Positions 1 to 64,000 of a stretch of 64,000 nucleotides of DNA are shown piece after piece (positions within the stretch are counted from its first letter, which is position 1; the number at the start of each line of letters is the position of its first letter). The notes under the pieces are model-generated. The model did not search any database. It worked only from the letters and a program-made list of their open reading frames with translations, and was not told where the DNA came from. Location of the stretch: positions 42,259-106,258 of the IMG/VR virus record IMGVR_UViG_2576861193_000004. One strand, 5' to 3'. This DNA is from a virus. Its lineage: Duplodnaviria > Heunggongvirae > Uroviricota > Caudoviricetes. The position numbers and the translations under genes were made by a program.

Positions 1-306
1 CCACGGAACTTCCGTCGTTTCGCAGCCTGCACGATCGGCATAAGATGCTTCTGCTGATTCATCAGTATGTGAATGCCAGATTGCGATAACATCACCCGCA
101 TCCTCTGCCGCCATAATGTCGTCAACGTGCATTACAAAAGTGTTCTGCGGGTTCTCCGAAACATTCCGCGCTTCCATAAAGCGATATTTGTCGCCATTAG
201 TTCTAACCAGAAAGCCACACGCTTCATTAGGGTAGCGATTTATGGCGCAGAGATAGATTTGCTGCATAACGTCAGAGCCAAGCTCAGGGATTGCTTTATT
301 ACCCAT
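1..306 (-). CDS. tail assembly protein K-like (JAB/MPN N-terminal part); 3' end lies beyond window start
   Basis: Minus-strand translation from ATG at 304-306: MGNKAIPELGSDVMQQIYLCAINRYPNEACGFLV...IWHSHTDESAEASYAD, a JAMM-type HxH..S..D motif; start overlaps stop of the L-like gene as in lambda; absent from ORF track because truncated. Confidence 0.55.
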   Translation of the reverse strand, partial: MGNKAIPELGSDVMQQIYLCAINRYPNEACGFLVRTNGDKYRFMEARNVSENPQNTFVMHVDDIMAAEDAGDVIAIWHSHTDESAEASYADRAGCETTEVPW

Positions 307-1030
307 ACCGCGTAGCTCCAATAAATCCGCCAAAATGGATCACACCGTCGGCAAAATAATTCCGACGCGCATTACAGGCGTCATAACGTTTTGTGCAGTA
401 ATCCGCACCAGACATAGACGTCTGCTGGTTATTTTTGTCGAAATATGGACCGGTATAGCCGCATTCTGGCCCTCGGTATTTCCACGGGCAGGTGTTTTTA
501 ATGATCTGACGATACGGCAGTTGCACCCCCATCAAATCGAACACACTGGACAATTCAAACTCGACAACCTGATGAGTTTCGAGAGTTTTCTGTTCGATAA
601 ACCACATTTCATCCGGGAAATGTTGGTTTGGATCTGCTGTTGGGTTGCCGTCTTTAAAATTAACGGCATCGAGGAAGCGAGCCAGCGTCATCTTGCGAAT
701 AATGCGGCAGCCAACAAGATCGTCGTTCGCCTGAACTTCCGCAGAGACGGTTCCGGCAAAGTTCGATACCTGAATTTTTGGACGTGGCAACGTTCCCTGG
801 CCAGTTTTGTCAAAGCCTGATGCTTTGATTGGCCACGGCTCGTATGTCACTCCTTGCCAGACGACCGGTTGCATCAGTTCGTTTGTTCCGGCGTGGAAGA
901 ATAGCTTCCCCCCTGAAGTTGTGTTCGACATATCCAATACGAACAACTCAATGAGTGCAGAGGGAGATAAGCTCTGAATATCAGCTTTAATTCCCATTGT
1001 TTCATCCTTGAAATAAGTAGGCGCTAACAT
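299..1030 (-). CDS. minor tail protein L-like
   Basis: 243 aa; sits between M-like and K-like genes; Cys cluster CPWKYRGPECGY..C..C consistent with the Fe-S site of the gpL family. Confidence 0.65.
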   Translation of the reverse strand: MLAPTYFKDETMGIKADIQSLSPSALIELFVLDMSNTTSGGKLFFHAGTNELMQPVVWQGVTYEPWPIKASGFDKTGQGTLPRPKIQVSNFAGTVSAEVQANDDLVGCRIIRKMTLARFLDAVNFKDGNPTADPNQHFPDEMWFIEQKTLETHQVVEFELSSVFDLMGVQLPYRQIIKNTCPWKYRGPECGYTGPYFDKNNQQTSMSGADYCTKRYDACNARRNYFADGVIHFGGFIGATRYG

Positions 1031-1079
1031 CCTGTCAGCGCCACAATGATAGTAAATTAGTACTTACTTATCCAGATGC

Positions 1080-1415
1080 TTAAGCCTCAAATACTTGTCT
1101 GAATGTAGCAGTTAAGACACAGTACCCCTGATATCGCTTGACCGTATGACTGTCACATACAACTACAATCTGCTTGCCTCTTGGATTAACCCAATAGAAC
1201 GATTCAACACCTGATCGCTCAGTCAGGAAGTCATCGATTGCATTAATTTCGTTGTATGATCTGGTAAAGGTTAACGACCATTCTTCTTTAATACGATTAA
1301 GACCTTGAGCCTGTCGCTGCTCGTAGTCATCACCAAAATTAAGTACCGTTACATTCGGTTTTACGCTCTTTTCAGATTCGTAATCTGGATACCAATTAAA
1401 CGTTTGTCTTTCCAT
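1080..1415 (-). CDS. minor tail protein M-like
   Basis: 111 aa ORF directly downstream of tape measure gene and upstream of L-like gene; size and synteny of lambda gpM. Confidence 0.6.
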   Translation of the reverse strand: MERQTFNWYPDYESEKSVKPNVTVLNFGDDYEQRQAQGLNRIKEEWSLTFTRSYNEINAIDDFLTERSGVESFYWVNPRGKQIVVVCDSHTVKRYQGYCVLTATFRQVFEA

Positions 1416-1457
1416 CTCACATCCTTGTGAGACTGCCCCGGTCGGGGCAGTCGATAG

Positions 1458-4400
1458 TTAGTTACGTTGAGTGTTTGGGTTGAGTGATCCGCCAGGGCGT
1501 TTCTCTTGAGCGATAGTCTCAAGCGCGATTGCTTTCATCCGTTGAGCGGCATTGTTCCATATGCTTTCTGTATCGCCGGATTCTGTCGTGCTACCGTCAC
1601 TATGGACGTTGATCTCAATTGATACAGGAGAAAGAACATTTCCGCCTCCACTCATACCATCGGTACTGAGCGTTACAGGGATTGTTCGGCCATCAGGCAA
1701 TGGAACATACGCCTCATTCATAGAACCTTCCCCAAACAACGCTAATTGAGGCGAGTTAGCAATACCGCCTTTCTGGTATGCCCGGAGCGGGATCACGCCG
1801 TCTTTTCCGAATATTCCTCCATTTGCAAACTTCGGGATTGCAGGAATGCCTTTAGTTCCGTCAGCCACACTGCTGGTTGCGGTTTTAGCAGAGCTTGATG
1901 TCACGCTGTCGAAACCACCGCCAGCCCAAGCTGAAACAAGACCAGATGCAACCGTTGCTCCAAAACTCAACCACTTATTACCAGAGCCGGAAGCATTAGC
2001 TCCAAGCATTGCAAACGCGGCAGACAGCGCGCCGGTAACAGAGCTTAGGTTCTGCATCGAGAAGATGGAGTCCTTCACTGCTTTTGTCTCAGCATCTTTG
2101 GCTTCAGTGCTATCAAATAGCCCTGATACCCAGCTACCAATCGCATTTGTTGCTGTGCCAATTGCGCTGGTGGTCTGCTGTGTTGTTTGCCCCAATCCAG
2201 TTACCGAACTGGACGTCTCCTTCGTGGCTTCTCCTACTGACTTGTCGCCGTTAACAGTGTTACCCATTCGTACACCTTGATTGGCAACTGCGGAAGCAAC
2301 CCCGGTGAGCAAATTACCACTCTGTAAACTACCAGCTGCGGTGGTTCCCATCCCCAACATGTTCATTAGAGGCAGCGTGATCTGCGACTTCACGACCATA
2401 TTGGTGATATCTTTCAAAATGGACTGAGATAGGCTGGAGAAGCTCATCTTCCCGTTAATAACGAAATCAGTCAGGACATCAGTTAAGCCACTAAACAAAT
2501 CAGTCCAGGTGCTTTCGATCTGCTCTGCCAGGTTTTCGTATTCCAGTGCCAACTTCTGCGTCGCAGTCCCCGTCTCTTTAATAAGCGCGGTATTGCCAGC
2601 AGCAATCAGTTGATTGATTTTCTTTGTATAAAGCGCCACAACTTTAGGATCAGACGCCTTATCACGAAGTTCTATCAACGCTTTGAGATTGCGGTTGTAG
2701 GTGTCTTCGAAATCAGCAACTTTCTCTTCACGAGACGGCGTATAGCCAGCACTAATAATGGAATCCGACTCCGGTGCCCAGGTGGAGATCATTTGCTCAA
2801 CATTGCGGCGATTAAACATCTCGCGATATTCAGGTGTCGCATTTTTGAGGTCTTCAAGACGTTTTTTCGCCTTGTCGATCATCTCTTGAGTGATGAACTC
2901 GTTAGGAACCGCATTAGCCAAATCAGTCAGCGATTTCGTTGTATCGCGAAGAGACTGATCAAACGATACCGTAGCCTTAGAGCTTTCACCCATTTGCCCC
3001 ATAAGCTGATCGGCTTTGTCCAGAGCCTTCTGGTATCCGGCTGCCAGTTTCTGTTGCGCTGCCTGTTCCTTCTTGGCCGCACGCTGCGAGGCGTTAGCTG
3101 ATCGTTGGGCTGCTTTCTCGGCTGCTGCTGCATCCTGTTCACGAGCTTTAGTCAGTGCGGCAATGGCTGCGGCACGCTCTTCATCGCTCATTTTCTCCAG
3201 AGAGCTGGCACTGGATGCTTTCTGCAAATTAAGCTGCGTCTTGAGTTGTTTAGGCCCAATAATCGGCTTACCTTCGAAGTCCATCATCGGAGTGCCGTCA
3301 GGCAAAGTACGTTGATAAGTCGCAGAATCCATCTGGTTTCGCATATATTGCGCCAGCGCCTTCTGAGCTGCTTTATCAGTTGTACCTAACCCCAGAACAG
3401 TCCCCTGGTTTGACATTACGCCCTTACCAGTTTTGGCCGCGTTATCTCTCTCGAACTCTGCCTGAGTCAGTTCCTGAGCGACGACTTCCAAATTCTCCTG
3501 ATAACCACGAATACTGCCTTGCAGTTTCTTGATCTGCTCGGTGTTTCCTTCCTTTTTCGCTTTTTCAAGCTGATCATTAAGAGTGGCTATTTGCCCCTCG
3601 ACAGCATTCTTACGAGAAGAAAGTGAATCAACCAGTTTTTGCGCAGGCTCCAGATAGCTTTTGTTTACCGTTTCACGTAACGGTGCCAATAGTTTGTTCT
3701 TTTCGTCATCAGAAAGTGAATCGTCATCATTGATTTTTTGGATCTTCTCCAGAGCCTCTTGACGAGCTTTAGCGAATGTTGCCGCAAAGTCTCTATTCTC
3801 TTCCCGTATTTTCTCTATCTGTGATTCTGCCGCATCTTTTGCAAGACGTTTGGCTACAGCAATGTCTCCGCGTTCAATTGCCCCAGTAGTTTTATCGCGT
3901 TTCTTACGAAGGTCATTTAGCTCATTTTCTATACGCTTACGTTCATCCTGATTAATCTTTACTGTAGTTCCGGCCATACCCGGCCCATAAACCACCTTTT
4001 CGCCAGATTTTAACTCTTGTTCCTTTTGCGTGATTTGTTGCTCAAGACGCGCTTTATACTCCGCCATTTGTGCACGTTTGGCCGCTGTCATCGCTTCTGG
4101 TATTTTCCTAATCTCGTCAACGACCTTTGAAGTTTCGCTGCGGAGCATGGTCATGTACGTGATTAGGCCAGCAACAGCTACAGTGGCAACTGTAAATGCT
4201 GCCCCTATAGGGTTTGCTGCAATGAACGCCGTTAATCCAGCAAAAGCGCCTTTAAGCCCCGTAATCGCCCCACGGATGGCGAAAATAAGAGAGGGGATCG
4301 GAGCCAGCCCCATACGTGCCGCACGATTGAATCGAGTTACTGCTGTAGCGCCGAGGTTAAATGGAGTCTGTATGGCGGTCGCCATCGTGGCAAAGGTGCT

Positions 4401-6038
4401 AACCATCTGGCTGCCTGCGCCAACTACCCCCATGATCCCTGCTCGCATCAGTTTGAACGCAACCATCGCGGCCACGACCTTACCGAGATTAATTACCAGC
4501 TCTTGGTTCTTTGCTAACCATTGAGCAAGCTGACGCAACCCATCGATTGCCGTCGTTAACCCCGAACCTAAAGAATTGGCAAACGAAATCCCTTCGGCGC
4601 TATTCATGATTGAAGCCAGTTCTTTCATCCCCTTCGATAGAGAATCCAGATATCCGGCCTGACCAACCCGATCAGCAAATAACGTGAATGACGTCTGAAG
4701 TTGCGCCAGCGCACCTGTGTAGGTTTGCATCATGTCTTTCGCTGCGTTCTCATTCTCCGCACGCAGACCAACAAACATCAGAGACAACGCCTGTTTTGCC
4801 TCAACCGTACCGCTGGCAACGGCTTTAGTCAGTTCCCCCATAGTGATGCCTGCGGCGTCTGCCATTGCCTGCATCGCGTTAGGAACGGCTTCACCTAATT
4901 GCTGACGTAGCTCTTCCATTGACACAACGCCCTTACCGGACATCTGCTGAACGGCCACAGCCGCACGTTTCAACAGCTCACTATCACCACCAAAACGAGC
5001 AACGGAGTCCACCAGCGCCTTCAGAGAACCATCGGTTGGATCTAAGCCAGCAGAACGAAACTTCACGAAGGAGTCTGTTAACGCCTGCATCGCGAACGGC
5101 GCATTTTGAGCCATGTCTACGATGTACTTCATATCATCAGCGGCAGCCTGGCCCGGGTTGGACTTCTCCTTATTCAACCCTCGAAGCATCACCCGCATAC
5201 GTTCCATTTCGGCCGCAGCTTCAACAATAGGCTTCTGCCACCCAAACATGATGTCAGTAACCGTTCTGGCTGCATCTCCGATCTCGCCAAGCAGGAAAAT
5301 GTTGCCACGAAGGCCAGAGAACATACCTCCTTCGTTACTTTTACCGCTATGGCCAGAAGCGCCGCTACGCCGCCCGCTACCACCATCGCCACTTCCAGAT
5401 GTACGAACGCGTACCGGCTTGCTAATCAGTTGCTGACGTCCGATAACTTCGTCCATCTGCTCACGAACCTTTTTCAGTCCCTCGGCAGCCTGACTCGTTG
5501 TGACACCCCAATTACTGAGTCGCTTCGTCGTGGTATTAAGGCGCGTATTCATGCCACTCACGGACGCAGAGGCTTCTTTGACCTCCGTACCAAAGCGGCT
5601 TGCGCTTTTGCTTGCATAGGTCGCCCAATCAGAGAAATCATTTAGCTCTGATTGCACTTTACGTAATGACGCGGTGAGTTTATCTACTGAAGAAGTTGTC
5701 GTATCGACGCGCTCAATCAGGGCTTTAAGACCAGAATTGAGGCTGGTGATGTTGCCACGCATTTTACGCGTAGCATCTGAAGCAAGCTCAAAACCGGCAG
5801 CTACATCCTGTAGTTTATCTGCCGTAGAATCGAGCTTGCTTTCCAGAACGCCAATGATACGGGCGACCGAACCCAAAGAGCGTTCAAAGGTTTGGATTTT
5901 TTGAGCAGGCTTTGTTACCTGCTCACCAAATCGAGTAAGCAGTTTCCCCGCACGATCGATTGACGCTGTAAACTGTTTGTCTTCCAGCGACAGGATAAAC
6001 TCTACGTTTTGTGACATTCCCTTGTCATCCTCTGCCAA
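1458..6038 (-). CDS. tail tape measure protein
   Basis: 1526 aa, long alpha-helical/coiled-coil regions with Gly/Ala-rich hydrophobic segments, between chaperone and M/L/K genes. Confidence 0.85.
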   Translation of the reverse strand: MAEDDKGMSQNVEFILSLEDKQFTASIDRAGKLLTRFGEQVTKPAQKIQTFERSLGSVARIIGVLESKLDSTADKLQDVAAGFELASDATRKMRGNITSLNSGLKALIERVDTTTSSVDKLTASLRKVQSELNDFSDWATYASKSASRFGTEVKEASASVSGMNTRLNTTTKRLSNWGVTTSQAAEGLKKVREQMDEVIGRQQLISKPVRVRTSGSGDGGSGRRSGASGHSGKSNEGGMFSGLRGNIFLLGEIGDAARTVTDIMFGWQKPIVEAAAEMERMRVMLRGLNKEKSNPGQAAADDMKYIVDMAQNAPFAMQALTDSFVKFRSAGLDPTDGSLKALVDSVARFGGDSELLKRAAVAVQQMSGKGVVSMEELRQQLGEAVPNAMQAMADAAGITMGELTKAVASGTVEAKQALSLMFVGLRAENENAAKDMMQTYTGALAQLQTSFTLFADRVGQAGYLDSLSKGMKELASIMNSAEGISFANSLGSGLTTAIDGLRQLAQWLAKNQELVINLGKVVAAMVAFKLMRAGIMGVVGAGSQMVSTFATMATAIQTPFNLGATAVTRFNRAARMGLAPIPSLIFAIRGAITGLKGAFAGLTAFIAANPIGAAFTVATVAVAGLITYMTMLRSETSKVVDEIRKIPEAMTAAKRAQMAEYKARLEQQITQKEQELKSGEKVVYGPGMAGTTVKINQDERKRIENELNDLRKKRDKTTGAIERGDIAVAKRLAKDAAESQIEKIREENRDFAATFAKARQEALEKIQKINDDDSLSDDEKNKLLAPLRETVNKSYLEPAQKLVDSLSSRKNAVEGQIATLNDQLEKAKKEGNTEQIKKLQGSIRGYQENLEVVAQELTQAEFERDNAAKTGKGVMSNQGTVLGLGTTDKAAQKALAQYMRNQMDSATYQRTLPDGTPMMDFEGKPIIGPKQLKTQLNLQKASSASSLEKMSDEERAAAIAALTKAREQDAAAAEKAAQRSANASQRAAKKEQAAQQKLAAGYQKALDKADQLMGQMGESSKATVSFDQSLRDTTKSLTDLANAVPNEFITQEMIDKAKKRLEDLKNATPEYREMFNRRNVEQMISTWAPESDSIISAGYTPSREEKVADFEDTYNRNLKALIELRDKASDPKVVALYTKKINQLIAAGNTALIKETGTATQKLALEYENLAEQIESTWTDLFSGLTDVLTDFVINGKMSFSSLSQSILKDITNMVVKSQITLPLMNMLGMGTTAAGSLQSGNLLTGVASAVANQGVRMGNTVNGDKSVGEATKETSSSVTGLGQTTQQTTSAIGTATNAIGSWVSGLFDSTEAKDAETKAVKDSIFSMQNLSSVTGALSAAFAMLGANASGSGNKWLSFGATVASGLVSAWAGGGFDSVTSSSAKTATSSVADGTKGIPAIPKFANGGIFGKDGVIPLRAYQKGGIANSPQLALFGEGSMNEAYVPLPDGRTIPVTLSTDGMSGGGNVLSPVSIEINVHSDGSTTESGDTESIWNNAAQRMKAIALETIAQEKRPGGSLNPNTQRN

Positions 6039-6294
6039 ATATTTGCATCAGTTGCTCTTTGGCGTCAGGGTCTGCCTTATCCTGGCTTGGATCGTAGACT
6101 TTATCTGTTACGACTGGTCTTCCAATCCTGAGTTGCAAACCCTCCATGAACGCCTTCACAGCCTCGCCATCCGCCTGGGACGCACGAGCGACTTGTAAGT
6201 TGCGGACATCCTCTTCCGCACGCAGACGGTCTATATTGCGACTGAGCATCCAGAACATCGTGAGAGGAACGTTCAGTAGCTCTAATGGCGACAC
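6025..6294 (-). CDS. probable frameshift extension of tail assembly chaperone (gpT-like part of G/GT)
   Basis: Alternate-frame ORF between gpG-like gene and tape measure start, overlapping tape measure start by 14 nt; lambda-like G-T synteny. Confidence 0.35.
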   Translation of the reverse strand: MSPLELLNVPLTMFWMLSRNIDRLRAEEDVRNLQVARASQADGEAVKAFMEGLQLRIGRPVVTDKVYDPSQDKADPDAKEQLMQIFGRG

Positions 6295-6374
6295 GGCGTA
6301 GTGAGCAACTACACGACTGAAATAGAATCCGAGATCTATTGAGACGGTCCTTGTCCCGGATTCATCGCGGGAAA

Positions 6375-6692
6375 TTACTTTGCCCCTTCGCCAGCCGCTT
6401 TTTCGTTTTCTTCATCAATCACTTCCATAGCGAAGGTGAAGATCTGCTGGAGTTGCGGAACAGTCAGTTTTTCAAGAACTTCGTCAGGTACTGAAGGGAT
6501 AACCTTACGAACCAGATCTGCATAAGCTGTCACTTGCTCAACAGGAGACATGTTCTTGAGATCTTTGCCTTCCATCTGCTTGATGGAAACAAAGAGGCCG
6601 ACGGTCATTTCAACGATGGGATATTCTTTGCCACCAAATTTGATGCTTTTTTTCGGCGGCAGAATGGAGTCGAGATCGAGTAATTTGGTCAT
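6375..6692 (-). CDS. tail assembly chaperone (gpG-like)
   Basis: 105 aa with acidic C-terminus, located between major tail and tape measure genes. Confidence 0.55.
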   Translation of the reverse strand: MTKLLDLDSILPPKKSIKFGGKEYPIVEMTVGLFVSIKQMEGKDLKNMSPVEQVTAYADLVRKVIPSVPDEVLEKLTVPQLQQIFTFAMEVIDEENEKAAGEGAK

Positions 6693-6753
6693 GGTTTAAA
6701 TCCTTTTAAACTCATACAGAGGCCCATCCATGGGCCTCTTGGGTTATCACAAT

Positions 6754-7500
6754 TTAGCTTGCGGCAGTTACAGAGACGGCTTTGGTCGCCTTCTTGGCAC
6801 CGTCATTAGTTGTGAAGGTGATATTGGCTGAACCGACAGCTTTACCAGTTACCAGTCCGTTCTGATCTACGGTCGCTTTATCAGTCGCATCAGAGCTCCA
6901 CACGCCAGTCTTATTGGTTGCATCGGCCGGGGTGAAGGTTGCGCTCAATTGAACTTTAGTGCCCACTTTTACGGTCGGTGAAGACGGGGTCAGCGTGACG
7001 CTCTCAACCGGCTTTGGGAGGCTCATTTTCCCCAACACGCCAGCGTCGTCCGGGTAAGCGGAAAACTCAACTGAGAACACGCGAACGTCGTCAGACTGGT
7101 AGGTCATGGTGAAGTTACCCGCGGTTGCTGCTTTAGGGATGGTCAGAACATAATCCGTCGCATCCTGCGGGGTCAGCACCAACTCTTTCGCAACGTCGAT
7201 CAGGTTCACTCCCTGCGCAGACGTGATGGTTACGGTATCTTCGCCAGAACTCAGCGTGGAACCTGGCATCAGATCGACCATGTTTTTCAACACGGATTCA
7301 GCCAGCGGCGCAGTAATGGTGATGTTGCGGCCCTGGATCAGCTCGGAGATCGTGGTCTGGCCCAGCTGGTCTACGGTCACTTTCAGCGTTTCGGTTGCGA
7401 TTTCAACCTGAACACCACCTTTGGTGTAACCCAAATCCACACCACCAAACGACACCTTACAGGCACCAAGTTTGATGTTTTTTACATGGGTATTAGACAT
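6754..7500 (-). CDS. major tail protein with C-terminal Ig-like (Big_2-type) domain
   Basis: Start taken at MSNTHVKNIK (ATG 7498-7500); C-terminal VTLTPSSPTVKVGTKVQLSATF..TNKTGVWSS..ATVDQNGLVTG..GSANITF is an Ig-like repeat pattern; synteny. Confidence 0.7.
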   Translation of the reverse strand: MSNTHVKNIKLGACKVSFGGVDLGYTKGGVQVEIATETLKVTVDQLGQTTISELIQGRNITITAPLAESVLKNMVDLMPGSTLSSGEDTVTITSAQGVNLIDVAKELVLTPQDATDYVLTIPKAATAGNFTMTYQSDDVRVFSVEFSAYPDDAGVLGKMSLPKPVESVTLTPSSPTVKVGTKVQLSATFTPADATNKTGVWSSDATDKATVDQNGLVTGKAVGSANITFTTNDGAKKATKAVSVTAAS

Positions 7501-7546
7501 TGATGGAAAACTCCTTTTTCCGTTAATTCTACGCATTCATTGCGCT

Positions 7547-7570
7547 AATAGTAAGTATATACTTACCAAT
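7547..7570. promoter_or_regulatory. motif-2 palindrome (ATAGGTAA-n-TTACCTAT family)
   Basis: aatagtaagtatatacttaccaat upstream of major tail gene. Confidence 0.45.
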
Positions 7571-7574
7571 TGAG

Positions 7575-7931
7575 TTAATTCAATAAATAGCCAGCAAATT
7601 CAACAGGAATGCCTGCTTCTATTAATGCCCCATCATTTTTGGGATAAATGATTGGCATCGCCATCGGTCGTACAAGTCGAAAATACACACCACCAGATTC
7701 CGTTTCCTCTACTGGAAACATCTCAATGATTTTATTGGCTTTCTCAACCGTCGTAGTAATTGACGAACCACGCACAATGATTGTGAATGATTCGTGATAA
7801 AAGCCCTGTAGCTCATGATCGATGCTGATGCCGGTATTTGGATTAATAAGCAGGACGCCAGATTTCACATTGGCAGGCAAGTAGTGACAGAAAATGTCAG
7901 TCCCGACCGTGCCAATCTTTGCCTTCTGCAT
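7575..7931 (-). CDS. hypothetical tail/head-tail joining protein
   Basis: ORF in structural module; start set at internal ATG (MQKAKIG) just after stop of upstream gene at 7960. Confidence 0.35.
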   Translation of the reverse strand: MQKAKIGTVGTDIFCHYLPANVKSGVLLINPNTGISIDHELQGFYHESFTIIVRGSSITTTVEKANKIIEMFPVEETESGGVYFRLVRPMAMPIIYPKNDGALIEAGIPVEFAGYLLN

Positions 7932-7959
7932 CAAACTTGCAAACGCTTCAATAAACACA

Positions 7960-8433
7960 TTAACCTCTCGTAAATCCGGCTTTTCTGGCAGCCTCAAGAA
8001 TCGCTTCTGAGAACTGCTTCTCGCTAATTTCCACCGCTCTTTCCAGAAAGTGTGGCCCAACACGGGGTTTAACACCGGCAATTGGTGGGTTTGTCACGTT
8101 CTTCATTCGAGAAAGATAACCGAGTCGGTATTTACCCAGCTCCATGTACTTAGCATAGTCACCTACTTCTACACCCGGATGCCCCTGACGTGGTTTTGCT
8201 CCAGACACAGAAAGCTCAATGCGCAGCCCTGAATAACCTTCTTTAATCACCCTGGCAAAGATAGCTGTCTCCAGAGATCCGGTTTCCAGCGGGGCCATTG
8301 CACGGCTGAGGCGCTCAACCAAACGCGCCAGCTTTTCCATGTCCCGAATAAGATATCGCTTAAATGCTTTCTGGCTGTTATTGAGTCTATTCCCCGCACG
8401 TTTGAACTGATGCGCATCGTATTTCAGACCCAT
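7960..8433 (-). CDS. hypothetical head-tail connector / tail completion protein
   Basis: 157 aa ORF in head-tail module; position only. Confidence 0.4.
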   Translation of the reverse strand: MGLKYDAHQFKRAGNRLNNSQKAFKRYLIRDMEKLARLVERLSRAMAPLETGSLETAIFARVIKEGYSGLRIELSVSGAKPRQGHPGVEVGDYAKYMELGKYRLGYLSRMKNVTNPPIAGVKPRVGPHFLERAVEISEKQFSEAILEAARKAGFTRG

Positions 8434-8768
8434 ATATTCGCCCCTACTTCAAGATGCCCAGGTCTTCCTCGTAGCCCCCAGCGGCGATGAACACTGGACA
8501 CCTTTAATTTTTGACCTTCAAGGATCAGTACATCATCAAGTTGTACAGCCGCTTCTAAAGGGACAACTAACACAGCATCAAACAGCTCCAGACTCGCCTT
8601 ACCACGACTACCAGAGCTATCAGCACGAACTGACGATTTCTCATTACTCTGTTCGAACTTAACCACGCCGACATTCGTCTTCCTGACGAATTGTAATTGC
8701 GCCTCACCGTAAACGTTCTTTGCGCCAAAGCGGTAGATCGCAATTTCTGTTTGCCATGAAATATTCAT
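8424..8768 (-). CDS. hypothetical head-tail joining protein
   Basis: Start taken at MNISWQTEIAIY; roughly 115 aa, typical size and position for a head closure/adaptor protein. Confidence 0.35.
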   Translation of the reverse strand: MNISWQTEIAIYRFGAKNVYGEAQLQFVRKTNVGVVKFEQSNEKSSVRADSSGSRGKASLELFDAVLVVPLEAAVQLDDVLILEGQKLKVSSVHRRWGLRGRPGHLEVGANIWV

Positions 8769-8847
8769 GCTCTCTCCCTGTTGTTGTCGGTCGCTCTCAT
8801 TACTGGCCAAAAACCCTTTAGACCAAAAGTAAATAATGCGACTGGCG

Positions 8848-9681
8848 TTACGCACGGCGAACAATCATACGGTTGTTGATGTAACTGACCAGCAAGCGCC
8901 AGGTGCTACGAGCCACATGCACGTTTGCAGCTTTACCGGTACGGTACATGTTGGTTGTTTCACCGATGGACTCTGACAAAATGCCATCCTCTCGTGCTGC
9001 GGCTACATCATTGCCATTTGCGATCTCACACGCTTCGTTGACAACGGCAAGCATCAACGCTTCTTTGAAGTAGTCAGGGAACTCTTCAAACTTCTCCTGC
9101 GTCATCTTTTCCCAATCGACTAAATCATGCCGGTACGCTCCATCTGCTCCCCACGGAATATCATACACATTCAGCATATTTTGAGGGCGATCGTATCGGT
9201 CAAAGTCGATACGTAGAATTTTGCGGATTGAGAACGGTAAAGTTTTAATTCGTCTGGTAGCCTCAATGAGACGCTTGCGCATTAAGCCTTCACCATCCGA
9301 CAGCAAAGTGTCCCCATTCAGCATATCGATCGCCTGCATTTGAGCATCAGCGACAGTTGCAAACGACTGTTCTGGTATCGACAGTTCAAAACTATTCAGC
9401 AGAACATACATTTGCCGCTCTTCATGCGTCAGACCCGATGCAACAGCCTTCACAATGACGTACCGCAGATCTCGCTCTTTCTCAGAGAGCTGGTTATATT
9501 CAGCCGACACGACAACCGGAATCGACATTTGACCGTTGGTAATTTCTAGCGGCTCGCCATCAACGAGAATAGCCCCGGTGCTGTCCTTTACTGTGTAGGT
9601 GGCAGATTCGATATCCAGCACGTTGAAGGCAAATGAAAGAGAAACAGCTTCACCGCTACGATACGAGTCGATCTGCGCCAT
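8848..9681 (-). CDS. hypothetical structural protein
   Basis: 277 aa ORF between capsid-side and tail-side genes. Confidence 0.35.
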   Translation of the reverse strand: MAQIDSYRSGEAVSLSFAFNVLDIESATYTVKDSTGAILVDGEPLEITNGQMSIPVVVSAEYNQLSEKERDLRYVIVKAVASGLTHEERQMYVLLNSFELSIPEQSFATVADAQMQAIDMLNGDTLLSDGEGLMRKRLIEATRRIKTLPFSIRKILRIDFDRYDRPQNMLNVYDIPWGADGAYRHDLVDWEKMTQEKFEEFPDYFKEALMLAVVNEACEIANGNDVAAAREDGILSESIGETTNMYRTGKAANVHVARSTWRLLVSYINNRMIVRRA

Positions 9682-10115
9682 TACTCACCACCTTGTGCTT
9701 TCAGGATGCCGTCAATCATTTCGACAATTCCTTTCGCTTTGACACCAACCTGATTACCAATAACTCGTAGACCGGCAATACCTTCGTTGTCTGCAATTGA
9801 CTCCAGTTCTTCTCGTGTGAAAGTCTGGATCTGTTTGGCCGGTTCATCTGGTGTCCCACGTTTCATTGGCACAATGTCAGGCGCTGCTGGCTCGGTAATC
9901 AGGTCTGCTGTCAATTCACCACGATCACTGTATGCGGCAGACGGAGAAACATTTTTGCCCTCTACTGTTGACGCTCGCATTGAAGCACAAATCCTCTGCT
10001 GATCGATAAAAGGCAACTCCGCTACGGATACCCCGTTCTCGAACTGAACGCCACACAGCATTCCCGAATAACCGGAAAATTGCGGTTCTAATAAAACAAT
10101 TTTTGCTGGTTTCAT
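9681..10115 (-). CDS. hypothetical structural protein
   Basis: 144 aa ORF, end-to-start abutting neighbour at 9681. Confidence 0.3.
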   Translation of the reverse strand: MKPAKIVLLEPQFSGYSGMLCGVQFENGVSVAELPFIDQQRICASMRASTVEGKNVSPSAAYSDRGELTADLITEPAAPDIVPMKRGTPDEPAKQIQTFTREELESIADNEGIAGLRVIGNQVGVKAKGIVEMIDGILKAQGGE

Positions 10116-10159
10116 AACGCTTTCTCTCCACTTGGGCGGCGAAAGCCGCCCAATATCGG

Positions 10160-11080
10160 TTATTCCTGTGCGGCAGTAACTTCTACAGTTGCTGTCGCTT
10201 TGTGGCTACCATCTTGGGTAGTAACCTCGATTGTGGCAGTACCAGCCGCAACGCCAGTTACAACACCGGTTTCGCTATCCACCGTTGCAAACTCGGTATT
10301 TTTGGATTCCCAAGTAACGGTTTTATTTGTGGCTCCTGCCGGCTCGACATTTGCGGTCAGCTGAACAGTTTTGTTTGCCTCAACGGTTGTGCTATTTGGG
10401 TCGATTTCGACGGCGGTAACAGCCACAACAGGCGCAGTTACTTCCACCGTTGCAGTTGCCTTTTTGCTGCCATCTTGGGAAACGATCTCAATCGTCGCAG
10501 TGCCAACTTCTACACCAGTAACGTTCCCGCTCTGGTCTACCGTTGCCTTATCTTCATTTTTGGAAGACCAGGTAACAGCCTTATTCGTCGCATTTGACGG
10601 CTGAACATTCGCTTTCAGACTGACTGATTTCCCTTTCTCAACAGACGTTGATTCTGGCGTTACCGTTACGGATTGAACGGCTACCGGATTTACGGTGACT
10701 TCCACTGAAGCGGAAAGCTGGGTTTCCTGATCAGTTGCAGTAATTTTTACTTTGCCTGGTGCTACGCCAGTTACTAATCCAGTGCCGTTAACGGTTGCAA
10801 TTTGGTCATTTGCTGACTTCCAGGTGAATGAACTGGCACTCTTACCCATACTAATACCTGCACTAAGTTGAACAGTTTTCCCAACCAAAACTGACGGTGA
10901 AGCCGGGGTTATGTTTACGGATTGGGAGAGGGGAACCGCCTGCAAACAAGCAGATAGCTGACTTTGTTGCCGCTCGGTTAAAGGTTCATCGGAGATAGAA
11001 TTGGTAAATCCGGCACGGCACATATGCCCCGTAAAATCCGAAAATGCCTCTTCCGTAATCTTCATCTTTTGTTCTGGCAT
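10160..11080 (-). CDS. Ig-like (Big_2) triple-repeat protein, probable capsid decoration protein
   Basis: Three tandem copies of about 85 aa each (VTV.P..TVE..K.VQL.A.V.P..ATNK.VTW.S....ATVD..G.VTG...GTATI) immediately downstream of major capsid gene. Confidence 0.55.
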   Translation of the reverse strand: MPEQKMKITEEAFSDFTGHMCRAGFTNSISDEPLTERQQSQLSACLQAVPLSQSVNITPASPSVLVGKTVQLSAGISMGKSASSFTWKSANDQIATVNGTGLVTGVAPGKVKITATDQETQLSASVEVTVNPVAVQSVTVTPESTSVEKGKSVSLKANVQPSNATNKAVTWSSKNEDKATVDQSGNVTGVEVGTATIEIVSQDGSKKATATVEVTAPVVAVTAVEIDPNSTTVEANKTVQLTANVEPAGATNKTVTWESKNTEFATVDSETGVVTGVAAGTATIEVTTQDGSHKATATVEVTAAQE

Positions 11081-11153
11081 TTCTCGCTCCTACAAAAAGG
11101 GTGGGCGTATAGCCCACCCTTTAACATAGATAACTACTTATCTACTACACTGA

Positions 11154-12029
11154 TTAAATTTTTACATTGGTCAGTGCAGCGATAGCCTTATCGTGCTTAT
11201 TCGCCAGAGAGCAGTACCACTTCACACGGGTACGTACTGCGTCTTTGTTCTGTACAGTACCAATGTTTTCAACAACGATACCTGCGTTGTCGCCGCCATA
11301 CAGACCAGTAACGCCGTTCTCTTCTGACAGATGCAGGCAGTAGATGCTTGCTTTGCCAGAATCGGTCGGGATGAAGTCGTTGATGATGAACGGAACGCCG
11401 TTATGACACAGCATCGGACGACCGAAGTTCTCCATCATGATTTCAGACGGACCTACGTTTACTGTACGCAGCAGCGCACGGTAAGCACGCAGGTGCTCTG
11501 AACGCATCATGATGCAGTCAGCACCAAGATCTTTCACCGCATCGACCAGTTCGTCGAACATAGAGAAAGTCATAGATGCACCGGCGATATCGATCTTCTG
11601 ATCTGCGTGCATCAGGCGTGGAATGCCGTCAAACGCCTTGTTGTTGGAGCTGGAGTCACCCAAAATCAGGTTGCGACGGAACGCACGAGCCAGACCTTTA
11701 ACTTTCTGACGAACCTGAATAGCCAACTGGTTGTTGGTGTCGGCCATAGTGGTCGCCAGGAATTTATCAACGTCTACGTCACCAGCCAGAATACGCAGTT
11801 TCGCAACGCATTCTTCGAAGGTTGCTGCACCTTCAGGGATGGTGTCGTTAACGTCGATGAAGGTAGCTTCACTCAGCGTTTTTTCACGGTTGTACAGATA
11901 TGCCTTTGAATTAATTTTCATAAAAGGCAGGATGGCAAACAGGTCATCGCGATCGATGATAGTTTCGATCACACCCTGTTCAAGTTCGTTGTTAGACAGC
12001 TTTTCAGCTTCTTCACGCAGTAATGGCAT
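11154..12029 (-). CDS. major capsid protein (HK97 fold)
   Basis: 291 aa, position after scaffold and before decoration protein, composition typical of HK97-fold capsid proteins. Confidence 0.8.
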   Translation of the reverse strand: MPLLREEAEKLSNNELEQGVIETIIDRDDLFAILPFMKINSKAYLYNREKTLSEATFIDVNDTIPEGAATFEECVAKLRILAGDVDVDKFLATTMADTNNQLAIQVRQKVKGLARAFRRNLILGDSSSNNKAFDGIPRLMHADQKIDIAGASMTFSMFDELVDAVKDLGADCIMMRSEHLRAYRALLRTVNVGPSEIMMENFGRPMLCHNGVPFIINDFIPTDSGKASIYCLHLSEENGVTGLYGGDNAGIVVENIGTVQNKDAVRTRVKWYCSLANKHDKAIAALTNVKI

Positions 12030-12054
12030 CTATCAATTCCCTTTGATTTAGATG

Positions 12055-12942
12055 TTACTTAAGTCCAATTTTCCCCAGACCGGAGGCCAACTTATCCATA
12101 GTCGACTTGTTCTTCGGTTGGGATATTGTGTAGGTCGATTTGGAATGTGAGCCTACACCCTGCTTGGCTTCGCTACGCATCAATGCGTCAGCTTCCGGAT
12201 CTGCCCGCACAATGCGTTCAATCGCGGATTCAAACGGCAACGGCTTACCTTCACCGTCAACCAGAACAGCTCGTTCTTTGTGACCTGCCGGTTTGTCATA
12301 ACCCACTACGCTACCGTCTTCACCCACTTCAAAATGAGAACCGTAGATCACGCGGGCTTTTGCCGGGGTCATCAGAACTTTGTCACGTAGGAAGAGAGAG
12401 TTACTGAAGGAAGCGCCCACGGTCATCTCGACTAATTGAGATTTCAGTGATGCGTTTTCACTTTCCAGTGCTGCATAACGTTCGTCACGCTGTGCCAGCT
12501 CTGCCTGGTGTGCTTCGATCATCTGTTTTTTAACAGCATCGAACTCACCACGACGCTCCAGTTCAGCTTGCTCCGCCTCACGACGTGCGTTTTCTGCGGC
12601 CTGTTCAGCTTCTAAAAGCTGGCGAGCACGAGCCGGATCGATATCACCGTACTGAGCAAGCTGATCGGCCAATGTGCGCTCTTTCTCTTTGCGCTTCATG
12701 TTCTCCTTCAGCAGTTCAGCACCAGCTTTCTTGGTTTTACGAAGTTCGGCCAGTAACTCTTCCTGAGTCATGCCAGCGTATTCGTCATCGCCCTTCGGCT
12801 GCTCTTTTTGTTCACCCTGTTTGTCAGGATCTTGTGTACTCTGCTCATTATCAGCAGCTACACCGCCAGCGCCTCCACGCTCATGCGCTTCAGCAACATC
12901 CATCAGACCACGACGGGCCAAAAGCATTTGCCACAGATTCAT
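12055..12942 (-). CDS. head scaffolding protein
   Basis: 295 aa, highly charged helical repeats (AEQAAENARREAEQAELERR, ELAQRDERYAALESENASLKSQL) between portal and capsid genes. Confidence 0.55.
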   Translation of the reverse strand: MNLWQMLLARRGLMDVAEAHERGGAGGVAADNEQSTQDPDKQGEQKEQPKGDDEYAGMTQEELLAELRKTKKAGAELLKENMKRKEKERTLADQLAQYGDIDPARARQLLEAEQAAENARREAEQAELERRGEFDAVKKQMIEAHQAELAQRDERYAALESENASLKSQLVEMTVGASFSNSLFLRDKVLMTPAKARVIYGSHFEVGEDGSVVGYDKPAGHKERAVLVDGEGKPLPFESAIERIVRADPEADALMRSEAKQGVGSHSKSTYTISQPKNKSTMDKLASGLGKIGLK

Positions 12943-12963
12943 AAAAATTCCTTTTGTTACTTA

Positions 12964-14538
12964 TCACTCGTTCTCTTGAGTAGATGAGTCCCCATTCCCT
13001 CGGGGTTGATCTTGCCCGCTTTCTTGGGCCGCACCACGATCATAAGTAAGTACTGACTTATTTTCAAGGGTATTTAGATCATTTTTTGGAGGAAAATTCA
13101 AGAGATCTTTATCAAATTCCTTTTTCATCGCCTCAGTAATGTTCGGGAAAATCTTCTCAATAAGCATTTCCATCTGGTGACGACGTACAGAGTCCGGTGC
13201 CTGAAGTAATGACAGTTTCTCGGCAACAGAAAATTCATCAGTAAGGCCACGAATATCGAAACTTTCTGGATACGCAATTAAAGAGTGGTCTTCGTCCAGA
13301 TCTACCCCCATCCATTTCGCAACCAGTAGCATGATTTGGCGTTCAGCCCTTTCCAGACGCTCTGCTTTTGTGACAAGCAAGCTATTTACACGCTGGAAGT
13401 CATACATTTTTGCGGCACCAGATGAATTATCGATTCCCTGTGCGTTGTCCTGCTTCGTTCGCTCACCAGCTACACCAACTGAATGGTAGATTTCGTTAAT
13501 CACCGTCTTAATCGTAGTGATGATCATCTGAGCTTGTTTCGGGTCTGGTGACAGATAAAACGGCTGGTTTCCACCTTCAGAATCGTAGGTGAAGACTCGC
13601 TTTGTGCCCATTTCAAGCACTTTAGTGTGGTTTTCATCACCAGGTAAAAGCGACTGTACCGGTATAGCCAACTGGCTAAATGTCTGATCCTGAATAATGG
13701 CATCAAGGTTTGACAGATAGTTTGCAACCGCACGATCAAGATAAGCAATATCATCGATCAACGATGGGCTGAAATACGGTGATTCACTTTCTCCAATACA
13801 ATCAACAGGAAACACAGGAACTACGCCGAGATTATGCGCGCCGCTGTCCTCTAAAATAACTTTTGCCTGACGACGACCTGCTCCACCAGCCCCCTTCTTC
13901 ACTTCCTCACGGAACAGATACCACTCGTTTTGTGTCCACAGACGATAACGTTGGTATTCCTGACCTGTAGAAGTAAAAGGATCTGCGTCATCGCGAGCGA
14001 CTTCCACAATTAACGCCCATAACATATTCCCGTCGTCGTCCCATGCCACATCCAGCATTTGCTGAGGTGAAATCCAGTAGGCGTAGGCGCGAGCATCTTT
14101 CTTTTTCTCGTCAGCTACTGACTCAACATCACCACTCATCGTGCTATCGACAACAACCCATATGCGACCGTAAATAGACGACTGCAAATCAATAGCGGCC
14201 ATAAATGAGTCAATAGAGGCATTCTGGCGAGTCGCACGTTTCCAGAAATTGCGGATCTGCTCTGGTGCCTCTTCGATATTTCTATGAATGTCTTCTTTAA
14301 AGAGATATTTGTTGATGAGGTTTACCACCTCACGAGTGTGGTTGAAGCGATAAGCACGCTCAACTCGCTCCTTAAACTCCTGATCTCCCTCTTTAAAGTA
14401 ACGAAAGATATTGTCTGTAAACCAACCACGCCCGCCAGCGTAAGTGCTGGCGAGGAAGTCCCAATGTTCTTTTTTCTTTTCGTATTCCGGGTGGCGTCGC
14501 GCCACCAGATCCTTAATTTGTTTGTCGTTCAATTCCAT
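12964..14538 (-). CDS. portal protein
   Basis: 524 aa ORF directly downstream of large terminase; size and synteny. Confidence 0.8.
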   Translation of the reverse strand: MELNDKQIKDLVARRHPEYEKKKEHWDFLASTYAGGRGWFTDNIFRYFKEGDQEFKERVERAYRFNHTREVVNLINKYLFKEDIHRNIEEAPEQIRNFWKRATRQNASIDSFMAAIDLQSSIYGRIWVVVDSTMSGDVESVADEKKKDARAYAYWISPQQMLDVAWDDDGNMLWALIVEVARDDADPFTSTGQEYQRYRLWTQNEWYLFREEVKKGAGGAGRRQAKVILEDSGAHNLGVVPVFPVDCIGESESPYFSPSLIDDIAYLDRAVANYLSNLDAIIQDQTFSQLAIPVQSLLPGDENHTKVLEMGTKRVFTYDSEGGNQPFYLSPDPKQAQMIITTIKTVINEIYHSVGVAGERTKQDNAQGIDNSSGAAKMYDFQRVNSLLVTKAERLERAERQIMLLVAKWMGVDLDEDHSLIAYPESFDIRGLTDEFSVAEKLSLLQAPDSVRRHQMEMLIEKIFPNITEAMKKEFDKDLLNFPPKNDLNTLENKSVLTYDRGAAQESGQDQPRGNGDSSTQENE

Positions 14539-14550
14539 TTGAATAACCTT

Positions 14551-14570
14551 AGATAATTACTTACCTATCT
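14551..14570. promoter_or_regulatory. motif-2 palindrome
   Basis: agataattacttacctatct between TerL and portal. Confidence 0.45.
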
Positions 14571-15821
14571 AGAACCACCAAGAATAACACGGTTTTTGAC
14601 TGGATACCTACGATGTACTGGATAGCCCAATGCGTCTGCACTATGCTCAATGCCACCTGTCTTATCCATATCTCGTGTTCCAGGCTTGTAGATGACTTTT
14701 TCCAATGAATCAATCAAATGCTTGCACTTCGGATCGATATACAGCCGGATATCTCCAGATGCGGTCATCAGCATTCGGTTAACAGCATTAACACGATCCG
14801 CAATTGGCGGGTGCTTTTTCGAATAATCGACACGTAAGAATCCCTTCTCTTTGAATATGTCGACGTCAGACTCCCCGCGAGCATGTTGGCGATAAGCACC
14901 TGCCGGATCTGGAAATACCGTTATCTGTGATTTCCAGCGCCAGAAGCGTCTCTCAAGCTCATCACAAACCTCTGCCGTGTTAGAGGAAAAGAGCACCAAT
15001 TCATCAATTGCCCATAGCTCACCATTTGGCTGAGGTTGCAAAATTACTGAAGACATCGGGTCAATGTTGAAGTCCTGCCCTACCCATATAGGCAACCGAG
15101 GGTTGAACTGAAGCGGTTTTACATGCACGTTACGATCGAACGGGTAGTAAACGCGCCCGGACATGTTCTCAAAGCTCGCCAGGTACTCCTGAGCGAACGA
15201 TTTCGGGTCCATATCGTTCTTAGCAGCTTCAATTTCCGCCGTAGGCACAAACGGAGAATCGGCAGTTACAAACTGCCAGCTCTTCCACTGTCCCTTTCTT
15301 TGCAGCTCTACGTTCTGGCCTATAGTCCACAGTTTGTGAAATTCCGAGAAGCCTTTTGGCGTACCAATGATCAGTGCACCGCCGCGTGTCGATGAAAGAG
15401 TAGGTCGTAACACCTTGTACCAGGTGTCAGCCTTCATATCCTGAAATTCATCAAGCACTACAAAATGCAACGCTACGCCGCGCAGAGTGTCAGGCTTATC
15501 AGCACCTTTGAGGGCGATCTCCGAACCGTTCTTCAACACGATTGTCATCGTGGTGTCGTTCTTTTTCCTAACCCACTTACGAGGCAGAACTTCCTGTAGA
15601 TCGTCCCACAAAATCTGGCGAGCCATCTGGTAAGTAGGAGCGACATACCAGACCCTTTGCTTTTTTTCCTTTGCCGCCGCACGAATAATAGTGGAGATCG
15701 ACAACCGGGATTTTCCCCAGCGTCGACCAGCACAAACAACTTTAAATCGATGCGGAGACTGGAAGACTTTCATCTGTCCAGAATGCAGTTGCACAAGACT
15801 GAGCGAGGACGGGATTGCCAT
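14565..15821 (-). CDS. terminase large subunit
   Basis: 418 aa; Walker A VVCAGRRWGKS, Walker B-like VVLDEFQD, C-terminal nuclease-like region; start overlaps stop of TerS-like gene. Confidence 0.85.
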   Translation of the reverse strand: MAIPSSLSLVQLHSGQMKVFQSPHRFKVVCAGRRWGKSRLSISTIIRAAAKEKKQRVWYVAPTYQMARQILWDDLQEVLPRKWVRKKNDTTMTIVLKNGSEIALKGADKPDTLRGVALHFVVLDEFQDMKADTWYKVLRPTLSSTRGGALIIGTPKGFSEFHKLWTIGQNVELQRKGQWKSWQFVTADSPFVPTAEIEAAKNDMDPKSFAQEYLASFENMSGRVYYPFDRNVHVKPLQFNPRLPIWVGQDFNIDPMSSVILQPQPNGELWAIDELVLFSSNTAEVCDELERRFWRWKSQITVFPDPAGAYRQHARGESDVDIFKEKGFLRVDYSKKHPPIADRVNAVNRMLMTASGDIRLYIDPKCKHLIDSLEKVIYKPGTRDMDKTGGIEHSADALGYPVHRRYPVKNRVILGGSR

Positions 15822-16453
15822 TATTCGTCCTCCCCTTCACTTCCATCATCTGTCGCATCAAATTCGCTTAGAGCTTCTTCTTCCAACGTCTCAAGCAATT
15901 CGTCATCGATGATTTCAGGCTCGTCGTCTTCCTGACGTAATTTCGCCACCTGGGAAGGCGTAAGCTCACCAAATACCAGGTTCGGAATTTCTTCCTCGTC
16001 ATTTTCCGCATGATCCATGCCCAATGCTTTGGACGAAACTTCAAAGCATTTTGCAAGGGTATTACTGGCTCTCTGTAAGCTCTTGAGAGAATCCTCAATC
16101 GCCCCTAAAGGCCTACCCTCACGTTTGGCCGTAGTGACTTCGACCATCACCATCTGCCCCAACGCATACGCCCAGCCGTCATAACGTGTACGACGTTCTT
16201 CTATCTTTTCCGCACGGGCTTTAGCGCGAAGCTCTGCGTCAGATTTAAGAGACTCACGAACCATCTTCCCAACAGAGTCCGCGCCTTTCTCTAATCCTCG
16301 CTTTTTGAAATGTCTGGAGAGTGTTTCACGACGAATGCCGTACTCTTCCTCCAGCTTTGAGAGTGTATATTCGCCTGACGTCCATTTGGCTTCAGCTTCG
16401 GCCCACTCCGCTGGTGTCAGGCGAGTTTTTACCTCGTCTTTTTCGACCGTCAT
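15821..16453 (-). CDS. terminase small subunit (putative)
   Basis: 210 aa, N-terminal HTH-like segment (TLSKLEEEYGIRRETLSRHFKKRG), acidic C-terminus, translationally coupled to TerL. Confidence 0.5.
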   Translation of the reverse strand: MTVEKDEVKTRLTPAEWAEAEAKWTSGEYTLSKLEEEYGIRRETLSRHFKKRGLEKGADSVGKMVRESLKSDAELRAKARAEKIEERRTRYDGWAYALGQMVMVEVTTAKREGRPLGAIEDSLKSLQRASNTLAKCFEVSSKALGMDHAENDEEEIPNLVFGELTPSQVAKLRQEDDEPEIIDDELLETLEEEALSEFDATDDGSEGEDE

Positions 16454-16492
16454 AGATCCCTCTAAAACACACAGAGCGCGTCCATGCGCTCT

Positions 16493-16508
16493 AAAACAAC
16501 TTGTTTAC
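16493..16508. promoter_or_regulatory. motif-1 palindrome (AAACAAnTTGTTT)
   Basis: aaaacaacttgtttac upstream of TerS-like gene. Confidence 0.45.
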
Positions 16509-16518
16509 TGCATCTGCT

Positions 16519-16534
16519 AACCAACTTGTTTTCT
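16519..16534. promoter_or_regulatory. motif-1 palindrome
   Basis: aaccaacttgttttct. Confidence 0.45.
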
Positions 16535-16649
16535 GGGGTGTTTAATTAGGTCTGGGCATGTCTTATTAAGCCTGCTTCCGTATATATTTAATAAGTTACT
16601 TATTATTTATATATACAGAAGCAGGTCTTTAAATAAGCTCCCAGACCGA

Positions 16650-16916
16650 TTACATCACCAGTAACTTCGCTTTGGCTCGACCTAAAGTGGTTAACCCAAG
16701 AGTTCGGCGGTGATAGCGATTGTCACTGCGTTGGCGCGTATGCCCTTTCTCCACCAGCCCCTTTTTTATCAGAGCGCGAATTGAGAACTGGATACTTTGC
16801 TTGGTTGTCTTGTACGGCAAAACTTCAAGCAATTCGTCCAGATCAAGTAAATGACCTCGCTCATAACCGAGATTGAGCGTTTTGATGATGTCCTTTTGTT
16901 TATCGGTTAACGTCAT
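16650..16916 (-). CDS. small winged-helix DNA-binding protein (putative regulator)
   Basis: 88 aa; helix-turn-helix-like segment TTKQSIQFSIRALIKKGLVEK; last gene of 5-gene operon. Confidence 0.35.
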   Translation of the reverse strand: MTLTDKQKDIIKTLNLGYERGHLLDLDELLEVLPYKTTKQSIQFSIRALIKKGLVEKGHTRQRSDNRYHRRTLGLTTLGRAKAKLLVM

Positions 16917-16925
16917 GGCAAATCC

Positions 16926-17816
16926 TTATGCCGGTAAAGCAATTTCTAACGGTTTATCCAAAGGTTGTTTGTCGAATGCCAGCAGTGGCAGCGTGTCAGG
17001 CAGTCGACGACCAAAGTCAGGGTTTCGGTACACACCATACAACGGAGACGTAAAGCTCAGGTTGTGAATGTCCTTGAGCAGCTTCACAATGCTGGCCTCG
17101 TCCACCAGACTGTCGGCAATGTCCTGAATCGTCGTGCCACGATTCCGCCCAGCTTTTGCCAGGGAACTGTTCTTGTGGTAGTCCGCCACCAGATCACGCA
17201 GTGCACGGCGACGACGAGACTCGCTCATTGCGAACAACTCTTTGACGATCGCCTCGTTATCACCAGGGTCGGAACGGAAATGGCGCTGGAATACACGCAG
17301 TGCACTTTCATAGCTCTTCGGTCGCTCAGGGCGGATGAACTTAAACCCTGCTTTCATGGCGAAGGGATTGTATTTGCTCATCGAGGACTGGATCTCAATG
17401 ATTGGCCGGTCATGCATCCTGCTAACCAGGTTAATCATTCGATAAGAGACGCCTACGCCACGATACTGAGTATCCACAACTGAGCGACTGATCACCGCAA
17501 AGTTGTTATTCACGTACCGACCCCAGTACTGGTTAGCCACGGTGGTATTAGTGGTTGGTTTCAACTTAGGAAACATGCGGTGGCGAGGTGCCAGCAGTAG
17601 TTTCGGGTAAGCCATAACCACGACGCCCACCAGACGGTCATCAAGTTCGCAGCGATAGTAAGTTGGCGCGAAAGGTTTGCCGTCTGTTTTGTAGTGAAGC
17701 GACTTAAGAGCGTGCCAGTCCTCTACAGTTCCCTTTGTGACAGTCATTCGCTCCAGAAAGTCCAGATGACGCGGAAACTCTTCAGGGCGGTAGCGTTTAA
17801 TGATGATGTCCGTCAT
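16926..17816 (-). CDS. GNAT-fold acetyltransferase-like protein with long C-terminal extension
   Basis: 296 aa; acetyl-CoA motif-A-like QYRGVGVS and motif-B-like NPFAMKAGFKF; 4-nt overlap with upstream ATPase gene. Confidence 0.45.
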   Translation of the reverse strand: MTDIIIKRYRPEEFPRHLDFLERMTVTKGTVEDWHALKSLHYKTDGKPFAPTYYRCELDDRLVGVVVMAYPKLLLAPRHRMFPKLKPTTNTTVANQYWGRYVNNNFAVISRSVVDTQYRGVGVSYRMINLVSRMHDRPIIEIQSSMSKYNPFAMKAGFKFIRPERPKSYESALRVFQRHFRSDPGDNEAIVKELFAMSESRRRRALRDLVADYHKNSSLAKAGRNRGTTIQDIADSLVDEASIVKLLKDIHNLSFTSPLYGVYRNPDFGRRLPDTLPLLAFDKQPLDKPLEIALPA

Positions 17817-18478
17817 AAATGAACCTCATCATGACTACCATTGTGATATTCCACCTTCACGCGTTCTTTGTAGTGCTTGGTGATCTGCATATCCGGGCGC
17901 AGCGCGTTCTTCAGGTCTTCGTGAGTCGTCGCCACCATTACCGTCGCACCAACCTTTCGAGCGGCACGCTGGAGGTTAGATGCCACAACCTGAGCGGTTA
18001 CACGGTCTAGAACAGCACCGAACTCGTCAGCAGCCCACACTTTAGCGCCTGACTCAATCAGTTTGGCAATCTTGAGACGATATTTCTGACCGTCTGACAT
18101 TTCAGAAGGCTTGCGAACAAACAGATATGCATCGTTCAGACCAGCCATAGATAACAACCCAAGCGCATCGCTGGTCGTTTTGCCCAACTGATCGATGACG
18201 TTAACCTCATTATCGAAGGTAAAATCATCGATGGAGGCTACAGACAGCCCTTCATCCTTCATCTGTCGTTGCAACTCGCGCAGCACAACGGATTTGCCGG
18301 AACCGGATTGGCCGGTGATGTACACCACATCGCCCTGCTTCACTTCCAGCTCCAGATTGTCGTAAAGCGTCCACTCTTTTTCGTCCAGGCCAAGCCCGAA
18401 CGACTCAGCGATTTCCAACGTGCGCGTGGTTTTATTTACGCGTGTCTGAAACGATACGTTGATGATGTATTTGCTCAT
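17813..18478 (-). CDS. stand-alone ABC-type ATPase
   Basis: 221 aa; Walker A GQSGSGKS, signature-like LSDGQKYR, Walker B VWAADEF, H-loop TTHE; no transmembrane domain. Confidence 0.7.
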   Translation of the reverse strand: MSKYIINVSFQTRVNKTTRTLEIAESFGLGLDEKEWTLYDNLELEVKQGDVVYITGQSGSGKSVVLRELQRQMKDEGLSVASIDDFTFDNEVNVIDQLGKTTSDALGLLSMAGLNDAYLFVRKPSEMSDGQKYRLKIAKLIESGAKVWAADEFGAVLDRVTAQVVASNLQRAARKVGATVMVATTHEDLKNALRPDMQITKHYKERVKVEYHNGSHDEVHL

Positions 18479-19143
18479 GCAGCCATCTCCCCGGAAGAGA
18501 TCTTCTCCGCATATGCCACAAATGCGTCTACACCGCTTTCTCCCGTCATTTCTTCCATATGGGCAAGCAAATCACCAACAACAATGGCAGAGCCAGCAGG
18601 GAGCGTTTTAAAGCCCAATACGTCGACAACACGTACTTCTTCCGCTGCAACTTCATGACTGATCTCGGTGTGTTCATCCTTCTGTCGTTTAGTTTCTTCG
18701 CCAAGATCGATAACTAGCGAGTCGGTGTCCATTTCTTCTGTCATGCTGCCAACGAGAACATTCAACTCACGCTCTTCAAAGCCGAAAACCTCGATATCGT
18801 CCAGAACAAGCGACTCAAGCTCTTTCTGTAGCTTAATTGCATCGTAATCAATGCTGGCAAGTCGGTTATCTTCAAGACGCTTCGCACGAACCTCGTCATC
18901 ACTGAGATCATCGCGAACAATAACCGGTACGCGCTCAAGTCCAGCAAAAATTGCAGCCTCACGGCGGCCGTGGCCAGTAATAATTACGTCGTTCTTATCG
19001 ACCGTAATTGGCTGGTCAAATCCGCGCTTTTTAATGGCTGCGGCCAGATCTCGGATCTGCTGTTCATCATGCTTTTTGGCATTCATCTCATAGGGAATAA
19101 GATCTGCCGGGTCGCGATATACGATTTCAAACTTTTTGGTCAT
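18475..19143 (-). CDS. ParB/Srx-fold (ParB-like nuclease domain) protein
   Basis: Start set at ATG 19141-19143 (TAATG overlap with upstream stop); ParB-box-like IITGHGRREAA. Confidence 0.6.
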   Translation of the reverse strand: MTKKFEIVYRDPADLIPYEMNAKKHDEQQIRDLAAAIKKRGFDQPITVDKNDVIITGHGRREAAIFAGLERVPVIVRDDLSDDEVRAKRLEDNRLASIDYDAIKLQKELESLVLDDIEVFGFEERELNVLVGSMTEEMDTDSLVIDLGEETKRQKDEHTEISHEVAAEEVRVVDVLGFKTLPAGSAIVVGDLLAHMEEMTGESGVDAFVAYAEKISSGEMAA

Positions 19144-19841
19144 TACATACGCTCCTTGTAGTAGTCGACCAGCCACACCAGAGCCTCACCAGCGTTTTCC
19201 ATTTCATTGCCAGTATTAATTGCCTGGTCTTTGATGATGTTTTTTATGGTTTCTGCAACGCGATCTGACGCATCGAAAGTTACTTTGAAGCGCATGGTCT
19301 GATGTTCCGCACCGACACGTTCGGTTTTCTCTCGTTTGTCGGTATCGACAGGCTCATCACTACCACGAGACAACGCCTCCAGTGCTTCAAGGTCGATTGC
19401 CGCCTCTTTTGCTAAAACCATCGAGATTTCGTCGTCATACGGGGCGATTTCAGACAGTTGATAGTCAAGTTCTGACTGAATTTCTTCAATGAAGCGCTGC
19501 AATGCGATTTGGTCGTCTTCACCGTATCGCTCGTTGTCCACCAGTGACATCTGTTTAGCTACGACATCGCTAATTTTGCCCACAGAAAGCACCGGAACCG
19601 TTGAAATTCCTTGCTCAATAGCAGCACGCCAGCGATGTTCGCCGCCGAGGATTTCAAAAAATCCATCTTCAAGTTCACGAGCCAAAATTGGCTTAAAAAA
19701 GCCCAATTTTTCGATAGAACCTTTCAGTTTTTCAAAATTCTGCGCACCAACCGAATTGGTGTTCCAGGTATTCGGGCGAAGGTTGGCAACATCAACCTGC
19801 AAAATCGTGATTTTTACATCCATTTTATTGCTACAATCCAC
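19143..19841 (-). CDS. ParB/Srx-fold (ParB-like nuclease domain) protein
   Basis: 232 aa; ParB box II-like ILGGEHRWRAA; first gene of operon, motif-2 palindrome just upstream. Confidence 0.6.
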   Translation of the reverse strand: MDCSNKMDVKITILQVDVANLRPNTWNTNSVGAQNFEKLKGSIEKLGFFKPILARELEDGFFEILGGEHRWRAAIEQGISTVPVLSVGKISDVVAKQMSLVDNERYGEDDQIALQRFIEEIQSELDYQLSEIAPYDDEISMVLAKEAAIDLEALEALSRGSDEPVDTDKREKTERVGAEHQTMRFKVTFDASDRVAETIKNIIKDQAINTGNEMENAGEALVWLVDYYKERM

Positions 19842-19842
19842 T

Positions 19843-19866
19843 ATGTAATCACTTACTTATTATAAT
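19843..19866. promoter_or_regulatory. motif-2 palindrome
   Basis: atgtaatcacttacttattataat in divergent region between ParB-like operon and helicase. Confidence 0.45.
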
Positions 19867-19905
19867 AGCCAAATAACATACAAAAGGCACTAAGGAAAGA
19901 GGTTT

Positions 19906-21465
19906 ATGACTGTTCGGATTGTATCTAACGCAGTAAATGCACTTATTTCTGGCGCAGATGACAAGGTAAAGCAACTGGTGCAACAGATGTTGAGCTACGA
20001 AGTCGAGACTGGCGACTGGAAGGGCACAAGCACGATGTTCAACTGGAGTAAAAACTCGTTCCCTGCTGGCTTTGCCAAGCCTGTAGCGGCGAACTTGAAC
20101 AAGGCGGGCATCAAATGTGTTCATATCCGCAAAGACAAAGCCCCGGCGCTTGGAAAGCCAAATCCGGCGGTCAACCCATTCCCATACAATCCTGATTATG
20201 CATATCAGGATCAGACTGTGGAAACACTGGTTCGAGAGGGAATGATGATTGCGCAGATCGCTACTGGTGGCGGGAAATCTAATGTTGCCTGCAAAGCAGC
20301 TGCACGTATCGGTCGAATGACATTATTTTTAACAACCCGCTCTGTTCTGATGTTTCAGATGGCCGAAAACTTCCAGAGATCCATCGACTACCGCGCCGAA
20401 AATGGCGAACCGTGGTTAAAAGACCAAAAGGTTGGAGTCATTGGCTCGGGTGAGTTCCAGGTATCACGACATATCAACGTCGCTACAGTTCAAACTCTGG
20501 CAAGTTTCCTTGAAGAACCACCACGCGATGCAACTCCAGATAAGAAGAGCTACCACCTCAAACGTCGGGACTTGGTGAAACGCTTCCTTTCAAGTGTGTC
20601 TCTTCTTATTCTGGAAGAGGCGCATGAGTCTTCAGGCTCTAATTTCTATGACATCGCCAGATTATGTGCGAACGCAGACTATCGCCTGGCGCTTACGGCA
20701 ACGCCGTTCATGAAGGATTCTACGGAAGCCAACATGCGTCTGATGGCAGTGGCCGGGCGAATTGAAATAAAAGTCACGGAAAAGTATCTGATTGATAGAG
20801 GCATTCTGGCAAAGCCATACTTCCTTTATCATAAAGTTGCCTACAAGCCGGACGAGGCCAGAATCAAGGCAGAACTTGCCAACAAACACCTCAATTTTAG
20901 AGTAGGTATGAGCACTGCCTACCAAAAGGCTTATCAGTTGGGGATCGTGTATAATTTGGGACGTAATGAGGCCATTGTTCGCGAAGCATTGCTCTATAAG
21001 CAACATTCTCTCAATTGTATGACTCTGGTTCGTCTTAAACGCCACGGGCAAATCCTGATGGAAATGATGAAAGAGTCCGGCCTTAGAGTTGACTTCATTT
21101 ATGGGGAATCGAACCAGTCGACAAGGCAAGCAAAGCTGAACAGTTTAGCGTCTGGCGACATAGATGTTTTAATAGGCTCGACTATTCTGGATGTCGGTGT
21201 TGATGTGCCAAACGTTGGTGCGGTCATTCTTGCTGGTGGTGGGAAAGCAGAAGTTGAAATGAGACAACGTGTCGGTCGTGGCTTACGAGCCAAGAAGAAT
21301 CAGGCAAACGTGTGTTTTGTCACTGATTTCATTGACATTAGCAACAAATACCTGTTGTCTCACTCTTATGAGCGAAAACACATCATCGACACCACACCTG
21401 GCTTTGCAGAAGGTGTATTGCCTGTTGATGGCGCATTCGATTTTGGAGTTCTGAAACGAGATTAG
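19906..21465 (+). CDS. SF2 DEAD/DEAH-box DNA helicase
   Basis: 519 aa; Walker A ATGGGKS, DEAH-like LEEAHE, TATP motif, QRVGRGLR motif VI; RBS aggaaagagg upstream. Confidence 0.75.
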   Translation: MTVRIVSNAVNALISGADDKVKQLVQQMLSYEVETGDWKGTSTMFNWSKNSFPAGFAKPVAANLNKAGIKCVHIRKDKAPALGKPNPAVNPFPYNPDYAYQDQTVETLVREGMMIAQIATGGGKSNVACKAAARIGRMTLFLTTRSVLMFQMAENFQRSIDYRAENGEPWLKDQKVGVIGSGEFQVSRHINVATVQTLASFLEEPPRDATPDKKSYHLKRRDLVKRFLSSVSLLILEEAHESSGSNFYDIARLCANADYRLALTATPFMKDSTEANMRLMAVAGRIEIKVTEKYLIDRGILAKPYFLYHKVAYKPDEARIKAELANKHLNFRVGMSTAYQKAYQLGIVYNLGRNEAIVREALLYKQHSLNCMTLVRLKRHGQILMEMMKESGLRVDFIYGESNQSTRQAKLNSLASGDIDVLIGSTILDVGVDVPNVGAVILAGGGKAEVEMRQRVGRGLRAKKNQANVCFVTDFIDISNKYLLSHSYERKHIIDTTPGFAEGVLPVDGAFDFGVLKRD

Positions 21466-21467
21466 TT

Positions 21468-21746
21468 ATGAGCGAAAAGAAAACAACTTATTGCCAAGTG
21501 GCATTGTCTGATAAGGCCAATGAAAAACTTGGAAAATTTCAAATAAAACTCAAAGAGAAAAAAATCAAGATGTCTAAGGCTGAAGTTATCAATGCCATTC
21601 TGGAGACGATGACTATGGCTGAATTTGACAAAGTCACATCTGCCGTTGGGGTTTCCGCTAAGACGCGTGAGAAAATCATGCGCATCTATGAGAACTCCAA
21701 TATGACAAAAAAAGATCTAGAGGAAATACTGAGCAGGTTGCCGTAA
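21468..21746 (+). CDS. hypothetical small protein
   Basis: 92 aa ORF starting 3 nt after helicase stop. Confidence 0.3.
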   Translation: MSEKKTTYCQVALSDKANEKLGKFQIKLKEKKIKMSKAEVINAILETMTMAEFDKVTSAVGVSAKTREKIMRIYENSNMTKKDLEEILSRLP

Positions 21747-21811
21747 CATTTCATATTTACCCCCTATCTACTAATTCTATGATGTGCTCACTTGTTAGAA
21801 AGGAGCACATC

Positions 21812-22378
21812 ATGAGTTGGTTAAAAGAATTATCATTTGTTGACACCACTGGCGCTAAGAAAAATCATTCTTTCTGGAAAGTCAGCGATCCTTCTGATTT
21901 TCTTGTTGGTGCTAATGCTGCTTTTGAATTGCTTAACTTTTATCAACGTTATCCTGAAATGAAACACAGTCCACTCCTGTACAGAATAACAAACGATATG
22001 AATAGGTCTGGTTTATTATCAAGTGAGTCAGCGAAAGGCTTTTTTAGCAAAATTACGCCACACATATCATTCGATTCAGCAAACGAAATTGATTATCTAC
22101 CCACGAAACCTCAAGAACAATTATCTGTACCACCTGAGAAAAAAGAAAGACGAATTTCCAGCATTGAAAATATATCGAAAGAGCTTCGCACAACAACGTT
22201 GAGGCTGCTGAACTTTCTTACGCTACTTAATTGGATAGATGATCAAACATTGATTCCATCAACCGATGCGTTGGATAACAGAGTCCTTAGGCTGAACAAA
22301 AAATCGCAATTTGGTTTTGTGTTCACCAAAAAAGGTGAAGATTTAATCAAAAGAAAATATAGATTATTGAATGATTAA
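21812..22378 (+). CDS. hypothetical protein
   Basis: Start set at MSWLKELSF (ATG 21812) preceded by GGAG; ORF track start 21779 would lie inside an inverted repeat. Confidence 0.3.
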   Translation: MSWLKELSFVDTTGAKKNHSFWKVSDPSDFLVGANAAFELLNFYQRYPEMKHSPLLYRITNDMNRSGLLSSESAKGFFSKITPHISFDSANEIDYLPTKPQEQLSVPPEKKERRISSIENISKELRTTTLRLLNFLTLLNWIDDQTLIPSTDALDNRVLRLNKKSQFGFVFTKKGEDLIKRKYRLLND

Positions 22379-22523
22379 TAGTCTACATGCAGGTGTATGA
22401 GAGCACCTGCATGTGACACTCATCACATTTTTTGAAGCACACACCTCCGGCTGAAAAAATTTCTTGATTGGCTGAACGATATTTGTAGGCTTTTCAATTG
22501 ATAACTAAGGTCGGATACTGTAG

Positions 22524-23012
22524 ATGAGTATTTCTATAAACAAAATAATTAACTCTTTACGACATAAAATATCACATGGAAAAGATGTTCTTTTTAAAGA
22601 AAAATATTATCTATTCAACTTAGAGCCGTACAAATGTACAAAATTTTATATCACTCGGAACCGTAAATATTCAGTTTCAATCACAAAAGACATGAAGAAA
22701 ATCTCTTCAGAAGAGTACTTCATATCACATATTTATATCTACCCATTTAAATTAGAACCATTAAATATAATTCTTCCTACAATAAAAGGGGTTGAACTTG
22801 AAGGTTATACTTTAAGCTCTAACTTTAATGATATGGGTGTACAAAAACCAGGGACAAGGTCATACTACGCCTACAAAGTAAAATGCAATAACTACAACGC
22901 ACTTAACATGCTAATCAGCAAACTTGAAACGGAGATAGTCGAAGGAAATCTAAATGATGATCATGAAAAATTAGAACAAATAGAAAAACTTAGAAAGTGT
23001 GATGTTAAATAA
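22524..23012 (+). CDS. hypothetical protein (AT-rich, Lys/Tyr/Asn-rich)
   Basis: 162 aa; first gene of translationally coupled trio; lower GC than flanks. Confidence 0.3.
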   Translation: MSISINKIINSLRHKISHGKDVLFKEKYYLFNLEPYKCTKFYITRNRKYSVSITKDMKKISSEEYFISHIYIYPFKLEPLNIILPTIKGVELEGYTLSSNFNDMGVQKPGTRSYYAYKVKCNNYNALNMLISKLETEIVEGNLNDDHEKLEQIEKLRKCDVK

Positions 23013-23627
23013 TTGGATTATCATGATATGAAAATGAAACTTTCGTTACTCCTTGCTTGTATATACCTCCCGGCGTTTCCCGCCAACGCATTATCAGATT
23101 TCGTCTCTGACATGCAAAAAACGTACAGCATGTTTACCTCCGAAGACGTAGTAGAATACAAATCACGAGGTCTGAATCAGCCAGTTTGGTTCAGATTCTC
23201 AGACAACGCAGAAGAAACAATACTTAATGGAGGAAAAGAAAGATTACGGTTGCAAATTAACGGGACCGCTGTACCAGAAAACGTTAATGTAAGCTCTGAC
23301 GAAGCCATGAAGCCATCTGGAATTGTTTTAGAAGTTCAAGACGGCACACTTTACTGTGATGAAATGGCTACAACAGGTTGCCAAGTAAACATTAGGGTTG
23401 GCAATGAAGAGCCTATCGTTACTTACGCCAAGGCTGAAGGGAATACAAGTGGAAAGGTATTGTTTATCGATGAAAATATCTCAAAACGTATCGTTCGTGA
23501 CATACAGAAAACAGCTAACTCTAAATCCGTCGATAAAAAAATCTATGTTGAGGTTCCCTTCTTTGTCGTTGGTAACAAAGAATTTAAATTTGGGTTGCTG
23601 AAAACACCTCTAAGAGTATCAGAATGA
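23013..23627 (+). CDS. hypothetical secreted protein (Sec signal peptide)
   Basis: N-terminus MKMKLSLLLACIYLPAFPANA with AxA cleavage-like site; start abuts previous stop. Confidence 0.35.
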   Translation: MDYHDMKMKLSLLLACIYLPAFPANALSDFVSDMQKTYSMFTSEDVVEYKSRGLNQPVWFRFSDNAEETILNGGKERLRLQINGTAVPENVNVSSDEAMKPSGIVLEVQDGTLYCDEMATTGCQVNIRVGNEEPIVTYAKAEGNTSGKVLFIDENISKRIVRDIQKTANSKSVDKKIYVEVPFFVVGNKEFKFGLLKTPLRVSE

Positions 23628-24148
23628 GAACATTGGACATCACCTACGGCATACCGGCTGAAGTCTGGCCGCGAGACTACGAACATGCTGAGAACATACT
23701 TATGTTCTGGCGGAAGAACAACATTCCTGTAAGAGTCACGCTTGAAGACGGTCAGGTGTTTTGCATGTACGTTCAGGGGACAATGCCTTCACGCAATAAG
23801 CTAGATTTATGCCCGATTCCATATGATAAAGAAAATCGTATAAGACTCCCACTTGAGCGCATTAGCACAATTGAATCAGGTGTAATCGATGGCATTGCTC
23901 GCGAGTTCAAAGGTAGGCTAACAATACATCCAGACTATGTTGACAATCAGCCATCACGCCGTGACTTTTTTGCGATATGTCGCAAGGCTTATCAAAACGA
24001 CCAATCTATAAGGGTCTACATGACAGACGGTCGTGAAATAGAAGGGGTGTCAAGAGGCGTTGATGCTTGCCAGGTCACTCTTAAGTTAGAAGACGGCAGA
24101 AAAATACTTGTTTTCTTCGATTGGGTTGAACGAATCCTTCCATTTTAA
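23624..24148 (+). CDS. hypothetical protein
   Basis: 174 aa; 4-nt overlap with upstream gene; followed by hairpin terminator. Confidence 0.3.
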   Translation: MRTLDITYGIPAEVWPRDYEHAENILMFWRKNNIPVRVTLEDGQVFCMYVQGTMPSRNKLDLCPIPYDKENRIRLPLERISTIESGVIDGIAREFKGRLTIHPDYVDNQPSRRDFFAICRKAYQNDQSIRVYMTDGREIEGVSRGVDACQVTLKLEDGRKILVFFDWVERILPF

Positions 24149-24160
24149 ATCTATAAGGGT

Positions 24161-24190
24161 AATAACCGGCTAAGTCCGGTTATTATTTTA
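24161..24190 (+). terminator. rho-independent terminator after accessory operon
   Basis: aataaccgg-ctaagt-ccggttatt perfect 9-bp stem followed by atttta. Confidence 0.5.
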
Positions 24191-24341
24191 CATGCCATTC
24201 ATTTAAAACTCTTTCAATGCCACCCCGTATAAATATATAAGGTTAAAGGCCCGAATTGATTATTTATTTAGGGAACACCTTCGACGATCTCGCTTTTATT
24301 TCTAGGACTTTCATCCCTGCAGAAAATTTAAAAAAAAACAC

Positions 24342-24370
24342 TTGCAATCTTTTTTCACGTATTGATAATT
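24342..24370 (+). promoter_or_regulatory. sigma70-like promoter for gene 24444-25094
   Basis: TTGCAA (24342-24347), 17-nt spacer, ATAATT (24365-24370); about 70 nt 5' UTR then AAGGA-ATG. Confidence 0.4.
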
Positions 24371-24443
24371 GAACTCGTCGAAAGCGAGCTGGCTAACGAC
24401 AGTAAAAATAAATTCATTTTAATTTTTCGTAAGGATGTCCATC

Positions 24444-25094
24444 ATGGCTAACATTATCATTTCTAAAAAGTCCATCATTGAAGCTGCTGCCATTGTATCC
24501 GACGAGCTGCGCGAAAAAGCAGATCTGGCAACTCAAACATATAACGAACATTATAAAAATGGTACGCACACAAAAGCAGACAAAGCAAACATGCAAGCTG
24601 CGACCACTAAACTTGCTTACTTCATCAACAACGTTGTGAACGCAGTAGAAGACGAAAAATTATGCTCTGTTTTCTACTATGCGATTAAAGCAAGCAAACA
24701 AGCGCCAGAAGTATTTTTCCGTGATGCAATGACTAATAGTTATTCTCTGGAAAAACTGGTTTATCTGGTTAAATCAATTAAATCTGGTAAATGCGTTTAC
24801 TCCATCGCTGATATGTCTGGATCTCGTGTATTCGCTTTAATCGATATGATTAACGACGAGATCGACACGTTCACCAATGGCGCTGTTTTCGATTTAATGA
24901 ATGAAGCTAAAAAAGCGTGCGAAATTAAATTGGACGCTGGCTATACTCAAGCCAACCAGTTGATCAATCTTTGCGAACGTCTTGGACTTGTTGAGAAAGT
25001 CAAAGGAATGGGAAGCGCAAAAGCTGGTACGCAGCAATATCGCTTTATTAAAAATGATTTCTATAACTATCTGGCTGATGCTTTCAAAGCGTAA
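24444..25094 (+). CDS. hypothetical protein (stand-alone, own promoter and terminator)
   Basis: Start set at MANIIISKK with RBS AAGGA; 217 aa; no family recognised. Confidence 0.35.
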   Translation: MANIIISKKSIIEAAAIVSDELREKADLATQTYNEHYKNGTHTKADKANMQAATTKLAYFINNVVNAVEDEKLCSVFYYAIKASKQAPEVFFRDAMTNSYSLEKLVYLVKSIKSGKCVYSIADMSGSRVFALIDMINDEIDTFTNGAVFDLMNEAKKACEIKLDAGYTQANQLINLCERLGLVEKVKGMGSAKAGTQQYRFIKNDFYNYLADAFKA

Positions 25095-25107
25095 TTAATG
25101 GAATCTT

Positions 25108-25128
25108 GCGCCCACTATGGGCGCTTTT
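25108..25128 (+). terminator. rho-independent terminator (copy 1 of duplicated hairpin)
   Basis: gcgcccactatgggcgc + tttt. Confidence 0.6.
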
Positions 25129-25141
25129 AAGGAGCTTAATC

Positions 25142-25372
25142 ATGTTTATTCTTATCGCTGGCGTTAACGTGCGCAATGAATATTTTGTTAATCGCATCGC
25201 TGGGATCGCTGGTTACGCTGGGCGCGCAGTCGAGTTCATAAATGAAACAACGCGAAGAATTGACTTATTGAACGACCAGGAGCGAAAAAAAGCAGACGTG
25301 AATGACGCTGATATATTTTTAATGTTGAAAGCGTTTGTAGAAATGGGATTCAAAATTAGTTTACACAAATAA
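25142..25372 (+). CDS. hypothetical small protein
   Basis: 76 aa from ATG 25142 with RBS aaggag; flanked by identical hairpins. Confidence 0.25.
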   Translation: MFILIAGVNVRNEYFVNRIAGIAGYAGRAVEFINETTRRIDLLNDQERKKADVNDADIFLMLKAFVEMGFKISLHK

Positions 25373-25378
25373 AATCGA

Positions 25379-25401
25379 GCGCCCACTATGGGCGCTTTTT
25401 T
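25379..25401 (+). terminator. rho-independent terminator (copy 2 of duplicated hairpin)
   Basis: gcgcccactatgggcgc + tttttt; identical 21-bp unit to copy 1. Confidence 0.6.
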
Positions 25402-25860
25402 CGTTTCCAATACTCCCACCATAACGCGCCATCATTGGCGCGTTTTTTATTGTCTTTAACTCGCTCCAACAACATAAAAATAAGCACCAAAATAACGCCA
25501 TAGACGCGCTTTTATATCCTTGTCAGTACATACCCATTACTTAACACATTAACGCGCTTAAAACGCGTTATATTGCGCTATAGAGTATGGTTAATCATTG
25601 GCTTTTAGTCTTGCTATGTGATCCGCGTTTATTTGTCGGCGCGGATCGGCTCTTTGTGTTGTTTTGTATCCGCTCGCGTATTATGTGCGCGTGATTTTTC
25701 ACATAATCACACCACTTAATCACATATGTGATTACGCTACGAAAGAAATCTGGATGTCTCAGGCGACGAAAGTCATCATAATTTTCCCCGCTCACCTGTC
25801 CGACAACCGCTGGTTGGATTCCACCAGCTTCCCGATGTTTTTTCTACATAAAGGCGAATG

Positions 25861-25981
25861 CAGCCGTTTCCCGAAAAAATCCTGGCCGTTTCCCGTCGGC
25901 TCATGAATGCGTTCCTCGCCGTTTCTGAAAATTTCCCTGCGGCAGCTGGTGGCTATAGAGAAAGGGCCGTTTCTGGCCCTC
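25861..25981 (+). repeat. iteron-like direct repeat array (4 copies, GCCGTTTC core)
   Basis: cagccgtttcccgaaaaaa / tggccgtttcccgtcgg / tcgccgtttctgaaaat / gggccgtttctggccc at roughly 21-27 bp spacing. Confidence 0.5.
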
Positions 25982-25988
25982 TTCTCAG

Positions 25989-26471
25989 TTACACGCCATC
26001 AAGGATGTGGATGCGGTTGCTTGCGTATACATTCAGCATAAAGTTAGCGCAAAACAGTTTCCATGTATCAACGCCAGCGGTATACGTAATGTTTTTGCAT
26101 TTAATTGCATTGTTGGCGATCCGCATCCCCTGCGATACTGCTTCATCGTCGGAAAATTTGAACGACGATTGAGTTTTAATCCAGACAGAAATCTGCGTAG
26201 CGAACTCAATCAGCTTGGACTGGCAGAATCGCCCGGAGCGCACCGGAAAGACGAACGTTCCGAATCCAGAATTTACCACATACGCTTTCTCAAATACCCG
26301 CGAGTAACGACGATTGCCAATGATGTCGCGTGCAATAATGCATTTTTCTTGTGCTGACAGTTCTACCGTCTCATTGTCGCGCCATGCACCAAGTACTCGT
26401 TTTTCAATGTCAGAGAACGTTACAGCGATATTGCCATGTGCGGGTGCGTTTACAGTAGCGATAAAATTCAT
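25989..26471 (-). CDS. hypothetical protein
   Basis: 160 aa; motif-1 palindrome 20 bp upstream of start. Confidence 0.3.
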   Translation of the reverse strand: MNFIATVNAPAHGNIAVTFSDIEKRVLGAWRDNETVELSAQEKCIIARDIIGNRRYSRVFEKAYVVNSGFGTFVFPVRSGRFCQSKLIEFATQISVWIKTQSSFKFSDDEAVSQGMRIANNAIKCKNITYTAGVDTWKLFCANFMLNVYASNRIHILDGV

Positions 26472-26490
26472 GATTAATTCCTTATCGTAA

Positions 26491-26508
26491 ATAACAAATT
26501 GTTTTCTT
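26491..26508. promoter_or_regulatory. motif-1 palindrome
   Basis: ataacaaattgttttctt, 20 bp upstream of start at 26471. Confidence 0.5.
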
Positions 26509-26821
26509 GTTGGTGTTAATTATCGTTGTACGAATAAGGCGTCAAAGTGGAAAGTTGCGGTAGCCGGACGGGAACAGGTGGGTTTGTCGGTTGCCTGGAG
26601 GTAAGAGGTTGGTGTTTTTAGCCTGCGGGAAACAGGATGGTCATTTAAGGCCACCAATGCTGATGGCCTTAATAATTATCGCCCTATTACGCTAAGGATC
26701 TTTTCCTCAACTGATTTGTTGTTGCGACTAAACTGCCTTGCGTATCTGATGACAGAAGAGGCGTTTTGCTTTCTGACCAATTCGACTCTTTCCTTCAGGG
26801 TTTTCTTGAAATCGCCCATAT

Positions 26822-27196
26822 TTACCACCAGGCGCAGAAGGTCAGTCTGTTATTGTGAAAGTCGTGGTTCCTGATCAGGTCTTCCACAAGTTTTTTCAGC
26901 TTATCCACGTCATGCCAGTAACCTTCGTCGTACTCCTGACTGCCGAAGAAAAAACCTTCCCGAGTAGGCAAGTACTCTTCGCAATTGCTTTCGTTTATGT
27001 GCATCAAATGAGCTTTCAGAAGACAAATGTCATTCATCGTTAATTCTAAAAGCTCACAATTTTCGACTTCACCTACGTTGCGCTCCATCCACCCAACGAG
27101 CGCATTGAACTTACGGAAGTAAGCAACCTGCTTTCTGGATGCCTCGTTATTCAGATCGTTTTTAGGCTGTGTCTCGATATAGATATCAAGTCCCAT
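26822..27196 (-). CDS. hypothetical acidic protein
   Basis: Start set at MGLDIYIE with RBS AAGGAAACC; motif-1 palindrome upstream; possible 46-aa coupled ORF downstream (about 26684-26821). Confidence 0.3.
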   Translation of the reverse strand: MGLDIYIETQPKNDLNNEASRKQVAYFRKFNALVGWMERNVGEVENCELLELTMNDICLLKAHLMHINESNCEEYLPTREGFFFGSQEYDEGYWHDVDKLKKLVEDLIRNHDFHNNRLTFCAWW

Positions 27197-27252
27197 GATG
27201 GTTTCCTTATTAAGTTGCTTCAGTGAAATCATTTTCACAAATCAGATAAGGC

Positions 27253-27268
27253 AGAAAACAAATTGTTA
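27253..27268. promoter_or_regulatory. motif-1 palindrome
   Basis: agaaaacaaattgtta. Confidence 0.5.
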
Positions 27269-27313
27269 TCGGGCATAATAAAATGGCGCGGTTTACGCGC
27301 CATTTAAAGAGGA

Positions 27314-27709
27314 TTAAGCGAATACGCTTTCAGGGATTAAGGTGTCGGCAGGAATGCCAGAGGTAATGCGCAGACCGTACTGGCCAATCCAGGTGGTGCT
27401 GGTGTTCAGGCTGGAGGCGAATACGGTGTTAACCATATTCATCATGGTTTCAAACACCTCTTCATCAACCTGGCGGAAGTAGTTCTCGATTTTCAGCAGC
27501 AGCGGGTCAGTTGCATCGAGAATGGACTGGTATTGAGTCGCGTACTCGCCGCCGGAGGCATCACCTTTACGCACGATCGTACTGGCCTGGACTTCGGCAC
27601 CAGTTTCGGTGTTGTACGTAACAACGGTAATTTTTGCCACATTCTTACCTTCGGCGGTTTCAGAGGCATAGTAAACATCAACTGTCAGTTTTTCGCGTTT
27701 AACGGTCAT
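27314..27709 (-). CDS. hypothetical protein
   Basis: Start set at MTVKREKL with RBS GGAGAG; motif-2 palindrome upstream. Confidence 0.3.
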   Translation of the reverse strand: MTVKREKLTVDVYYASETAEGKNVAKITVVTYNTETGAEVQASTIVRKGDASGGEYATQYQSILDATDPLLLKIENYFRQVDEEVFETMMNMVNTVFASSLNTSTTWIGQYGLRITSGIPADTLIPESVFA

Positions 27710-27775
27710 TTCACTCTCCGTAGTGTCTTGGTTATTTTTATATTCTATGATCGTAAGTATGTACTTACAATACAA

Positions 27776-27805
27776 AAAAGCCCCGTAAGGATGGCGGGGC
27801 TGTCG
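27776..27805 (-). terminator. rho-independent terminator
   Basis: Minus strand agccccgccatccttacggggct followed by tttttg. Confidence 0.5.
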
Positions 27806-27835
27806 TACGGTCGACTAATTACCACTTGCACATTA

Positions 27836-28147
27836 TCAGGCTATTGCCATCACTGATGCTCTCTGAATCTCTTGCTGGGCCACGCGGTTAACTTCCATCA
27901 AAGCCAGTTCGAGCTGATGTTCCGGCCACATTCTTTGAAATGCCACCCAGCCTTTTCCACGCTGGCGACGAACATTCATTACATAACGAGTAAAGGTGTT
28001 TTTATCGAAAGACACCGCTGTTTCACGGAACAGACGAATAGAGGTTCCATTGGCAACGATGTCCAGCAAAGTTAATTGAGCAACCAGCGCAGGCTTCTCT
28101 TTTCTCTTCTGGTCTTTGTCCAGACCAAGAACCAATGATTTTTTCAT
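27836..28147 (-). CDS. hypothetical basic protein
   Basis: Start set at MKKSLVLGL; motif-1 palindrome immediately upstream. Confidence 0.3.
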   Translation of the reverse strand: MKKSLVLGLDKDQKRKEKPALVAQLTLLDIVANGTSIRLFRETAVSFDKNTFTRYVMNVRRQRGKGWVAFQRMWPEHQLELALMEVNRVAQQEIQRASVMAIA

Positions 28148-28157
28148 CACAACTCCG

Positions 28158-28174
28158 TAAACAACTTGTTTTCT
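28158..28174. promoter_or_regulatory. motif-1 palindrome
   Basis: taaacaacttgttttct preceded by caactccg. Confidence 0.5.
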
Positions 28175-28300
28175 CAATGGCGTAAATAATACCAGTAAGA
28201 AAACGGCTACAAAGCATATTGATCAGGTGCATGAGCGATATGCAGGTTCTTCCCTGCGGCTATAGAGAAATTAAGCCAGCAATGCTGGCTTTGGTTGGGG

Positions 28301-28630
28301 TTACTCGAATACTTCAAGAAACTCCTGAACGTCCCAATGCTGGACGAGGTGAAGATAGACCTTAGAAATCACGTCATTTTCGCTATCGCATGTGAAGTAG
28401 TACTTCTGGCTGCGGTTGTATGTGTCCACACAAAATTCGCTCATATCCATAAAGTCAGCATCTTCACCCATGTCGCAAATCATCAAAGCAGGTGCGTCAT
28501 CACGAGTCATCAGCTCCAGCACCCATCTTGAATTAATCAGAGTGGAAGACCAACCTTCCAGCTCATAGAACTGGTCAAACTCTTTTTGAGTCAATTTCTT
28601 GATTTGGTTGATGTCGATATTTGCAAACAT
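28301..28630 (-). CDS. hypothetical small acidic protein
   Basis: Start set at MFANIDINQ with RBS AAGGA; Asp/Glu-rich; motif-1 palindrome in 5' UTR. Confidence 0.3.
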   Translation of the reverse strand: MFANIDINQIKKLTQKEFDQFYELEGWSSTLINSRWVLELMTRDDAPALMICDMGEDADFMDMSEFCVDTYNRSQKYYFTCDSENDVISKVYLHLVQHWDVQEFLEVFE

Positions 28631-28642
28631 AAAGCAATCCTT

Positions 28643-28658
28643 AAACAACATGTTTTCT
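28643..28658. promoter_or_regulatory. motif-1 palindrome
   Basis: aaacaacatgttttct in 5' UTR of 28301-28630. Confidence 0.5.
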
Positions 28659-28991
28659 TGATGGTGTTATTATCGCAATAACGCACAGGCGAAAAAGGAT
28701 TTTATTCCGGTGAATGTGGTTTTGGCAGTGAGTTTTCAGGTTCAGTACCGAGTACACTTTTTACATTATTCTGATTTAGTGGCCGAAGGTGGCTGGTGGG
28801 CAGAATAATCATCTCCCCGAAAACCTACTGAAATCGATTGTGACCCGCTGACTGTCTGGCACAATTACGCTGTAGTTGGGCATTCAGAGGGAATCCAGCG
28901 GTAAGTAAGTTCGCCTGCACGTGAGCGCCTCTCTTCTTCCCGCACATTACAGGTGGGTAGCCGCAACTCTCCCTATCGCTATACCGGTACG

Positions 28992-29129
28992 CCGCCGTTC
29001 CTGAACCGGCATCGAGCCTTTTCCCGAAATCCACACAGGCAACTCGACCGTTTCCCTGAAAACCTCCAGCCGTTCCCCGAAGGCAACCCAGCCGTTTCTG
29101 TAGCGGGATGCAGCCTTTTCCCTGTATGG
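28992..29129 (+). repeat. iteron-like direct repeat array (6 copies, GCC(G/T)TT(T)CC core)
   Basis: cgccgttcctgaa / gagccttttcccgaaat / cgaccgtttccctgaaaac / cagccgttccccgaagg / cagccgtttctgtagc / cagccttttccctgtat at about 22 bp spacing; same family as array at 25861-25981. Confidence 0.5.
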
Positions 29130-29229
29130 ACCTAAGGCTGACCGTAGGGGTGTTACGGGGGATAAAATCAGGAGTTGATTAAATACGAAAAAGGAGGCGA
29201 CACCCCTCCTTCCCTCCCCACTTATACAT

Positions 29230-29995
29230 ACCTGTCTTGTTCGCTATACATGTTGTGTTTTCTTCGTGTTTTATCTGTCTCAACCTCTCTATAGGCGTTA
29301 ATGCTCACTCCTTCCAGAATGTTCTATACGGCGACTATTTCTGTTGGTGAATTGGGTGTGTTGTTTTCTCTGTCGGTGTATGTGGTTTCGTTCGTTTTGC
29401 GGTGGTTCTTCTATGGGGTGTTCTCGTCGTTTTGGTGATTGTTCTTCTCCGTGTATGGAGTAATGGCAGGTGGGCGATTCCTTTCGTTATTGTGTTTGAG
29501 TTGTTTGTCTGGAGTGTGAAAGGCTTTTGTAGTTATTCGTGTATTGGGTAATGGCGTTTCCCGTGATTGTTATGTTTCGTGTCTTTTGGGATTGAGAGAA
29601 ACCTTGCGGTTACAGGCTTCGTTGGGGTTTCAGTGATTCTGGTGTTTCTTCGCTGTTTGGGTAATGGCGTGTCGTGGGTATCGCGCGTATGAATGTTTTC
29701 GGATTGCCTGTGAAAGTTAGGTTGGTTGTCCGGTAGCCTGGGGAGAAGAGGTGGGTCTTTTCGGTAGCCTGCCATAAAGAGGTTGGTTGTTTTGGGGAAT
29801 GGCATGTGTGTTATTTAGTTGTTTTGTTATGCCTGAAAATAAGTTGTTTATATGGTTGTGTAACGCAACGGGAACGATTTTGAGCGTGTGTTTTTGTTGG
29901 TGGTGTGTTGGGTCGTCTGTGGTGAAAATTGGACGCTGTGGCGCTGTCTGCTGCGTAGAATTACGGGTATAAGAAGTGATGTGTGAATACGTCAA
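29230..29995 (+). other. ORF-free tract with extreme G+T strand bias (C+A-rich on minus strand)
   Basis: Plus strand almost devoid of A and C over about 0.75 kb; only low-complexity ORFs on minus strand; contains CGGTAGCCTG..AGAGGTKGGT motif also present at 26555-26620. Confidence 0.5.
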
Positions 29996-30192
29996 TTTTT
30001 TAGACCAAATCGGGTGAAAGCGTTGACGTTTCGTTGATCTGTTATTCAGTTGTTTTCTTATTGGTATAAACAACGTTAACCTATTGATATTTAAAGGTGT
30101 GATTGCAGGTATGGAAGGAGAGTAGTGGCGATCAACAGATTCTTATAGAAAAGAATCAAATTGTGACCGCCATTATCAATAAGTTGCAACCG

Positions 30193-30762
30193 TTAGTTGT
30201 TCAGATAAACATTTGGAACACGGACGTAGAAGTTCCTGTCGCCGGTAAGTTCCAGAGTAATGTTAATGTCATTACCATTGTCTAGTGTAGCCGTTGCTCT
30301 ATAGAACTTATCCGTCACCTTGTCCTCTATTGTCACCTTCATACATTTTGGTGCAGTCGAACCGTTATTCTCTTTCAGAATAGTTGTCACGAGAGGGCAG
30401 GCTGCTTCTTCAAGAGCAACCTCGTCCTTGTGTGGGATGCCGATGAAGATAATCCAAGCCAGCGACGCAACGATTATGATAAATGGCACTCTGCTGCCTT
30501 TTGTAATAGTCGCGCGCTTCCAGAGATAGACAGGCAGGAGGAATACCCCCCATAGAATTGAAGGTGGTTCACAGCCAGACTCCGATAGAGCCATTCTGTC
30601 AGCTACTAACAAACCGATGGTAGTTACACCCCCAATTATAATAGCGTAATTGGTATACTCTTCCGGCGATACTCCAAAGAAGAAAGGCATGAACGCTAGA
30701 ATCCACGCATAAATGTTATTCAGAGGTTTTGTTTGTTGGTTCTGGGTTTCCATCACATCCAT
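30193..30762 (-). CDS. hypothetical membrane protein (N-terminal TM helices + C-terminal soluble domain)
   Basis: Hydrophobic segments IYAWILAFMPFFFGV, AIIIGGVTTIGLLVA, ILWGVFLLPVYLW, FIIIVASLAWIIFIGI. Confidence 0.35.
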   Translation of the reverse strand: MDVMETQNQQTKPLNNIYAWILAFMPFFFGVSPEEYTNYAIIIGGVTTIGLLVADRMALSESGCEPPSILWGVFLLPVYLWKRATITKGSRVPFIIIVASLAWIIFIGIPHKDEVALEEAACPLVTTILKENNGSTAPKCMKVTIEDKVTDKFYRATATLDNGNDINITLELTGDRNFYVRVPNVYLNN

Positions 30763-30914
30763 TCCATCACATAAAAATCGCGTTTATATATTATCAATTT
30801 TCTCACTTGTATAACCTAAATACGCATCCGTTTATCAATCCACCTTCCACAAACATCAGCTTTAGCTATGAAAAATAACAATCTCAAAGTGAAAACCATT
30901 ATCATAGGAAACGA

Positions 30915-31100
30915 TTAGATGAGATGGTCTAATTCATCATCTATCATTGCTTTAACACTTGAGTCATTAACCCCGTATTGATTTATGAGCCGTTTCAGCT
31001 CCGGTGAAAACTGAAGGTAGATATCGTGAGCGTTTTTCACTGTAGGTTCAACGCCACGCATTTCAAGCGCCTTTAGTAGATATGAGTCTTCTTTAAGCAT
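30915..31100 (-). CDS. hypothetical small protein
   Basis: 61 aa ORF downstream of 31137-31436. Confidence 0.25.
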   Translation of the reverse strand: MLKEDSYLLKALEMRGVEPTVKNAHDIYLQFSPELKRLINQYGVNDSSVKAMIDDELDHLI

Positions 31101-31136
31101 AAATTCTCCGTTATCTAGTATGAAGCGATTGCCGGA

Positions 31137-31436
31137 TTACCATTGCCAGCACTCTAGCCCTTCAACGACCGGTGCACCACAATCAAAATGTACAGAGTCA
31201 AAGCCTACATCAAGTACTTTCTGAATGTTAGCAATCGCGCCTTCGGATATACCATATCGACGCAAGTCATCTTTCCAGACATCATCCTGTAACCCGGCGT
31301 GGACAATACAACCGCCATCAATTTGTGAAACCCAATCCAGCTCATTGCTTGCGATCATGAATCGGCGAGCATCTTCCTCTGATGTATGAGATGAACTGAT
31401 CAATGCCACCTGGTAGGCTTGGGTAATGTTCAACAT
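31137..31436 (-). CDS. hypothetical protein
   Basis: 99 aa; two motif-1 palindromes upstream (31448-31465, 31497-31514). Confidence 0.3.
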   Translation of the reverse strand: MLNITQAYQVALISSSHTSEEDARRFMIASNELDWVSQIDGGCIVHAGLQDDVWKDDLRRYGISEGAIANIQKVLDVGFDSVHFDCGAPVVEGLECWQW

Positions 31437-31447
31437 TTCAACAACTC

Positions 31448-31465
31448 CGAAACAATTTGTTTTCT
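31448..31465. promoter_or_regulatory. motif-1 palindrome
   Basis: gaaacaatttgttttctt preceded by caactccg. Confidence 0.5.
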
Positions 31466-31496
31466 TATGTGGCTTATTATCTCAATCAACAAAAGG

Positions 31497-31514
31497 TAGA
31501 AAACAAATTGTTTT
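31497..31514. promoter_or_regulatory. motif-1 palindrome
   Basis: agaaaacaaattgtttta; last phage-type signal before metG terminator. Confidence 0.5.
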
Positions 31515-31549
31515 AGGGTTTGTTAAAGTCAGAAGGGGTTGTGTCTATA

Positions 31550-31580
31550 TGAAAATGCCCAGCGTGTTGCCGGGCATTGC
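31550..31580 (-). terminator. putative terminator downstream of metG
   Basis: aatgccc-N11-gggcatt 7-bp stem just after metG stop, followed on minus strand by ttcatat. Confidence 0.35.
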
Positions 31581-31597
31581 GAACAGAGGTTGTTTAA

Positions 31598-33631
31598 TTA
31601 CTTAACCTGGTGGCCTGGTTTAGCACCAGCATCCGGGCTTAACAGGAAGATATCTTTCCCGCCGGGGCCAGCAGCCATCACCATGCCTTCGGAGATACCG
31701 AAGCGCATTTTACGCGGAGCCAGGTTAGCCACCATAATGGTGTGACGACCAATCAGTGCCTGTGGGTCTGGATAAGCAGAACGGATGCCTGAGAAGACAT
31801 TACGCTTTTCACCACCGAGATCCAGTGTCAGACGCAGCAGTTTGTCAGAACCTTCGACAAACTCCGCGTTTTCAATCAGCGCCACACGCAGGTCAACTTT
31901 GGCGAAGTCGTCAAAGGTGATGGTTTCCTGAATCGGGTCGTCAGCCAGTGGGCCAGTTACCGGTGCAGCTGTGGCTTTCACTTCTTCTTTGGATGCTTCC
32001 ACCAGTGCTTCCACCTGTTTCATATCGATACGGTTATACAGTGCCTTGAACGGATTCACTTTATGGCCCAGCAGCGGTTGCTGGATACCATCCCAGGTCA
32101 GTTCTGTATTCAGGAATGCTTCTGCACGTTCAGTCAGTTTCGGCAGTACCGGTTTCAGGTACGTCATCAGCACGCGGAACAGGTTAATGCCCATAGAGCA
32201 AATCGCCTGCAGGTCGGCATCGCGGCCTTCCTGCTTCGCCACCACCCACGGAGCCTGTTCATCAACATAGCGGTTAGCCAGGTCAGCCAGTGACATGATT
32301 TCACGGATAGCTTTGCCAAATTCGCGGCTTTCCCACGCTTCACCAATCACTTCAGCGGCATCAGTGAAGGTTTTGTACAGTTGCGGGTCAGCCAGTTCGC
32401 TTGCCAGCACGCCGTCAAAACGTTTGTTGATAAAACCTGCATTACGGGAGGCCAGGTTAACCACTTTGTTCACGATATCGGCATTCACGCGCTGAACAAA
32501 ATCTTCCAGGTTGAGATCGATATCATCAATGCGCGAAGAGAGTTTCGCAGTGTAGTAGTAACGCAGGCTGTCGGCGTCAAAATGATTCAGCCAGGTGCTG
32601 GCTTTAATAAAGGTGCCGCGAGACTTGGACATCTTCGCGCCGTTCACCGTCACATAGCCGTGAACAAACAGGTTGGTCGGCTTGCGGAAGTTGCTGCCTT
32701 CCAGCATGGCAGGCCAGAACAGGCTGTGGAAGTAAACGATATCTTTACCGATGAAGTGGTACAGCTCGGCGGTGGAGTCTTTCTTCCAGTATTCGTCGAA
32801 GCTGGTAGTGTCGCCGCGTTTGTCGCACAGATTCTTGAAGGAACCCATGTAGCCAATCGGCGCGTCCAGCCAGACGTAGAAATATTTGCCCGGTGCGTTC
32901 GGAATTTCAAAACCGAAGTACGGCGCATCGCGGGAGATATCCCACTGTTGCAGGCCAGATTCAAACCACTCCTGCATTTTGTTTGCCACCTGCTCCTGCA
33001 ACGCACCGCTGCGGGTCCATGCCTGCAACATTTCGCTGAAAGAGGGCAGATCAAAGAAGAAGTGTTCAGAATCACGCATTACCGGCGTAGCGCCAGAAAC
33101 CACCGATTTCGGCTCGATCAATTCAGTCGGGCTATATGTTGCGCCGCAGACTTCACAGTTATCGCCGTATTGATCTGGCGCTTTACATTTAGGACAGGTG
33201 CCTTTTACAAAACGGTCCGGCAGGAACATGCCTTTTTCCGGGTCGTACAACTGAGAGATAGTGCGGTTTTTAATAAAACCGTTCTCTTTCAGGCGAGTAT
33301 AGATAAGCTCAGACAACTGACGGTTCTCTTCGCTGTGCGTCGAGTGATAGTTGTCATAGCTGATGTTAAAGCCTGCGAAATCAGTCTGGTGTTCCTGACT
33401 CATTTCGCCAATCATCTGCTCCGGTGTGATACCAAGCTGCTGTGCTTTCAGCATGATCGGCGTACCGTGGGCATCGTCGGCACAGATGAAATTAACCTCG
33501 TGGCCGCGCATTCGCTGGTAACGAACCCAGACATCAGCCTGGATGTGCTCCAGCATATGGCCGAGGTGGATTGAGCCGTTAGCGTACGGCAGCGCGCACG
33601 TCACCAGAATTTTCTTCGCGACTTGGGTCAT
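31598..33631 (-). CDS. metG: methionine--tRNA ligase
   Basis: Translation from [26 protein letters not shown] (HIGH motif) through KMSKS to C-terminal tRNA-binding domain ending [10 protein letters not shown]; 677 aa from ATG 33631; ORF track N-terminal extension rejected. Confidence 0.95.
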
Positions 33632-33788
33632 AGTAGGCATTACTTCTTTGTAGTGAAAAGGGGCTTGATAGTAACAAAATGGCCTTATGTCTGCCATGTG
33701 ATAACAGCATTTCTCATAAATGATTAAATGTCGTAGCTGGAGTACACTACAAGGCGACAATTGCGCAAATTAAAATAAAGGAGACGGG

Positions 33789-34889
33789 ATGAGCGAGTCC
33801 AAATCGCCGGATGCCCTGAGAGCAATGGTAGCCGGTACGCTGGCTAATTTTCAGCACCCAACCCTGAAACACAACCTGACTACGCTTAAAGCGTTACACC
33901 ATGTTGCGTTGATGGATGACACACTGCATGTCGAACTAATCATGCCTTTCGTGTGGAATAAGCCTTTTGAAGACCTGAAAGAGCAATGTAGTGGTGATCT
34001 GCTCCGTATCACTGGCGCAAAGGCTATTGACTGGAAGCTGTCGTACAACATTGCCACGCTTAAGCGCGTCAAAAACCAACCAGGCATTAATGGCGTTAAG
34101 AACATTATCGCCGTCAGCTCAGGCAAGGGCGGCGTGGGTAAATCCTCCACGGCGGTAAACCTGGCACTGGCGTTGGCTGCTGAAGGTGCGAAAGTTGGTA
34201 TTTTGGATGCCGATATCTATGGTCCATCAATTCCAACCATGCTGGGCGCGGAAAACCAACGTCCAACCTCACCTGACGGTACTCACATGGCACCTATCAT
34301 GTCTCATGGCCTGGCAACCAACTCTATTGGTTATCTGGTCACCGACGACAATGCAATGGTGTGGCGTGGACCGATGGCCAGCAAGGCGCTGATGCAGATG
34401 TTGCAGGAAACTCTATGGCCTGATCTGGACTATCTCGTTCTCGATATGCCGCCGGGCACTGGTGATATTCAGTTGACGCTGGCGCAGAACATTCCTGTAA
34501 CTGGTGCGGTTGTGGTAACTACGCCGCAAGACATCGCGCTGATCGATGCGAAGAAAGGCATTGTGATGTTCGAAAAAGTCGAAGTGCCGGTACTGGGTAT
34601 CGTCGAAAACATGAGTGTGCATATTTGCAGTAACTGCGGTCATCACGAGCCAATTTTTGGCACCGGTGGCGCACAGAAACTGGCCGAGAAATACAACACG
34701 CAGTTGTTAGGCCAAATGCCACTTCATATCTCTCTTCGTGAAGATCTGGATAACGGAACACCAACCGTTATTAGTCGTCCAGATAGCGAATTTACGGCTA
34801 TTTATCGTGACCTCGCAGATCGCGTTGCTGCCCAAATGTATTGGCAAGGTGAAGTAATACCTGGCGAAATCGCATTCCGCGCAGTGTGA
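33789..34889 (+). CDS. apbC: Fe-S cluster carrier ATPase ApbC/Mrp
   Basis: 366 aa; Walker A SGKGGVGKS, CxxC-type motif CSNCGH; divergent from metG with a 157-bp intergenic region as in E. coli. Confidence 0.9.
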   Translation: MSESKSPDALRAMVAGTLANFQHPTLKHNLTTLKALHHVALMDDTLHVELIMPFVWNKPFEDLKEQCSGDLLRITGAKAIDWKLSYNIATLKRVKNQPGINGVKNIIAVSSGKGGVGKSSTAVNLALALAAEGAKVGILDADIYGPSIPTMLGAENQRPTSPDGTHMAPIMSHGLATNSIGYLVTDDNAMVWRGPMASKALMQMLQETLWPDLDYLVLDMPPGTGDIQLTLAQNIPVTGAVVVTTPQDIALIDAKKGIVMFEKVEVPVLGIVENMSVHICSNCGHHEPIFGTGGAQKLAEKYNTQLLGQMPLHISLREDLDNGTPTVISRPDSEFTAIYRDLADRVAAQMYWQGEVIPGEIAFRAV

Positions 34890-34890
34890 T

Positions 34891-34920
34891 AAAAAGGCGG
34901 TGCATTGCACCGCCTAATCA
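34891..34920. terminator. bidirectional hairpin terminator between apbC and the umuD'-like gene
   Basis: aaaaa-ggcggtgca-t-tgcaccgcc; A-run on one side gives a U-run for the minus-strand transcript. Confidence 0.5.
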
Positions 34921-34926
34921 GTTCTC

Positions 34927-35316
34927 CTACATCACGGGACAATCATCAAACTCGCCACTTCTTGCGTCGTTGATAATGTGAGTGATCACACCAAACACGG
35001 CATTGCTGCCCGTGCATCCATCGTCATCCTTTGGCAATGCTTCCTTCTTACCGGTTCTTAAATCCTCCAGATGCTGACGTGGGTACTTCCGGTATCTTTT
35101 TACGCGATATTCCCCATCCAGAGCGCATACAAGCAGAGAACCATCAACCGGGGTAAGTGAGGAATCGACCACCAGCAATGCACCCTGTAATATTCCCTCA
35201 CGATGATGACTATCAGCTGCCCTCATGAAGTAGGTCGCTGAAGGATGTCTAATTATCTGCTGATCAAGAGAAATACGGCTCTCAGCATAATCCGCCGCAG
35301 GAGAAGGGAAGCCCAT
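34927..35316 (-). CDS. umuD: UmuD'-like peptidase S24 protein (P1 HumD-like; encoded without the UmuD N-terminal arm)
   Basis: 129 aa starting MGFPSPAADY, which matches UmuD just after its autocleavage region; LexA box 20 bp upstream. Confidence 0.75.
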   Translation of the reverse strand: MGFPSPAADYAESRISLDQQIIRHPSATYFMRAADSHHREGILQGALLVVDSSLTPVDGSLLVCALDGEYRVKRYRKYPRQHLEDLRTGKKEALPKDDDGCTGSNAVFGVITHIINDARSGEFDDCPVM

Positions 35317-35334
35317 AGCGTTTTCACCTCAGAG

Positions 35335-35354
35335 TACTGTTTATCCATACAGTA
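35335..35354 (-). promoter_or_regulatory. LexA (SOS) box
   Basis: Gene-strand TACTGTATGGATAAACAGTA = CTGT-N8-ACAG consensus, followed by GAGG RBS and ATG of the umuD'-like gene. Confidence 0.7.
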
Positions 35355-35414
35355 TACATTAAAGATGCTTGAAGTGTGCAATAGCGCGATGCTTTGCGCT
35401 CGCCTGGTGGCGCG

Positions 35415-35678
35415 TTATTTTTTGGCTATATCTTCTTTCTGATATACCGGATCGTTTCCTTTTGGCAGCAGGAGGCTTAACTGCCGGTAGTGCCGTAGCC
35501 GTTCCATGAAATAGGTGCGCAGGTTCTCAGGTTGCTCACGGGCTACCTGTTCCGCTATGACGGGTATGTTCAATCGCTCTTTGTAGGCAACCCCCCTGGC
35601 AGCCAGGTCAACGTTAACTTTATTCCTTTCTTCCTGGCTTTTAGCTGCTATGTTCCATTCGTTCATATTAAATCCCAT
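35415..35678 (-). CDS. holE: DNA polymerase III theta subunit homolog (P1 Hot-like)
   Basis: [42 protein letters not shown] closely parallels E. coli theta [42 protein letters not shown]; true start may be the internal MNEWNIAAK. Confidence 0.65.
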
Positions 35679-36134
35679 CCAGAATAATTGAATAACGGCT
35701 ATTATTTAGTCGCCGCAATATCTTCAAAGTTTTTTTTCTCACCCCATTGCTTTTTGCGCACAGCTTATCTGGCTTGCGGTGCGCGAAATGTAAATTCGCC
35801 TTCAGAGTTATCCACAAAGTTATGCACTTGCAACGGGGCCATTTTCCTCATACCGTGTTTGCACACACAGGAAATGGATATTTTATTAATTGAATTTTAT
35901 TAAATAATAATGATAAGGAGAAAATTTGAGATGTAATCATGACATTAATAGATAGGGCCTGCATTACAGGCCCCAACTACATCAAGGAATTCACAGTTCC
36001 CTGATTTTTATACCGAAAACATGTGCCGTAAGTTCACGTTAACGACTTTCTTTCACCGAATCCAACTATATAGAGGTTGGGTTTCTACGTCAACGTGAGA
36101 GCACGCAGCTTTACATTAGACGAGGATTACCCTG

Positions 36135-36272
36135 ATGATTGTATTTTTTCAGTTTCTAAGTGCATTTTTAAATGCGCCTGTTCTTAGCCAAGTGCTGGCG
36201 ATTGTCTTCATCGTGGTTCTGATATGGTTTTTCAAGTCAGTGATAAACAGAGGCGTGCGCTGGCTTATTTAA
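36135..36272 (+). CDS. small hydrophobic peptide (45 aa), possible membrane toxin-like protein
   Basis: MIVFFQFLSAFLNAPVLSQVLAIVFIVVLIWFFKSVINRGVRWLI; RBS gagga 8 nt upstream; below ORF-track size cutoff. Confidence 0.3.
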   Translation: MIVFFQFLSAFLNAPVLSQVLAIVFIVVLIWFFKSVINRGVRWLI

Positions 36273-36804
36273 TGTCGCGATGAGATATTAATTCCCTTGC
36301 TGTTTAACCATTTTTTGTGTGTGCTGGTGAGCGTGTGAAGGCTCAATTTGTTGCCCACCAGTATTTACTATTTCTAAGCTCCACAGTGTCACTTCCGCAC
36401 AAACAACTTAGCGCGGAATCAGTATTCGGCCCAAGATGTAAAAAGCCAACCTGCGTTATGGTTCGCATTTCCAAATAGTGTTCTGAACGCCCTTGCCGGG
36501 CGCGAGATGTAGATTAGCGTTCACGCTATGCTGATATACGGCTTTAGACTTTCCATATTGCTGACAGGCTTTATCTGCGGTTTTTTGCAGGCTATCCAGC
36601 CCATACCAGCCATCAGACTGGATGCTTACCTTTTCACCGTCATTGTATTGCACCATCGCGCACCCAAACATGGCTATCATCGCACCGACAATACCACTTT
36701 TCCAAAAAGCTCTAATTAGGTCATTCGTTACCTAATGTCCGAACTGCTAAAGCATCCAAGTTGCTGTAGAATCACCGCCAATTACATAAGCCTGAAATAA
36801 GTGG

Positions 36805-38367
36805 ATGAAAATGACAAGTATTCAACAACGTGCAGAGCTTCATCGTCAAATCTGGCAAATTGCTAACGATGTCAGGGGTTCGGTCGATGGATGGGATTTT
36901 AAGCAATACGTTCTGGGCGCACTTTTCTACCGTTTTATCAGCGAAAATTTTTCCAGTTATATTGAAGCCGGTGATGACAGTATCTGTTATGCGAAACTGG
37001 ATGACAGCGTAATTACTGATGACATTAAAGACGATGCCATCAAAACTAAAGGCTACTTCATCTACCCCAGTCAGCTTTTCTGCAACGTAGCTGCGAAAGC
37101 AAATACTAATGACAGACTGAATGCAGATTTAAACAGCATCTTCGTTGCTATCGAAAGTTCTGCTTACGGTTATCCTTCAGAAGCAGACATCAAAGGTTTG
37201 TTTGCTGATTTCGATACCACCAGTAACCGCCTGGGTAACACCGTTAAAGATAAAAATGCCCGCCTGGCTGCGGTTCTGAAAGGGGTTGAAGGGTTAAAAC
37301 TTGGTGACTTCAACGAACATCAGATTGACCTGTTCGGTGATGCCTATGAGTTCCTGATTTCTAACTATGCGGCAAATGCCGGTAAGTCAGGCGGTGAGTT
37401 CTTTACACCGCAGCACGTCTCCAGGCTGATTGCACAACTGGCAATGCATGGCCAGACCCACGTTAACAAAATCTACGACCCGGCAGCGGGTTCCGGCTCA
37501 CTGTTGTTGCAGGCGAAAAAACAGTTTGATAACCACATCATCGAAGAAGGCTTTTTCGGTCAGGAAATCAACCATACGACCTATAACCTGGCGCGTATGA
37601 ACATGTTTTTGCACAATATCAACTACGACAAGTTTGATATCAAGCTGGGTAATACACTGACTGAGCCGCACTTCAGAGATGAAAAACCGTTTGACGCCAT
37701 CGTATCTAACCCACCGTATTCGGTGAAATGGATTGGCAGCGATGACCCGACGCTGATTAACGATGAGCGTTTTGCCCCGGCTGGCGTTCTGGCCCCCAAA
37801 TCCAAAGCTGACTTTGCGTTTGTATTACATGCACTGAACTATCTTTCTGCCAAAGGTCGTGCTGCGATTGTCTGCTTCCCGGGTATTTTTTACCGTGGCG
37901 GCGCGGAGCAGAAAATCCGTCAGTATCTGGTCGATAATAACTATGTCGAAACCGTGATTTCACTGGCACCGAACCTGTTCTTTGGCACCACCATTGCAGT
38001 AAACATTCTGGTGCTGTCTAAACATAAAACGGATACCAACGTTCAGTTTATTGACGCCAGCGAACTGTTCAAAAAAGAGACTAACAACAATATCCTGACC
38101 GATGCCCATATCGAACAGATTATGCAGGTATTTGCCAGCAAGGAAGATGTTGCTCATCTGGCGAAATCTGTCACGTTTGAGACCGTTGTCGCGAATGACT
38201 ATAACCTGTCGGTAAGCAGCTATGTGGAAGCGAAAGATACTCGCGAAATTATCGATATCGCTGAGTTGAATGCAGAACTGAAAACCACGGTCAGCAAAAT
38301 CGACCAGTTGCGTAAAGATATTGATGCGATTGTGGCTGAAATTGAAGGCTGCGAGGTGCAGAAATGA
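36805..38367 (+). CDS. hsdM: Type I restriction-modification methyltransferase subunit
   Basis: 520 aa; AdoMet motif [10 protein letters not shown], catalytic NPPY (VSNPPYS); start of next gene overlaps stop by 4 nt. Confidence 0.95.
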
Positions 38368-39599
38368 GCGAGTTGAGTTATCTGGAAAAATTGCTGGATG
38401 GGGTTGAGGTTGAGTGGTTGCCATTGGGGAAACTAGGTGAATTAGTTCGTGGAAATGGATTGCCTAAGTCTGATTTTACCGAATCTGGGGTTCCTGCCAT
38501 ACACTATGGTCAGATATATACTTTTTACGGATTATCTACTGAAACAACAAAGTCATTTGTTTCCCATGAAACGGCGAAGAAGCTTAAAAAGGTTAACTCT
38601 GGTGATGTTGTTATTACTAACACAAGCGAAAATTTTACTGATGTTGGTAAGGCGCTTGTTTATCTAGGTAAAGAGCAAGCTGTTACTGGTGGCCATGCAA
38701 CTATTTTCAAGCCAAATAGCACTATTATTGGGAAATACTTTGCCTATTTCACGCAAACGGATTCTTTTGCAAATGAGAAAAGGAAATACTCCAAGGGAAC
38801 TAAAGTAATTGATGTGTCTGCATCGGATATGGCGAAAATTATTATCCCTATCCCCTGTCCGGAAAATCCCAAAAAATCCCTTGCTATCCAGTCTGAAATC
38901 GTTCGGATTCTGGACAAATTTACTGCACTTACCGCTGAGCTTACCGCTGAGCTTACCATGCGTAAAAAACAGTACAACTACTATCGCGACCAATTGCTGA
39001 GTTTTAAAGAAGGTGAGGTTGAGTGGAAAACTTTGGGAGAAGTGGCTCAATACTCGAAAACAAGAATTAGTTTCGAACTACTTGATGAAAGGAATTATGT
39101 TGGCGTAGATAATCTGCTGCAAAACAGAGCAGGAAAATCATTATCTAATCATGTACCCACATCAGGTAAATTAACGGAGTTTATACCTAACGATATACTG
39201 ATTGGGAATATCCGCCCATATTTGAAAAAAATTTGGCAAGCAGATTGTATCGGTGGAACAAATGGCGATGTATTGGTTATTCGTTGCATAGATAGCTCAA
39301 TAAATACCAGATATCTATATCAGATTTTGGCAGATGACAAATTCTTTGAATACAACATGCAGCATGCTAAAGGAGCAAAAATGCCGCGTGGCAGTAAAGA
39401 GGATATAATGAAATACCCAATCCCTGTACCGCCACTCACCTTGCAAGCTCGCATTGTCGAAATACTCAACAAATTCGATACCCTGACAAACTCCATCACT
39501 GAAGGTCTTCCGCGTGAAATCGAATTACGCCAGAAACAATACGAATACTACCGTGATTTACTGTTCAGTTTCCCAAAACCTGAAACTGTCAGTAATTAA
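38364..39599 (+). CDS. hsdS: Type I restriction-modification specificity subunit
   Basis: 411 aa; conserved N-terminal, central ([42 protein letters not shown]) and C-terminal ([35 protein letters not shown]) regions separating two variable target-recognition domains. Confidence 0.9.
38931..38954 (+). repeat. tandem 12-bp repeat (ACCGCTGAGCTT x2) encoding TAEL-TAEL in the HsdS central spacer
   Basis: accgctgagctt accgctgagctt read directly in sequence. Confidence 0.8.
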
Positions 39600-39720
39600 T
39601 TGACCATTGCTACCGACCGGGCCACCTTAACACCCGGTCTGTATATAGACTATTTTTTACGCGCCGGAAGTCACTCTTAACGCCCTTCCGGCCCTTGCCA
39701 GGCGGCACAAAGGATGCGCT

Positions 39721-42700
39721 ATGACTCATCAAACACACACCATTGCTGAATCCAATAACTTTATCGTCCTTGATAAGTACATCAAAGCTGAGCAAACAAG
39801 CGACAGCTACCAGAGCGAATCGGACCTGGAACGTGAACTGATTCAGGACCTGCGGAATCAGGGTTATGAATTTATTTCCGTAAAATCACAGTCGGCAATG
39901 CTGTCCAATGTTCGGGAACAGCTTCAGAGCCTCAATGGTGTGATGTTTAATGACAGCGAGTGGCGGCGCTTCACGGAGCAGTATCTGGACAATCCCAGCG
40001 ATGGTATTCTGGATAAGACCCGTAAAATCCATATCGACTATATCTGCGACTTTATTTTTGACGACGGGCGTCTTGAGAACATCTATCTGATCGATAAAAA
40101 GAATCTCATGCGCAACAAAGTGCAGATTATCCAGCAGTTTGAACAGGCAGGTTCTCATGCTAACCGTTATGACGTCACGATCCTGGTTAATGGCTTGCCT
40201 CTGGTGCAAATCGAACTGAAAAAGCGCGGCGTGGCGATTCGTGAGGCTTTCAACCAGATACATCGTTACAGCAAAGAGAGTTTTAACAGCGAAAATTCCC
40301 TGTTTAAGTATCTGCAACTGTTTGTCATTTCTAACGGCACCGATACCCGTTATTTTGCCAACACCACAAAGCGCGATAAAAACAGTTTTGACTTCACCAT
40401 GAACTGGGCGAAATCAGACAACACGCTGATTAAAGACCTCAAAGACTTTACCGCTACCTTTTTCCAGAAACATACCCTGCTTAATGTTCTGGTGAACTAC
40501 AGCGTGTTTGACAGTAGTCAGACGCTACTGGTGATGCGACCGTACCAGATTGCAGCTACCGAACGGATCTTATGGAAAATCAACAGCTCCTATAAAGCGA
40601 AAAACTGGTCTAACCCCGAAAGCGGTGGCTTTATCTGGCACACCACTGGTTCCGGTAAAACACTGACCAGCTTTAAAGCCGCGCGTCTGGCAACTGAACT
40701 GGACTTTATTGATAAAGTCTTCTTCGTGGTCGACAGGAAAGACCTCGATTACCAGACCATGAAGGAATATCAGCGTTTTTCGCCAGACAGCGTCAACGGC
40801 TCGGAAAATACCGCAGGTCTTAAACGAAATCTGGATAAGGACGATAACAAAATTATCGTCACCACTATTCAGAAACTTAATAACCTGATGAAAGCAGAAA
40901 GCGACCTGCCTGTATACAATCAGCAAGTGGTGTTTATATTTGATGAATGCCACCGCAGCCAGTTTGGAGAAGCGCAGAAAAACCTGAAGAAGAAATTCAA
41001 ACGCTATTATCAGTTTGGTTTTACCGGCACCCCTATTTTCCCGGAAAATGCCTTAGGCTCAGAAACGACCGCCAGCGTATTTGGTCGTGAATTGCATTCG
41101 TATGTAATTACCGATGCGATTCGTGACGAAAAAGTGCTCAAATTCAAGGTGGACTACAACGATGTGCGGCCACAGTTTAAGTCTTTAGAGACAGAAACTG
41201 ACGAGAAAAAACTGAGTGCGGCTGAAAATCAGCAGGCGTTTCTTCATCCCATGCGTATTCAGGAAATCACGCAATATATCCTGAACAACTTCCGCCAGAA
41301 GACTCACCGTACTTACCCCGGCTCCAAAGGTTTTAATGCCATGCTGGCAGTAAGCAGCGTGGATGCCGCGAAAGCCTATTACGCGACGTTTAAACGGTTA
41401 CAAGAGGAAGCCGCTAATAAATCTGCTACCTATAAACCACTGCGTGTTGCGACAATCTTCTCCTTTGCCGCCAATGAAGAACAAAATGCCATTGGTGAAA
41501 TTTCCGATGAAACTTTTGATACCAGCGCAATGGACAGCAGTGCTAAAGAGTTTCTTGACGCTGCAATTCGTGAGTATAACAGCTATTTTAAAACTAACTT
41601 CAGCACCGACAGTAACGGTTTTCAGAACTACTATCGTGATTTAGCCCAACGGGTTAAAAATCAGGATATCGATCTGTTAATTGTCGTTGGGATGTTTTTA
41701 ACCGGCTTCGACGCTCCAACATTGAACACGCTATTCGTCGATAAAAACTTGCGTTTTCACGGCCTGATGCAGGCATTCTCCCGTACCAACCGCATTTATG
41801 ACGCTACTAAAACCTTCGGTAACATCGTCACTTTTCGGGATCTGGAACGCTCAACCATTGATGCCATAACGCTGTTTGGTGATAAAAATACTAAAAATGT
41901 GGTGTTAGAAAAGAGTTATGCAGAGTATATGGAAGGCTTTACTGATGCTGCTACAGGTGAAGCTAAACGCGGCTTTATGGCAGTAGTTTCAGAACTGGAA
42001 CAACGGTTCCCTGACCCTGCCAGTATTGAAAGTGAAAAAGAGAAGAAAGACTTCGTTAAACTGTTTGGCGAATACCTGCGTGCCGAGAACATCCTGCAAA
42101 ACTATGATGAATTTGCCACGCTGAAAGCCCTGCAACAAATCGATCTTAGCGATCCTGTTGCGGTAGAAAAATTCAAAGAAGAACATTATGTGGATGATGA
42201 AAAGTTCGCTGAATTGCAAACGATTCGTCTCCCTGCTGAACGCAAGATTCAGGATTATCGTTCTGCCTATAACGATATTCGTGACTGGCAGCGCCGCGAG
42301 AAAGAAGCTGATAAAAAAGAAAAATCAACCACTGACTGGGATGACGTGGTTTTTGAGGTCGATTTGCTGAAGTCTCAGGAAATAAACCTGGATTATATCC
42401 TTGGACTGATTTTCGAACACAACAGACAAAATAAAGGCAAGGGCGAAATGATCGAAGAGGTCAAACGCTTAATTCGTTCAAGCCTGGGGAACCGGGCGAA
42501 AGAGGGCCTGGTGGTCGATTTTATTCAGCAAACGAACCTGGATGATTTACCAGACAAAGCCAGCATCATTGACGCGTTCTTTACCTTTGCTCAACACGAA
42601 CAGCTACGTGAAGCAGAAGCGTTGATTAAAGAAGAAAATCTCAATGAAGAGGCGGCGAAACGCTATATTCGCACGTCTTTAAAACGCGAATACGCCACCG

Positions 42701-42837
42701 AAAATGGCACAGAATTAAACGAGACATTACCAAAACTTAGTCCGTTAAACCCGCAATATAAAACGAAAAAACAGACGGTTTTCCAGAAAATCGTCACGTT
42801 TATTGAAAAGTTCAAAGGAGTAGGTGGGCAGATATAG
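39721..42837 (+). CDS. hsdR: Type I restriction enzyme R subunit
   Basis: 1038 aa; helicase motifs [12 protein letters not shown] ([11 protein letters not shown]), endonuclease-type N-terminal region; 120-bp gap after hsdS with no intervening gene. Confidence 0.95.
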
Positions 42838-42895
42838 TGTATTAATCTGAACCAGATCTGGCAGATATCTGTGCAAATTGCAGATAGCTGTCAGA

Positions 42896-43306
42896 TCAAG
42901 CCATCGTAGGGATGTCTGTATCCACTTTGAACTCCGGTACACCAACGAACTCTTTAACCTTCATCTGATAGCCGGTTCTGTCAGTTTTGATGACTTCCTG
43001 CTTGCCCTCGATAAATTGCTCACGCCACTCGTCGCGACGGGAAGCTGGCATGATCAGCAAAACGTTAGTCATATCCGTGACCTTCCTCCAGTACTCGGCC
43101 CAAATATTCTGTTTCACCCATTCCAGATCGACTTTATCCAGCCAAGCTCGATTCAAACGTGAGCGATCTTCATCTGGTCGATGGTTTAGTCTCAGCAGGC
43201 GATTAATCATGTTGTGGCGTTCGTCGCCATAAACGAAGTCGTGTACCTGATACATGAAGGCGATCTCTTTCTCGCACTCGGCCACGATTTCGTGGATGAC
43301 ATTCAT
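42896..43306 (-). CDS. hypothetical protein
   Basis: 136 aa ORF; no family recognised. Confidence 0.3.
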   Translation of the reverse strand: MNVIHEIVAECEKEIAFMYQVHDFVYGDERHNMINRLLRLNHRPDEDRSRLNRAWLDKVDLEWVKQNIWAEYWRKVTDMTNVLLIMPASRRDEWREQFIEGKQEVIKTDRTGYQMKVKEFVGVPEFKVDTDIPTMA

Positions 43307-43378
43307 TTCCTGCCGATAGTCGATAGTCGATAGCAGCGTTTGAGTTGGGATCGTCGATGATGGAAAGGGCTGTATTCA

Positions 43379-43420
43379 TAATAGCACCATTAAGAAGTGA
43401 TTTGTTTAATGGTGCTATTA
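43379..43420. other. perfect 15-bp inverted repeat with 12-nt loop
   Basis: taatagcaccattaa-gaagtgatttgt-ttaatggtgctatta; also a 3x gatagtc direct repeat at about 43312-43335. Confidence 0.6.
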
Positions 43421-43482
43421 TTTCAAAAATGAAAAGGTACTAAATAGAAATAAACCGGCAATCCTTCAAATAAAGGCATTGT

Positions 43483-44097
43483 CTAATCATACTTGGAGGT
43501 ATTTATCACCAGAATTTTGTTTGTATAAATCTTCTTAATATCCCATGTGACATTACCGGAATACCATTGGCCGTTATACACTTGGTTTCCAGTTGCACCT
43601 GTCATAGTTACATAGACAGGTCTGTCGTAATCGGTTCGTCTATAGTTATATACCCCAACCATAGCAGGCATTACTGCGCACGGATACCCCATATCTATTG
43701 TAAATTGTGGGTCAGAAATAGTGATAAGTTTCGCATCAAGGGGCATCATCTCACCGTGATACACCATTGCGCCTGCGCTGTTATACATGGCAATGCCATA
43801 GCCAGAATGTGGTAACACCATATCAGAAAAAGCATAAACTGTTATTGTTCCGGGGCTACCATTTACCTGATGCAATCTGAGAGCATTGTATCCGTTACTA
43901 TTTTCATGAATAAACATCATGTTCGCCTTATTACTGCTTTTTATGAAGAAAAAGCATGATTTGTTTGATGGGATTGATGTTTTAAAAACAGAACCTTTAG
44001 ATGCAGACATTGTCCCTTTATTAATCAGATTTTGCGGAGTAAATTCTGGACTCATCCACAAACCTCCATCTGATTGAGTAATTGACATCCCGAACAT
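43483..44097 (-). CDS. hypothetical protein (Gly/Ser/Thr/Asn/Tyr-rich, beta-rich)
   Basis: Start set at MFGMSITQSDGG (ATG 44095-44097) right after stop of upstream gene; low-GC region. Confidence 0.3.
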   Translation of the reverse strand: MFGMSITQSDGGLWMSPEFTPQNLINKGTMSASKGSVFKTSIPSNKSCFFFIKSSNKANMMFIHENSNGYNALRLHQVNGSPGTITVYAFSDMVLPHSGYGIAMYNSAGAMVYHGEMMPLDAKLITISDPQFTIDMGYPCAVMPAMVGVYNYRRTDYDRPVYVTMTGATGNQVYNGQWYSGNVTWDIKKIYTNKILVINTSKYD

Positions 44098-44099
44098 AA

Positions 44100-44381
44100 T
44101 TATCCCCAGTATGTGTATATGTAAGAACCAAGCCCCGTATATAAATTTGACCAACTAACCGTATTTCCATTAATAGTAACTTTCGGAACAGGTAAATTGA
44201 TGTAGTTGTCGTTGTTAAGAGGCATCAATGACCACACGGCATGAAGTGATTTACCCGGTGGCGGATTAGAGTACGTCTTAGAGCCTGATGACGCCGTAAA
44301 TCGATCAAGAAAAAAAATAGGTGTAAGGAAGCCAGTAACGTTAATTCCTTTATTGTTGTAAATCCCTGTACCGTATGCCAT
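44100..44381 (-). CDS. hypothetical protein
   Basis: 93 aa; coupled to downstream gene; low-GC. Confidence 0.3.
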   Translation of the reverse strand: MAYGTGIYNNKGINVTGFLTPIFFLDRFTASSGSKTYSNPPPGKSLHAVWSLMPLNNDNYINLPVPKVTINGNTVSWSNLYTGLGSYIYTYWG

Positions 44382-44435
44382 TTTTCACCCTTGTTTTTAT
44401 CAACACAATATGGCCGATCATGCGGCCATATCAGA

Positions 44436-45005
44436 TCAATTAGAGCTTTGAAAGACTTTGTGTGGTTGTGTTGCGAGGTTATGTCGATGGCTTAACTCAC
44501 GCATCATGTCTTCAAGGCGACTCTTTGTGTCGTCGAGTTGGTCGGCCATTGCTCCCAAAAGCTGACGAACGGCCATCGGATCATCGCTGTTTAGTGATGG
44601 CATTTTATAACCCGCCTGAGAAGACATAAGATTGAACGCAGACATCAACATCGTTAGAGAGGATTTAAGCCCAGCAATTTCACGATCTTTGCTGGCAATA
44701 ATCGCCTCACTCTTGTTAGTGTCATCAGTACGTTGAGTCTCGCTCACCATATCCAAAGTCGCCTGCAACTTATCAGCGAGCTCTTTTTCAGCAAGATAAT
44801 GAACGCCGAAATGATGTGCTAAAGCTACAACCTGAGTTGGTTCTTCAAAGGTGGAATTAAAATTAAGTACTGTAAACAGTCTCTCAAATATGGAAACGTC
44901 TTCTGTTCCCCGAACAATACCTAACATTTTGACAAGTTCATTAGCATCCATTTCTTCGAATAGGGCGTTTTGTTCATCAGCTATTGCTTTGCATTTCTCG
45001 CACAT
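44436..45005 (-). CDS. hypothetical protein
   Basis: 189 aa; 5' UTR AAGGAAAACAC-ATG with motif-1 palindrome upstream, same architecture as the TerB-like gene. Confidence 0.3.
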   Translation of the reverse strand: MCEKCKAIADEQNALFEEMDANELVKMLGIVRGTEDVSIFERLFTVLNFNSTFEEPTQVVALAHHFGVHYLAEKELADKLQATLDMVSETQRTDDTNKSEAIIASKDREIAGLKSSLTMLMSAFNLMSSQAGYKMPSLNSDDPMAVRQLLGAMADQLDDTKSRLEDMMRELSHRHNLATQPHKVFQSSN

Positions 45006-45022
45006 GTGTTTTCCTTAATTCT

Positions 45023-45040
45023 TAAACAAGTTGTTTTCTT
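45023..45040. promoter_or_regulatory. motif-1 palindrome
   Basis: taaacaagttgttttctt upstream of 44436-45005. Confidence 0.5.
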
Positions 45041-45302
45041 ATTGGGTTTATTGTGATGTGGCATATAAGGGGAGCAAGCTAAACGTAAAGGTGCAAACTC
45101 TCTATTTTGGTCAACGAAACACAAGGGCCATTTGGCCCTTGCCATTAACACGTTGCTTTACGGACTAGCGGATAGGCGAAGTAGATCGCCAAACCAATGA
45201 GGACGCCATCAGAAATGACAGACATCATCTTTCCCGTAAAATCCACCAACACCGCCATCACCAGAAGAGCAATGACGGTCACAAGCCGGAATCTCTCAAG
45301 CA

Positions 45303-45728
45303 TTAGAGATAAGCATCCAGTGACAACTGAAGCGCCTGGGCGATCTTTTTCAGTGCCTGCTCTTCTTGTTCACCAATGCCGTCCTGGTCGGCAATATCAA
45401 GGCACAGACACAGAACATCGACCGCCTCTGGAGTGCCCGCAATATCAGCCAGCTCACGCATAGCCTGCGCATTCGCAGAACGAGGGGACGCTTCGTAACG
45501 AGCACGGATATTGGCGCTCATTTGGGCAATTTCACCAGCAAACGGAGAAAACGCAGGCAGAGCTGCAATTGTCTTCTCAAGAATGGCAATTTCTTTTGCG
45601 TCACATGTGCCGTCGGCATAGGAGATCATGTACGCGCCCCACACGGTGGCCTCAACCGCATCACGGTTCTCCATTTTTTTGACTTCGATAACAGCTTTAC
45701 GAGTTTTCTTTTTGAAGAAACCTAACAT
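45303..45728 (-). CDS. TerB-domain protein
   Basis: 141 aa; two TerB-like acidic helical repeats (ISYADGTCDAKEIAILEKTIAAL and LCLCLDIADQDGIGEQEEQALKKIAQAL). Confidence 0.45.
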   Translation of the reverse strand: MLGFFKKKTRKAVIEVKKMENRDAVEATVWGAYMISYADGTCDAKEIAILEKTIAALPAFSPFAGEIAQMSANIRARYEASPRSANAQAMRELADIAGTPEAVDVLCLCLDIADQDGIGEQEEQALKKIAQALQLSLDAYL

Positions 45729-45750
45729 GTGTTTTCCTTTTGTTATTTGT

Positions 45751-45767
45751 CAAAACAAGTTGTTTTA
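45751..45767. promoter_or_regulatory. motif-1 palindrome
   Basis: caaaacaagttgtttta upstream of TerB-like gene. Confidence 0.5.
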
Positions 45768-45821
45768 TAGTTTCATAAATTGCTTACGCAAAGATGGTCA
45801 ATGCATATGCACTAACAACCG

Positions 45822-46010
45822 TCAGAAATAACCAAGTACCGAACCGACTGGAAAAACAAAAATCCCAACTACACGAGCCAAGGTCATGCCAGCCTGAAAC
45901 TTGAGATCACCTGAGCAAACGAGTTTTATAATGTTGGATACCCAACCGGCGGCCATGAGAGCCAGAATTGCCAGCCAAATTTTCCCAAAGTGATTTGAAA
46001 GCCAGTTCAT
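45822..46010 (-). CDS. small membrane protein
   Basis: 62 aa, two hydrophobic segments (IWLAILALMAAGWV, VVGIFVFPVGSVLGYF). Confidence 0.3.
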   Translation of the reverse strand: MNWLSNHFGKIWLAILALMAAGWVSNIIKLVCSGDLKFQAGMTLARVVGIFVFPVGSVLGYF

Positions 46011-46019
46011 ACAACCACC

Positions 46020-46514
46020 TTAGTCACAACATGATCCTGAGTAACTGGATGAACTTGAGGTATCGCATCCACCGTCATCCCATCCAGAGTGACAGGACGC
46101 TCTACTGTAGTGGTGGTAATTGTCGTCGACGGAGGTGTGGTGATGGATGAATCCGGCATCAAAAGGCTCTGACCGGCTGGTACGGTAATCGCTGCCAGAG
46201 TTGCCAAAATCACTCCGTAGGCCATTGGCTTCAGTCGATTTCGTTGAAAATTTTCCATGAGAACTGTCCTTGTGTGTCCGGGTTTCACGCAACACACGAG
46301 AAGCGACGCTATTACGCACCTTCTCCATGCCTACTGTCGTGCCCAGATTAGCTATGGCGGTAGCTTGCGCATTAATGCGCTTCTCCAGTTCAAACACTCG
46401 TTCTTCCAGTTCCGTAAGGCGTGCGGAAACACGACCACTAAACAGCTCGGTCAGCACCAGGCGAATTGAACGGGGACGTTTATTGAAAGAAGTGAAAGAC
46501 GTTTGACGGGCCAT
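46020..46514 (-). CDS. hypothetical protein; C-terminal half overlaps an alternative-frame ORF (46007-46258) so the true end is uncertain
   Basis: N-terminal 80 aa look protein-like (coiled-coil LTELEERVFELEKRINAQATAIANL); C-terminal half is low-complexity; the other frame encodes a hydrophobic N-terminus then a Pro/Thr-rich segment. Confidence 0.25.
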   Translation of the reverse strand: MARQTSFTSFNKRPRSIRLVLTELFSGRVSARLTELEERVFELEKRINAQATAIANLGTTVGMEKVRNSVASRVLRETRTHKDSSHGKFSTKSTEANGLRSDFGNSGSDYRTSRSEPFDAGFIHHHTSVDDNYHHYSRASCHSGWDDGGCDTSSSSSYSGSCCD

Positions 46515-46656
46515 GTGGATTCCATTCAGTGTCAGAAAGAGTTGCGGCTGGCCAAGCCAGCCGCCTTTTGGCGTTCCATCCTGGAACCGTACCTAACCGG
46601 TACTTCGTCATCCTGACGATTTATAAGATACCTGATTTATTATAGTGGGTAAATAC

Positions 46657-47265
46657 TTACTTATCTTTTTGTGACAAAAACCCAATGTCATGCTTGTGAG
46701 GCATATCAGCTGCGGAATAGGCGGCGATCTTCGCCAGACGGTCACACATTTCGTTCTCGCGATGACCTGCATGGCCTTTAACCCACTTCCAGCGGACATT
46801 ATGACGACTGGCGGCCGCGTCGAGACGTTTCCAGAGATCCACGTTTTTGACTGGCTTCTTCTCAGACGTGATCCATCCGTTACGCTTCCAGCCTTTCATC
46901 CAGAGCGTCATGCCGTTTTTAAGATACTGGCTGTCGGAATGCAGGATCACGTTGCAGGGGTACTTCAGACGCTCCAGCGCAATCAGGGCGCCCATCATCT
47001 CCATCCGATTGTTGGTCGTGCTGTGAAAGCCCTCAGAAAGCTCGCGCTCTTCGCCTCGATACTGGAGAACGATGCCGTAACCGCCCGGCCCGCCCGGATT
47101 TTTGAGGCAAGAGCCATCACTGAATACTTTTACGGTTTTGAGCTGGGGATTGAACTCGACTACGGGGGTTTTGAAGTTGGTACGGGATTGCTGGTGGGTT
47201 TGGTATCTGGCTTTGGACTTCGTGCGGCAGCCAGTATGTTGCCGGGCTGGGGTCTTGGTCGTCAT
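46657..47265 (-). CDS. rnhA: ribonuclease HI
   Basis: Core [58 protein letters not shown] parallels E. coli RnhA; start set at MTTKT. Confidence 0.8.
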
Positions 47266-47843
47266 TTTGGCTCCAGAATCGCGCGCCGCGACGATTTTTT
47301 TTTCCCTCGCGCGTGTGCGCACGCGTGCGTGTAAATATTAAAAATTTTTTAGAAAAGAAAAATTACTTCCCAGAACAGGTTTTAATAAAACCTGAACTGA
47401 ACGAACGAAGTGAGTGAAGTTCACCTCGAACGAAGTGAGAGGTTGTCTTTTCAGGTAATACTCTCCCAGGGAGGTGAGTACAAAATTACCTCACCAACCT
47501 GGTCGTTTCATAACCTGAAAAGTTATGACCTAAGTCTACTGCCAGCTTAGGCTTGGGAAGTTATGGATGACAGCACCCCAGAACCGAGATCTTCCCACAC
47601 TTTATGAAGGGGAGTACTGGATTCAACCTCTCGAAACACTCCAGACTCGACAATCATAAAGTGACCCTTCTCTCTGCCCACTTTGGTTCCCCCTTCCCCA
47701 ACCCCTAAACGGTGCCGGTTCTACGCTGGTAGTGAGCTTTTTTAAACCTGACGCCAGTGACGCTATCCCCCACCCATCAGGTCGAGCTGCCAAAAGTATC
47801 CGGAAGCGGATAGATTGTATCACTGGTTAGTGGTGTTTTGAAT

Positions 47844-47858
47844 GGTAAGTACTTACAT
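47844..47858. promoter_or_regulatory. motif-2 palindrome
   Basis: ggtaagtacttacat (perfect GTAAGTACTTAC palindrome). Confidence 0.45.
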
Positions 47859-47859
47859 A

Positions 47860-48090
47860 TTATATTGATTGATTAATTTCTCGCCCATGAAGCTGGACGT
47901 TCAGGGCAAACACCTCATTGATGAGTTCCCCTAACAGCTGCTCCACCAGCTCTTTGTGCTCGCCTGAATGAAGACATTTGAGCGACCATTCGTAGAGACT
48001 GAAAGCCTTATCGCGATCTTTCATCATGTCGCGCACTGTGGCCAGAAAATCGCTCTCAACGAGCGCTACGACGTTCGTCGGGTATACCAT
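47860..48090 (-). CDS. hypothetical small protein
   Basis: 76 aa ORF; motif-2 palindrome near 47844-47858. Confidence 0.25.
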   Translation of the reverse strand: MVYPTNVVALVESDFLATVRDMMKDRDKAFSLYEWSLKCLHSGEHKELVEQLLGELINEVFALNVQLHGREINQSI

Positions 48091-48292
48091 GATAGTTTTC
48101 CTTACTGTGGTTCATAAAATCGATTCTAGAGCGTCTGGAGAGGGGCTCCAGTAGGTTCTGAAGGTGTAAAACGGTCTGGGAGTTGTTTGGAAATCACGTC
48201 TTAAAAAGCCTGCGTCTGTATATATTAATAATTAGTACTTAGTTATTTATATATACGGAAGCAGGTTCTCAAACTAACTCCCAGACTGGTGT

Positions 48293-48886
48293 TTACGCTG
48301 CCTTTTTACGTGGTCTCTTCTTCCTGACAACATTGGCAGGGTCATAACCAACCAGCTTTTTCATCACCGCCAGCGGTATTTTACTGATGGTGTGCCCAGC
48401 TTCCTGACAGTAGCCACGGAAGATAAGCAACATGCTGCCACCAGGGTTGATGTCTACTTCCACCAGCCCAAGTTCAACATCCGGCTCAACAAATGCCACG
48501 CGGCCACCTGACAAGATGACTGTTTCGTTTGCGCACTCAGCCGCACGCTCATACCACCGCGTATCGAGGGATTGTGGTATCAGCATGATCGTCGTCACTC
48601 CACGCGTCTGCTCGCGAATGGCCGCTTCTATCCAGGGGGTGATTTTGGAGTAAGGCGGGTTAAGGAACGCCACAGTGCCAGGTTCTCCCCAACTGCACTT
48701 GAGCGCATCACGCTCAACACCGATAAAGTTCGGCAGGAGAGCATTATCTTTGTTGCAGGCGACGTCCACATCGAACTTTACGCCTATGTAACGTTGGATG
48801 GCGACAAACAACCACTGCGGTGTGCGCCAAAGGTCGCGAAGAGAGGCATCACGCTCTCGCTTTTTGATTTTTTCGGCTGCGATCAT
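48293..48886 (-). CDS. phage-type DNA N6-adenine methyltransferase (Dam-like, orphan)
   Basis: 197 aa; WRTPQWLF N-terminus and catalytic NPPYS motif; no adjacent restriction gene. Confidence 0.7.
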   Translation of the reverse strand: MIAAEKIKKRERDASLRDLWRTPQWLFVAIQRYIGVKFDVDVACNKDNALLPNFIGVERDALKCSWGEPGTVAFLNPPYSKITPWIEAAIREQTRGVTTIMLIPQSLDTRWYERAAECANETVILSGGRVAFVEPDVELGLVEVDINPGGSMLLIFRGYCQEAGHTISKIPLAVMKKLVGYDPANVVRKKRPRKKAA

Positions 48887-48896
48887 TACTTTACTC

Positions 48897-48921
48897 TGAT
48901 AGGTAAATACTTACCTATTTT
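48897..48921. promoter_or_regulatory. motif-2 palindrome
   Basis: tgataggtaaatacttacctatttt: perfect ATAGGTAA-ATAC-TTACCTAT, 10 bp upstream of Dam-like gene. Confidence 0.5.
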
Positions 48922-49041
48922 TTCATTTAATCCAACGGATAGCAAACAAAGAAGAACGCGCCAGATTCGCAAACGGGAAGCTCTCTGGCGCGTTTTATCG
49001 ATGCTGGGTATGCAATGAGCTTACCCAGCGTCCTAAAGCTC

Positions 49042-49914
49042 TCAGGGTGCTTTAGATCGCGCAGAGGAACATTGTTCAATGGAATACTCCGCTATGAATT
49101 TTTTGACGATCGGCGACTCTTTATTAAGCGTTAGATTTCCACCTTCTCTGGTGGCAATGCCTGTGGCCGGAAACACAGCCATCATCTGGCCAGCCTGAGT
49201 CGAAGCCGTGTTAAGTGGATATGGTTTCTCCGGGTAGCTCATTAGCGCCAGTTTAATGCTATTGCTGGTCGCCGTGTTCGTATCAAGAATATGGCGCATT
49301 GCGATTACCGTGTAGACGCTGATTTCCGGGCCACCACTAAACCAGTTCAGGAGGTTTAAGATTTTGTCTTTCGCTTTGACCGGCGCGCCTTCAAATGCGG
49401 CAGTAAAGCGCTCACTATCCAGACCGGCTGTCACATAGAACGATTCATCCTTACCCTCCAGCGTGAAGCGAGGTTTGGTCGGCGCACGCTTTGATTGTGC
49501 CTTCTGGTGTTTTGGCTGCTCTTCTTCAGGTTTAGGCCCAGACTCCACTGAAGGTAAAAGCGTTGGAGCTATATCGGTGGTCTCAGCGCTTCGAGCATCA
49601 AGTTCAGGTGTTGGCTCGTCCACTATCTCCGCAATAGGGCCACGCTCTGGCACCTCGACCTTCACCGATTCGTGTGCAATCTCAAGCTCTTCCAGAACGC
49701 CACTCAGATCGCCGGTAGAGCTGACATTCATGACTTCATCTGCCACCGCCTCGACTGGTTTTGCGATTGCATCATCCAGACCAGAAAGAAGATCGTCGAT
49801 CTCGTCGACACCGCTCATTTTCGCAGCTTTCTGAACCGGTTCTTCGAGAGATTGCAGCATTGCAGTCAATTCATCCAGGTCATCGTTTTTAACAATGTTT
49901 GAAACTGCGCTCAT
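49042..49914 (-). CDS. hypothetical protein
   Basis: Start set at MSAVSNIVKN; acidic/Pro-rich middle region. Confidence 0.3.
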   Translation of the reverse strand: MSAVSNIVKNDDLDELTAMLQSLEEPVQKAAKMSGVDEIDDLLSGLDDAIAKPVEAVADEVMNVSSTGDLSGVLEELEIAHESVKVEVPERGPIAEIVDEPTPELDARSAETTDIAPTLLPSVESGPKPEEEQPKHQKAQSKRAPTKPRFTLEGKDESFYVTAGLDSERFTAAFEGAPVKAKDKILNLLNWFSGGPEISVYTVIAMRHILDTNTATSNSIKLALMSYPEKPYPLNTASTQAGQMMAVFPATGIATREGGNLTLNKESPIVKKFIAEYSIEQCSSARSKAP

Positions 49915-50042
49915 TTTTAACTCCTTATGTTTTCGTTGGTGCATTTCCGCGTTTTGGTTGAGCTTATTCTGGCAAAACCTATCAGGCAGAAAAGTCATAA
50001 CTACAGGCAGTTAAAGGAACTGGAGGCAAAGAAAAAGCGCCA

Positions 50043-50597
50043 TCAGGCGCTTTCGAATGGGAGTTTGAAGAAGCCGTATTTCTCTCGGGCTTTGAAGAAA
50101 CACTGCATCATCAGATCAGTATCGTAGAGAGCACTGTGGGCTTTCTCACGGTCGTAAGTGAACCCAAGTGAGAATGCCAGCTCTTCCAGGCGTGGGCGCT
50201 TCCCATCCTCGGTAGCCCACAGGGAAAATAGAGTGTCAACCAGAGGGATTTCTGGCAATTTCACTCCATAGCTTCCGAACTCGTGGCGAATGAACGGAAG
50301 GTCAAAAGCCTCCCCGTTATGGGCGACTAACGCGCTACATGCCCCCATATATGCAGCAATCTTACCTGCGTGATCAGCCAACAGCGGTTCAGCAGCCAGT
50401 TCTTCCAGAGAGATACCATGTACAGCCTGCGCCTTCGGATCGATGCTACGACGCGGGTTGAAGCGCATCTCAAGGCTGTCAATGCGCTTCTGGGTTTCCA
50501 GTTCATAACGAGATATCGCGATTTCGATAATTTTGTGGCCGGATGTGAAGTCCAGCCCCGTGGACTCAATATCGACGCCACCGACAATCGTGGTCAT
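50043..50597 (-). CDS. DnaQ-like 3'-5' exonuclease (DEDDh)
   Basis: Exo I GVDIESTGLD, Exo II AHNGEAFDLPF, Exo III HSALYDTD. Confidence 0.7.
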   Translation of the reverse strand: MTTIVGGVDIESTGLDFTSGHKIIEIAISRYELETQKRIDSLEMRFNPRRSIDPKAQAVHGISLEELAAEPLLADHAGKIAAYMGACSALVAHNGEAFDLPFIRHEFGSYGVKLPEIPLVDTLFSLWATEDGKRPRLEELAFSLGFTYDREKAHSALYDTDLMMQCFFKAREKYGFFKLPFESA

Positions 50598-50606
50598 TGG
50601 TACTCC

Positions 50607-51041
50607 TTACAGCTTCTTCGCGCCTTTCAGCAGTGCGCCACGCACAAACTGAGCAGCCTTTTTTAGTGCGTCCTCGCCGCTTTCGCAGACGACCGGCTCA
50701 CGCCATTCGCCCGTTGACGTGTTGAGGAGCTGGATTTGGTTAGTCTCCAGGCAAACGGACACATACAAAACCGTACCGCCCGAGAGTTTGAGATGCATAG
50801 GAAACAGAGAGCGCTTGGTGCCGCCATTGAATTGCGACATCGCCGCATTAATGGCTTCACCAACCTCTTCCCCAACAAGACCTTGAACGGACTCAAACAC
50901 TGCTCGGATAGCCAGACGTGCTTCACGTTCACTCATTAAGGAACGGGATTGTTCGTCAGCAATACGGATCAGTGCTTCAATCGCTTTGCGATCTAATTCA
51001 TCCGACAGGGGAAGTTCATCTATCATTCTGTTTTTCCTCAA
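50607..51041 (-). CDS. hypothetical protein
   Basis: 144 aa ORF. Confidence 0.3.
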   Translation of the reverse strand: MRKNRMIDELPLSDELDRKAIEALIRIADEQSRSLMSEREARLAIRAVFESVQGLVGEEVGEAINAAMSQFNGGTKRSLFPMHLKLSGGTVLYVSVCLETNQIQLLNTSTGEWREPVVCESGEDALKKAAQFVRGALLKGAKKL

Positions 51042-51089
51042 TTCATTTCGCGTGTCTTATTGTCACACTGCCCAACAGGGGAACAACAT

Positions 51090-51734
51090 TCAGTGGAAGG
51101 TCACTCGTCCTGTTATACGGCTCTCGATGTTTTCAGTGGCTCTTTCCAGCACACGCAATACCGATCTGGCTCGCGCCTCAACCGTGCGGCACTTTTCAGA
51201 GATAATGAAAACCTGCAAATCGCCGGTATGGGGAAGGGCACTAATTTTCGTCAGCTCGCCACACATAAGTGCATCGATGCGAGCAACATAGAGACGGTCA
51301 AGCGATCCTCGCTGGGGACGCGCGAGATCTTTGCCGGAAAGATCAACGCCCGGGCGAAGACCCGCTATAGCATTAAAGTTGGAAATGGCCGCTTTGTGGC
51401 AAAACTGCTCAATGTCGAGAGCCAGCTCGATGCAGCGGTCTTCGTTGGTCTGGCCGACCAGGTCAAGCGTATAAGCCATGACATCGGCTGGCGTGCGGTC
51501 GATGACAAAACCTTCAACGCCGCGGGTGATCATCTCGATGTGTCTGGCAATCTCCATCTGAACCTGAAGACGCTCGTAAAGGGGCAAACGCTCGCCAACC
51601 TTCACCCCCAGACTGCTCATCAGCTTGCCAACACCGGCATCCACATACGGAATGCCATAGTGCGCATCGATGTACCTTGCCAGGGTTGTTTTCCCACTGC
51701 CCTGTGCGCCAGTGATTCCAATCCGGTAATCCAT
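51090..51734 (-). CDS. P-loop nucleotide kinase-like protein (dNMP kinase-like)
   Basis: Walker A IGITGAQGSGKTTL; 214 aa; sits in nucleotide-metabolism cluster. Confidence 0.45.
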   Translation of the reverse strand: MDYRIGITGAQGSGKTTLARYIDAHYGIPYVDAGVGKLMSSLGVKVGERLPLYERLQVQMEIARHIEMITRGVEGFVIDRTPADVMAYTLDLVGQTNEDRCIELALDIEQFCHKAAISNFNAIAGLRPGVDLSGKDLARPQRGSLDRLYVARIDALMCGELTKISALPHTGDLQVFIISEKCRTVEARARSVLRVLERATENIESRITGRVTFH

Positions 51735-52210
51735 TACGACCTTCTGTATACGATCTGCAAAAAGCCAGGCTCATCCTCATTTGCACGTTGGGTATAAGCC
51801 GTTTCGACTGGTACGAACCCTAAAGAACGCATCATTGGCGCCGGGAAGAACGCATCCGCGCACGGCACATCCACGCCAATATGCGATAGCCAGATCTCTT
51901 CTACGTATGGCAGAAATAGCGAATAAATCTGCCCGCCACCAATCACCCAGACCGGAGCTGGTAGTTTCAAAACGTCATCGATGCCAGCGGGGTAGAAACC
52001 ATTGGGGATATAGCCACGAGAGCGCGTCAAAATGAGGTTATGGCGCTCTGGCAGCGGGCGTTTGAGACTTTCCATCGTCTTACGTCCCATCACGACAGTG
52101 GCGTTTTTGGTGAGTTGTTTGAACAGTTTCAGATCGGTCGGGCAACGCCAGGGAAGTTCGTTGCCAATGCCGATTTCATAGTTGCGGCCGACAGCTGCAA
52201 TCATCTTCAT
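51734..52210 (-). CDS. folA: dihydrofolate reductase
   Basis: MKMIAAVGRNYEIGIGNELPWRCPTDLKLFKQLTKNATVVMGRKTMESL then VWVIGGGQIY; 158 aa. Confidence 0.85.
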   Translation of the reverse strand: MKMIAAVGRNYEIGIGNELPWRCPTDLKLFKQLTKNATVVMGRKTMESLKRPLPERHNLILTRSRGYIPNGFYPAGIDDVLKLPAPVWVIGGGQIYSLFLPYVEEIWLSHIGVDVPCADAFFPAPMMRSLGFVPVETAYTQRANEDEPGFLQIVYRRS

Positions 52211-52620
52211 TGGCTTACCTCATAGATGGTTGGTCGCTGGTGAGAATCTGCCAGCGCAGAACGCAGACGCGGATCATGAACCAGTGCGGCGATAAGTAAG
52301 TCGCCTTTGTGCTCTGCCAGCGTGCGCTTGATATGGGTTTCAAAACTGACACCGCGCGGAACCAGGTGGAGCCAGTCATAATCAATGCCGAAGTCCTTCA
52401 GCCAGCGCTTGGTTGGGCCTTCGAGCGCTTCCGGACGACTACTGATAAGCACCACTTCAGCACCGGAGCGAGCAAAACCACGCAACATGCGGCTGGTGGG
52501 AAAGATGAGTTCATCACCGGCAATGAGAGCGCCTGCATCCGCATCAGGCACTGCTTTGCGATGGCTGGCTCTCGCCAGCACACCTTCAATTTCACACAAC
52601 ACATACATCCCTCTGGCCAT
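52207..52620 (-). CDS. hypothetical protein
   Basis: Start set at internal ATG adjacent to thyA-like stop; coupled to DHFR gene (4-nt overlap). Confidence 0.3.
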   Translation of the reverse strand: MARGMYVLCEIEGVLARASHRKAVPDADAGALIAGDELIFPTSRMLRGFARSGAEVVLISSRPEALEGPTKRWLKDFGIDYDWLHLVPRGVSFETHIKRTLAEHKGDLLIAALVHDPRLRSALADSHQRPTIYEVSQ

Positions 52621-52621
52621 A

Positions 52622-53737
52622 TCACACCGCCACTGGAACCTTGATCCACGGAAGAGGGCTGTAGCCGCACACCTGCACACCTTCCCATTTGAAGTCGTCC
52701 AGTTCGGCCCATTCATGCGGGAAGATGACTACCGGGTCGGACTCTTTGGGCGGCTCGCGCTTCATCAGTTCCTCAACGCCTTCCATGTGGTTGTCGTAGA
52801 GATGAACGTCAAAGCCAAAATGCACGAATGCGCCAGCCATGTGGCCGGTGATCTTCGCGAGGAAGTGGGTGAGAATGCCGTAACCGGCGATGTTGAACGG
52901 CATACCAACAAAGGTATCGACACTGCGTTGAACCAGGCATGAGTTCAGAATGCGTTTCGGGATGCCCAGCTCGTCCAGCATGTTCTCAGTAATGCCGCCA
53001 TCTCTTTCCAGAAGACACAGCATCTGGGTGTAAATGGACTCGTGGCCGTGGCGGTTGTGCTGTATGCCAATGTCGGTGGCCATAGTCAGTCGGGTCTCAA
53101 AGTCCAGCTCGCGACTCCACAGTGAAAACACGAAATGGCATGGCGGCAGCTTCATATCTTCCAGTTCGCCAACATTCCAGGCATTCAGCAGGATGCGACG
53201 ATCTGTAGGGTTGGTGCGAAGCGTGTCAACGATACGCTGTAGCTGGTCAATTTCACGGGACAACACAACGCGATCTTCACTTACGCCCAGATACCCCTCG
53301 ACCTTGTACCCGCGCTCACGGAACGTGTCGATTTTGCGCAGATACTCGCTATGGCTCACGATGCGAGTGTCTTCCCACCGACGCCATTGCTTGCCATAGA
53401 CCGGGCCTAAATCGCCATTTTCATCGGCCCAGGCATCCCAGATTTTGACGCCATTGTCTTTCAGGAACTGGATGTTGCCTGTTCCTTTGAGATACCACTC
53501 CAGCTCAACCAGTAACGGCTTCAGATTGACGGCTTTTCCGGAGATAAGTGGAACAGATCCGCCCGTCAGCATGTAGCAGGAAGGGACATATGAAACACTT
53601 TTTGTGCCGGTTCCGGTGCGATCACCCGCGTGAACGCCAGTGTTGAGCACCGTTTCAACCACTTTGGCATACGAACCACTGGCAAACTGACCGTTCGTAA
53701 AGTCTCGATTCAGTAGGATAGACAAAATCAACCTCAC
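52622..53737 (-). CDS. thyA: thymidylate synthase family protein with two internal insertions
   Basis: DRTGTGT, WADENGDLGPVYGKQWRRW, RRILLNAWNVGELEDMKLPPCH (catalytic Cys), QRSVDTFVGMPFNIAGY, HLYDNH; about 371 aa versus about 264 aa for E. coli ThyA; start is GTG/TTG. Confidence 0.75.
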   Translation of the reverse strand: MRLILSILLNRDFTNGQFASGSYAKVVETVLNTGVHAGDRTGTGTKSVSYVPSCYMLTGGSVPLISGKAVNLKPLLVELEWYLKGTGNIQFLKDNGVKIWDAWADENGDLGPVYGKQWRRWEDTRIVSHSEYLRKIDTFRERGYKVEGYLGVSEDRVVLSREIDQLQRIVDTLRTNPTDRRILLNAWNVGELEDMKLPPCHFVFSLWSRELDFETRLTMATDIGIQHNRHGHESIYTQMLCLLERDGGITENMLDELGIPKRILNSCLVQRSVDTFVGMPFNIAGYGILTHFLAKITGHMAGAFVHFGFDVHLYDNHMEGVEELMKREPPKESDPVVIFPHEWAELDDFKWEGVQVCGYSPLPWIKVPVAV

Positions 53738-53741
53738 ACAA

Positions 53742-53768
53742 GATAAGTAAGCACATACCTATTATTTT
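53742..53768. promoter_or_regulatory. motif-2 palindrome
   Basis: agataagtaagcacatacctattattt immediately upstream of thyA-like start. Confidence 0.45.
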
Positions 53769-53904
53769 ATACAAGTTTATCTGTCAGAAGTGTGTAAGGC
53801 TAGGAGGGGAGTAAAAAAAATGGTGGCTCTTCGGCCACCATTGCAATGAGCAATTAAGAACTTGGACAATAAAACACGCCAAGGCAATATATAATGATAA
53901 GTAC

Positions 53905-54783
53905 TCACTTACAATTATTTTTTACCATCTCGTAAAGAGATGAGGACTTCGCCTTCTCAACAAAGCAAGTCAGATCCACATCGCTGTAGGTGGGAGATTT
54001 GAGGATCTTGCCATCAGAAACCCTGAAACCGATCATCATGTCAGTCCCTTCAGCATGGCAGAAGCCCAGGTCTTCCTTGTCATATTTGCAATTCTCTACC
54101 GCCACACGACGCTCTTCGGCGTCAGCCGGCCACAGCTTGGTCATGTTGGAACGGTGGATTTCTGCCACCAGCTCAACAATATCGATTCCGAGAAAATCAG
54201 CCAGACGGTAGGTCATCATGCAGGCAACGTAGATTTTGTTCATCACGCGGCGCAGCTCCTGCACCAATTCGGAATCGCTTATCGGCTTCGCTTCAAGTTT
54301 GTCAGCCAACGCATTCAGCATTAATGCAGCTTCTTTTGCTTCTTCAAACGGGATAGCCATATCGTCAAAGACCGTGTTGCCCGGAACCATGATGGTGTGG
54401 ATGAAGCGATCAACACTCTGCTCTTGGGTGTAGTAACTCATGCCCGTCGAGATGCCGCCTTTGATGGCCACCATTGTGCCGACGCCCACGTAAAGGAAGT
54501 CAGCCATCGCGTCCAGCAGTGCCGTCATATCCCCATTTTTGGCTGCCGGGATGCCCTCGGTAACTGCTTCTTCGTGGATCAGCTTGGCACGCAGACGCAG
54601 TAATGCCGGATCTGGAATGGCACGGCGTGGGTGCTGAAACAGTGTGTGGAACTGGTCAACCATCAGGTAGATGCTTTCCGTTGTCTTGCCGAAACCGGGA
54701 TTCAACTCGTAAGGCTCTGGTTTAAACCCCACGAGTTTGTCTGCGGCAAGTTTCAGATGATCGGTCAGTTTCGTAAATTTCAT
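53905..54783 (-). CDS. hypothetical protein
   Basis: 292 aa ORF. Confidence 0.3.
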   Translation of the reverse strand: MKFTKLTDHLKLAADKLVGFKPEPYELNPGFGKTTESIYLMVDQFHTLFQHPRRAIPDPALLRLRAKLIHEEAVTEGIPAAKNGDMTALLDAMADFLYVGVGTMVAIKGGISTGMSYYTQEQSVDRFIHTIMVPGNTVFDDMAIPFEEAKEAALMLNALADKLEAKPISDSELVQELRRVMNKIYVACMMTYRLADFLGIDIVELVAEIHRSNMTKLWPADAEERRVAVENCKYDKEDLGFCHAEGTDMMIGFRVSDGKILKSPTYSDVDLTCFVEKAKSSSLYEMVKNNCK

Positions 54784-55048
54784 GTTTTCTTTCCTTTAGA
54801 CTTCTTTTGATACGCCAATTTTGACCCAGCAGCGCCAGGCCACAAAGTGGTTAAACTCGGCTTAGAGGTATTCGAACTGGCTCGGGCCAGTGCAATCGAC
54901 AGCGAACTTTGTCAGCGCTTCATGCAGCTGGCAGCGGCTCGGTGGGCGTTACGTTTTACGATACTTATTATGTGTAGCCCAATTAAAAAGACCACTATAT
55001 ATAGTGGCCTCATGGTAATAGATAAGCACTTACCTATCAATTATCAAC

Positions 55049-55618
55049 TTATAAAATTCCAGCAAGAACATCGCGAACCTGACGGAATTGATCAGTTTGC
55101 ATACCGGTGTAAATCGATGCGACAGCGTCCGCAAGGTGCTCGTTTTTATTCACCAGCACTTCCTTGCCCGATTGCTTCCGGCGCAACCACGGGGCGTTTG
55201 GCTGCTTCTGCGTAGCCCACTGAATGATCTCTTCTTTCGACGTAGTCAGCTTATTCCCGACATAGTACTTAATCTCGTTTGGCGTGACCTGTATCAGTGG
55301 CTTATCCACACACGCCAGTACGCCAAGACAACCACCATAAGAAACCATCGCTCTAGCAGATTGACTGCCTACTGGCAGTTCACAGAACACTAAATGAACT
55401 TGGTCAATCAGTGGCTTAATACCACGCCAAATCTCGTTCAACCGCCGCATATCGTCACTGTTAACGCGAACTTGCTTTTTCGTATCACCAGCTTTCGTCT
55501 CAATGAGATGCAACTTATTGACCTGCAATGCACCTGAATCCAGTTCTATTTCTCCGATGGCAACGCCAAAATTTGACAGAGATGGATCGAGACCTGCAAC
55601 TTTGATTACTTTTTTCAC
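55049..55618 (-). CDS. hypothetical protein, possibly RuvC-fold resolvase-like
   Basis: N-terminus VAGLDPSLSNFGVAIGE resembles RuvC/RNase H-fold start; weak. Confidence 0.3.
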   Translation of the reverse strand: MKKVIKVAGLDPSLSNFGVAIGEIELDSGALQVNKLHLIETKAGDTKKQVRVNSDDMRRLNEIWRGIKPLIDQVHLVFCELPVGSQSARAMVSYGGCLGVLACVDKPLIQVTPNEIKYYVGNKLTTSKEEIIQWATQKQPNAPWLRRKQSGKEVLVNKNEHLADAVASIYTGMQTDQFRQVRDVLAGIL

Positions 55619-56391
55619 TCTGTGACCTCCATTTCAACAAAATGCGGTAGATTGTGCTCTTCGATAAATCGCTTACGCGCTAAGTAAGCCTCCAATTCAT
55701 CGTGACATTGATACAAGAAGACACACTCTCCTTTCCACACAACTCTAGCAACCCAAACCTTGTTCGTTTTGCAGTAATGAACGCCAGTAAACTTCGACGT
55801 ACTACCATCCACTTTCCCTTGTTTATTTGCACTCTGGACGTGCTTGTCAGCCCACCTCAGATTCCCTGGTTCATATCCCTTGCTGGAGTCGATGCGATCA
55901 AGCGTAACCCCCTCTACAACTCTCTCCGTATCGGAAAACGGATAGCCCTCAAGTACGGAAACATACCTGTAAAAATTATCAAAATCCTCGAACCCGGTGG
56001 CGTAAGATATTCCCCGTCCTCCATACTTTTCGTATCTTGCCCGATTTGGATTGTTACAACGCGCCTTCATACTTGCCCAAGTCCAGTACAGAGGGTTTTC
56101 CATGACTTTATATTCTGCGTTCTGGCGATATATTCCGGCACATTTGTTTGAGCAGGTCTTCTGTCTGACTCGCTTCGCGTTCTCAAGGTTTGCAGAGAAT
56201 CGATGACCGCAGATAAAGCATTCAAGCTCAACAATTCGGCGCTTACGCCCCCTTGAATCAAATATTGGCTCCAACTCTCTAATGAAATTTCCGTCGAAAT
56301 CGTCGGGATTGATAGGTTTCGCATCTTTTCTTAATTTTGTCGCTCTTCCTCTCACTTTTGGTCTCCTTACCACGTAGCCCAGGTTGGGCAT
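55615..56391 (-). CDS. HNH-type endonuclease with AP2-like DNA-binding domain (homing-endonuclease-like)
   Basis: Zinc-ribbon CFICGH..CSNKC, HNH-like LDRIDSSKGYEPGNLRWADKHVQ, AP2-like FTGVHYCKTNKVWVARVVWKGECVFLYQCHDELEAYLARKRF. Confidence 0.55.
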   Translation of the reverse strand: MPNLGYVVRRPKVRGRATKLRKDAKPINPDDFDGNFIRELEPIFDSRGRKRRIVELECFICGHRFSANLENAKRVRQKTCSNKCAGIYRQNAEYKVMENPLYWTWASMKARCNNPNRARYEKYGGRGISYATGFEDFDNFYRYVSVLEGYPFSDTERVVEGVTLDRIDSSKGYEPGNLRWADKHVQSANKQGKVDGSTSKFTGVHYCKTNKVWVARVVWKGECVFLYQCHDELEAYLARKRFIEEHNLPHFVEMEVTE

Positions 56392-57113
56392 TCCATTAGT
56401 TTCTGTTCAAGTGTCTTCTCCGGCTCGCGAGTTGGCGGCTTCGGAATGTCGTTAACTACGTGAATGCCATCGTTGATCAGAACGCCTGCAGCAATATCTG
56501 CATCAATAATGCTCTGGCCGATGAAATGCCGCATGATGTCAATAAGTTGGCACGCAGCCTTTTCATTCGCGTTGAATACGTGGGGGAGGAGAACTTCAAT
56601 AATCGCTACTTCACATCCCTTCTCGTAAAAGCAGAGTTTCGCCCGCTTTGAAATTGGCGCGTGCCGGTCATAGTCAACAGAGAAGCTGGCGAAGGCAGCA
56701 CCCGGCATTGCAACGTGATCCGCGCGTGCGTTAGCGTGTCGAATCAGATTAGTGAATGCGGTGCTGATGTGCGTCTCCATTGCATTGAAGAGTGCATTTT
56801 CTTGGATGTTCAGCGTTCCGGTTTCAGGAATCACAACGAACCCCGGCCCAGAATGTGGGAGATATCCACCTTCCGTAAATGGATTAATAAGGATCGGCGC
56901 AGTGCTTCCTGACGGCAGATTAGCCAAGCTCGGCATCAAAGGAGTCGATGACAATAGATTGGTTAATACCGAGAACTGGTTGTCGCTGATGTTTACGTTT
57001 TTCCACAAAAGTGCAGGCGGAGTTACTTTTGCTGTATGGTTGTTTATCAGCTTTATAGACTGCATCACGGCAAACATCTGCAAAAACTGCGTGCGGCTCA
57101 AGTTAAACGACAT
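56367..57113 (-). CDS. hypothetical protein
   Basis: 248 aa ORF. Confidence 0.3.
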   Translation of the reverse strand: MSFNLSRTQFLQMFAVMQSIKLINNHTAKVTPPALLWKNVNISDNQFSVLTNLLSSTPLMPSLANLPSGSTAPILINPFTEGGYLPHSGPGFVVIPETGTLNIQENALFNAMETHISTAFTNLIRHANARADHVAMPGAAFASFSVDYDRHAPISKRAKLCFYEKGCEVAIIEVLLPHVFNANEKAACQLIDIMRHFIGQSIIDADIAAGVLINDGIHVVNDIPKPPTREPEKTLEQKLMECPTWATW

Positions 57114-59019
57114 AGCTGCGCCCCTCTTTAACTTCGACAGTGATAATTTCCCGGAACCACGATTTCATCTCTTTGTGGGAGATGATCATCACTGTGCCAC
57201 GTTCACGCGCTTTGGCTTCCAGAATCCCCATGAGACGCTCCAGACCGGCTGTGTCGAGCGCGTCGTCAATTTCATCACCGATAAATAGCTCGATATTCTT
57301 ACTGGCGCGACTGGCAACCAGATCCTGCAAAGCCAGAGAGCACGCAATACGTACCTTACGCTTCTCACCACCAGACAAAGTCTGGAAGGATTTGCTGGAG
57401 CCTGTTTTGATTACGCTGATATTGAATTTGTCGCGATACTCACCTTTCTTCGTTGTCTCCATTGTCGACCATTCGGCAACGATATTGCCGTCCGACAGCG
57501 TGTTGAGATACTCCGCAGTCCTGATGTTCAGGAAAGGCGTAACGGAGGTCAGGATGTGTGAACGCACGCCTGCTGGGGAGTAAACCTGGCGGGCCTTCTC
57601 CAGCAACAGAGCCTGTTCCTGAATGCTCTTTAACTCATTTTTAAGTACTGCATGATTAGATTTATTGGCAGCCAGGTTGTCTTCATGGCGCTTAATAACG
57701 GCCAGAAATGGGTTTGCTTCCGCCATGATGCGATTCACTTCAGTACGCGCCCGCGCAACCATCGCTTCGACGGCCACAACTTCACGTTCGCGATGACGCA
57801 GCGCACTTAGCTCATTGGTCAGGCGTTCTATTGTGGAGATGATTTCTGAGACGTCGGGTGTGGCTGCGACCAGTGCAGACTCGATACCGAGTGCTTTCTC
57901 AAGACGAGTCTTGTGTTGAGCCACTGCCGCTGCTGATGTCTGCGCAAGGCCGATCTCATTGCGCGCTTGTTCAATGAAGCTCTCCTTCACCGTGGATAAA
58001 TCTTCTTCGCAGTAGGGCTTTCCGCACGTAATGCAGGGTGCCCCGATCTTTGTGCTGACCTCTTCAGCTTTGGTTTTAAACGAGCGAGCACGGTTTATCG
58101 ACTCGTTCTGTGCCGCTTCTGAAGTACGGATGCTTGAGCGGATCTCAGTAATAGCACTGCGCACCTTCAGCAGTTTGGCGTCATGCTCTTCTTTGGAGGC
58201 CAGCTTGCTGCGTTCGCCAGCAATCGCATTTTCCGTATCACGGATCTGTTCTGGCAGCGAGCGAATTTCCATCTCGACTTCAGACAGTGTTACCTCCGCG
58301 CCAGCCAAATCGGCTCGGGCCTTGTCCAGACGCTCGCCGCGATCGCGCTCCCAGCTTTCAGAGGACGCTTTGGCCGCCTCAATCTCTGACTGTGCAGTCT
58401 CGATAAGCGTGAGACAGGCGTCCATTTTGGATTTGGTAACGTCCATACGTGCGGCAGCTGCATTAGCACGCTCGCGGGCAATGGCATAGGCTCGCGTCAA
58501 TCGGTCGACGCCAGCAGCTTCTTCAACGATGGTTTTGAGGCTCTTGTCGGACATACCGGGCAGATCTGGCATCGCTTCCTGACTGGCGTAGATGGACGCC
58601 ATGAACACCTCTTTCGATGCCCCAATCAGACGTTCTACGAACGTCTGTGTCAGCGTGTCCTTGCCTTTGGTCATATCACCGTCTTCACCACGGACGATTA
58701 GTCGGTTCTTGAACTCTTTGTGTTTACGATGGCGAATGATCGCGTATTTCTTACCTTCGTCTTCAACTGTAACCATCACACGGCAGTTCTTCTCATGGCC
58801 CGTCGACAGCACGTCATCGCCTTTGACGCCATGTGCAGTCTCACCATACAGACACCACATTAAGCTATTCATCAGAGTGGATTTCCCGGCGCCATTGCTG
58901 GCAGCAGACGTATCGCCACTGTTCACACCCTGGATCAGCACCAGTCCACGCTGGTCTAACTCGACTTCTGCGCTGGCGATTGCCATAAAATTTTCAACCT
59001 GGAGCTTTAAAAACTTCAT
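57103..59019 (-). CDS. sbcC: SbcC/Rad50-like recombination ATPase
   Basis: Start set at MKFLKLQVENFMAI; Walker A NGAGKST, long coiled coil, signature LSGGEKRKV, Walker B FIGDEIDDALD. Confidence 0.75.
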   Translation of the reverse strand: MKFLKLQVENFMAIASAEVELDQRGLVLIQGVNSGDTSAASNGAGKSTLMNSLMWCLYGETAHGVKGDDVLSTGHEKNCRVMVTVEDEGKKYAIIRHRKHKEFKNRLIVRGEDGDMTKGKDTLTQTFVERLIGASKEVFMASIYASQEAMPDLPGMSDKSLKTIVEEAAGVDRLTRAYAIARERANAAAARMDVTKSKMDACLTLIETAQSEIEAAKASSESWERDRGERLDKARADLAGAEVTLSEVEMEIRSLPEQIRDTENAIAGERSKLASKEEHDAKLLKVRSAITEIRSSIRTSEAAQNESINRARSFKTKAEEVSTKIGAPCITCGKPYCEEDLSTVKESFIEQARNEIGLAQTSAAAVAQHKTRLEKALGIESALVAATPDVSEIISTIERLTNELSALRHREREVVAVEAMVARARTEVNRIMAEANPFLAVIKRHEDNLAANKSNHAVLKNELKSIQEQALLLEKARQVYSPAGVRSHILTSVTPFLNIRTAEYLNTLSDGNIVAEWSTMETTKKGEYRDKFNISVIKTGSSKSFQTLSGGEKRKVRIACSLALQDLVASRASKNIELFIGDEIDDALDTAGLERLMGILEAKARERGTVMIISHKEMKSWFREIITVEVKEGRSYVV

Positions 59020-59248
59020 ATAACACCTCTGATATCGTGTGTTAACTTTTGACCATCTTTCAATCTGAACTCCGTATGCGCGGGGAAGGATCTGCGATTC
59101 AATAAGCCTTTTCTGGTTAGCCTTCCAAGATAAAACGCTACGGGATTTCCTCCTGAAGGGTATGGCTTGTGAAACATAACCGTCTGGCCTTTTTGAAGTT
59201 TTTTCATCACGATGGCAAACTCTCGAAAGCTCCCATAATAACGTTGCC

Positions 59249-60334
59249 TCACACAGCCTCCGCACTCTCTGCTTCGGTCAAGATCTCCTGACACAGTATG
59301 TCCAGCTTGCTCAGGTCGAAGCCACCGTCAGTGTCGTGAACGATCTTGCAGTACGCCGCAACGGACTCGCCCAGGCTGTCAATTTTGCTGGTTTCCGCAG
59401 TACTGGCAGCGCCTTCCATCATCGATGCCTTGCGAATGAAGTTGCAGACGACACCCTTCGCGCCCATTGTTTTCAGGACGTTCTGAAGTTTGATGCCTTC
59501 TTCATCGCTCTCAACAACGGCACGGAAGCGCACGTAGTTGCCGCGAATCTGATCGTCATCTACATCGTCCTCAAGGTTCACGAATTTAGGTGCCGAGGTT
59601 TCGTGGTGAGTGAATGAGCCGTCCGGTTTGACGATCATGAAGCCGGCCAGTGAACCAACATCCCCCCAATTCTGGTGTGTCAGCGCCCCGATACTTACCA
59701 CTCCAGGCAGCACTTCTTTGTGGTTGTGGTAGTGCCCGGACAACAATAAACGGAAGCCGATATCTTTCAGTTCCTGTGCGTCGATGCCGACATCGGGCAT
59801 GGTGGGGATCGCTTTGTTGATTGAGGTATGTACAACAACATCATGGTTGTCACCATCCAGCCCGGAACGCAGCGTTTTGAGATCGCTGATAAGTTCTGCG
59901 TGGTTATTACGCCAGCTAATCAGATGGACGGTTACGTCGCCCATTTTGATGGAATGAGGACGTTTGCCGCAGACGATTTCCACACCGATTGAGCGCAGAG
60001 AGGCTGCTGCATTGGCGCTGTATACGGAATTGTTGGTTTCGAGGTCGTGGTTGCCAGCCAGCATTACCACCTTGAGACCCAACTCTTTGATGATCCACTC
60101 GTAAGTTTCGGTCACGAAATGCAGAACGGAAGGTGATATAGCACCGCGAACATGGAAGGTATCACCAGCTACCAGCATGTGCTTACAGCCAGCAGCTTTC
60201 ATCGCTTTGGCCGCCTCCTTCGTAGCGTCCAGTTGGATCTCCAGCCGAGAGTTAAGCCCGTCAGCGTTTGTTGTCGCAAAAGCATCCCAACGATGATAAT
60301 GGGGATCTGATATTACCCCGTATGGCAATGTCAT
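59249..60334 (-). CDS. sbcD: SbcD/Mre11-like nuclease (calcineurin-like phosphoesterase)
   Basis: Motifs ISDPHYH, VAGDTFH, GNHD, GHYH. Confidence 0.75.
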   Translation of the reverse strand: MTLPYGVISDPHYHRWDAFATTNADGLNSRLEIQLDATKEAAKAMKAAGCKHMLVAGDTFHVRGAISPSVLHFVTETYEWIIKELGLKVVMLAGNHDLETNNSVYSANAAASLRSIGVEIVCGKRPHSIKMGDVTVHLISWRNNHAELISDLKTLRSGLDGDNHDVVVHTSINKAIPTMPDVGIDAQELKDIGFRLLLSGHYHNHKEVLPGVVSIGALTHQNWGDVGSLAGFMIVKPDGSFTHHETSAPKFVNLEDDVDDDQIRGNYVRFRAVVESDEEGIKLQNVLKTMGAKGVVCNFIRKASMMEGAASTAETSKIDSLGESVAAYCKIVHDTDGGFDLSKLDILCQEILTEAESAEAV

Positions 60335-60448
60335 GTGTCTTTTCCTTTGTGGTTATTTTGATACAAATTCTAAGCGTGCATAAGAGGCATACAACCCAGA
60401 CAACACGGCACACAAAAGAATATAAAGGCACATGATAATGACAAAAAA

Positions 60449-60477
60449 ATAAGTAAGTAAATACCTATCAGATAGGG
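60449..60477. promoter_or_regulatory. motif-2 palindrome
   Basis: aataagtaagtaaatacctatcagatagg upstream of SbcD-like gene. Confidence 0.45.
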
Positions 60478-60730
60478 CAGCAACGATTTCTAAACGTCAC
60501 AAGCAATTTTATGAGAGCAGTCATTTACTGATGACAAGAAATGAAAAAGGAGAACGGACGGTGAAGTTGTGAGATGACATCTACGGCGTTTGCGTGTGTC
60601 GTCTTCAAACGCATCCGTCGGCCACAGTTTCTGCTCTTGAATAAAATTCACTCATGCATTAATCCCTAAAGCTCTCAGTGTCTTTCTAAGACACCATATT
60701 TTATGCCCGGTAAAAAGCATGAGTTTGCCT

Positions 60731-61375
60731 TTAAAACGTCTCTGAGGGCTTCTGACGCGCTCTGCTGATGTCTATTACCCCAGCTTTTGGACGAGGGTCT
60801 ACAAGATTCAACTCTTCAGCACTGTGATACTCCGTGTCGAACTCCCGATCGACATGGCGAATGTAAATGGCTGTCAGAAGGCTGTTATCATTCAGAAAGT
60901 GTCCGTAAGATTTGCGAATTACTTCGCCAACCTTCTCAATCTTCTCTCCGCCCATGCAGAGATGGTTAAATCGGCTGTGTTTCCGCAGCATTTCATCCAC
61001 CGGGCCTGAGTAGACCTTATCAACTCTCCCGAACCGGATGATATTTCCGGTATCAGCTTCAACCAGACAAACGAGTTTGCCAGGTTCGACACGATCTCGC
61101 CAAGTGACACCAGAGCGCAGTGTGTTGAAGTAGGGAGCATCCAATCCGATGATCGGTTTACGAAATGCTAGTAGTGGCACGTAACGTATGCAGCTGTTTA
61201 GGTGGAAATGCGCACCGGCGTCGTGGAGTTTAAGCCGGGTTTCGTTAATCGGGCATTTCGAAGCAATGCCGCAAAGGTCGCAGAGCAACTTCTGTTTGTT
61301 CAGACTAGTGTTTGATTCAATGGTGTAGGAGCCATCTTCAAGACGGCGAACCCAGCGCGTGCGTTTAAGATCCAT
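60731..61375 (-). CDS. hypothetical protein
   Basis: 214 aa; Cys pair CDLCGIASKC. Confidence 0.3.
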   Translation of the reverse strand: MDLKRTRWVRRLEDGSYTIESNTSLNKQKLLCDLCGIASKCPINETRLKLHDAGAHFHLNSCIRYVPLLAFRKPIIGLDAPYFNTLRSGVTWRDRVEPGKLVCLVEADTGNIIRFGRVDKVYSGPVDEMLRKHSRFNHLCMGGEKIEKVGEVIRKSYGHFLNDNSLLTAIYIRHVDREFDTEYHSAEELNLVDPRPKAGVIDISRARQKPSETF

Positions 61376-61460
61376 AATTCTTGTTCAAATAATTTTGTCC
61401 GGGGCAACGATAACGGATAAGGCGCACCGGAGTTTGCAAATGCCTGTTTACTTATTCACT

Positions 61461-61677
61461 TTATTCACAGGCCCGATCCAATATTTAGATCCCCAGAGAG
61501 ATCCTACAGAAGATCAAAAGAGATCCCAGATCGTCTCCAGCGCTTGCGGTTACTGGCTTGAGAAGGGGTTACTATCCACTATAGGGAGCAAAATAACCAC
61601 TGTAGAGAGCATAATAACCGCTATGAAGAGCAAAACAACCTCTCTGGAGAGTAGTCGGTATCCACTGTAGTGAGTAG
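61461..61677 (+). promoter_or_regulatory. origin-like region copy 1: DnaA box, GATC cluster, iterons
   Basis: TTATTCACA (61461-61469); six GATC within about 70 bp (61475-61542); then 4-5 iterons with core CCACTRTAGRGAG (61571-61677). Confidence 0.6.
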
Positions 61678-61844
61678 GAGACAATGTTTTAACTGGATAA
61701 CTCCGAGCCTGTTTTTCTGCGGCAGATGGCTGATATTCTTGGAAATATTGTAAATTTTGCGCTGCGGCGTGTTTATTTCGATCACACATTATCCCCAGAA
61801 GGGGAGTGATGCCTGATTTTGTAATTATCTGATTTTTATACACA

Positions 61845-62075
61845 GGCCCGATCCAGTAATTCAGATCCCTGTTAGAACCAAAGAGAACCACAAAGACCCA
61901 AAGAGATCCCCGGCCCCTGCAAACCGTTGTGCCACATGGCTTTAGAGGTTATCGATATCCACTATAGTGAGAATAACAACCACTATAGAGAGTAAATCAA
62001 CCACTATGGAGAGTAGAAAAACCGCTGTAGGCGGTAGGATAACCACTGTGATGGGTGCTACTATCCACTGTAATC
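61845..62075 (+). promoter_or_regulatory. origin-like region copy 2: DnaA box, GATC sites, iterons upstream of repA
   Basis: TTATACACA (61845-61853) followed by cacaggcccgatccagtaattcagatccc (near-copy of 61466-61492), then 5 iterons (61955-62075). Confidence 0.6.
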
Positions 62076-62117
62076 AGTAAAGGCACCCAAGCCGTCGAAT
62101 AAAAAGAGACATTTGGA

Positions 62118-63173
62118 ATGAGCGTAAACGACAATAAAAACATTGCGATAAGCGAAGCATTTTCCGAAACAGACAAAAAGACCGGCGAAGTTGTTACGTT
62201 AGTTCCTAACACCAACAACACAGTTCAGCCTGTTGCTCTGATGCGTCTTGGTCTCTTCGTTCCGACGCTGAAATCGACATCCAGGGGTAGAAAGGGGCAA
62301 ATGGTCTCTATGGACGCCTCCGCTGAACTCAAACAGCTGTCTCTGGCCAAAGCCGAAGGGTACGAGGATATAAGGATTGCTGGTCTTCGTCTTGATATGG
62401 ATAACGATTTCAAAACATGGGTGGGCATCATCCACGCGTTCGCCAAGCACAAGGTTGTTGGTGACACCGTCACGTTGCCGTTCGTCGAGTTCGTCAGACT
62501 TTGTGGCATACCAACAGCCAGATCGTCCGCGAAGTTACGTAAGCGCCTGGACAGCTCTCTAAGTCGTATCGCCACAAACACCATCTCATTCCGCAGCAAA
62601 GGCTCTGAAGAGTATTACGTTACGCACCTTGTGCAGACGGCAAAGTACAGTACCAAGAATGACACGGTCGAACTGAAGGCCGATCCTAAGATTTTCGAAC
62701 TTTACCAGTTCGACAAAAAGGTGCTTTTGCAACTTCGGGCCATCAACGAACTCTCCAGAAAGGAATCCGCGCAGGCGCTCTACACCTTCATTGAAAGTTT
62801 GCCACCAGACCCGGCGCCAATCTCATTGGCTCGCTTACGCGCCAGACTTAACTTAACCAGCCGTACCATTACCCAGAATGCGACAGTCAGGAAGGCGATG
62901 GAGCAACTGCGAGAGATCGGCTATCTCGATTACACTGAAGTGAAACGCGGCAGCTCGGTCTACTTCGTCATCCACTATAGACGGCCGAAGTTACGTTCGG
63001 CACTGCCGCCATCTATGGCCACGCCTGAAGATCCAGAAGATATCTTGTCAGGTGATGATCCGGAGGACATTATCGATGTTGCTCCTGAAGAAAAAGACGG
63101 GGAAATGGTCATGTTGAGCAAGGAAGAACTGGCGATTCTCGAAGAGCTGCGCAAGGCAAAGGCTCGCAAATAG
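62118..63173 (+). CDS. repA: iteron-binding plasmid replication initiator RepA (P1/RepFIB type)
   Basis: 351 aa; [62 protein letters not shown]; flanked by iteron arrays. Confidence 0.75.
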
Positions 63174-63180
63174 CCCAACC

Positions 63181-63790
63181 ACTGTAGAGAGTAAAAAGGC
63201 TCACTATCCACTGTAGTGAGCCTTTTTGTTTATCGGAAATGCAATATCCACTGTAGTGAGTAAAAGAAACCGAAGAATAACCACTGTAGGCAGTGCGCAC
63301 AAATCGCGAAGTAAATGTTAGTGGTTGCAAACATAGATAAAACAAGGGCTGAGAGGTTAGCGGTCACTGGGTATCTCTGTTAAGTCTACTCTCTACAGCG
63401 GTTATCGTCGCTCTCCTCATTGTTGACTATCCACTGTGAAGAGCAGAATTGGCTGACTTGACCTCTATCCACTGTAGTGAGTGGATATCCGTTTAAAACA
63501 GCGAAGATTTACTCTCCATAGTGGATATCCGCTGGAGGGGGCATTCCATCACTCTCTATAGTGGTTGTTTGTAGTCAGTGAACGCCTGTTTACTCACTAC
63601 AGTGTATAGCGACCCCGATAATCACCAATTTACTCACTACAGTGGATAGTTGATATCGTGGCAGAGGGTTTGCTCACTACAGTGGTTGGGGTGCATACCT
63701 GAAGGGTGTTCTACTCGCTACAGTGGTTATGAGCCGGATTCACACGCGGTGAGCTGGCTACTCACCGCAGTGGATAGTGTTATCAGTGGA
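63181..63790. repeat. downstream iteron array (incA-like), at least 9 copies in both orientations
   Basis: Repeated CCACTGTAGTGAG / CTCACTACAGTGG cores about every 40-60 bp. Confidence 0.6.
63193..63227 (+). terminator. rho-independent terminator after repA (hairpin built from an iteron)
   Basis: aaaaa-ggctcacta-tccactg-tagtgagcc-ttttt. Confidence 0.55.
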
Positions 63791-64000
63791 TTTTCTTCAG
63801 CAGACCCCAGAGTGTCCCGGCCTTCGTTGCGAGCTTACCTGTTTCCGGATCGTACATGCGCCATTCACGTCGCTGGTGGACAATATACCCATCTTCACGT
63901 TCCAGTCGTTCCAGTACGCCGGACTGCTTGAACCCTTTGGCACGCCAGGTGATGCTGCCAACTTACTGATTTAGTGTATGATGGTGTTTTTGAGGTGCTC
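63783..64000 (-). CDS. hypothetical protein, C-terminal part only (gene starts beyond window end)
   Basis: Minus-strand frame ending ...WRAKGFKQSGVLERLEREDGYIVHQRREWRMYDPETGKLATKAGTLWGLLKKIH with stop at 63783-63785. Confidence 0.3.

Follow-up and report, generated by a model that had tools for sequence, protein, structure and literature searches.

Two same-family direct-repeat arrays and a GT-rich gene-free block form a conserved non-coding control region, possibly a lytic origin, in an SSU5/pHCM2-type phage-plasmid

The window (the whole 64,000-nucleotide stretch that was analyzed) belongs to an SSU5/pHCM2-type phage-plasmid of E. coli with a genome of about 110 kb. It contains two arrays of direct repeats with six small genes between them and a gene-free block rich in G and T (Table 1). 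Both arrays and the GT-rich stretch are a conserved non-coding control region of a widespread phage-plasmid family of gut bacteria. The genes for TerL (14565-15821) and a putative TerS (15821-16453) are located 9.4 kb from array 1, and two orphan ParB_N proteins (18475-19841), kept in all relatives together with an ABC-type ATPase, are encoded about 6 kb from the arrays. Replication in the plasmid state is served by a Rep3-family (Rep3/IncFIB-type) RepA with its own iterons, a separate locus at 61.5-63.8 kb. The element also encodes DnaE, a DnaB-like helicase, a ligase, and a UvsW-like helicase, and the replisome genes are in the other half of the genome relative to the arrays. Because the plasmid replicon is separate and the element brings its own set of replication proteins, a separate vegetative origin is expected.

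Table 1. Coordinates of the features at the array locus (positions in the window).
Feature	Position	Strand	Details
p219 (phrog_1513), candidate binder	24435..25094	+	N-terminal long helices, C-terminal winged-helix domain
Array 1	25860..25945	+	Three units, core GCCGTTTCC/T, at 25863, 25885, 25918; half-unit AATTTCCCTGCGGC
Chi octamer GCTGGTGG	25945..25952	+	Directly after array 1
Intrinsic-terminator hairpin of gene 25989-26471	25960..25985	-	Loop has fourth core copy, 25966-25974
Six small genes	25989-26471, 26676-26828, 26822-27238, 27314-27712, 27836-28150, 28301-28633	-	Between the arrays
Motif-2 pair 1	26558..26615	+	CGGTAGCC..AGGTGGGT twice, 30 bp apart
Array 2	28991..29130	+	Six units at 28994, 29016, 29047, 29069, 29091, 29113; GC 59%
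Conserved junction, array 2 to GT block	29134..29226		
GT-rich gene-free block	29230..29960	+	Minus strand CA-rich; unique in genome
Four conserved boxes, (T/G)GrGTAATGGC(G/A)	29459..29804	+	Starts 29459, 29547, 29660, 29795
Motif-2 pair 2	29731..29789	+	31 bp apart; among the block's best conserved segments
Right-hand conserved control segment	29815..30075		Operator-like palindromes at 29838 and, degenerate, about 30045-30060

The initial annotation described two arrays of the same repeat family about 3 kb apart, and these proved to be real. Allowing up to one mismatch, the 9-mer GCCGTTTCC has 27 matches in the window, compared to 14.2 +/- 3.6 in 100 dinucleotide shuffles, none of which reached 27. 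Nine of the 27 are located in two short plus-strand clusters. The shuffle figures give by arithmetic a chance expectation of about 0.016 matches per 140 nt on one strand; the array 2 stretch has five, which is far beyond chance for a single 140-nt stretch. A PWM scan of the window and the rest of a sister genome (L015) found no cluster beyond arrays 1 and 2. All array units are on the plus strand and share the core GCC(G/T)TTTCC(C). Their spacings of 22 or 31-34 bp correspond to two or three helical turns, so that bound proteins would share one face of the DNA. The longer repeat unit initially proposed survives only in its core of about 10-12 nt, (CC)nGCC(G/T)TTTCC(C), while the tail CGAAAA is variable. 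Each array contains at least three helically phased direct repeats in one orientation that are conserved in relatives, as is characteristic of iteron-type theta origins such as P1 oriR, F oriS, R6K gamma, RK2 oriV, and lambda ori, whose repeats are about 17-22 bp. The repeats are distinct from those of the plasmid replicon, as had been stated: the repA iterons read (C/A)TATCCACTGTAGTGAG, are located on either side of repA (61.57-63.78 kb), and are unrelated. A protein-coding tandem repeat, which had been named as a possible source of the periodicity, was rejected. The period of 22 bp is not a multiple of 3 and so cannot reflect codons, and the reading frames that cover the arrays and the GT block vary in frame and length among relatives, with none consistent across them.

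The six copies counted initially in array 2 were all recovered; they extend over 28994-29121 at spacings of 22, 31, 22, 22, and 22 bp, the unit at 28994 being a two-mismatch copy and the other five having at most one mismatch. Array 2 is the left boundary of a gene-free block of about 1.2 kb (28.99-30.18 kb). At the junction to the GT block, this E. coli lineage has a good terminator-like hairpin on the minus strand (29214-29188); the hairpin is weaker in the SSU5 and Klebsiella versions, where the sequence rather than the structure is conserved. For array 1, three of the four copies originally reported are clean units. The four matches (25863, 25885, 25918, and 25966) are 22, 33, and 48 bp apart; in contrast to the spacing near two helical turns reported initially, array 1 is not uniformly spaced. 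The copy at 25966 is in the loop of a minus-strand hairpin, AGGGCC-GTTTCT-GGCCCT with a T-run behind it, which comes immediately after the stop codon at 25989. The hairpin was recognized by eye and is absent from the list of the consensus terminator scan. Its stems covary by lineage (GGGCC/GGCCC versus GGGGC/GCCCC, the latter in SSU5, pMT1, and Klebsiella), whereas CGTTTCC is retained in the loop. The unit at 25966 thus has the GC-rich hairpin, T-run, gene-end position, and covarying stem of an intrinsic terminator.

The GT block is about 0.75 kb long and about 72% G+T (A 14, C 14, G 31, T 41%); over 29350-29950, the GC skew is +0.43 to +0.50 and the AT skew -0.38 to -0.59. GT-rich sequence had been noted after each array; it is extreme after array 2, but after array 1 it is only mild and short (about 26350-26800, GC skew about +0.2). 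Column identity in the block is 0.6-0.9 among 13 relatives, the strand asymmetry is also found in four distant relatives (L017, L138, L139, and L143), and the conservation of the 1.2-kb gene-free block exceeds that of the flanking genes. Nearly all of the listed RefSeq records, which number in the hundreds, have no annotated feature there. The four GGGTAATGGCG boxes of the block are all on one strand; relatives have 3-6 copies at matching positions, and in L143 GGATTGACGTG appears in their place. The second shared motif of the initial annotation, CGGTWGCCTG..AGAGGTKGGT, was also found: it forms two tandem pairs, with copies starting at 26558/26588 and 29731/29762, and is absent elsewhere in the genome. 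Pair 1 is located just upstream of a TTGACG -35 hexamer (26544-26539, minus strand) in the promoter of gene 25989-26471. The succession of motif-2 pair, about 0.5 kb, hairpin, and array is present twice, with distances of 640 and 618 bp. The right-hand segment has inverted TTGAC -35-like hexamers at 29988-29993 (minus) and 30021-30026 (plus); its putative promoters were assigned by eye and are missing from the consensus scan. In LB, the Cyrano lysogen (97% identical) gives 0 FPKM for an ORF annotated in the block's right part, that is, this part is silent in the lysogen.

Conservation in related elements had been set as a test that could refute the significance of the arrays. Their place, orientation, unit number, and spacing are conserved across about 700-840 related plasmids and phages, and relatives from Salmonella, Klebsiella, Enterobacter, Citrobacter, and Cronobacter preserve the number of units as well as their order and spacing. 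The architecture is retained at 67-80% DNA identity, and the core motif persists where neighboring proteins are only 31-54% identical. In array 2, up to six units with conserved spacing are present in SSU5, pHCM2, Enterobacter, and a divergent E. coli plasmid, some of which have one or two units below the threshold; Klebsiella and Cronobacter have three units. The array 1 spacings of 22 and 33-34 bp recur in SSU5, pHCM2, pMT1, Citrobacter, Enterobacter, and Cronobacter; in Klebsiella relatives, the first two units were seen at the threshold used. The distant relative L143 also has cores at 6-8 bp spacing, so the strict 22-bp iteron geometry is not universal.

In Yersinia pestis pMT1, array 1 is kept, next to an IS1541 rearrangement; p160 and p219 are also retained, and array 2 and the GT block are lost. 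The genus lists of the array 2 matches (696 records) and of the GT-block matches (839 records), each with one unnamed genus, do not include Yersinia, whereas the gene p160 is kept in 55 Yersinia plasmids. Because pMT1 is stably inherited, maintenance as a plasmid does not require array 2 or the block.

The region between the arrays (25989..28651) does hold small genes, as initially described, all six on the minus strand. Their suggested early timing is putative, and several have low to moderate reads in the lysogen. Each is its own transcription unit with a promoter/operator and a terminator, and a palindrome, AACAAnTTGTT, occurs at 26493, 27257, 28160, and 28644. Searches against Pfam, NCBIfam, and PHROGs assigned no function to the six genes, and in the same databases the proteins neighboring the arrays match no known initiator family (no Rep, O, or DnaD match). 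About 770 bp from array 1 is the gene for p219, a winged-helix protein and the best candidate for the array-binding protein. Few proteins of the region are as well conserved as p219 (82-97% within the family), and the putative recognition helix, DAGYTQANQLINL, hardly changes even in versions with only 31-33% overall identity. This near-invariance despite divergence parallels that of the array core. The closest structural neighbors of its winged-helix domain include ArsR/MarR/PadR-type regulators, with TubR and AspA also among them; no relationship to RepA was detectable. A set of 1.84 billion proteins contains only 23 representatives of the family, and expression of p219 in the Cyrano lysogen is near zero.

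Our preferred reading, to which we assign a probability of roughly 35%, is that a phage DNA-binding protein docks at the phased units of the arrays, which form a lytic-origin region with a satellite array. We infer both protein binding to the arrays and origin function. One sequence-specific protein encoded by the element would bind both same-orientation arrays cooperatively, on one DNA face. Array 2, the GT block with its four boxes, and the promoter-like, repressor-controlled right-hand segment would together be the vegetative origin region, in which the initiator would bind the array and the GT block would be opened and primed; the lifting of prophage repression would switch on transcription nearby. 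Array 1, 3.1 kb away in the same orientation and with a motif-2 pair at about 620-640 bp, would serve as a satellite, pairing with or titrating the binder of array 2 in the manner of P4 crr or P1/F incA/incC. The lytic-origin reading is supported by the uniqueness of the locus, by the dispensability of array 2 and the GT block in pMT1, by the silence of the right part of the block in the lysogen, and by the finding that GCCGTTTCC at 22-bp spacing forms the origin iterons of lambdoid prophages.

Several observations weaken this reading, namely the lack of an AT-rich unwinding element, of DnaA boxes, and of a recognizable initiator gene, the absence of an origin signal in the cumulative GC skew, the distant replisome genes, the 6-8 bp spacing in L143, and the retention of array 1, p160, and p219 by pMT1, which is not known as an active phage. 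A nearest-neighbor stability scan found no outstanding AT-rich unstable segment beside either array; the least stable segment nearest array 2 (30036-30095) ranks 18th in the window and is about 900 bp away. No DnaA box of the TTATCCACA type is located within about 150 bp of the arrays, the only matches between 25.4 and 30.3 kb being at 25695 and 26901. Neither a GATCTGT-type 13-mer at 30036 nor the two matches to the IHF consensus, at 30089 and 30174, are conserved among relatives, and there are no conserved GATC clusters. The genome has no homologue of a lambdoid O-type initiator.

The closest likeness is to the O-gene iterons, of lambda ori architecture, in lambdoid prophages (L022, L035, L042, L060, L083, and L132), whose relatives carry the annotation "DNA replication protein O". 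These are also direct repeats in one orientation at about 22-bp spacing, and each of their four to six repeats contains the same 9-mer, GCCGTTTCC, a match that is partly circular because this 9-mer was the search pattern. By analogy, they show that this 9-mer at 22-bp spacing works as an origin elsewhere. However, the lambdoid iterons are inside the initiator gene, contain an additional inverted element (ATTCGGC...GCCGAAT), and follow three repeats resembling GATCTGT 13-mers, whereas the arrays described here are intergenic and have neither. P4 ori and crr, P1 oriR/incA, and F oriS/incC are each two clusters of one iteron. Our element resembles them in having two directly oriented clusters of one repeat family, kilobases apart on a phage-plasmid, of which the second would be a cis partner or titrator. 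The P1 and F clusters flank the rep gene, and those of P4 are bound by the alpha primase-helicase; in contrast, the arrays here flank six small genes, and no such initiator adjoins. The element's own RepA replicon likewise has iterons on both sides of a gene, but its TATCCACTGTAGTGAG repeat is unrelated and its Rep3 initiator is recognizable.

The arrays could instead serve an early regulator, for example p219, as multi-site operators, insulators, or enhancer-like platforms. Protein bound there, and possibly also at the motif-2 pairs, would bracket the 3-kb cassette or draw it into a loop and set its expression in the lysis/lysogeny switch. We consider this somewhat unlikely. It would fit the bracketing of six single-gene transcription units that share promoter/operator sequences, the near-equal distances in the two motif-2/hairpin/array modules, the -35 hexamer directly downstream of motif-2 pair 1, the structural resemblance of p219 to known regulators, and the failure of the stability and DnaA-box scans to find origin hallmarks. 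However, both arrays are downstream of terminators and not at promoters, the dispersed AACAAnTTGTT palindrome is already a likely operator for these promoters, and the gene content between the arrays varies among relatives, whereas the arrays are constant; the GT block is also left unexplained. The block itself could be transcribed into an unstructured, CA-rich minus-strand RNA of about 650 nt, from about 29845 to the hairpin at 29214-29188, with four GCCAUUACCC boxes. Such an RNA would act on an RNA-binding protein as a sponge or scaffold, or else load Rho very strongly, and the arrays, downstream of terminators, would be accessory. The absence of transcription in the lysogen, promoters missed by the consensus scan, and a terminator hairpin not clearly conserved as a structure in the SSU5 and Klebsiella versions make this unlikely. 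The Rfam 15 covariance models at gathering score had no match anywhere in the window, and the arrays themselves remain unaccounted for. Nevertheless, the predicted RNA is A+C-rich, G-poor, and unusually little structured (-121 kcal/mol for 776 nt), its boxes are conserved and confined to a single strand, the strand asymmetry is kept even in distant relatives, and the block has operator-like palindromes and promoter-like segments at its right end and, in this lineage, the terminator-like hairpin at its left end.

Centromeres of types Ib, II, and III typically have direct-repeat arrays grouped in two clusters, examples being R1 parC, pB171 parC1/parC2, and tubC, which is bound by the winged-helix protein TubR. 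The arrays share with these the phased direct repeats and the two clusters, and the candidate binder p219 has TubR, as well as AspA, as structural neighbors. Segregation or compaction of the element by an orphan ParB_N protein or a small partition adaptor at the arrays is nevertheless distinctly improbable. The two ParB_N proteins and the ATPase are about 6 kb away in all relatives, and pMT1 keeps array 1; however, plasmid centromeres (parS, parC, sopC, tubC) are found beside their partition operon and are needed for stable inheritance, no ParA/ParB or other partition ATPase/GTPase operon adjoins the arrays, canonical ParB sites are palindromes and not direct repeats, and pMT1 is stably inherited with array 1 but without array 2. 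That p219 is essentially unexpressed in the lysogen argues against a maintenance role for this protein. Binding of the small terminase subunit to the arrays as a pac site is very unlikely. Clusters of short repeats do form some pac/cosB sites (lambda cosB, SPP1 pac, P1 pac), and a lytic-only role would suit the loss from pMT1. However, pac/cos sites are normally in or beside the small-terminase gene, and the terminase genes here are far from array 1; related phage database records do not begin near the arrays, and two directly oriented copies would not be needed.

Within the lytic-origin reading, a more specific version, which we regard as doubtful, is that 28.99-30.18 kb is a vegetative origin of a new design. 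Its array would be bound by p219 as an orphan winged-helix initiator for the phage DnaE/DnaB-type replisome, the strand-asymmetric GT zone would replace an AT-rich DUE and DnaA boxes, and array 1 would be the cis partner. If so, the GT zone with its four oriented boxes would direct strand-specific opening, priming, or R-loop formation.

The Chi octamer after array 1, or a variant matching it at 7 of 8 positions, is retained at this place in most relatives. The window as a whole has an otherwise ordinary Chi density (15 per 64 kb).

We searched the window for GCCGTTTCC, allowing at most one mismatch, and found 27 matches, compared with 14.2 +/- 3.6 in shuffled sequences. Nine of these matches, together with a two-mismatch unit that opens array 2, fall into two plus-strand clusters (see table), and the two repeat arrays claimed in the initial annotation are thus borne out. 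When the window and the other ~49 kb of a sister genome were scanned with a position-weight matrix, no further clusters emerged. The informative core of the repeat is (CC)nGCC(G/T)TTTCC(C); the remainder of the 22-bp unit is variable (61 distinct units in ten genomes). The arrays had also been described as distinct from the iterons of repA and as accompanied by a second shared motif. Both statements hold: the TATCCACTGTAGTGAG iterons of repA are unrelated, and motif 2 forms a tandem pair at each locus that is unique in the genome. Coding periodicity, which had been named as a way in which the reading could fail, is excluded because the period of 22 is not a multiple of three and the ORFs over the arrays are inconsistent between relatives.

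Positions of the repeat units and other features in the window.
Feature	Position	Strand	Remarks
p219, winged-helix protein	24435-25094		phrog_1513; ~770 bp left of array 1
Array 1 units	25863, 25885, 25918, 25966	+	spacing 22, 33, 48
Motif-2 pair, locus 1	26558/26588		
Array 2 units	28994, 29016, 29047, 29069, 29091, 29113	+	spacing 22, 31, 22, 22, 22
Terminator-like hairpin between GT block and array 2	29214-29188	-	good in this E. coli lineage
Conserved boxes (T/G)GrGTAATGGC(G/A) (GGGTAATGGCG boxes)	29459, 29547, 29660, 29795		all on one strand
Motif-2 pair, locus 2	29731/29762		toward the right end of the block
Operator-like palindromes	29838, ~30050		
Inverted TTGAC hexamer pair	29988-29993, 30021-30026		
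Palindrome AACAAnTTGTT (GAAAACAAnTTGTTTTC)	16495, 16520, 26493, 27257, 28160, 28644, 29838, 31451, 31502, 45025, 45754		plus four in the sister genome L015
(G/A)TAAGTAnnTACTTAC(C)TAT, first half of sites	1053, 7552, 11127, 13043, 14550, 16588, 19842, 27754		
(G/A)TAAGTAnnTACTTAC(C)TAT, second half of sites	46646, 47846, 48229, 48900, 53744, 53898, 55023, 60450		
Tail, head, terminase genes	0.3-16.4 kb		
Two ParB_N proteins and ABC-type ATPase	16.9-19.8 kb		
UvsW-like helicase	19.9-21.5 kb		

The description of array 1 as four copies stands in part. Three units are clean, but the last one sits in the loop of a terminator hairpin of the minus-strand gene at 25989-26471. The stem of this hairpin is GGGCC/GGCCC in E. 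coli but GGGGC/GCCCC in SSU5, pMT1, and Klebsiella, and the loop retains CGTTTCC across lineages. Because the stem swap is compensatory while the loop sequence is kept, this unit is a terminator and, possibly, a site too. A Chi sequence, GCTGGTGG, follows array 1 directly (25945-25952, plus strand), and in most relatives this position holds Chi or a 7/8 variant (GTTGGTGG, ACTGGTGG, GATGGTGG); a second Chi (28792-28799, plus strand) lies ~200 bp left of array 2. A Chi cluster or recombination hotspot was rejected, as the density is ordinary (15 per 64 kb) and local conservation is confined to the Chi beside array 1. The intergenic region at 25560-25840 is specific to the E. coli lineage, with no conservation in SSU5 or Klebsiella. 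Plus-strand terminator-like hairpins (25423-25444 and 25619-25661) and a perfect 16-bp palindrome, AATCACATATGTGATT, at ~25720-25735 were noted here, and the region may contain a small RNA gene or an operator.

The initial annotation would have been undermined by arrays that were not conserved in related elements; in most of the relatives fetched, both arrays occur in the same place and orientation and with the same spacings. The array 1 segment (~25840-25980) is ~80% identical in SSU5 and 74-77% identical in Klebsiella phages, whereas the sequence to its left is unconserved; the spacing in most relatives is 22, then 33-34. For array 2 and the sequence downstream, ~1.2 kb can be aligned, with 67% identity to SSU5 and 72% to Klebsiella phages. 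The SSU5/pHCM2/Enterobacter/Citrobacter group shares the array 2 spacing of the window (certain records have units that fall below the scan threshold); in the Klebsiella/Cronobacter group, the spacing is 22, 22. After array 2, all records show ~1.4-1.6 kb without genes. The CCGTTTCC core persists at both positions in pCAV1335-118, where the neighboring protein is only 33% identical, and in three further relatives with p219 homologs of 54-61% (L138, L139) and 32% (L143) identity. The spacing is altered in pCAV1335-118 and L143, and some L143 cores are just 6-8 nt apart. In nearly all the RefSeq records listed, no feature is annotated over the arrays or the GT block, and we found no description of either in the searchable literature.

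Across 13 diverse relatives, column identity is 0.6-0.9 over ~28985-30180, which is above that of the flanking genes. Within this interval, the plus strand of the GT block (~29230-29960) consists of 31% G, 41% T, 14% A, and 14% C; its GC skew reaches about +0.5 and its AT skew about -0.6. It is the sole such stretch in the genome, and the strand asymmetry is also found in pCAV1335-118, L138, L139, and L143. The conserved boxes in the block number 3-6 in relatives. In L143 (14230-14360, 9035-9245, and 13660-13880), GGATTGACGTG boxes substitute for them, with the array core and motif 2 still in place; this swap suggests that boxes and arrays may be read by different factors. The hairpin between the GT block and array 2 was rejected as a family-wide terminator, since the SSU5 and Klebsiella versions conserve the sequence but fold weakly. 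Both loci carry a module of similar size made up of a motif-2 pair, ~0.5 kb of sequence, a hairpin, and an array; motif 2 lies 640 bp (locus 1) or 618 bp (locus 2) from the last clean unit. The intervening 0.5 kb is the gene p160 at the first locus and the GT block at the second.

With a core in one orientation, whole-turn spacing, and two sites that are unique and deeply preserved, the clusters look like phased binding-site arrays for a sequence-specific protein. We consider p219 a candidate for the trans-acting factor that would bind them. This protein is 82-97% identical within the family, compared with 65-80% for p160. Its AlphaFold2 model (pLDDT 83.8) has long helices at the N terminus and a helix-strand-helix-helix-strand-strand domain at the C terminus. 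The family is tiny, as 1.84 billion proteins include just 23 representatives. Members that are 31-33% identical overall have a nearly unchanged putative recognition helix, D-x-G-Y/F-T-Q-x-N/D-Q, whose constancy parallels that of the array core. Covariation between p219 and the core was not obtained in the distant relatives; both are conserved, which amounts to co-conservation only. Sequence searches with p219 and p160 against PDB, Pfam, and NCBIfam gave no significant match. A profile comparison of p219 with RepA was negative, and a search against BFVD returned only generic wHTH matches with E > 0.1. The predicted model of p160 is confident, and no structural neighbor was found for it.

The Yersinia pestis plasmid pMT1 retains p219, array 1, p160, and one copy of motif 2; beyond motif 2, IS1541 and a rearrangement take the place of the rest. 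Yersinia is absent from the genera listed for the 696 plasmids matching array 2 and the 839 matching the GT block (one genus is unnamed in each listing), and p160 is carried by 55 Yersinia plasmids. From the loss in pMT1 and the missing Yersinia matches, we infer that array 2 and the GT block are dispensable for plasmid replication and inheritance. In published LF82 transcriptomes, given as log2(5+FPKM) with a floor of 2.32 and with library strand-specificity not stated in the source, CYRAN_103, an ORF in the right part of the GT block (window 29717-30073), is at the floor in LB. In the same data, p219 (CYRAN_113) is near the floor, and p160 and some of the small genes give a low-to-moderate signal.

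The reading we favor is that array 2 and the GT block act as the lytic origin, with array 1 as a satellite cluster, and we assign it a probability of about 0.35. It is favored because a vegetative origin distinct from the RepA replicon is needed, the locus is unique and dispensable in the plasmid-only derivative pMT1, and the block is silent in lysogeny. Our confidence is no higher because a search around the locus for an AT-rich unwinding element, DnaA boxes, IHF sites, and GATC clusters gave nothing convincing, and domain searches found no recognizable initiator. The cumulative GC skew of the composite genome has no V-shape and tracks gene orientation. As a conjecture, the GT block may stand in for the unwinding or priming zone. 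An IMG/VR pattern scan for two cores 22 bp apart recovered SSU5-like loci and also lambdoid prophages with four to six ATTCGGCnnnnnnGCCGTTTCC units inside a gene of 320-366 aa, preceded by three GATCTGT 13-mer-like repeats. Relatives of this gene are annotated as 'DNA replication protein O'; in the classical lambda layout, the origin lies inside gene O. These prophages show that this 9-mer at 22-bp spacing acts as an origin iteron elsewhere, although the likeness is one of architecture and 9-mer only, and the 9-mer was the search pattern. No homolog of the lambdoid O-type initiator was found in this genome.

The main rival is that the locus provides transcriptional control or an insulator for the small-gene cassette, which we consider rather unlikely. 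Between the arrays lie six small minus-strand genes that belong to PHROGs families without function and have no Pfam match. Each has its own terminator, and they share a promoter-proximal sequence with the palindrome AACAAnTTGTT. Relatives differ in which genes lie between the arrays, whereas the arrays are constant. Genome-wide, the palindrome occupies ~15 promoter-proximal sites just after the -10-like boxes of many minus-strand units, and these are probably operators of one repressor, i.e., an early regulon. We hold a CA-rich non-coding RNA locus to be doubtful. No match to the known RNA families in Rfam was found, and the folding of the GT-block strands (z = -2.3 for minus and +1.2 for plus, from 20 shuffles only) does not argue strongly for selected structure. 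Slightly more doubtful still is a centromere or ParB-loading site, and a pac site is very improbable.

Phased repeat arrays are a well-known kind of element; what is unusual here is that they accompany an orphan winged-helix protein and a large, conserved block with strand asymmetry. The two arrays, together with the four boxes and both motif-2 pairs, define a compact, testable cis set, with p219 as the candidate trans-factor. If the locus is the lytic origin, it would offer a handle on copy-number control, on engineering or curing these elements, and on typing. If 28.99-30.18 kb is not a lytic origin, a conserved 1.2-kb non-coding block that is better kept than its neighbors still demands an explanation.

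Over 25500-30200, the window shares 97-99% identity with the E. coli phage-plasmid Cyrano (pLF82), p15ODDR, pECOH89, and ~180 other E. coli plasmids; more distant kin are Salmonella phage SSU5, pHCM2, and plasmids of Klebsiella, Enterobacter, Citrobacter, and Cronobacter. The SSU5/pHCM2/pKpn-type locus is found in ~800 PLSDB plasmids. Phage-plasmids of this type are frequent in clinical Escherichia, Klebsiella, Salmonella, Enterobacter, and Cronobacter, and they also spread resistance genes. In addition to the genes in the table, the window encodes an FljA-like protein, MetRS, a type I R-M system, SbcCD-like genes, and a Rep3-family RepA with its own iterons; the genome remainder, taken from the sister plasmid, encodes DnaE, a DnaB-like helicase, a ligase, and an integrase. 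The four minus-strand genes between terminase and the UvsW-like helicase (16926-19841), which encode the two ParB_N-domain proteins, the ABC-type ATPase, and a 296-aa protein, show conservation that extends to the most distant relatives. Another palindrome family, (G/A)TAAGTAnnTACTTAC(C)TAT, is dispersed over ~16 mostly intergenic, AT-rich sites and may be a sign of middle/late promoters or of a second set of operators.

The FljA-like protein (23624-24148, plus strand) matches PF03614, 'repressor of phase-1 flagellin', with E = 9e-81 and has a weak Hfq-like match at residues 123-165. All relatives conserve it, and its expression in the Cyrano lysogen is clear; it may be a lysogenic-conversion factor targeting host flagellin mRNA. 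The repA replicon (61572-63777) contains at least 18 iterons distributed over both flanks of the gene; a downstream set is inverted (63385-63777), and the upstream side carries a 383-bp duplication (61554-61654 and 61937-62037). This region is only ~80% identical to its counterpart in p15ODDR, compared with 98-99% elsewhere, which suggests that replicons may have been swapped.

Follow-up and report, generated by a model that had tools for sequence, protein, structure and literature searches.

Two small acidic accessory proteins of an SSU5-type phage-plasmid, one belonging to a widespread family with a plausible anti-defence role

The window, which is the whole 64,000-nucleotide stretch of DNA that was analysed, belonged to an SSU5/pHCM2-type Escherichia coli phage-plasmid of ~110 kb. 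It was 98% identical to circular E. coli plasmids of ~110 kb encoding a tape measure protein, portal, terminase, ParB, and metG. Two genes of a small-gene cluster, which was also present in phage Cyrano/pLF82, were analysed. Gene A (positions 26822–27196, minus strand) encoded an acidic protein of 124 residues, and gene B (positions 28301–28630, minus strand) an acidic protein of 109 residues. Both open reading frames had been listed in a preliminary description of this DNA and were confirmed here by RefSeq coding sequences of the 98%-identical plasmid L001, at 21823–22197 for A and 23302–23631 for B (offset of 4999 relative to the window). The peptide quoted in that description was located in the product of B. 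The start codons were also correctly assigned, because the MGLD N-terminus of A was invariant in 74 homologues and an AGGA-type Shine-Dalgarno sequence was located ~7 nt upstream of both starts. Protein A matched PHROG 7971 over its full length (residues 1–124, E 4.6e-87), and protein B matched PHROG 7645 in the same manner (residues 1–109, E 7.3e-76). In scans against Pfam, NCBIfam, and PHROG, A, B, and eight neighbours matched only PHROGs to which no function is assigned.

The neighbouring genes on the minus strand included g131 (27314–27709; 131 residues, acidic, pI 4.5), g103 (27836–28147; 103 residues, basic, pI 10.5), and g160 (25989–26471; 160 residues, basic, pI 9.2). The g103 gene had its own motif-1 promoter (28160–28174), as did g160 (26493–26507), which was conserved in the cluster. 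A terminator-like hairpin (28273–28291, minus strand) was located immediately 3' of B, and the non-coding stretch next to it had no matches in Rfam and tandem-repeat scans. A and B were unrelated accessory genes. They did not form a functional pair, because divergent SSU5-type phage-plasmids kept B without A.

Motif-1, AGAAAACAANTTGTT, occurred at 20 sites with up to two mismatches, compared with 1.1 expected, and none of 100 shuffles reached 20. Its position upstream of both genes, which had been described as under motif-1 control, was confirmed. In the control region of A (27253–27280, minus strand), as read from the sequence, a -10-like hexamer TATTAT (27280–27275) was followed by the palindromic core AACAATTTGTT (27267–27257). 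The motif-1 instance (27253–27267) was 57 nt upstream of the ATG start and was inverted relative to the gene. In the control region of B (28638–28674, minus strand), a -10-like GATAAT (28674–28669) was followed by motif-1, AGAAAACATGTTGTT (28658–28644), in gene orientation and 13 nt upstream of the start, and by a Shine-Dalgarno sequence AAGGA (28642–28638). The common layout, which was read by hand from aligned motif-1 instances, was a -10-like hexamer, motif-1, a Shine-Dalgarno sequence, and ATG. The same layout was found in other phage-plasmids, where B homologues with ~30% identity were still preceded by motif-1, at a distance of 16 nt. A generic promoter and terminator scan was uninformative, with 5 found and 8.9 expected. 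Each of the two genes probably has a sigma-70-like promoter of its own, and the palindromic element behind it, which both share, resembles an operator. No member of the motif-1 regulon had a recognisable anti-defence domain.

In RNA-seq of a lysogen of the near-identical phage-plasmid Cyrano in LB, A had a value of 5.7, with a floor of 5.0, and B had a value of 12.8 (PMC9928086 S1 Table). The background was taken as ~9.6 from the repressor value of 95.75, which is listed as 10 times background (PMC9928086 S1 Table). A was therefore at the detection floor and B was near background. The expression data found were lysogen and macrophage RNA-seq of Cyrano only, and no infection time course was found in the literature or data. 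Both genes are kept near-silent in the plasmid-prophage state of the element.

Family A was large and had no Pfam or NCBIfam model. It comprised 78 protein clusters and occurred in bacteria and archaea on phages, integrative and conjugative elements (ICEs), and plasmids, with at least 557 viral contigs, 339 plasmids, and 70 genomic loci ranging from Proteobacteria to Methanobacteriaceae. A Pfam scan of all 74 family members gave nothing consistent. A prefoldin match to the family profile in the PDB sequence search (E 0.02) was treated as noise. The near-invariant residues were Met1, Gly2, Leu3, Asp4, Tyr26, Arg28, Lys29, Asn31, Pro77, Thr78, Gly81, Phe82–84, Gly85, Tyr89, and Tyr93, within the motifs MGLD, YFRKxN, and PTxxGFFFGSxxYD. 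The most conserved positions were aromatic and basic, not acidic, and such motifs are less characteristic of a mimic that depends on its charge pattern than of a site for specific binding or catalysis.

Structure prediction had been suggested as a check on the mimic idea, and it gave a fold for A and no solved counterpart for B. The AlphaFold model of A had a pLDDT of 94.6, and the top Foldseek match was YfbM, with a probability of 0.99 and a TM-score of 0.58. A was predicted to have a compact alpha/beta fold of the YfbM/DMP12 type, and the nearest folds were YfbM, DMP12, and the N-terminal domain of DapD. B was predicted to have an alpha+beta fold that matched no solved structure in the PDB, including known mimics (best probability 0.51, TM-score 0.30).

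In six of the seven proteobacterial islands examined, the A homologue was located zero to one genes upstream of ArdA, ArdB/KlcA, or ArdC, which are three unrelated anti-restriction families; these six associations were not fully independent, because the ICE loci shared backbone genes (integrase, DUF1281, and DUF932). The order in an E. coli island was A, one gene, and ArdA. In a metagenomic ICE, A was directly followed by ArdB/KlcA, with an 11-nt gap in the called genes, and then by an MPTase-PolyVal gene. In Salmonella, the order was DUF932, one gene, A, an overlapping ArdB, and CbeA/CbtA. In Xenorhabdus (two loci) and Providencia, ArdC was the next gene after A. In phage contigs, A homologues were beside genes of DNA metabolism, not anti-defence genes. 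The neighbours of a homologue on an Enterococcus conjugative plasmid had no Pfam matches, and no recognisable Ard gene was found by Pfam near A in the small-gene cluster of the window.

For family B, exhaustive representative and profile searches yielded 17 clusters. All of them came from SSU5-type phage-plasmids, and the genomic context hence gave no functional clue. A multicystatin match for B in the PDB sequence search (E 1e-4) was spurious; it was the sum of three weak repeats and vanished when the family profile was used.

The preferred explanation, which is held tentatively and at a little less than even probability, is that A and B are near-silent accessory genes of a motif-1 regulon, with A as an anti-defence or host-takeover factor and B as a plausible inhibitor. 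A would most likely act in establishment or early infection. It may use an invariant surface, made up of the MGLD strand at the N-terminus, the RKxN turn, and the PTxxGFFFGSxxYD loop, to bind a conserved protein of the host or of a defence system, and its negative charge may assist target binding. B would be a lineage-restricted and more acidic member of the same regulon, plausibly a protein-binding inhibitor. Judged by genomic context, the anti-defence role of A is plausible, and A is a well-grounded lead. For B, there was no support beyond conserved acidity and synteny, and it is a weak lead. The comparison of the A profile with the YfbM sequence by hhalign, which gave no signal, counts against the preferred explanation, as does the lack of sequence similarity to any known anti-defence protein. 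A more far-reaching form of it is that A represents an unrecognised bacterial and archaeal anti-restriction or anti-defence family (MGLD...YFRKxN...PTxxGFFFGSxxYD) with a DMP12-like DNA-mimic fold, acting upstream of, or jointly with, ArdA, ArdB, or ArdC in the establishment of incoming DNA, and that B, with a new fold, is a further decoy peculiar to SSU5-type elements. This form is conceivable, and we consider it unlikely as a whole.

The neighbours in phage contigs, namely genes for ATP-dependent DNA ligase, dUTPase, helicase, and ribonucleotide reductase (RNR), fitted a role in DNA metabolism equally well. Five contigs of gut-derived genomes or MAGs, all with phage-like gene content, shared a conserved triad of A, a gene of ~100 residues, and an ATP-dependent DNA ligase, and A directly abutted the ligase gene in a 165-kb phage contig. 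A could accordingly be an accessory of DNA metabolism, such as a small enzyme, a nucleotide-binding or other ligand-binding protein, or a partner of the ligase or replication proteins, and its proximity to Ard genes would reflect early or establishment modules only. The near-invariant residues Asp4, Arg28, Lys29, Asn31, Thr78, Tyr89, and Tyr93 and the GFFFG loop resembled a pocket or active site, and the span over bacteria and archaea would suit a universal substrate. However, Pfam and PDB sequence searches found no similarity of A to any enzyme family, the YfbM, DMP12, and DapD N-domain folds are non-catalytic or of unknown function, and A was small and consistently acidic. This alternative is a possible one that we regard as doubtful.

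The acidity of the two proteins, which had been described as strong, was clear for B and overstated for A. Calculation of pI and charge, a check proposed earlier, showed that both were acidic, A only mildly so: A had 17.7% Asp and Glu, a net charge of -9, and a pI of 4.93, and B had 20.2%, -14, and 4.21, respectively. Among the 50 annotated coding sequences of a related plasmid, B ranked second and A sixth in negative charge per residue, and a pI below 5 was common there (28% of all coding sequences and 36% of small ones); the difference in verdict rests on these ranks and frequencies. Furthermore, the neighbours g131, DUF5983, and g61 were equally acidic. The acidity could thus be incidental, with A and B as ordinary phage 'ORFans' of a regulatory, morphogenetic, or dispensable kind. 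The lack of an informative homologue, fold match, or neighbour for B and of a recognisable anti-defence domain in the motif-1 regulon is in line with such a reading. Nevertheless, it is rather improbable. The repeated adjacency of A to three unrelated anti-restriction families is hardly due to chance, and B homologues at 25–36% identity still had a net charge of -14 or -15, which suggests selection on charge. Acidity was also conserved in family A, with a median pI of 4.58 and a net charge of -10 over 74 sequences.

Small size, acidity, and early expression, the last of which was not an observation, had led to the proposal that A and B are candidate anti-restriction DNA mimics, with HsdR of the adjacent Type I restriction-modification (R-M) system as the natural target or self-hazard. 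As DNA mimics of the Ocr/ArdA type, A, B, or both would fit into the groove with which Type I R-M enzymes (HsdM2S or HsdR2M2S) bind DNA and block restriction of the incoming phage-plasmid DNA. The statement that there was no direct similarity to known anti-restriction proteins held true, since A and B matched no such family in Pfam, NCBIfam, or the PDB. Neither A nor B had a Pfam match at E≤1, to the Ocr family model or to any other, or a sequence match in the PDB, and the models of ArdA (PF07275), ArdB-KlcA (PF03230), and ArdC (PF08401) matched neither protein. No Ocr or ArdA structure was present among the Foldseek matches listed for A and B, and the fold of B matched no known mimic. In mimics of this type, a very high negative charge is laid out on an elongated dimer in the manner of B-DNA phosphates. 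Ocr and ArdA have a charge density of about -0.2 per residue, and the values of -0.07 for A and -0.13 for B were well below it, with A and B two to three times lower. The aromatic and basic character of the conserved positions of A also argues against mimicry, and another Type I mimic would be of little benefit to an element in which ArdA, ArdB, or ArdC is already a neighbour. The hsdMSR genes of the window were independent cargo: none of the four E. coli SSU5-type phage records carrying the A and B cluster had a megablast match to hsdMSR. Since A and B thus occur in close relatives that lack hsdMSR, the idea of the R-M system as target or self-hazard was rejected. Therefore, mimicry of the Ocr/ArdA type was unsupported for A and for B, and this alternative is quite unlikely. 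As a whole, the observations in the preliminary description were partly confirmed, and its interpretation was partly supported. No functional data were found in the literature on YfbM/DUF1877 or on anti-restriction in SSU5.

B, g103, and g131 co-occurred in every SSU5-type cluster examined and were adjacent in most, and B and the basic proteins g103 and g160 had opposite charges and a motif-1 site before each gene, so that B might conceivably be an acidic antagonist or partner of one of these putative DNA-binding proteins, by analogy with DMP19 and NHTF or with anti-repressors, tuning the motif-1 regulon and not host defence; this pairing is very unlikely, as the adjacency was not strict (two genes intervened between B and g103 in the element L085) and g103 had no Pfam or PDB match, its DNA binding being purely conjectural.

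If family A counters restriction or other defence, a very widespread and unannotated family would join the catalogue of anti-defence proteins. It reaches at least 557 viral contigs as well as ICEs, plasmids, and archaeal elements, and, for the design of experiments, it offers invariant motifs as targets for mutation and ArdA, ArdB, and ArdC as natural operon partners. Clinical E. coli and Klebsiella commonly harbour SSU5-type phage-plasmids, which carry resistance genes, and the establishment factors of these elements are therefore of practical interest. In addition, the conserved motif-1 regulon provides a handle on the switching of accessory genes.

A was also compared with two proteins from among its nearest predicted folds. 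DMP12 (Neisseria NMB2123, PDB code 3w1o) is a monomeric DNA mimic that binds HU. It is small and acidic like A, with 118 residues and a pI of 4.39, compared with 124 residues in A and the family median pI of 4.58. However, A and DMP12 shared 13% identity, with no signal at the sequence level, and the MGLD, RKxN, and GFFFG motifs were invariant in A, whereas residue 4 of DMP12 is histidine. DMP12 is a chromosomal protein of Neisseria, while A is encoded by mobile elements. YfbM (DUF1877; E. coli b2272, PDB code 1ryl) is a chromosomal protein of 167 residues. Its function is unknown, so the fold match to A gives no mechanism. None of the 74 family A members matched the DUF1877 model in Pfam, and hhalign of the A profile with the YfbM sequence gave a probability of 0.2.

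A and B have in common with Ocr (T7 gp0.3) and ArdA that they are small, acidic, and encoded by mobile elements, and ArdA genes were found one gene from A homologues. A differs from Ocr and ArdA in that it had no sequence match to them, had no match to them among the fold matches listed, and had strongly conserved non-acidic motifs. The charge density of Ocr and ArdA is much higher than that of A or B. In E. coli, Salmonella, Xenorhabdus, Providencia, and a metagenomic ICE, A homologues were embedded in the leading or establishment anti-defence islands of conjugative elements, together with ArdA, ArdB/KlcA, ArdC, DUF932, and CbeA/CbtA. Unlike in those islands, A of the window was located in a small-gene cluster of a phage-plasmid, and in large phages its homologues were located in replication and nucleotide-metabolism modules.

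The open reading frames at 26822–27196 and 28301–28630, encoding proteins A and B, both lay on the minus strand and coincided with RefSeq CDS of a related plasmid, and the peptide quoted in the preliminary description was located within B. By charge calculation, protein A (124 aa) contained 17.7% Asp + Glu with a net charge of -9 and a pI of 4.93, and protein B (109 aa) contained 20.2% Asp + Glu with a net charge of -14 and a pI of 4.21. When the 50 CDS annotated in the related plasmid were ranked by negative charge per residue, B came second and A sixth; 36% of the small proteins had a pI below 5. The term strongly acidic was thus appropriate for B but overstated for A, which is moderately acidic. 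Acidity is nevertheless a family-wide trait of each protein: the median pI of 74 A homologues was 4.58 with a net charge of -10, and B homologues of just 25–36% identity kept a net charge of -14 to -15.

Protein A matched PHROG 7971, a family of unknown function, and gave no match in Pfam, NCBIfam, or the PDB sequences. The family comprised 78 protein clusters with identities as low as 30%, and occurred in at least 557 IMG/VR viral contigs, in 339 plasmids, mostly phage-plasmids of ~110 kb, and at 70 loci in genomes or MAGs assigned to Proteobacteria, Bacillota, Actinomycetota, Bacteroidota, CPR, Methanobacteriaceae, and Nanoarchaeota. Residues M1-G2-L3-D4, Tyr26, Arg28, Lys29, Asn31, Pro77, Thr78, Gly81, F82–F84, Gly85, Tyr89, and Tyr93 were near-invariant, and many members ended in a C-terminal WW. 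The confident AlphaFold model of A (pLDDT 94.6) had four helices and four strands, and PTxxGFFFGSxxYD formed an ordered loop in it. In a Foldseek search of the PDB, the top match was E. coli YfbM/DUF1877 (probability 0.99, TMq 0.58), and the Neisseria DNA mimic DMP12 was retrieved at a probability of 0.33. An hhalign comparison of the A family profile with the YfbM sequence was negative.

The gene neighbourhoods are the most informative evidence on A. The A homologue was followed by a 63-aa gene and ArdA in an E. coli integrase/PilI island, and by ArdB/KlcA and then an MPTase-PolyVal gene in a metagenomic ICE (TraG, TraI_2, integrases), where only an 11-nt gap, with no called gene, separated A from ArdB/KlcA. 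In Salmonella diarizonae the order was DUF932, one gene, A, an overlapping ArdB, and CbeA/CbtA; in Xenorhabdus (two loci) and Providencia stuartii A was followed directly by ArdC, and in Saezia DUF932 preceded A. An anti-restriction gene, from one of three unrelated families, was therefore zero or one gene away from A in six of the seven proteobacterial islands, which are not fully independent because they have backbone genes in common. In phage-like contigs, A formed a recurring triad with a ~100-aa gene and an ATP-dependent DNA ligase at five loci, which suggests a functional tie of the family to nick or end sealing, and was also found directly abutting the ligase. The triad contigs were gut-derived (loci L021, L024, L025, L032, and L039 on genome contigs, and L010–L012), and the ~100-aa protein had no Pfam match. 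Both the island and the phage settings are establishment or early modules. These associations, together with a predicted fold that may be DMP12/YfbM-like, make A a good candidate for an anti-defence or establishment role, to which somewhat less than an even chance is given. The dUTPase, helicase, RNR, and PolA genes close to A in the phage-like contigs, as well as the ligase, would suit a DNA-metabolism role equally well; that A is a DNA-metabolism accessory or ligand binder appears rather unlikely.

The preliminary description had proposed A and B as candidate DNA-mimic or anti-defence factors, with HsdR of the adjoining Type I R-M system as the natural target or self-hazard. The complete hsdMSR genes (36805–42837) gave megablast matches only in the ~90 kb phages phi456 and vB_EcoM-673R5 (95–96% identity), one Klebsiella phage-plasmid, and one Salmonella phage fragment, and had no match in any of four E. 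coli SSU5-type phage records carrying A and B. The R-M system is thus independent, variable cargo, and its proximity gives no evidence of a functional tie. Ocr/ArdA-type action on Type I enzymes found no support, the near-invariant aromatic and basic motifs of A are better read as a specific surface for binding or catalysis than as generic mimicry of phosphates, and a true Type I mimic in either protein is improbable; of the original proposal, the candidate anti-defence role of A is retained. The element also carries second copies of metG and apbC (31598–34889), which adjoined the R-M genes and those for the HumD-like protein and pol III theta.

The region 20000–32000 was matched over its full length, at 96–98% identity, by circular E. 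coli plasmids of ~110 kb, which carry genes for tape measure, major capsid, portal, large terminase, and ParB proteins, a DEAD-box helicase, metG, apbC, a HumD-like protein, and pol III theta. The small-gene cluster was also present in Escherichia phages Cyrano (pLF82), CMS-2020a, and PhiR41_1 (95–98% identity). Since Cyrano has been described as an SSU5-like phage-plasmid (PMC9928086), the element is an SSU5/pHCM2-type phage-plasmid. The same cluster, at 94–99% protein identity, was found in a contig labelled 'MAG: Bacillota bacterium' (L015, JAEWTL010000044.1), probably a mis-binned phage-plasmid contig.

The B family is tiny: a word-indexed search gave 10 clusters, an exhaustive HMMER search against 1.84 billion representatives gave 9, and a profile raised the number to 17. 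All homologues of known context were in SSU5-type phage-plasmids within one common cluster, alongside the basic g103 (27836–28147, minus strand) and g160 (25989–26471, minus strand), the acidic g131 (27314–27709, minus strand), DUF5983, g219, and an FljA-like gene. The predicted model was reasonably confident (pLDDT 85.4) and had no match in the PDB (best probability 0.51, TM 0.30). The invariant positions were mostly hydrophobic core residues, plus Asp44 and Asp86. A phmmer match to multicystatin disappeared when a profile was used. B is still an orphan acidic protein whose predicted fold is new, and database, fold, and context searches gave no pointer to its target.

The presence of motif-1 (AGAAAACAANTTGTT, palindromic core AACAANTTGTT) upstream of both genes was borne out. 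Twenty matches (two mismatches or fewer) were found against 1.1 expected, a number reached in none of 100 shuffles. The aligned instances shared a -10-like hexamer (GATAAT, TATTAT), ~10 nt, the motif, and a spacer of 12–25 nt that held an AGGA-type Shine-Dalgarno sequence and led up to the start codon. The motif was located 13 nt from the ATG of B and, inverted, 57 nt upstream of A, directly past the terminator of the preceding gene. Divergent phage-plasmids retain it 16 nt ahead of B homologues that are only ~30% identical, which marks motif-1 as a functional control element. Because it lies at or past the likely start of transcription, it may be an operator, acting on DNA or in the 5′-UTR. 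Sites were located at 16491–16534, 21478, 24098, 26493, 27253, 28160, 28644, 29834, 31451, 31498, 45025, and 45750; the regulon covers at least 12 promoters of the phage-plasmid and is kept in relatives with ~30%-identical proteins. The regulator could be the FljA-like protein, either of the basic proteins g103 and g160, or the Cyrano repressor CYRAN_45. The FljA-like protein (23624–24148, plus strand) matched PF03614, 'Repressor of phase-1 flagellin', over its full length (E = 9e-81), showed weak Hfq/LSM-like signals at its C-terminus, and was conserved among divergent SSU5-type elements (L085). FljA is a repressor that binds the mRNA 5′-UTR, and by analogy motif-1 in 5′-UTRs could be an RNA operator of the FljA-like protein.

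In RNA-seq of the Cyrano lysogen in LB, A (CYRAN_108) was at the detection floor (5.7 against 5.0), and B (CYRAN_105) was near background at 12.8 (PMC9928086, S1 Table); the background of ~9.6 was deduced from the repressor value of 95.75, listed as 10-fold over background (PMC9928086). These low values fit repression in the plasmid state. B was raised in macrophage samples (log2 7.5–7.8; PMC9928086, S1 Table). No infection time course was found for either gene, and the lysogen data do not show the early expression initially ascribed to them. A 50-aa ORF directly downstream of A (26676–26828, minus strand) overlaps the A stop codon and corresponds to CYRAN_109, annotated at 47 aa. Its expression in the Cyrano lysogen was ~6-fold above background while A was silent, which points to either an internal promoter or a stable RNA there.

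Directly upstream of the B promoter, ~1.5 kb (28700–30190) had no annotated CDS in related plasmids. This region showed strong strand bias (GC skew +0.24, AT skew -0.35; minus strand A/C-rich) and dispersed 36–37-nt repeats (D2, D3, D5), two copies of which recurred downstream of A at 26584–26647. Rfam and TRF searches of it returned nothing. Possible identities are a non-coding RNA, an iteron or origin region, and a binding array. Two copies of a hairpin element (…GCGCCCACTATGGGCGCTTTT; 25097–25128 and 25368–25399), 88% identical, flanked a 76-aa gene (25142–25372) and look like duplicated terminators around an inserted gene cassette. The DUF5983 protein (31137–31436, minus strand; E = 7.5e-11) was conserved in every SSU5-type cluster examined, its 73-aa RefSeq form had the highest negative charge per residue of the region, and two facing motif-1 sites (31451, 31498) lay upstream of its gene.

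Among known DNA mimics, T7 gp5.9 inhibits RecBCD, and a 61-aa acidic protein (30915–31100, minus strand; pI 4.9) gave a weak partial match to its Pfam family (PF25708; E = 0.005, below cut-off), resembling it over residues 2–18 only. By its sequence this protein would be a very weak DNA-mimic lead, better than A or B. DMP12 is a 118-aa monomer of pI 4.39 that binds HU (PMC3643605). YfbM and A are alike at both termini, each starting with MG(L/M)xxYF and ending in a strand.

Follow-up and report, generated by a model that had tools for sequence, protein, structure and literature searches.

Lying among genes that are all on the minus strand, a noncoding tract of roughly 750 nt in an SSU5-type phage-plasmid is best explained, albeit tentatively, as a spacer that has been selected to be A+C-rich on the sense (minus) strand of its neighbourhood and that serves as an extended Rho-loading insulator; within this explanation, it is Rho as the agent and insulation as the selected function that we infer. 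The nearest relative of the element is Escherichia phage Cyrano, and the stretch of its DNA that was analysed (hereafter the window) is 64 kb long. On the plus strand, positions 29230-29995 contain A 15.3, C 13.8, G 30.9 and T 39.9 %, such that G+T amounts to 70.8 %, compared with a mean of 49.7 % (0.497, sd 0.035) for 500-nt windows taken over the 64 kb, and the extreme asymmetry of G+T versus C+A that had been predicted from the letters of this tract is thereby borne out. The maximum of 0.75, at 29336, belongs to the sole segment in the window that exceeds 0.66 in 500-nt windows. Viewed in 100-nt windows, the bias spans ~29300 to ~30000, with plus-strand GC skew rising to +0.51 and AT skew falling to -0.58, and the flanks of the tract are 55 % G+C. 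The feature under study is as follows.

29230-29966, minus strand: the skewed tract proper; minus-sense A 40, C 31, G 14 and T 14 %; noncoding and unstructured, with the skew present in all lineages.

Based on autocorrelation and Fourier analysis, the tract has no strong tandem periodicity (top lag 35, z = 3.2), and no 3- or 4-mers exceed dinucleotide composition in all lineages. CsrA-type GGA motifs (counted by hand) and Hfq-type (ARN)n runs occur in the tract at chance level, and Chi sites are absent from it; across the 64-kb window, Chi is 10-fold over-represented. The GC-skew profile has no global switch at the tract and no local switch beyond the tract itself, and a replication origin or terminus defined by GC skew was rejected at this position because the global switch is absent.

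The tract is noncoding. Its description as ORF-free in the original prediction is correct biologically, in that no ORF is conserved, but not literally, as mechanical ORFs of 118 and 90 aa exist on the minus strand and of up to 61 aa on the plus strand. A conserved protein-coding frame was sought by means of ORF conservation, indels, lag-3 autocorrelation, PHROGs and Pfam, and none was found. ORFs and their boundaries are not shared between relatives that are 93-98 % identical, these relatives are separated by 1- and 2-nt indels (most indels not being multiples of three), lag-3 autocorrelation gave no signal of 3-nt periodicity in the tract, and the 118-aa ORF matched no family in PHROG or Pfam. 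A gene or recent pseudogene for a low-complexity Thr/Pro/Asn/Gln/His-rich minus-strand protein, or for small hydrophobic plus-strand peptides, is therefore scarcely credible, even though the ORFs just mentioned exist, the 118-aa ORF is annotated as 'hypothetical' in two phage records and one relative has an open frame of 227 codons; open frames are expected from composition alone because stop codons require the depleted bases, and PGAP leaves the matched region unannotated in 29 of 30 sampled E. coli records.

At least 839 PLSDB plasmids, from no fewer than six enterobacterial genera, carry the tract, as do 240 of the 5,426 complete E. coli genomes (4.4 %), where it is plasmid-borne every time. 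When viral contigs were scanned with 15-mers, the matches were mostly due to chance, and ~40 true relatives were left after filtering; a scan of genome contigs with a flanking protein yielded no relatives. A 54-kb Klebsiella plasmid family with a homologue of a flanking gene has no comparable tract, and matches in Klebsiella IncFIB/HI1B plasmids were rejected as an independent context, as they represent an IS-truncated remnant. Common to four lineages is a sense-strand composition of A 35-40, C 29-32, G 14-18 and T 13-17 %, and both invariant and variable columns of the alignment are skewed, with G+T at 72.9 and 65.3 %, respectively. In L133, a highly divergent lineage from Klebsiella in which the flanking marker protein shows just 31 % identity, the syntenic gap contains ~800 nt at 67-70 % A+C, and the nucleotide match is limited to 39 nt. 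An A+C-rich tract of this length, at the same position and with almost no similarity, argues that composition itself has been maintained; the conserved property is composition, independent of sequence. Substitutions among close relatives are mostly transitions, and there is no signature of a keto-only constraint, because G-T exchanges are not above the composition expectation. A mutational origin of the skew, by deamination of a displaced strand, is unlikely, given that minus-sense transcription predicts the opposite skew and plus-sense transcription is without a promoter. In the natural clinical plasmid NZ_CP083480, an IS1 inserted at 29423-29431 splits the tract, which is thus dispensable for plasmid upkeep; this plasmid fits a regulatory role in preference to a replicon role. 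Literature searches on the origin or transcripts of SSU5 or pHCM2 turned up nothing on the tract locus and no data set with bicyclomycin or rho/nusG mutants, and the Klebsiella p2 paper is without transcript data.

Around the tract is a conserved noncoding block of 1.2 kb, which annotation pipelines skip. Its upstream portion, in the direction of the genes, has the following features.

30126-30172, minus strand: hairpin that immediately follows the upstream gene's stop codon (30193), forming the upstream boundary of the conserved noncoding block.
30023-30075, minus strand: degenerate promoter-operator copy ATACCAATAAGAAAACAACTGAATAACA, then CGTTGA-type repeats, from a five-lineage comparison.
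29967-29995, minus strand: promoter-like element TTGACG-N17-TTATAC (or TATACC with an 18-nt spacer), recognized by its conserved hexamers and spacing.

The hairpin, which has an outer stem of ~8 bp, an inner stem of ~7 bp and the conserved loop UUUCUAUAAG, folds at -20.4 kcal/mol (z = -4.4) and occurs in five lineages, with inner stems that differ from one another in a covarying manner; one pair is a G-U wobble, which can form in minus-sense RNA alone. The covarying stems together with the minus-only G-U pair indicate that the minus strand is transcribed at least to this hairpin, and the gene upstream of it is expressed in lysogens. Among the CGTTGA-type repeats are TTGACGT at 30023-30029 and CGTTGATC at 30032-30039, and both ATAAGAAAACAA and the ATCAA..GTCAA motifs are invariant in five lineages. 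The -35 hexamer of the promoter-like element is one arm of the inverted repeat ACGTCAA (29989-29995)/TTGACGT (30023-30029), whose arms are 27 bp apart. Hexamers and spacing are kept, with a variable spacer sequence, in 16 relatives as well as in the divergent L133 (TTGACA-17-TTACAC), and the consensus in all lineages is TTGACR-17-TTAYAC; the -10 is non-canonical and the region is silent in available RNA-seq. A simple sigma-70 scan called no promoter in the tract, and it missed the element at 29967-29995 because the last -10 position is not T. Plus-strand promoters conserved among relatives were found neither by the sigma-70 scan nor by eye, and a sigma-54 reading of TGGCAGG was rejected because its spacing is wrong.

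According to the insulator explanation, RNA polymerase travelling leftward would generate an untranslated, unfolded RNA that is C-rich and poor in G and U, and this minus-sense RNA would provide an extended loading zone for host Rho. Two leftward sources would be stopped, namely read-through from the lysogen-expressed upstream gene and firing of the normally silent promoter-like element at 29967-29995, and both would be aborted short of the polypurine run, the iteron array and the early-gene cassettes, with the intrinsic terminator at 29187-29214 possibly acting as a backup in the E. coli lineage. The composition, orientation and folding of the RNA are all consistent with such a role. With every flanking gene on the minus strand, the RNA that matches their orientation is the one with C/G of 2.24 (C 31 %, G 14 %). 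In 78-nt windows, C/G is at least 2 without a break over 29313-30044; at 732 nt, this zone is exceeded in length by no other of its kind in the window, and the second-ranked minus-strand intergenic zone by this measure is the short related segment described below. The minus-sense RNA has 7 start codons, compared with ~40 expected, and a mild enrichment of YC dinucleotides (12.8 versus 10.4 per 100 nt). As 816 nt of minus-sense RNA, it has a minimum free energy of -122.9 kcal/mol (-0.15 kcal/nt, z = -0.4), no better than shuffles, and whole-tract z-scores for the two strands, +0.80 and -0.40, give no excess stability. In RNA-seq of the Cyrano lysogen LF82 (PMC9928086, table S1), done with a possibly unstranded library, CYRAN_102 ranges from 57 to ~580 FPKM, and CYRAN_103 is at 0-14 FPKM in all five conditions, even with capsid mRNA near 190 FPKM. 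CYRAN_103 corresponds to the promoter-like/operator region together with roughly the first third of the tract, and ~29231-29716 is outside any counted feature; the lysogen transcript collapses at the upstream edge of the tract.

The locus thus displays several of the traits looked for in a rut region, namely a C-rich, G-poor RNA over at least ~80 nt that is unfolded and untranslated, and a transcript abundance that falls across the region. A Rho-utilization zone for minus-strand transcripts had been among the roles first proposed, and it has proved the best-fitting one in view of orientation, C/G, scarcity of starts, lack of folding and the FPKM drop, although the length, the motifs and the promoter-like element exceed an ordinary rut. 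The closest known systems are Rho-dependent terminators, such as lambda tR1 with its rutA/rutB, and long Rho-sensitive untranslated leaders, such as those of mgtA, corA and rho. Like these, the tract gives an untranslated, C-rich, G-poor and unfolded sense RNA downstream of an active gene and is associated with a transcript collapse, and the stable hairpin upstream of it could protect a 3' end. Unlike them, it is ~5-10 times longer and U-depleted, has a Rho dependence that is putative here, and carries a promoter-like element at its upstream edge, conserved internal motifs, and a polypurine run plus iteron array at its end. Known rut sites are roughly 80-150 nt, and Rho loading leaves the 750-nt length unaccounted for. 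What Rho requires is C-richness, not U-poverty, and the extra U depletion suggests that base pairing of any sort has been selected against, as other mechanisms would favour too. Moreover, YC dinucleotides are just mildly enriched, and in RNA-seq the signal has already fallen within ~120-470 nt of the hairpin, which may itself be the main terminator; a similar hairpin in Cyrano, not followed by C-rich repeats, cuts the signal downstream of it 9-fold. Nor does Rho loading explain the invariant block of 55 nt, the repeats of the GGTAATGGC type, the CGGTAGCCTG boxes with their exact sequence, the presence of a promoter-like element aimed into the tract, or the narrowly conserved distance (747-794 nt) from that element to the polypurine run.

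The folding results also bear on the proposal of a large structured noncoding RNA, which has found no support. A search of Rfam with positions 25500-31500, at E up to 1, returned only a chance miRNA match (E = 0.83) at 30847-30913, outside the tract. The check for covariation across homologous tracts that had been suggested was carried out with RNAalifold on nine relatives and revealed little, with a covariation term of -10.6 of -85.8 kcal/mol over 1221 columns and mostly G-U pairs. A structured noncoding RNA family was therefore rejected by covariance-model, folding and covariation criteria alike. The phage-associated RNAs GOLLD and ROOL in Rfam resemble the tract in occupying a similar-sized noncoding stretch inside a phage genome; the tract, however, is without an Rfam match, excess folding energy or convincing covariation.

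Downstream of the tract, in the direction of the genes, are two further landmarks.

29187-29219, minus strand: polypurine G-run GGGGAGGGAAGGAGGGG (29219-29203) and terminator-like hairpin, from a terminator scan and folding.
28994-29135, plus strand: six direct repeats of the AGCCGTTTCCCTGAA type, (A/G)(G/C)CC(G/T)TT(T/C)CCC(T/C)GAA, with spacing that is mostly 21-23 bp and one 32-bp gap.

The polypurine run, 17-20 nt long with G-clusters, is kept in 16 relatives, 747-794 nt downstream of the promoter-like element. In the E. coli lineage, the G-run pairs with CCUCC and is followed by a U-run, giving an intrinsic-terminator-like hairpin (29187-29214; -17.6 kcal/mol, z = -3.4) that is weak in the SSU5 lineage. 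The iteron array that had been noted as adjacent to the tract is real: the six AGCCGTTTCCCTGAA-type units at 28994-29135 are conserved in the SSU5 lineage and L133 and are found nowhere else in the window. As iterons or an inc locus of the RepA (Rep3) replicon, the array was rejected, because it is unlike the RepA iterons CTATCCACTGTAGTGAG, which are located at 61.5-63.8 kb, and is 32 kb from repA (RepA at 62118-63173; Rep3_N, E = 2.4e-11). The auxiliary iteron arrays of P1/F type (incA/incC) are likewise ~22-bp-spaced noncoding direct repeats in a phage-plasmid, but here the AGCCGTTTCCCTGAA array is unrelated to the RepA iterons CTATCCACTGTAGTGAG of its own element.

An R-loop primer made of a G-rich plus-strand transcript, as originally suggested, is unsupported in that form, since the searches for a conserved plus-strand promoter came up empty and the plasmid initiator has other iterons. 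In a minus-sense version, promoter, spacer and polypurine run would be set beside the iterons; an origin-activating or primer transcript of this sense, though unlikely, is the most probable of the alternatives to a Rho-loading insulator. The putative promoter at 29967-29995 would fire on induction, toward a putative lytic origin at the iterons; the non-folding RNA would re-anneal, a hybrid would form at the G-run 29219-29203, the RNase HI of the element would make a primer from it, and leftward synthesis would enter the iterons. The conserved promoter-like element does point at the iterons, and the G-clustered polypurine run of 17-20 nt is directly before them, 747-794 nt away, the hybrid itself being putative; hybrids of purine-rich RNA with pyrimidine-rich DNA form the most stable class. 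A second initiator is plausible because the six-repeat array is separate from the iterons of RepA, and relatives encode RNase HI, DnaE, a DnaB-like helicase, primase, ligase and a 5'-3' exonuclease. Transcript-primed origins include those of ColE1 (RNA II), the T4 oriF/oriG R-loops and the mitochondrial LSP-CSBII primer, with which the locus shares a G-rich purine run at the potential hybrid site and an RNase H encoded by the element, and with which it would share a promoter, here a candidate one, aimed across a 0.5-0.8 kb noncoding stretch at origin-like repeats. However, ColE1 RNA II, like known primer RNAs, is highly structured, and it is controlled by an antisense RNA, whereas the tract RNA is structure-free and barely detectable even with late genes on. 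An AT-rich unwinding element is missing beside the six-repeat array, DnaA boxes are absent from the locus, GC skew shows no origin-type switch at the tract, and a C-rich unfolded leader attracts Rho, which would hamper its reaching the origin.

Several shorter motifs are embedded in the tract or related to it.

29700-29792, plus strand: three tandem 31-nt units CGGTAGCCTG-N8-AGGTGGGT, from a repeat search; paralogous to 26558-26648.
29412-29470, plus strand: most conserved block, GGGTTGTTCTCGTCGTTTTGGTGATTGTTCTTCTCCGTGTATGGAGTAATGGCAGGTG, nearly invariant across nine relatives.
29809-29850, minus strand: internal operator-like element ATAAACAACTTATTT..AACAAAACAACTAAATAACA (repeat family D8).
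26558-26673, plus strand: short related segment, with three 31-nt units and then a hairpin (26650-26673) on the plus strand, from paralogy and folding.

In the 29700-29792 array, the first unit (29700-29730) is degenerate, and exact copies of CGGTAGCCTG within the tract are at 29731 and 29762, 31 bp apart. The exact 10-mer CGGTAGCCTG is present in every lineage examined and is antisense to genes throughout; in L133, it is confined to the short segment and absent from the long tract. Four GGTAATGGC-type repeats (families D2 and D5) lie at 29459, inside the 29412-29470 block, and at 29547, 29660 and 29795, and this type of motif occurs 27 times in the window versus 10.5 expected. In the SSU5 lineage and L133, the element at 29809-29850 takes the form of a perfect AAACAA-N-TTGTTT palindrome. 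The short segment is flanked on one side by the stop codon of a 47-aa gene and on the other by the promoter of gene 25989-26471, which has a 160-aa product; its three tandem units (26558-26648) belong to the same family as those at 29700-29792, and its hairpin (26650-26673) has a 10-bp stem (-17.5 kcal/mol, z = -5.3). The related segment that had been recognized at 26530-26680 is hence real and paralogous, but the hairpin described as ending it precedes the segment in the direction of the genes. A type III toxin-antitoxin system with a ToxI-like repeat RNA was rejected, because downstream of the 31-nt units there is no gene on the same strand; the genes neighbouring these units are on the opposite strand and are PHROGs without assigned function.

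These motifs raise the prospect, rather improbable overall, that the tract is a DNA-level platform of putative double-stranded binding boxes for phage regulators of the early-gene promoters, comprising CAGGCTACCG/ACCCACCT units, GCCATTACC repeats, AAACAA-N-TTGTTT operators and CGTCAA repeats, with the skew being secondary and the tract having arisen partly from a duplicated promoter-upstream module of gene 25989-26471. In keeping with this, paralogues of the 31-nt units immediately precede the -35 of the 25989-26471 promoter, and in the tract the units are succeeded by a decayed TGCGATAAT -10. Operator-like elements belonging to the same family also precede at least five neighbouring genes, and the 10-mer CGGTAGCCTG has stayed exact between lineages with protein identities of 31-49 %. 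Furthermore, the same boxes in L133 would rarely be transcribed, because they sit between an intrinsic terminator and the next promoter. Yet the boxes are a minority of the 750 nt and the variable columns are skewed too, no k-mer is enriched above composition, L133 retains the skew while losing most boxes inside the tract, and binding sites need no strand asymmetry.

To a comparable, low degree of belief, selection may have acted on strand composition itself, with a strip of near-fixed length (~750 nt) that is unable to self-pair as RNA or ssDNA constituting a new cis module, placed between a repressible promoter and the polypurine run plus iteron array. One possibility is that the strip would be an R-loop 'runway' coupling induction to lytic-origin firing, with Rho as a safety catch in the lysogen; another is that it would be expressed as a decoy for Rho or single-strand RNases.

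Much less probable is a plus-sense leader, whose G/U-rich, C-poor RNA would be refractory to Rho and whose product would be a long antisense transcript, with tandem CGGTAGCCTG acting as ops-like RfaH-recruiting sites or with the G-rich non-template strand favouring an R-loop. In the ops12 element GGCGGTAGCGTG, RfaH recognition involves C3-G8, the pause positions are T11 and G12, G2 is dispensable and G10 substitutions lower activity (PMC5995543). The CGGTAGCCTG copies at 29731 and 29762 match ops12 at C3-G8, T11 and G12; they are two exact copies 31 bp apart, the motif is in all lineages examined (in L133, in the short segment only), and plus-strand GC skew is +0.4 to +0.5. Tandem CGGTAGCCTG is reminiscent of the two GGTAGC motifs of the JUMPstart element, and its two copies likewise sit in an extended untranslated stretch of a mobile element. 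Although these ops bases are in place, positions 1, 2 and 10 differ (among them G1 and G10), and CGGTAGCCTG is antisense to every neighbouring gene, on a strand without a known promoter rather than on the non-template strand downstream of a known unit's promoter. No conserved plus-strand promoter was found, the 3.5 kb on the plus-strand downstream side contain opposite-strand genes only, the long tract of L133 is without the motif, and the four CGGTAGNNTG matches in the window were reached in 5 of 100 shuffles. The conserved landmarks, i.e. the G-U hairpin, the promoter-like element and the terminator, are all minus-sense.

Still more doubtful is an expressed RNA decoy or sponge that would titrate a host factor acting on single-stranded RNA, such as Rho or toxin RNases that cut at ACA/ACY, and would thereby promote lytic growth. 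Conservation of composition rather than sequence, a long and unstructured RNA, and the several toxin-antitoxin systems encoded by the element would suit such a decoy, but the RNA is nearly absent in every sampled condition, no motif exceeds composition and (ARN)n runs are at chance; we know of no natural precedent for an RNA decoy of this kind.

SSU5-type phage-plasmids are common in clinical Enterobacteriaceae, and the fact that composition is preserved where sequence is not, something unusual among bacteria and phages, points to a composition-dependent function. If the tract is an origin module, the missing lytic origin of these elements would be located and a new example of transcript-primed replication gained. 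If it is a Rho insulator, then a mobile element would be using the terminator of its host to isolate lysogen-expressed genes from early and replication functions.

On sequence comparison, the window is an SSU5-type phage-plasmid, with positions 28900-30200 being 97.5% identical to Escherichia phage Cyrano (pLF82) and 94% identical to PhiR41_1, and matching SSU5 in part. Its annotated relatives are elements of 105-116 kb with nearly every gene on one strand (the window minus strand), and its replication genes encode DnaE, a DnaB-like helicase, a primase, a ligase, RNase HI and a 5'-3' exonuclease. The element also carries metG, encoding a full-length methionyl-tRNA synthetase (720 aa; 31598-33760, minus strand) that is annotated thus in relatives, and, just beyond it on the opposite strand, a lysogen-expressed gene for a MinD/Mrp(ApbC)-like ATPase. 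A 61-aa ORF at 30915-31100 (minus strand) gives a sub-threshold Pfam match to the T7 gp5.9 RecBCD inhibitor (E = 0.005, 17.1 bits; cut-off 24.5) and adjoins a 99-aa ORF with DUF5983; anti-defence genes possibly reside here. The 64 kb contain 15 copies of the Chi octamer GCTGGTGG vs 1.5 expected from shuffles (e.g. 2166, 21232, 25945 and 28792 on the plus strand; 5009, 13883 and 16751 on the minus strand), with no orientation bias in the window (seven plus, eight minus) and no copy within the G+T-rich tract at 29230-29995.

The extreme strand asymmetry originally ascribed to that tract is borne out. Its plus strand consists of 15.3% A, 13.8% C, 30.9% G and 39.9% T, and its G+T content of 70.8%, vs 49.7 +/- 3.5% for 500-nt windows, makes it the sole outlier in the 64 kb. 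The skew is present in 9/9 aligned relatives, at variable alignment columns (65.3% G+T) as well as invariant ones (72.9%). On the sense strand, i.e. the window minus strand, composition across four lineages is 35-40% A, 29-32% C, 14-18% G and 13-17% T, with no k-mers enriched beyond it. The decisive case is the divergent Klebsiella plasmid pCRKP18622-1 (L133), whose flanking marker protein is only 31% identical to its window counterpart; at the syntenic position lies an unannotated gap of 1.5 kb, in which the nucleotide match to the window is down to one 39-nt stretch and the sense strand has an A+C content of 67-70% over ~800 nt. Composition is thus evidently maintained beyond sequence alone. 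In a 54-kb Klebsiella plasmid family having a flanking-gene homologue, a comparable tract was not found.

A sensitive BLASTN search located the tract in 839 PLSDB plasmids, from Klebsiella, Escherichia, Enterobacter, Salmonella, Citrobacter, Cronobacter and other hosts, and it occurs in 240 of 5,426 complete E. coli genomes, plasmid-borne in every case. Of 30 sampled E. coli records, 29 have no PGAP feature beneath the match, annotated plasmids have a PGAP gap of 1.5-2 kb at the locus, and no description of the locus was found in the literature. Identity between lineages is 60-67% over the tract vs ~67% over adjoining protein-coding DNA (encoded proteins, 31-49% identical), and the tract is therefore constrained at least equally. 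Matches in Klebsiella IncFIB/HI1B plasmids were rejected as an independent context, being an insertion sequence-truncated remnant in large plasmids that are not phage-plasmids: positions 2706-3460 of the K. pneumoniae IncFIB/IncHI1B plasmid NZ_CP092410.1 hold the right-hand 750 nt of the locus, ended by an IS3-family element, which accounts for the partial PLSDB matches (query 582-916 or 582-920). A natural knockout exists in plasmid NZ_CP083480.1, from a human blood isolate, where IS1 with a 9-bp target duplication at 29423-29431 splits the tract; an intact tract is therefore unnecessary for plasmid maintenance, which fits a regulatory or lytic-cycle role.

Several results agree in pointing to a noncoding tract, in line with the original prediction of an ORF-free region, which applies in the biological sense only. 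Relatives 93-98% identical are separated by 1- and 2-nt indels, 6-11 of the 9-12 indels between lineages have lengths not divisible by three, and 3-nt periodicity is absent. The longest open frames vary greatly among close relatives (e.g. 227 vs 96 codons on the minus strand), and long frames are expected here because stop codons require the depleted bases. No PHROG or Pfam family matches the 118-aa annotated ORF, while all real neighbours have a PHROG. A coding gene or pseudogene is hardly tenable. A large structured RNA finds no support either: Rfam gave no credible match, neither plus-sense (z = +0.8) nor minus-sense RNA (z = -0.4) folded better than shuffles, and RNAalifold returned mostly G-U pairs with a small covariation term. 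The minus-sense RNA is very weakly structured (-0.15 kcal/nt).

Landmarks of the locus, in gene direction (right to left), with the plasmid initiator last
30193-30762, minus strand: upstream gene, CYRAN_102 homologue, in a slot whose content varies by lineage
30126-30172, minus strand: hairpin 3' of the upstream gene's stop codon (-20.4 kcal/mol, z = -4.4)
26499-26514, 28166-28181, 28650-28665, 31457-31472, 45031-45046, also 30050-30065 and 29818-29833, minus strand: promoter-operator cassettes
29995-29967, minus strand: promoter-like element TTGACR-N17-TTAYAC, hexamers and spacing kept in every lineage, spacer sequence variable
29809-29850, inside the tract: operator-like palindrome
29700-29792, inside the tract: three tandem 31-nt units
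29412-29470, in the tract: near-invariant 55-nt block
Inside the tract: four GGTAATGGC-type repeats
29219-29203, minus strand: conserved polypurine G-run GGGGAGGGAAGGAGGGG (plus strand, polypyrimidine 29203-29219)
28994-29135: six AGCCGTTTCCCTGAA-type repeats, mostly at 21-23 bp spacing (iteron array)
Beyond the iteron array: promoter of the next early gene
62118-63173, plus strand: RepA, a Rep3-family plasmid initiator, 32 kb away from the tract

In the hairpin after the upstream gene, five lineages share the loop UUUCUAUAAG and outer arms without change but have different inner stems. One of the outer pairs, a G-U wobble, can form in minus-sense RNA only, and the minus strand is therefore transcribed at least that far. 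There follow a degenerate promoter-operator unit and CGTCAA-type repeats. The intact unit, found upstream of at least five small minus-strand genes nearby, comprises an extended -10 (TGnGATAAT, with variants), a ACCAACAAGAAAACAA-N-TTGTTT palindrome, and then a Shine-Dalgarno sequence and ATG; the cassette has 10 matches vs 1.8 expected. Together, these cassettes look like one putative repressor regulon over early or moron genes. The promoter-like element at 29995-29967, whose -10 is non-canonical, was not called by a consensus promoter scan.

Expression data for lysogen LF82, which carries Cyrano, are available as per-gene log2(FPKM+5) in five conditions, from a possibly unstranded library (PMC9928086, table S1). 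The upstream gene, CYRAN_102, has a mean of 57 FPKM in overnight culture and a maximum of ~580, and CYRAN_103 (window 29717-30073, i.e. the promoter-like/operator region and approximately the first third of the tract) gives 0 FPKM overnight and at most 14 in any condition, including 6-h macrophage samples in which the major capsid gene is at ~190 FPKM (PMC9928086). CYRAN_104, covering the terminator and iterons, is at 1-20 FPKM, and signal rises independently from CYRAN_105 onward (PMC9928086); the counted features leave out window 29231-29716. With the caveat that the library is possibly unstranded, it follows that transcription collapses at the tract's upstream boundary and that the promoter-like element was silent under all five conditions sampled.

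Any polymerase following local gene flow would yield minus-sense RNA, in which C/G stays at 2 or more for an unbroken 732 nt (no other zone of this kind in the window is as long) and start codons number 7 vs ~40 expected. RNA that is C-rich and G-poor, untranslated and unfolded has the defining features of a Rho substrate. The minus-sense RNA matches these features and fits the observed polarity, and an extended Rho-loading insulator is therefore the reading we tentatively favour. Upstream read-through would be stopped before the polypurine run, iterons and early genes, and leaky firing of the internal promoter-like element would likewise be kept from them. The Rho reading has real gaps, namely the 0.75 kb length, the added U depletion, the invariant motifs, a promoter-like element aimed into the tract, and the small variation in its distance from the polypurine run. 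Termination by the 30126-30172 hairpin alone is also a possibility; compare the 9-fold drop at a similar Cyrano hairpin with no C-rich units beyond.

The distance from promoter-like element to polypurine run is 747-794 nt in 16 relatives, kept despite at least 10 indels (up to 44 nt) between lineages, which must therefore largely offset one another. In the E. coli lineage the run belongs to an intrinsic-terminator-like hairpin with a U-run, which is weak in the SSU5 lineage. The iteron array is real, and is kept in the SSU5 lineage and L133; its relationships are other than assumed, the repeats, absent elsewhere in the window, being unrelated to the RepA iterons. The latter, of type CTATCCACTGTAGTGAG, number at least 18 in both orientations on either side of repA, in a replicon (61350-63800) whose layout resembles P1/F oriR plus incA; upstream of repA are a 383-bp duplication and DnaA-box-like sites (61461, 61789, 61836). 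Directly left of the array, on the opposite strand, SSU5 and the Enterobacter lineage have a gene, missing from the window, for an 80-aa very acidic protein (SSU5_110; L007 2274-2516, plus strand), which may be a DNA-mimic-type moron. The architecture makes it attractive to suppose that a minus-sense transcript activates or primes an origin, its end held in a lasting hybrid with the polypurine run, next to non-RepA iterons, that the element's RNase HI processes; however, there is no unwinding element and no sign of the RNA or of origin activity, making this unlikely.

The 'shorter related segment' of the original prediction is real, sharing 31-nt units with the tract, although the relationship is other than assumed. 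In the window these units (26558-26648) immediately precede the -35 element of the 25989-26471 gene's promoter; they still adjoin that promoter in Cyrano, where a different gene lies upstream, and in L133 they have a canonical intrinsic terminator on one side and the promoter on the other, a setting in which they look like putative double-stranded regulator-binding boxes. A family of 10-bp-stem hairpins, AAGGCCACCA-N4-TGGTGGCCTT, lies directly 3' of small genes' stop codons (26650-26673; L001 2276-2299 and 2746-2769) with no U-run in the sense direction, and one in Cyrano coincides with a 9-fold RNA-seq decrease. Exact conservation of the 31-nt units and their promoter-linked paralogy would suit a tract serving as a scaffold for such boxes, but the skew of variable positions and L133 are left unexplained, and we consider this quite unlikely.

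An exact 10-mer, CGGTAGCCTG, occurs at 29731-29740 and 29762-29771 (plus strand) and in every lineage examined (L133 7554-7563, minus strand, in the short segment only; L004 367; L006 1246; L007 354; L008 417). Its bases coincide with the RfaH ops core, made up of C3-G8, T11 and G12 of GGCGGTAGCGTG (PMC5995543); it may be a genuine ops site, a box for a regulator or a chance match. A plus-sense reading of the tract built on this ops-like element is improbable, as the 10-mer is antisense to genes throughout and no promoter was found; that the tract RNA acts as a decoy is more improbable still.

The mechanism is probably one already established, be it Rho-dependent insulation or a transcript-primed origin. 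What is new is the size of the tract, a composition kept without sequence, its fixed length, and the elements that frame it, a repressible promoter-like element on one side and a polypurine run/iteron array on the other.
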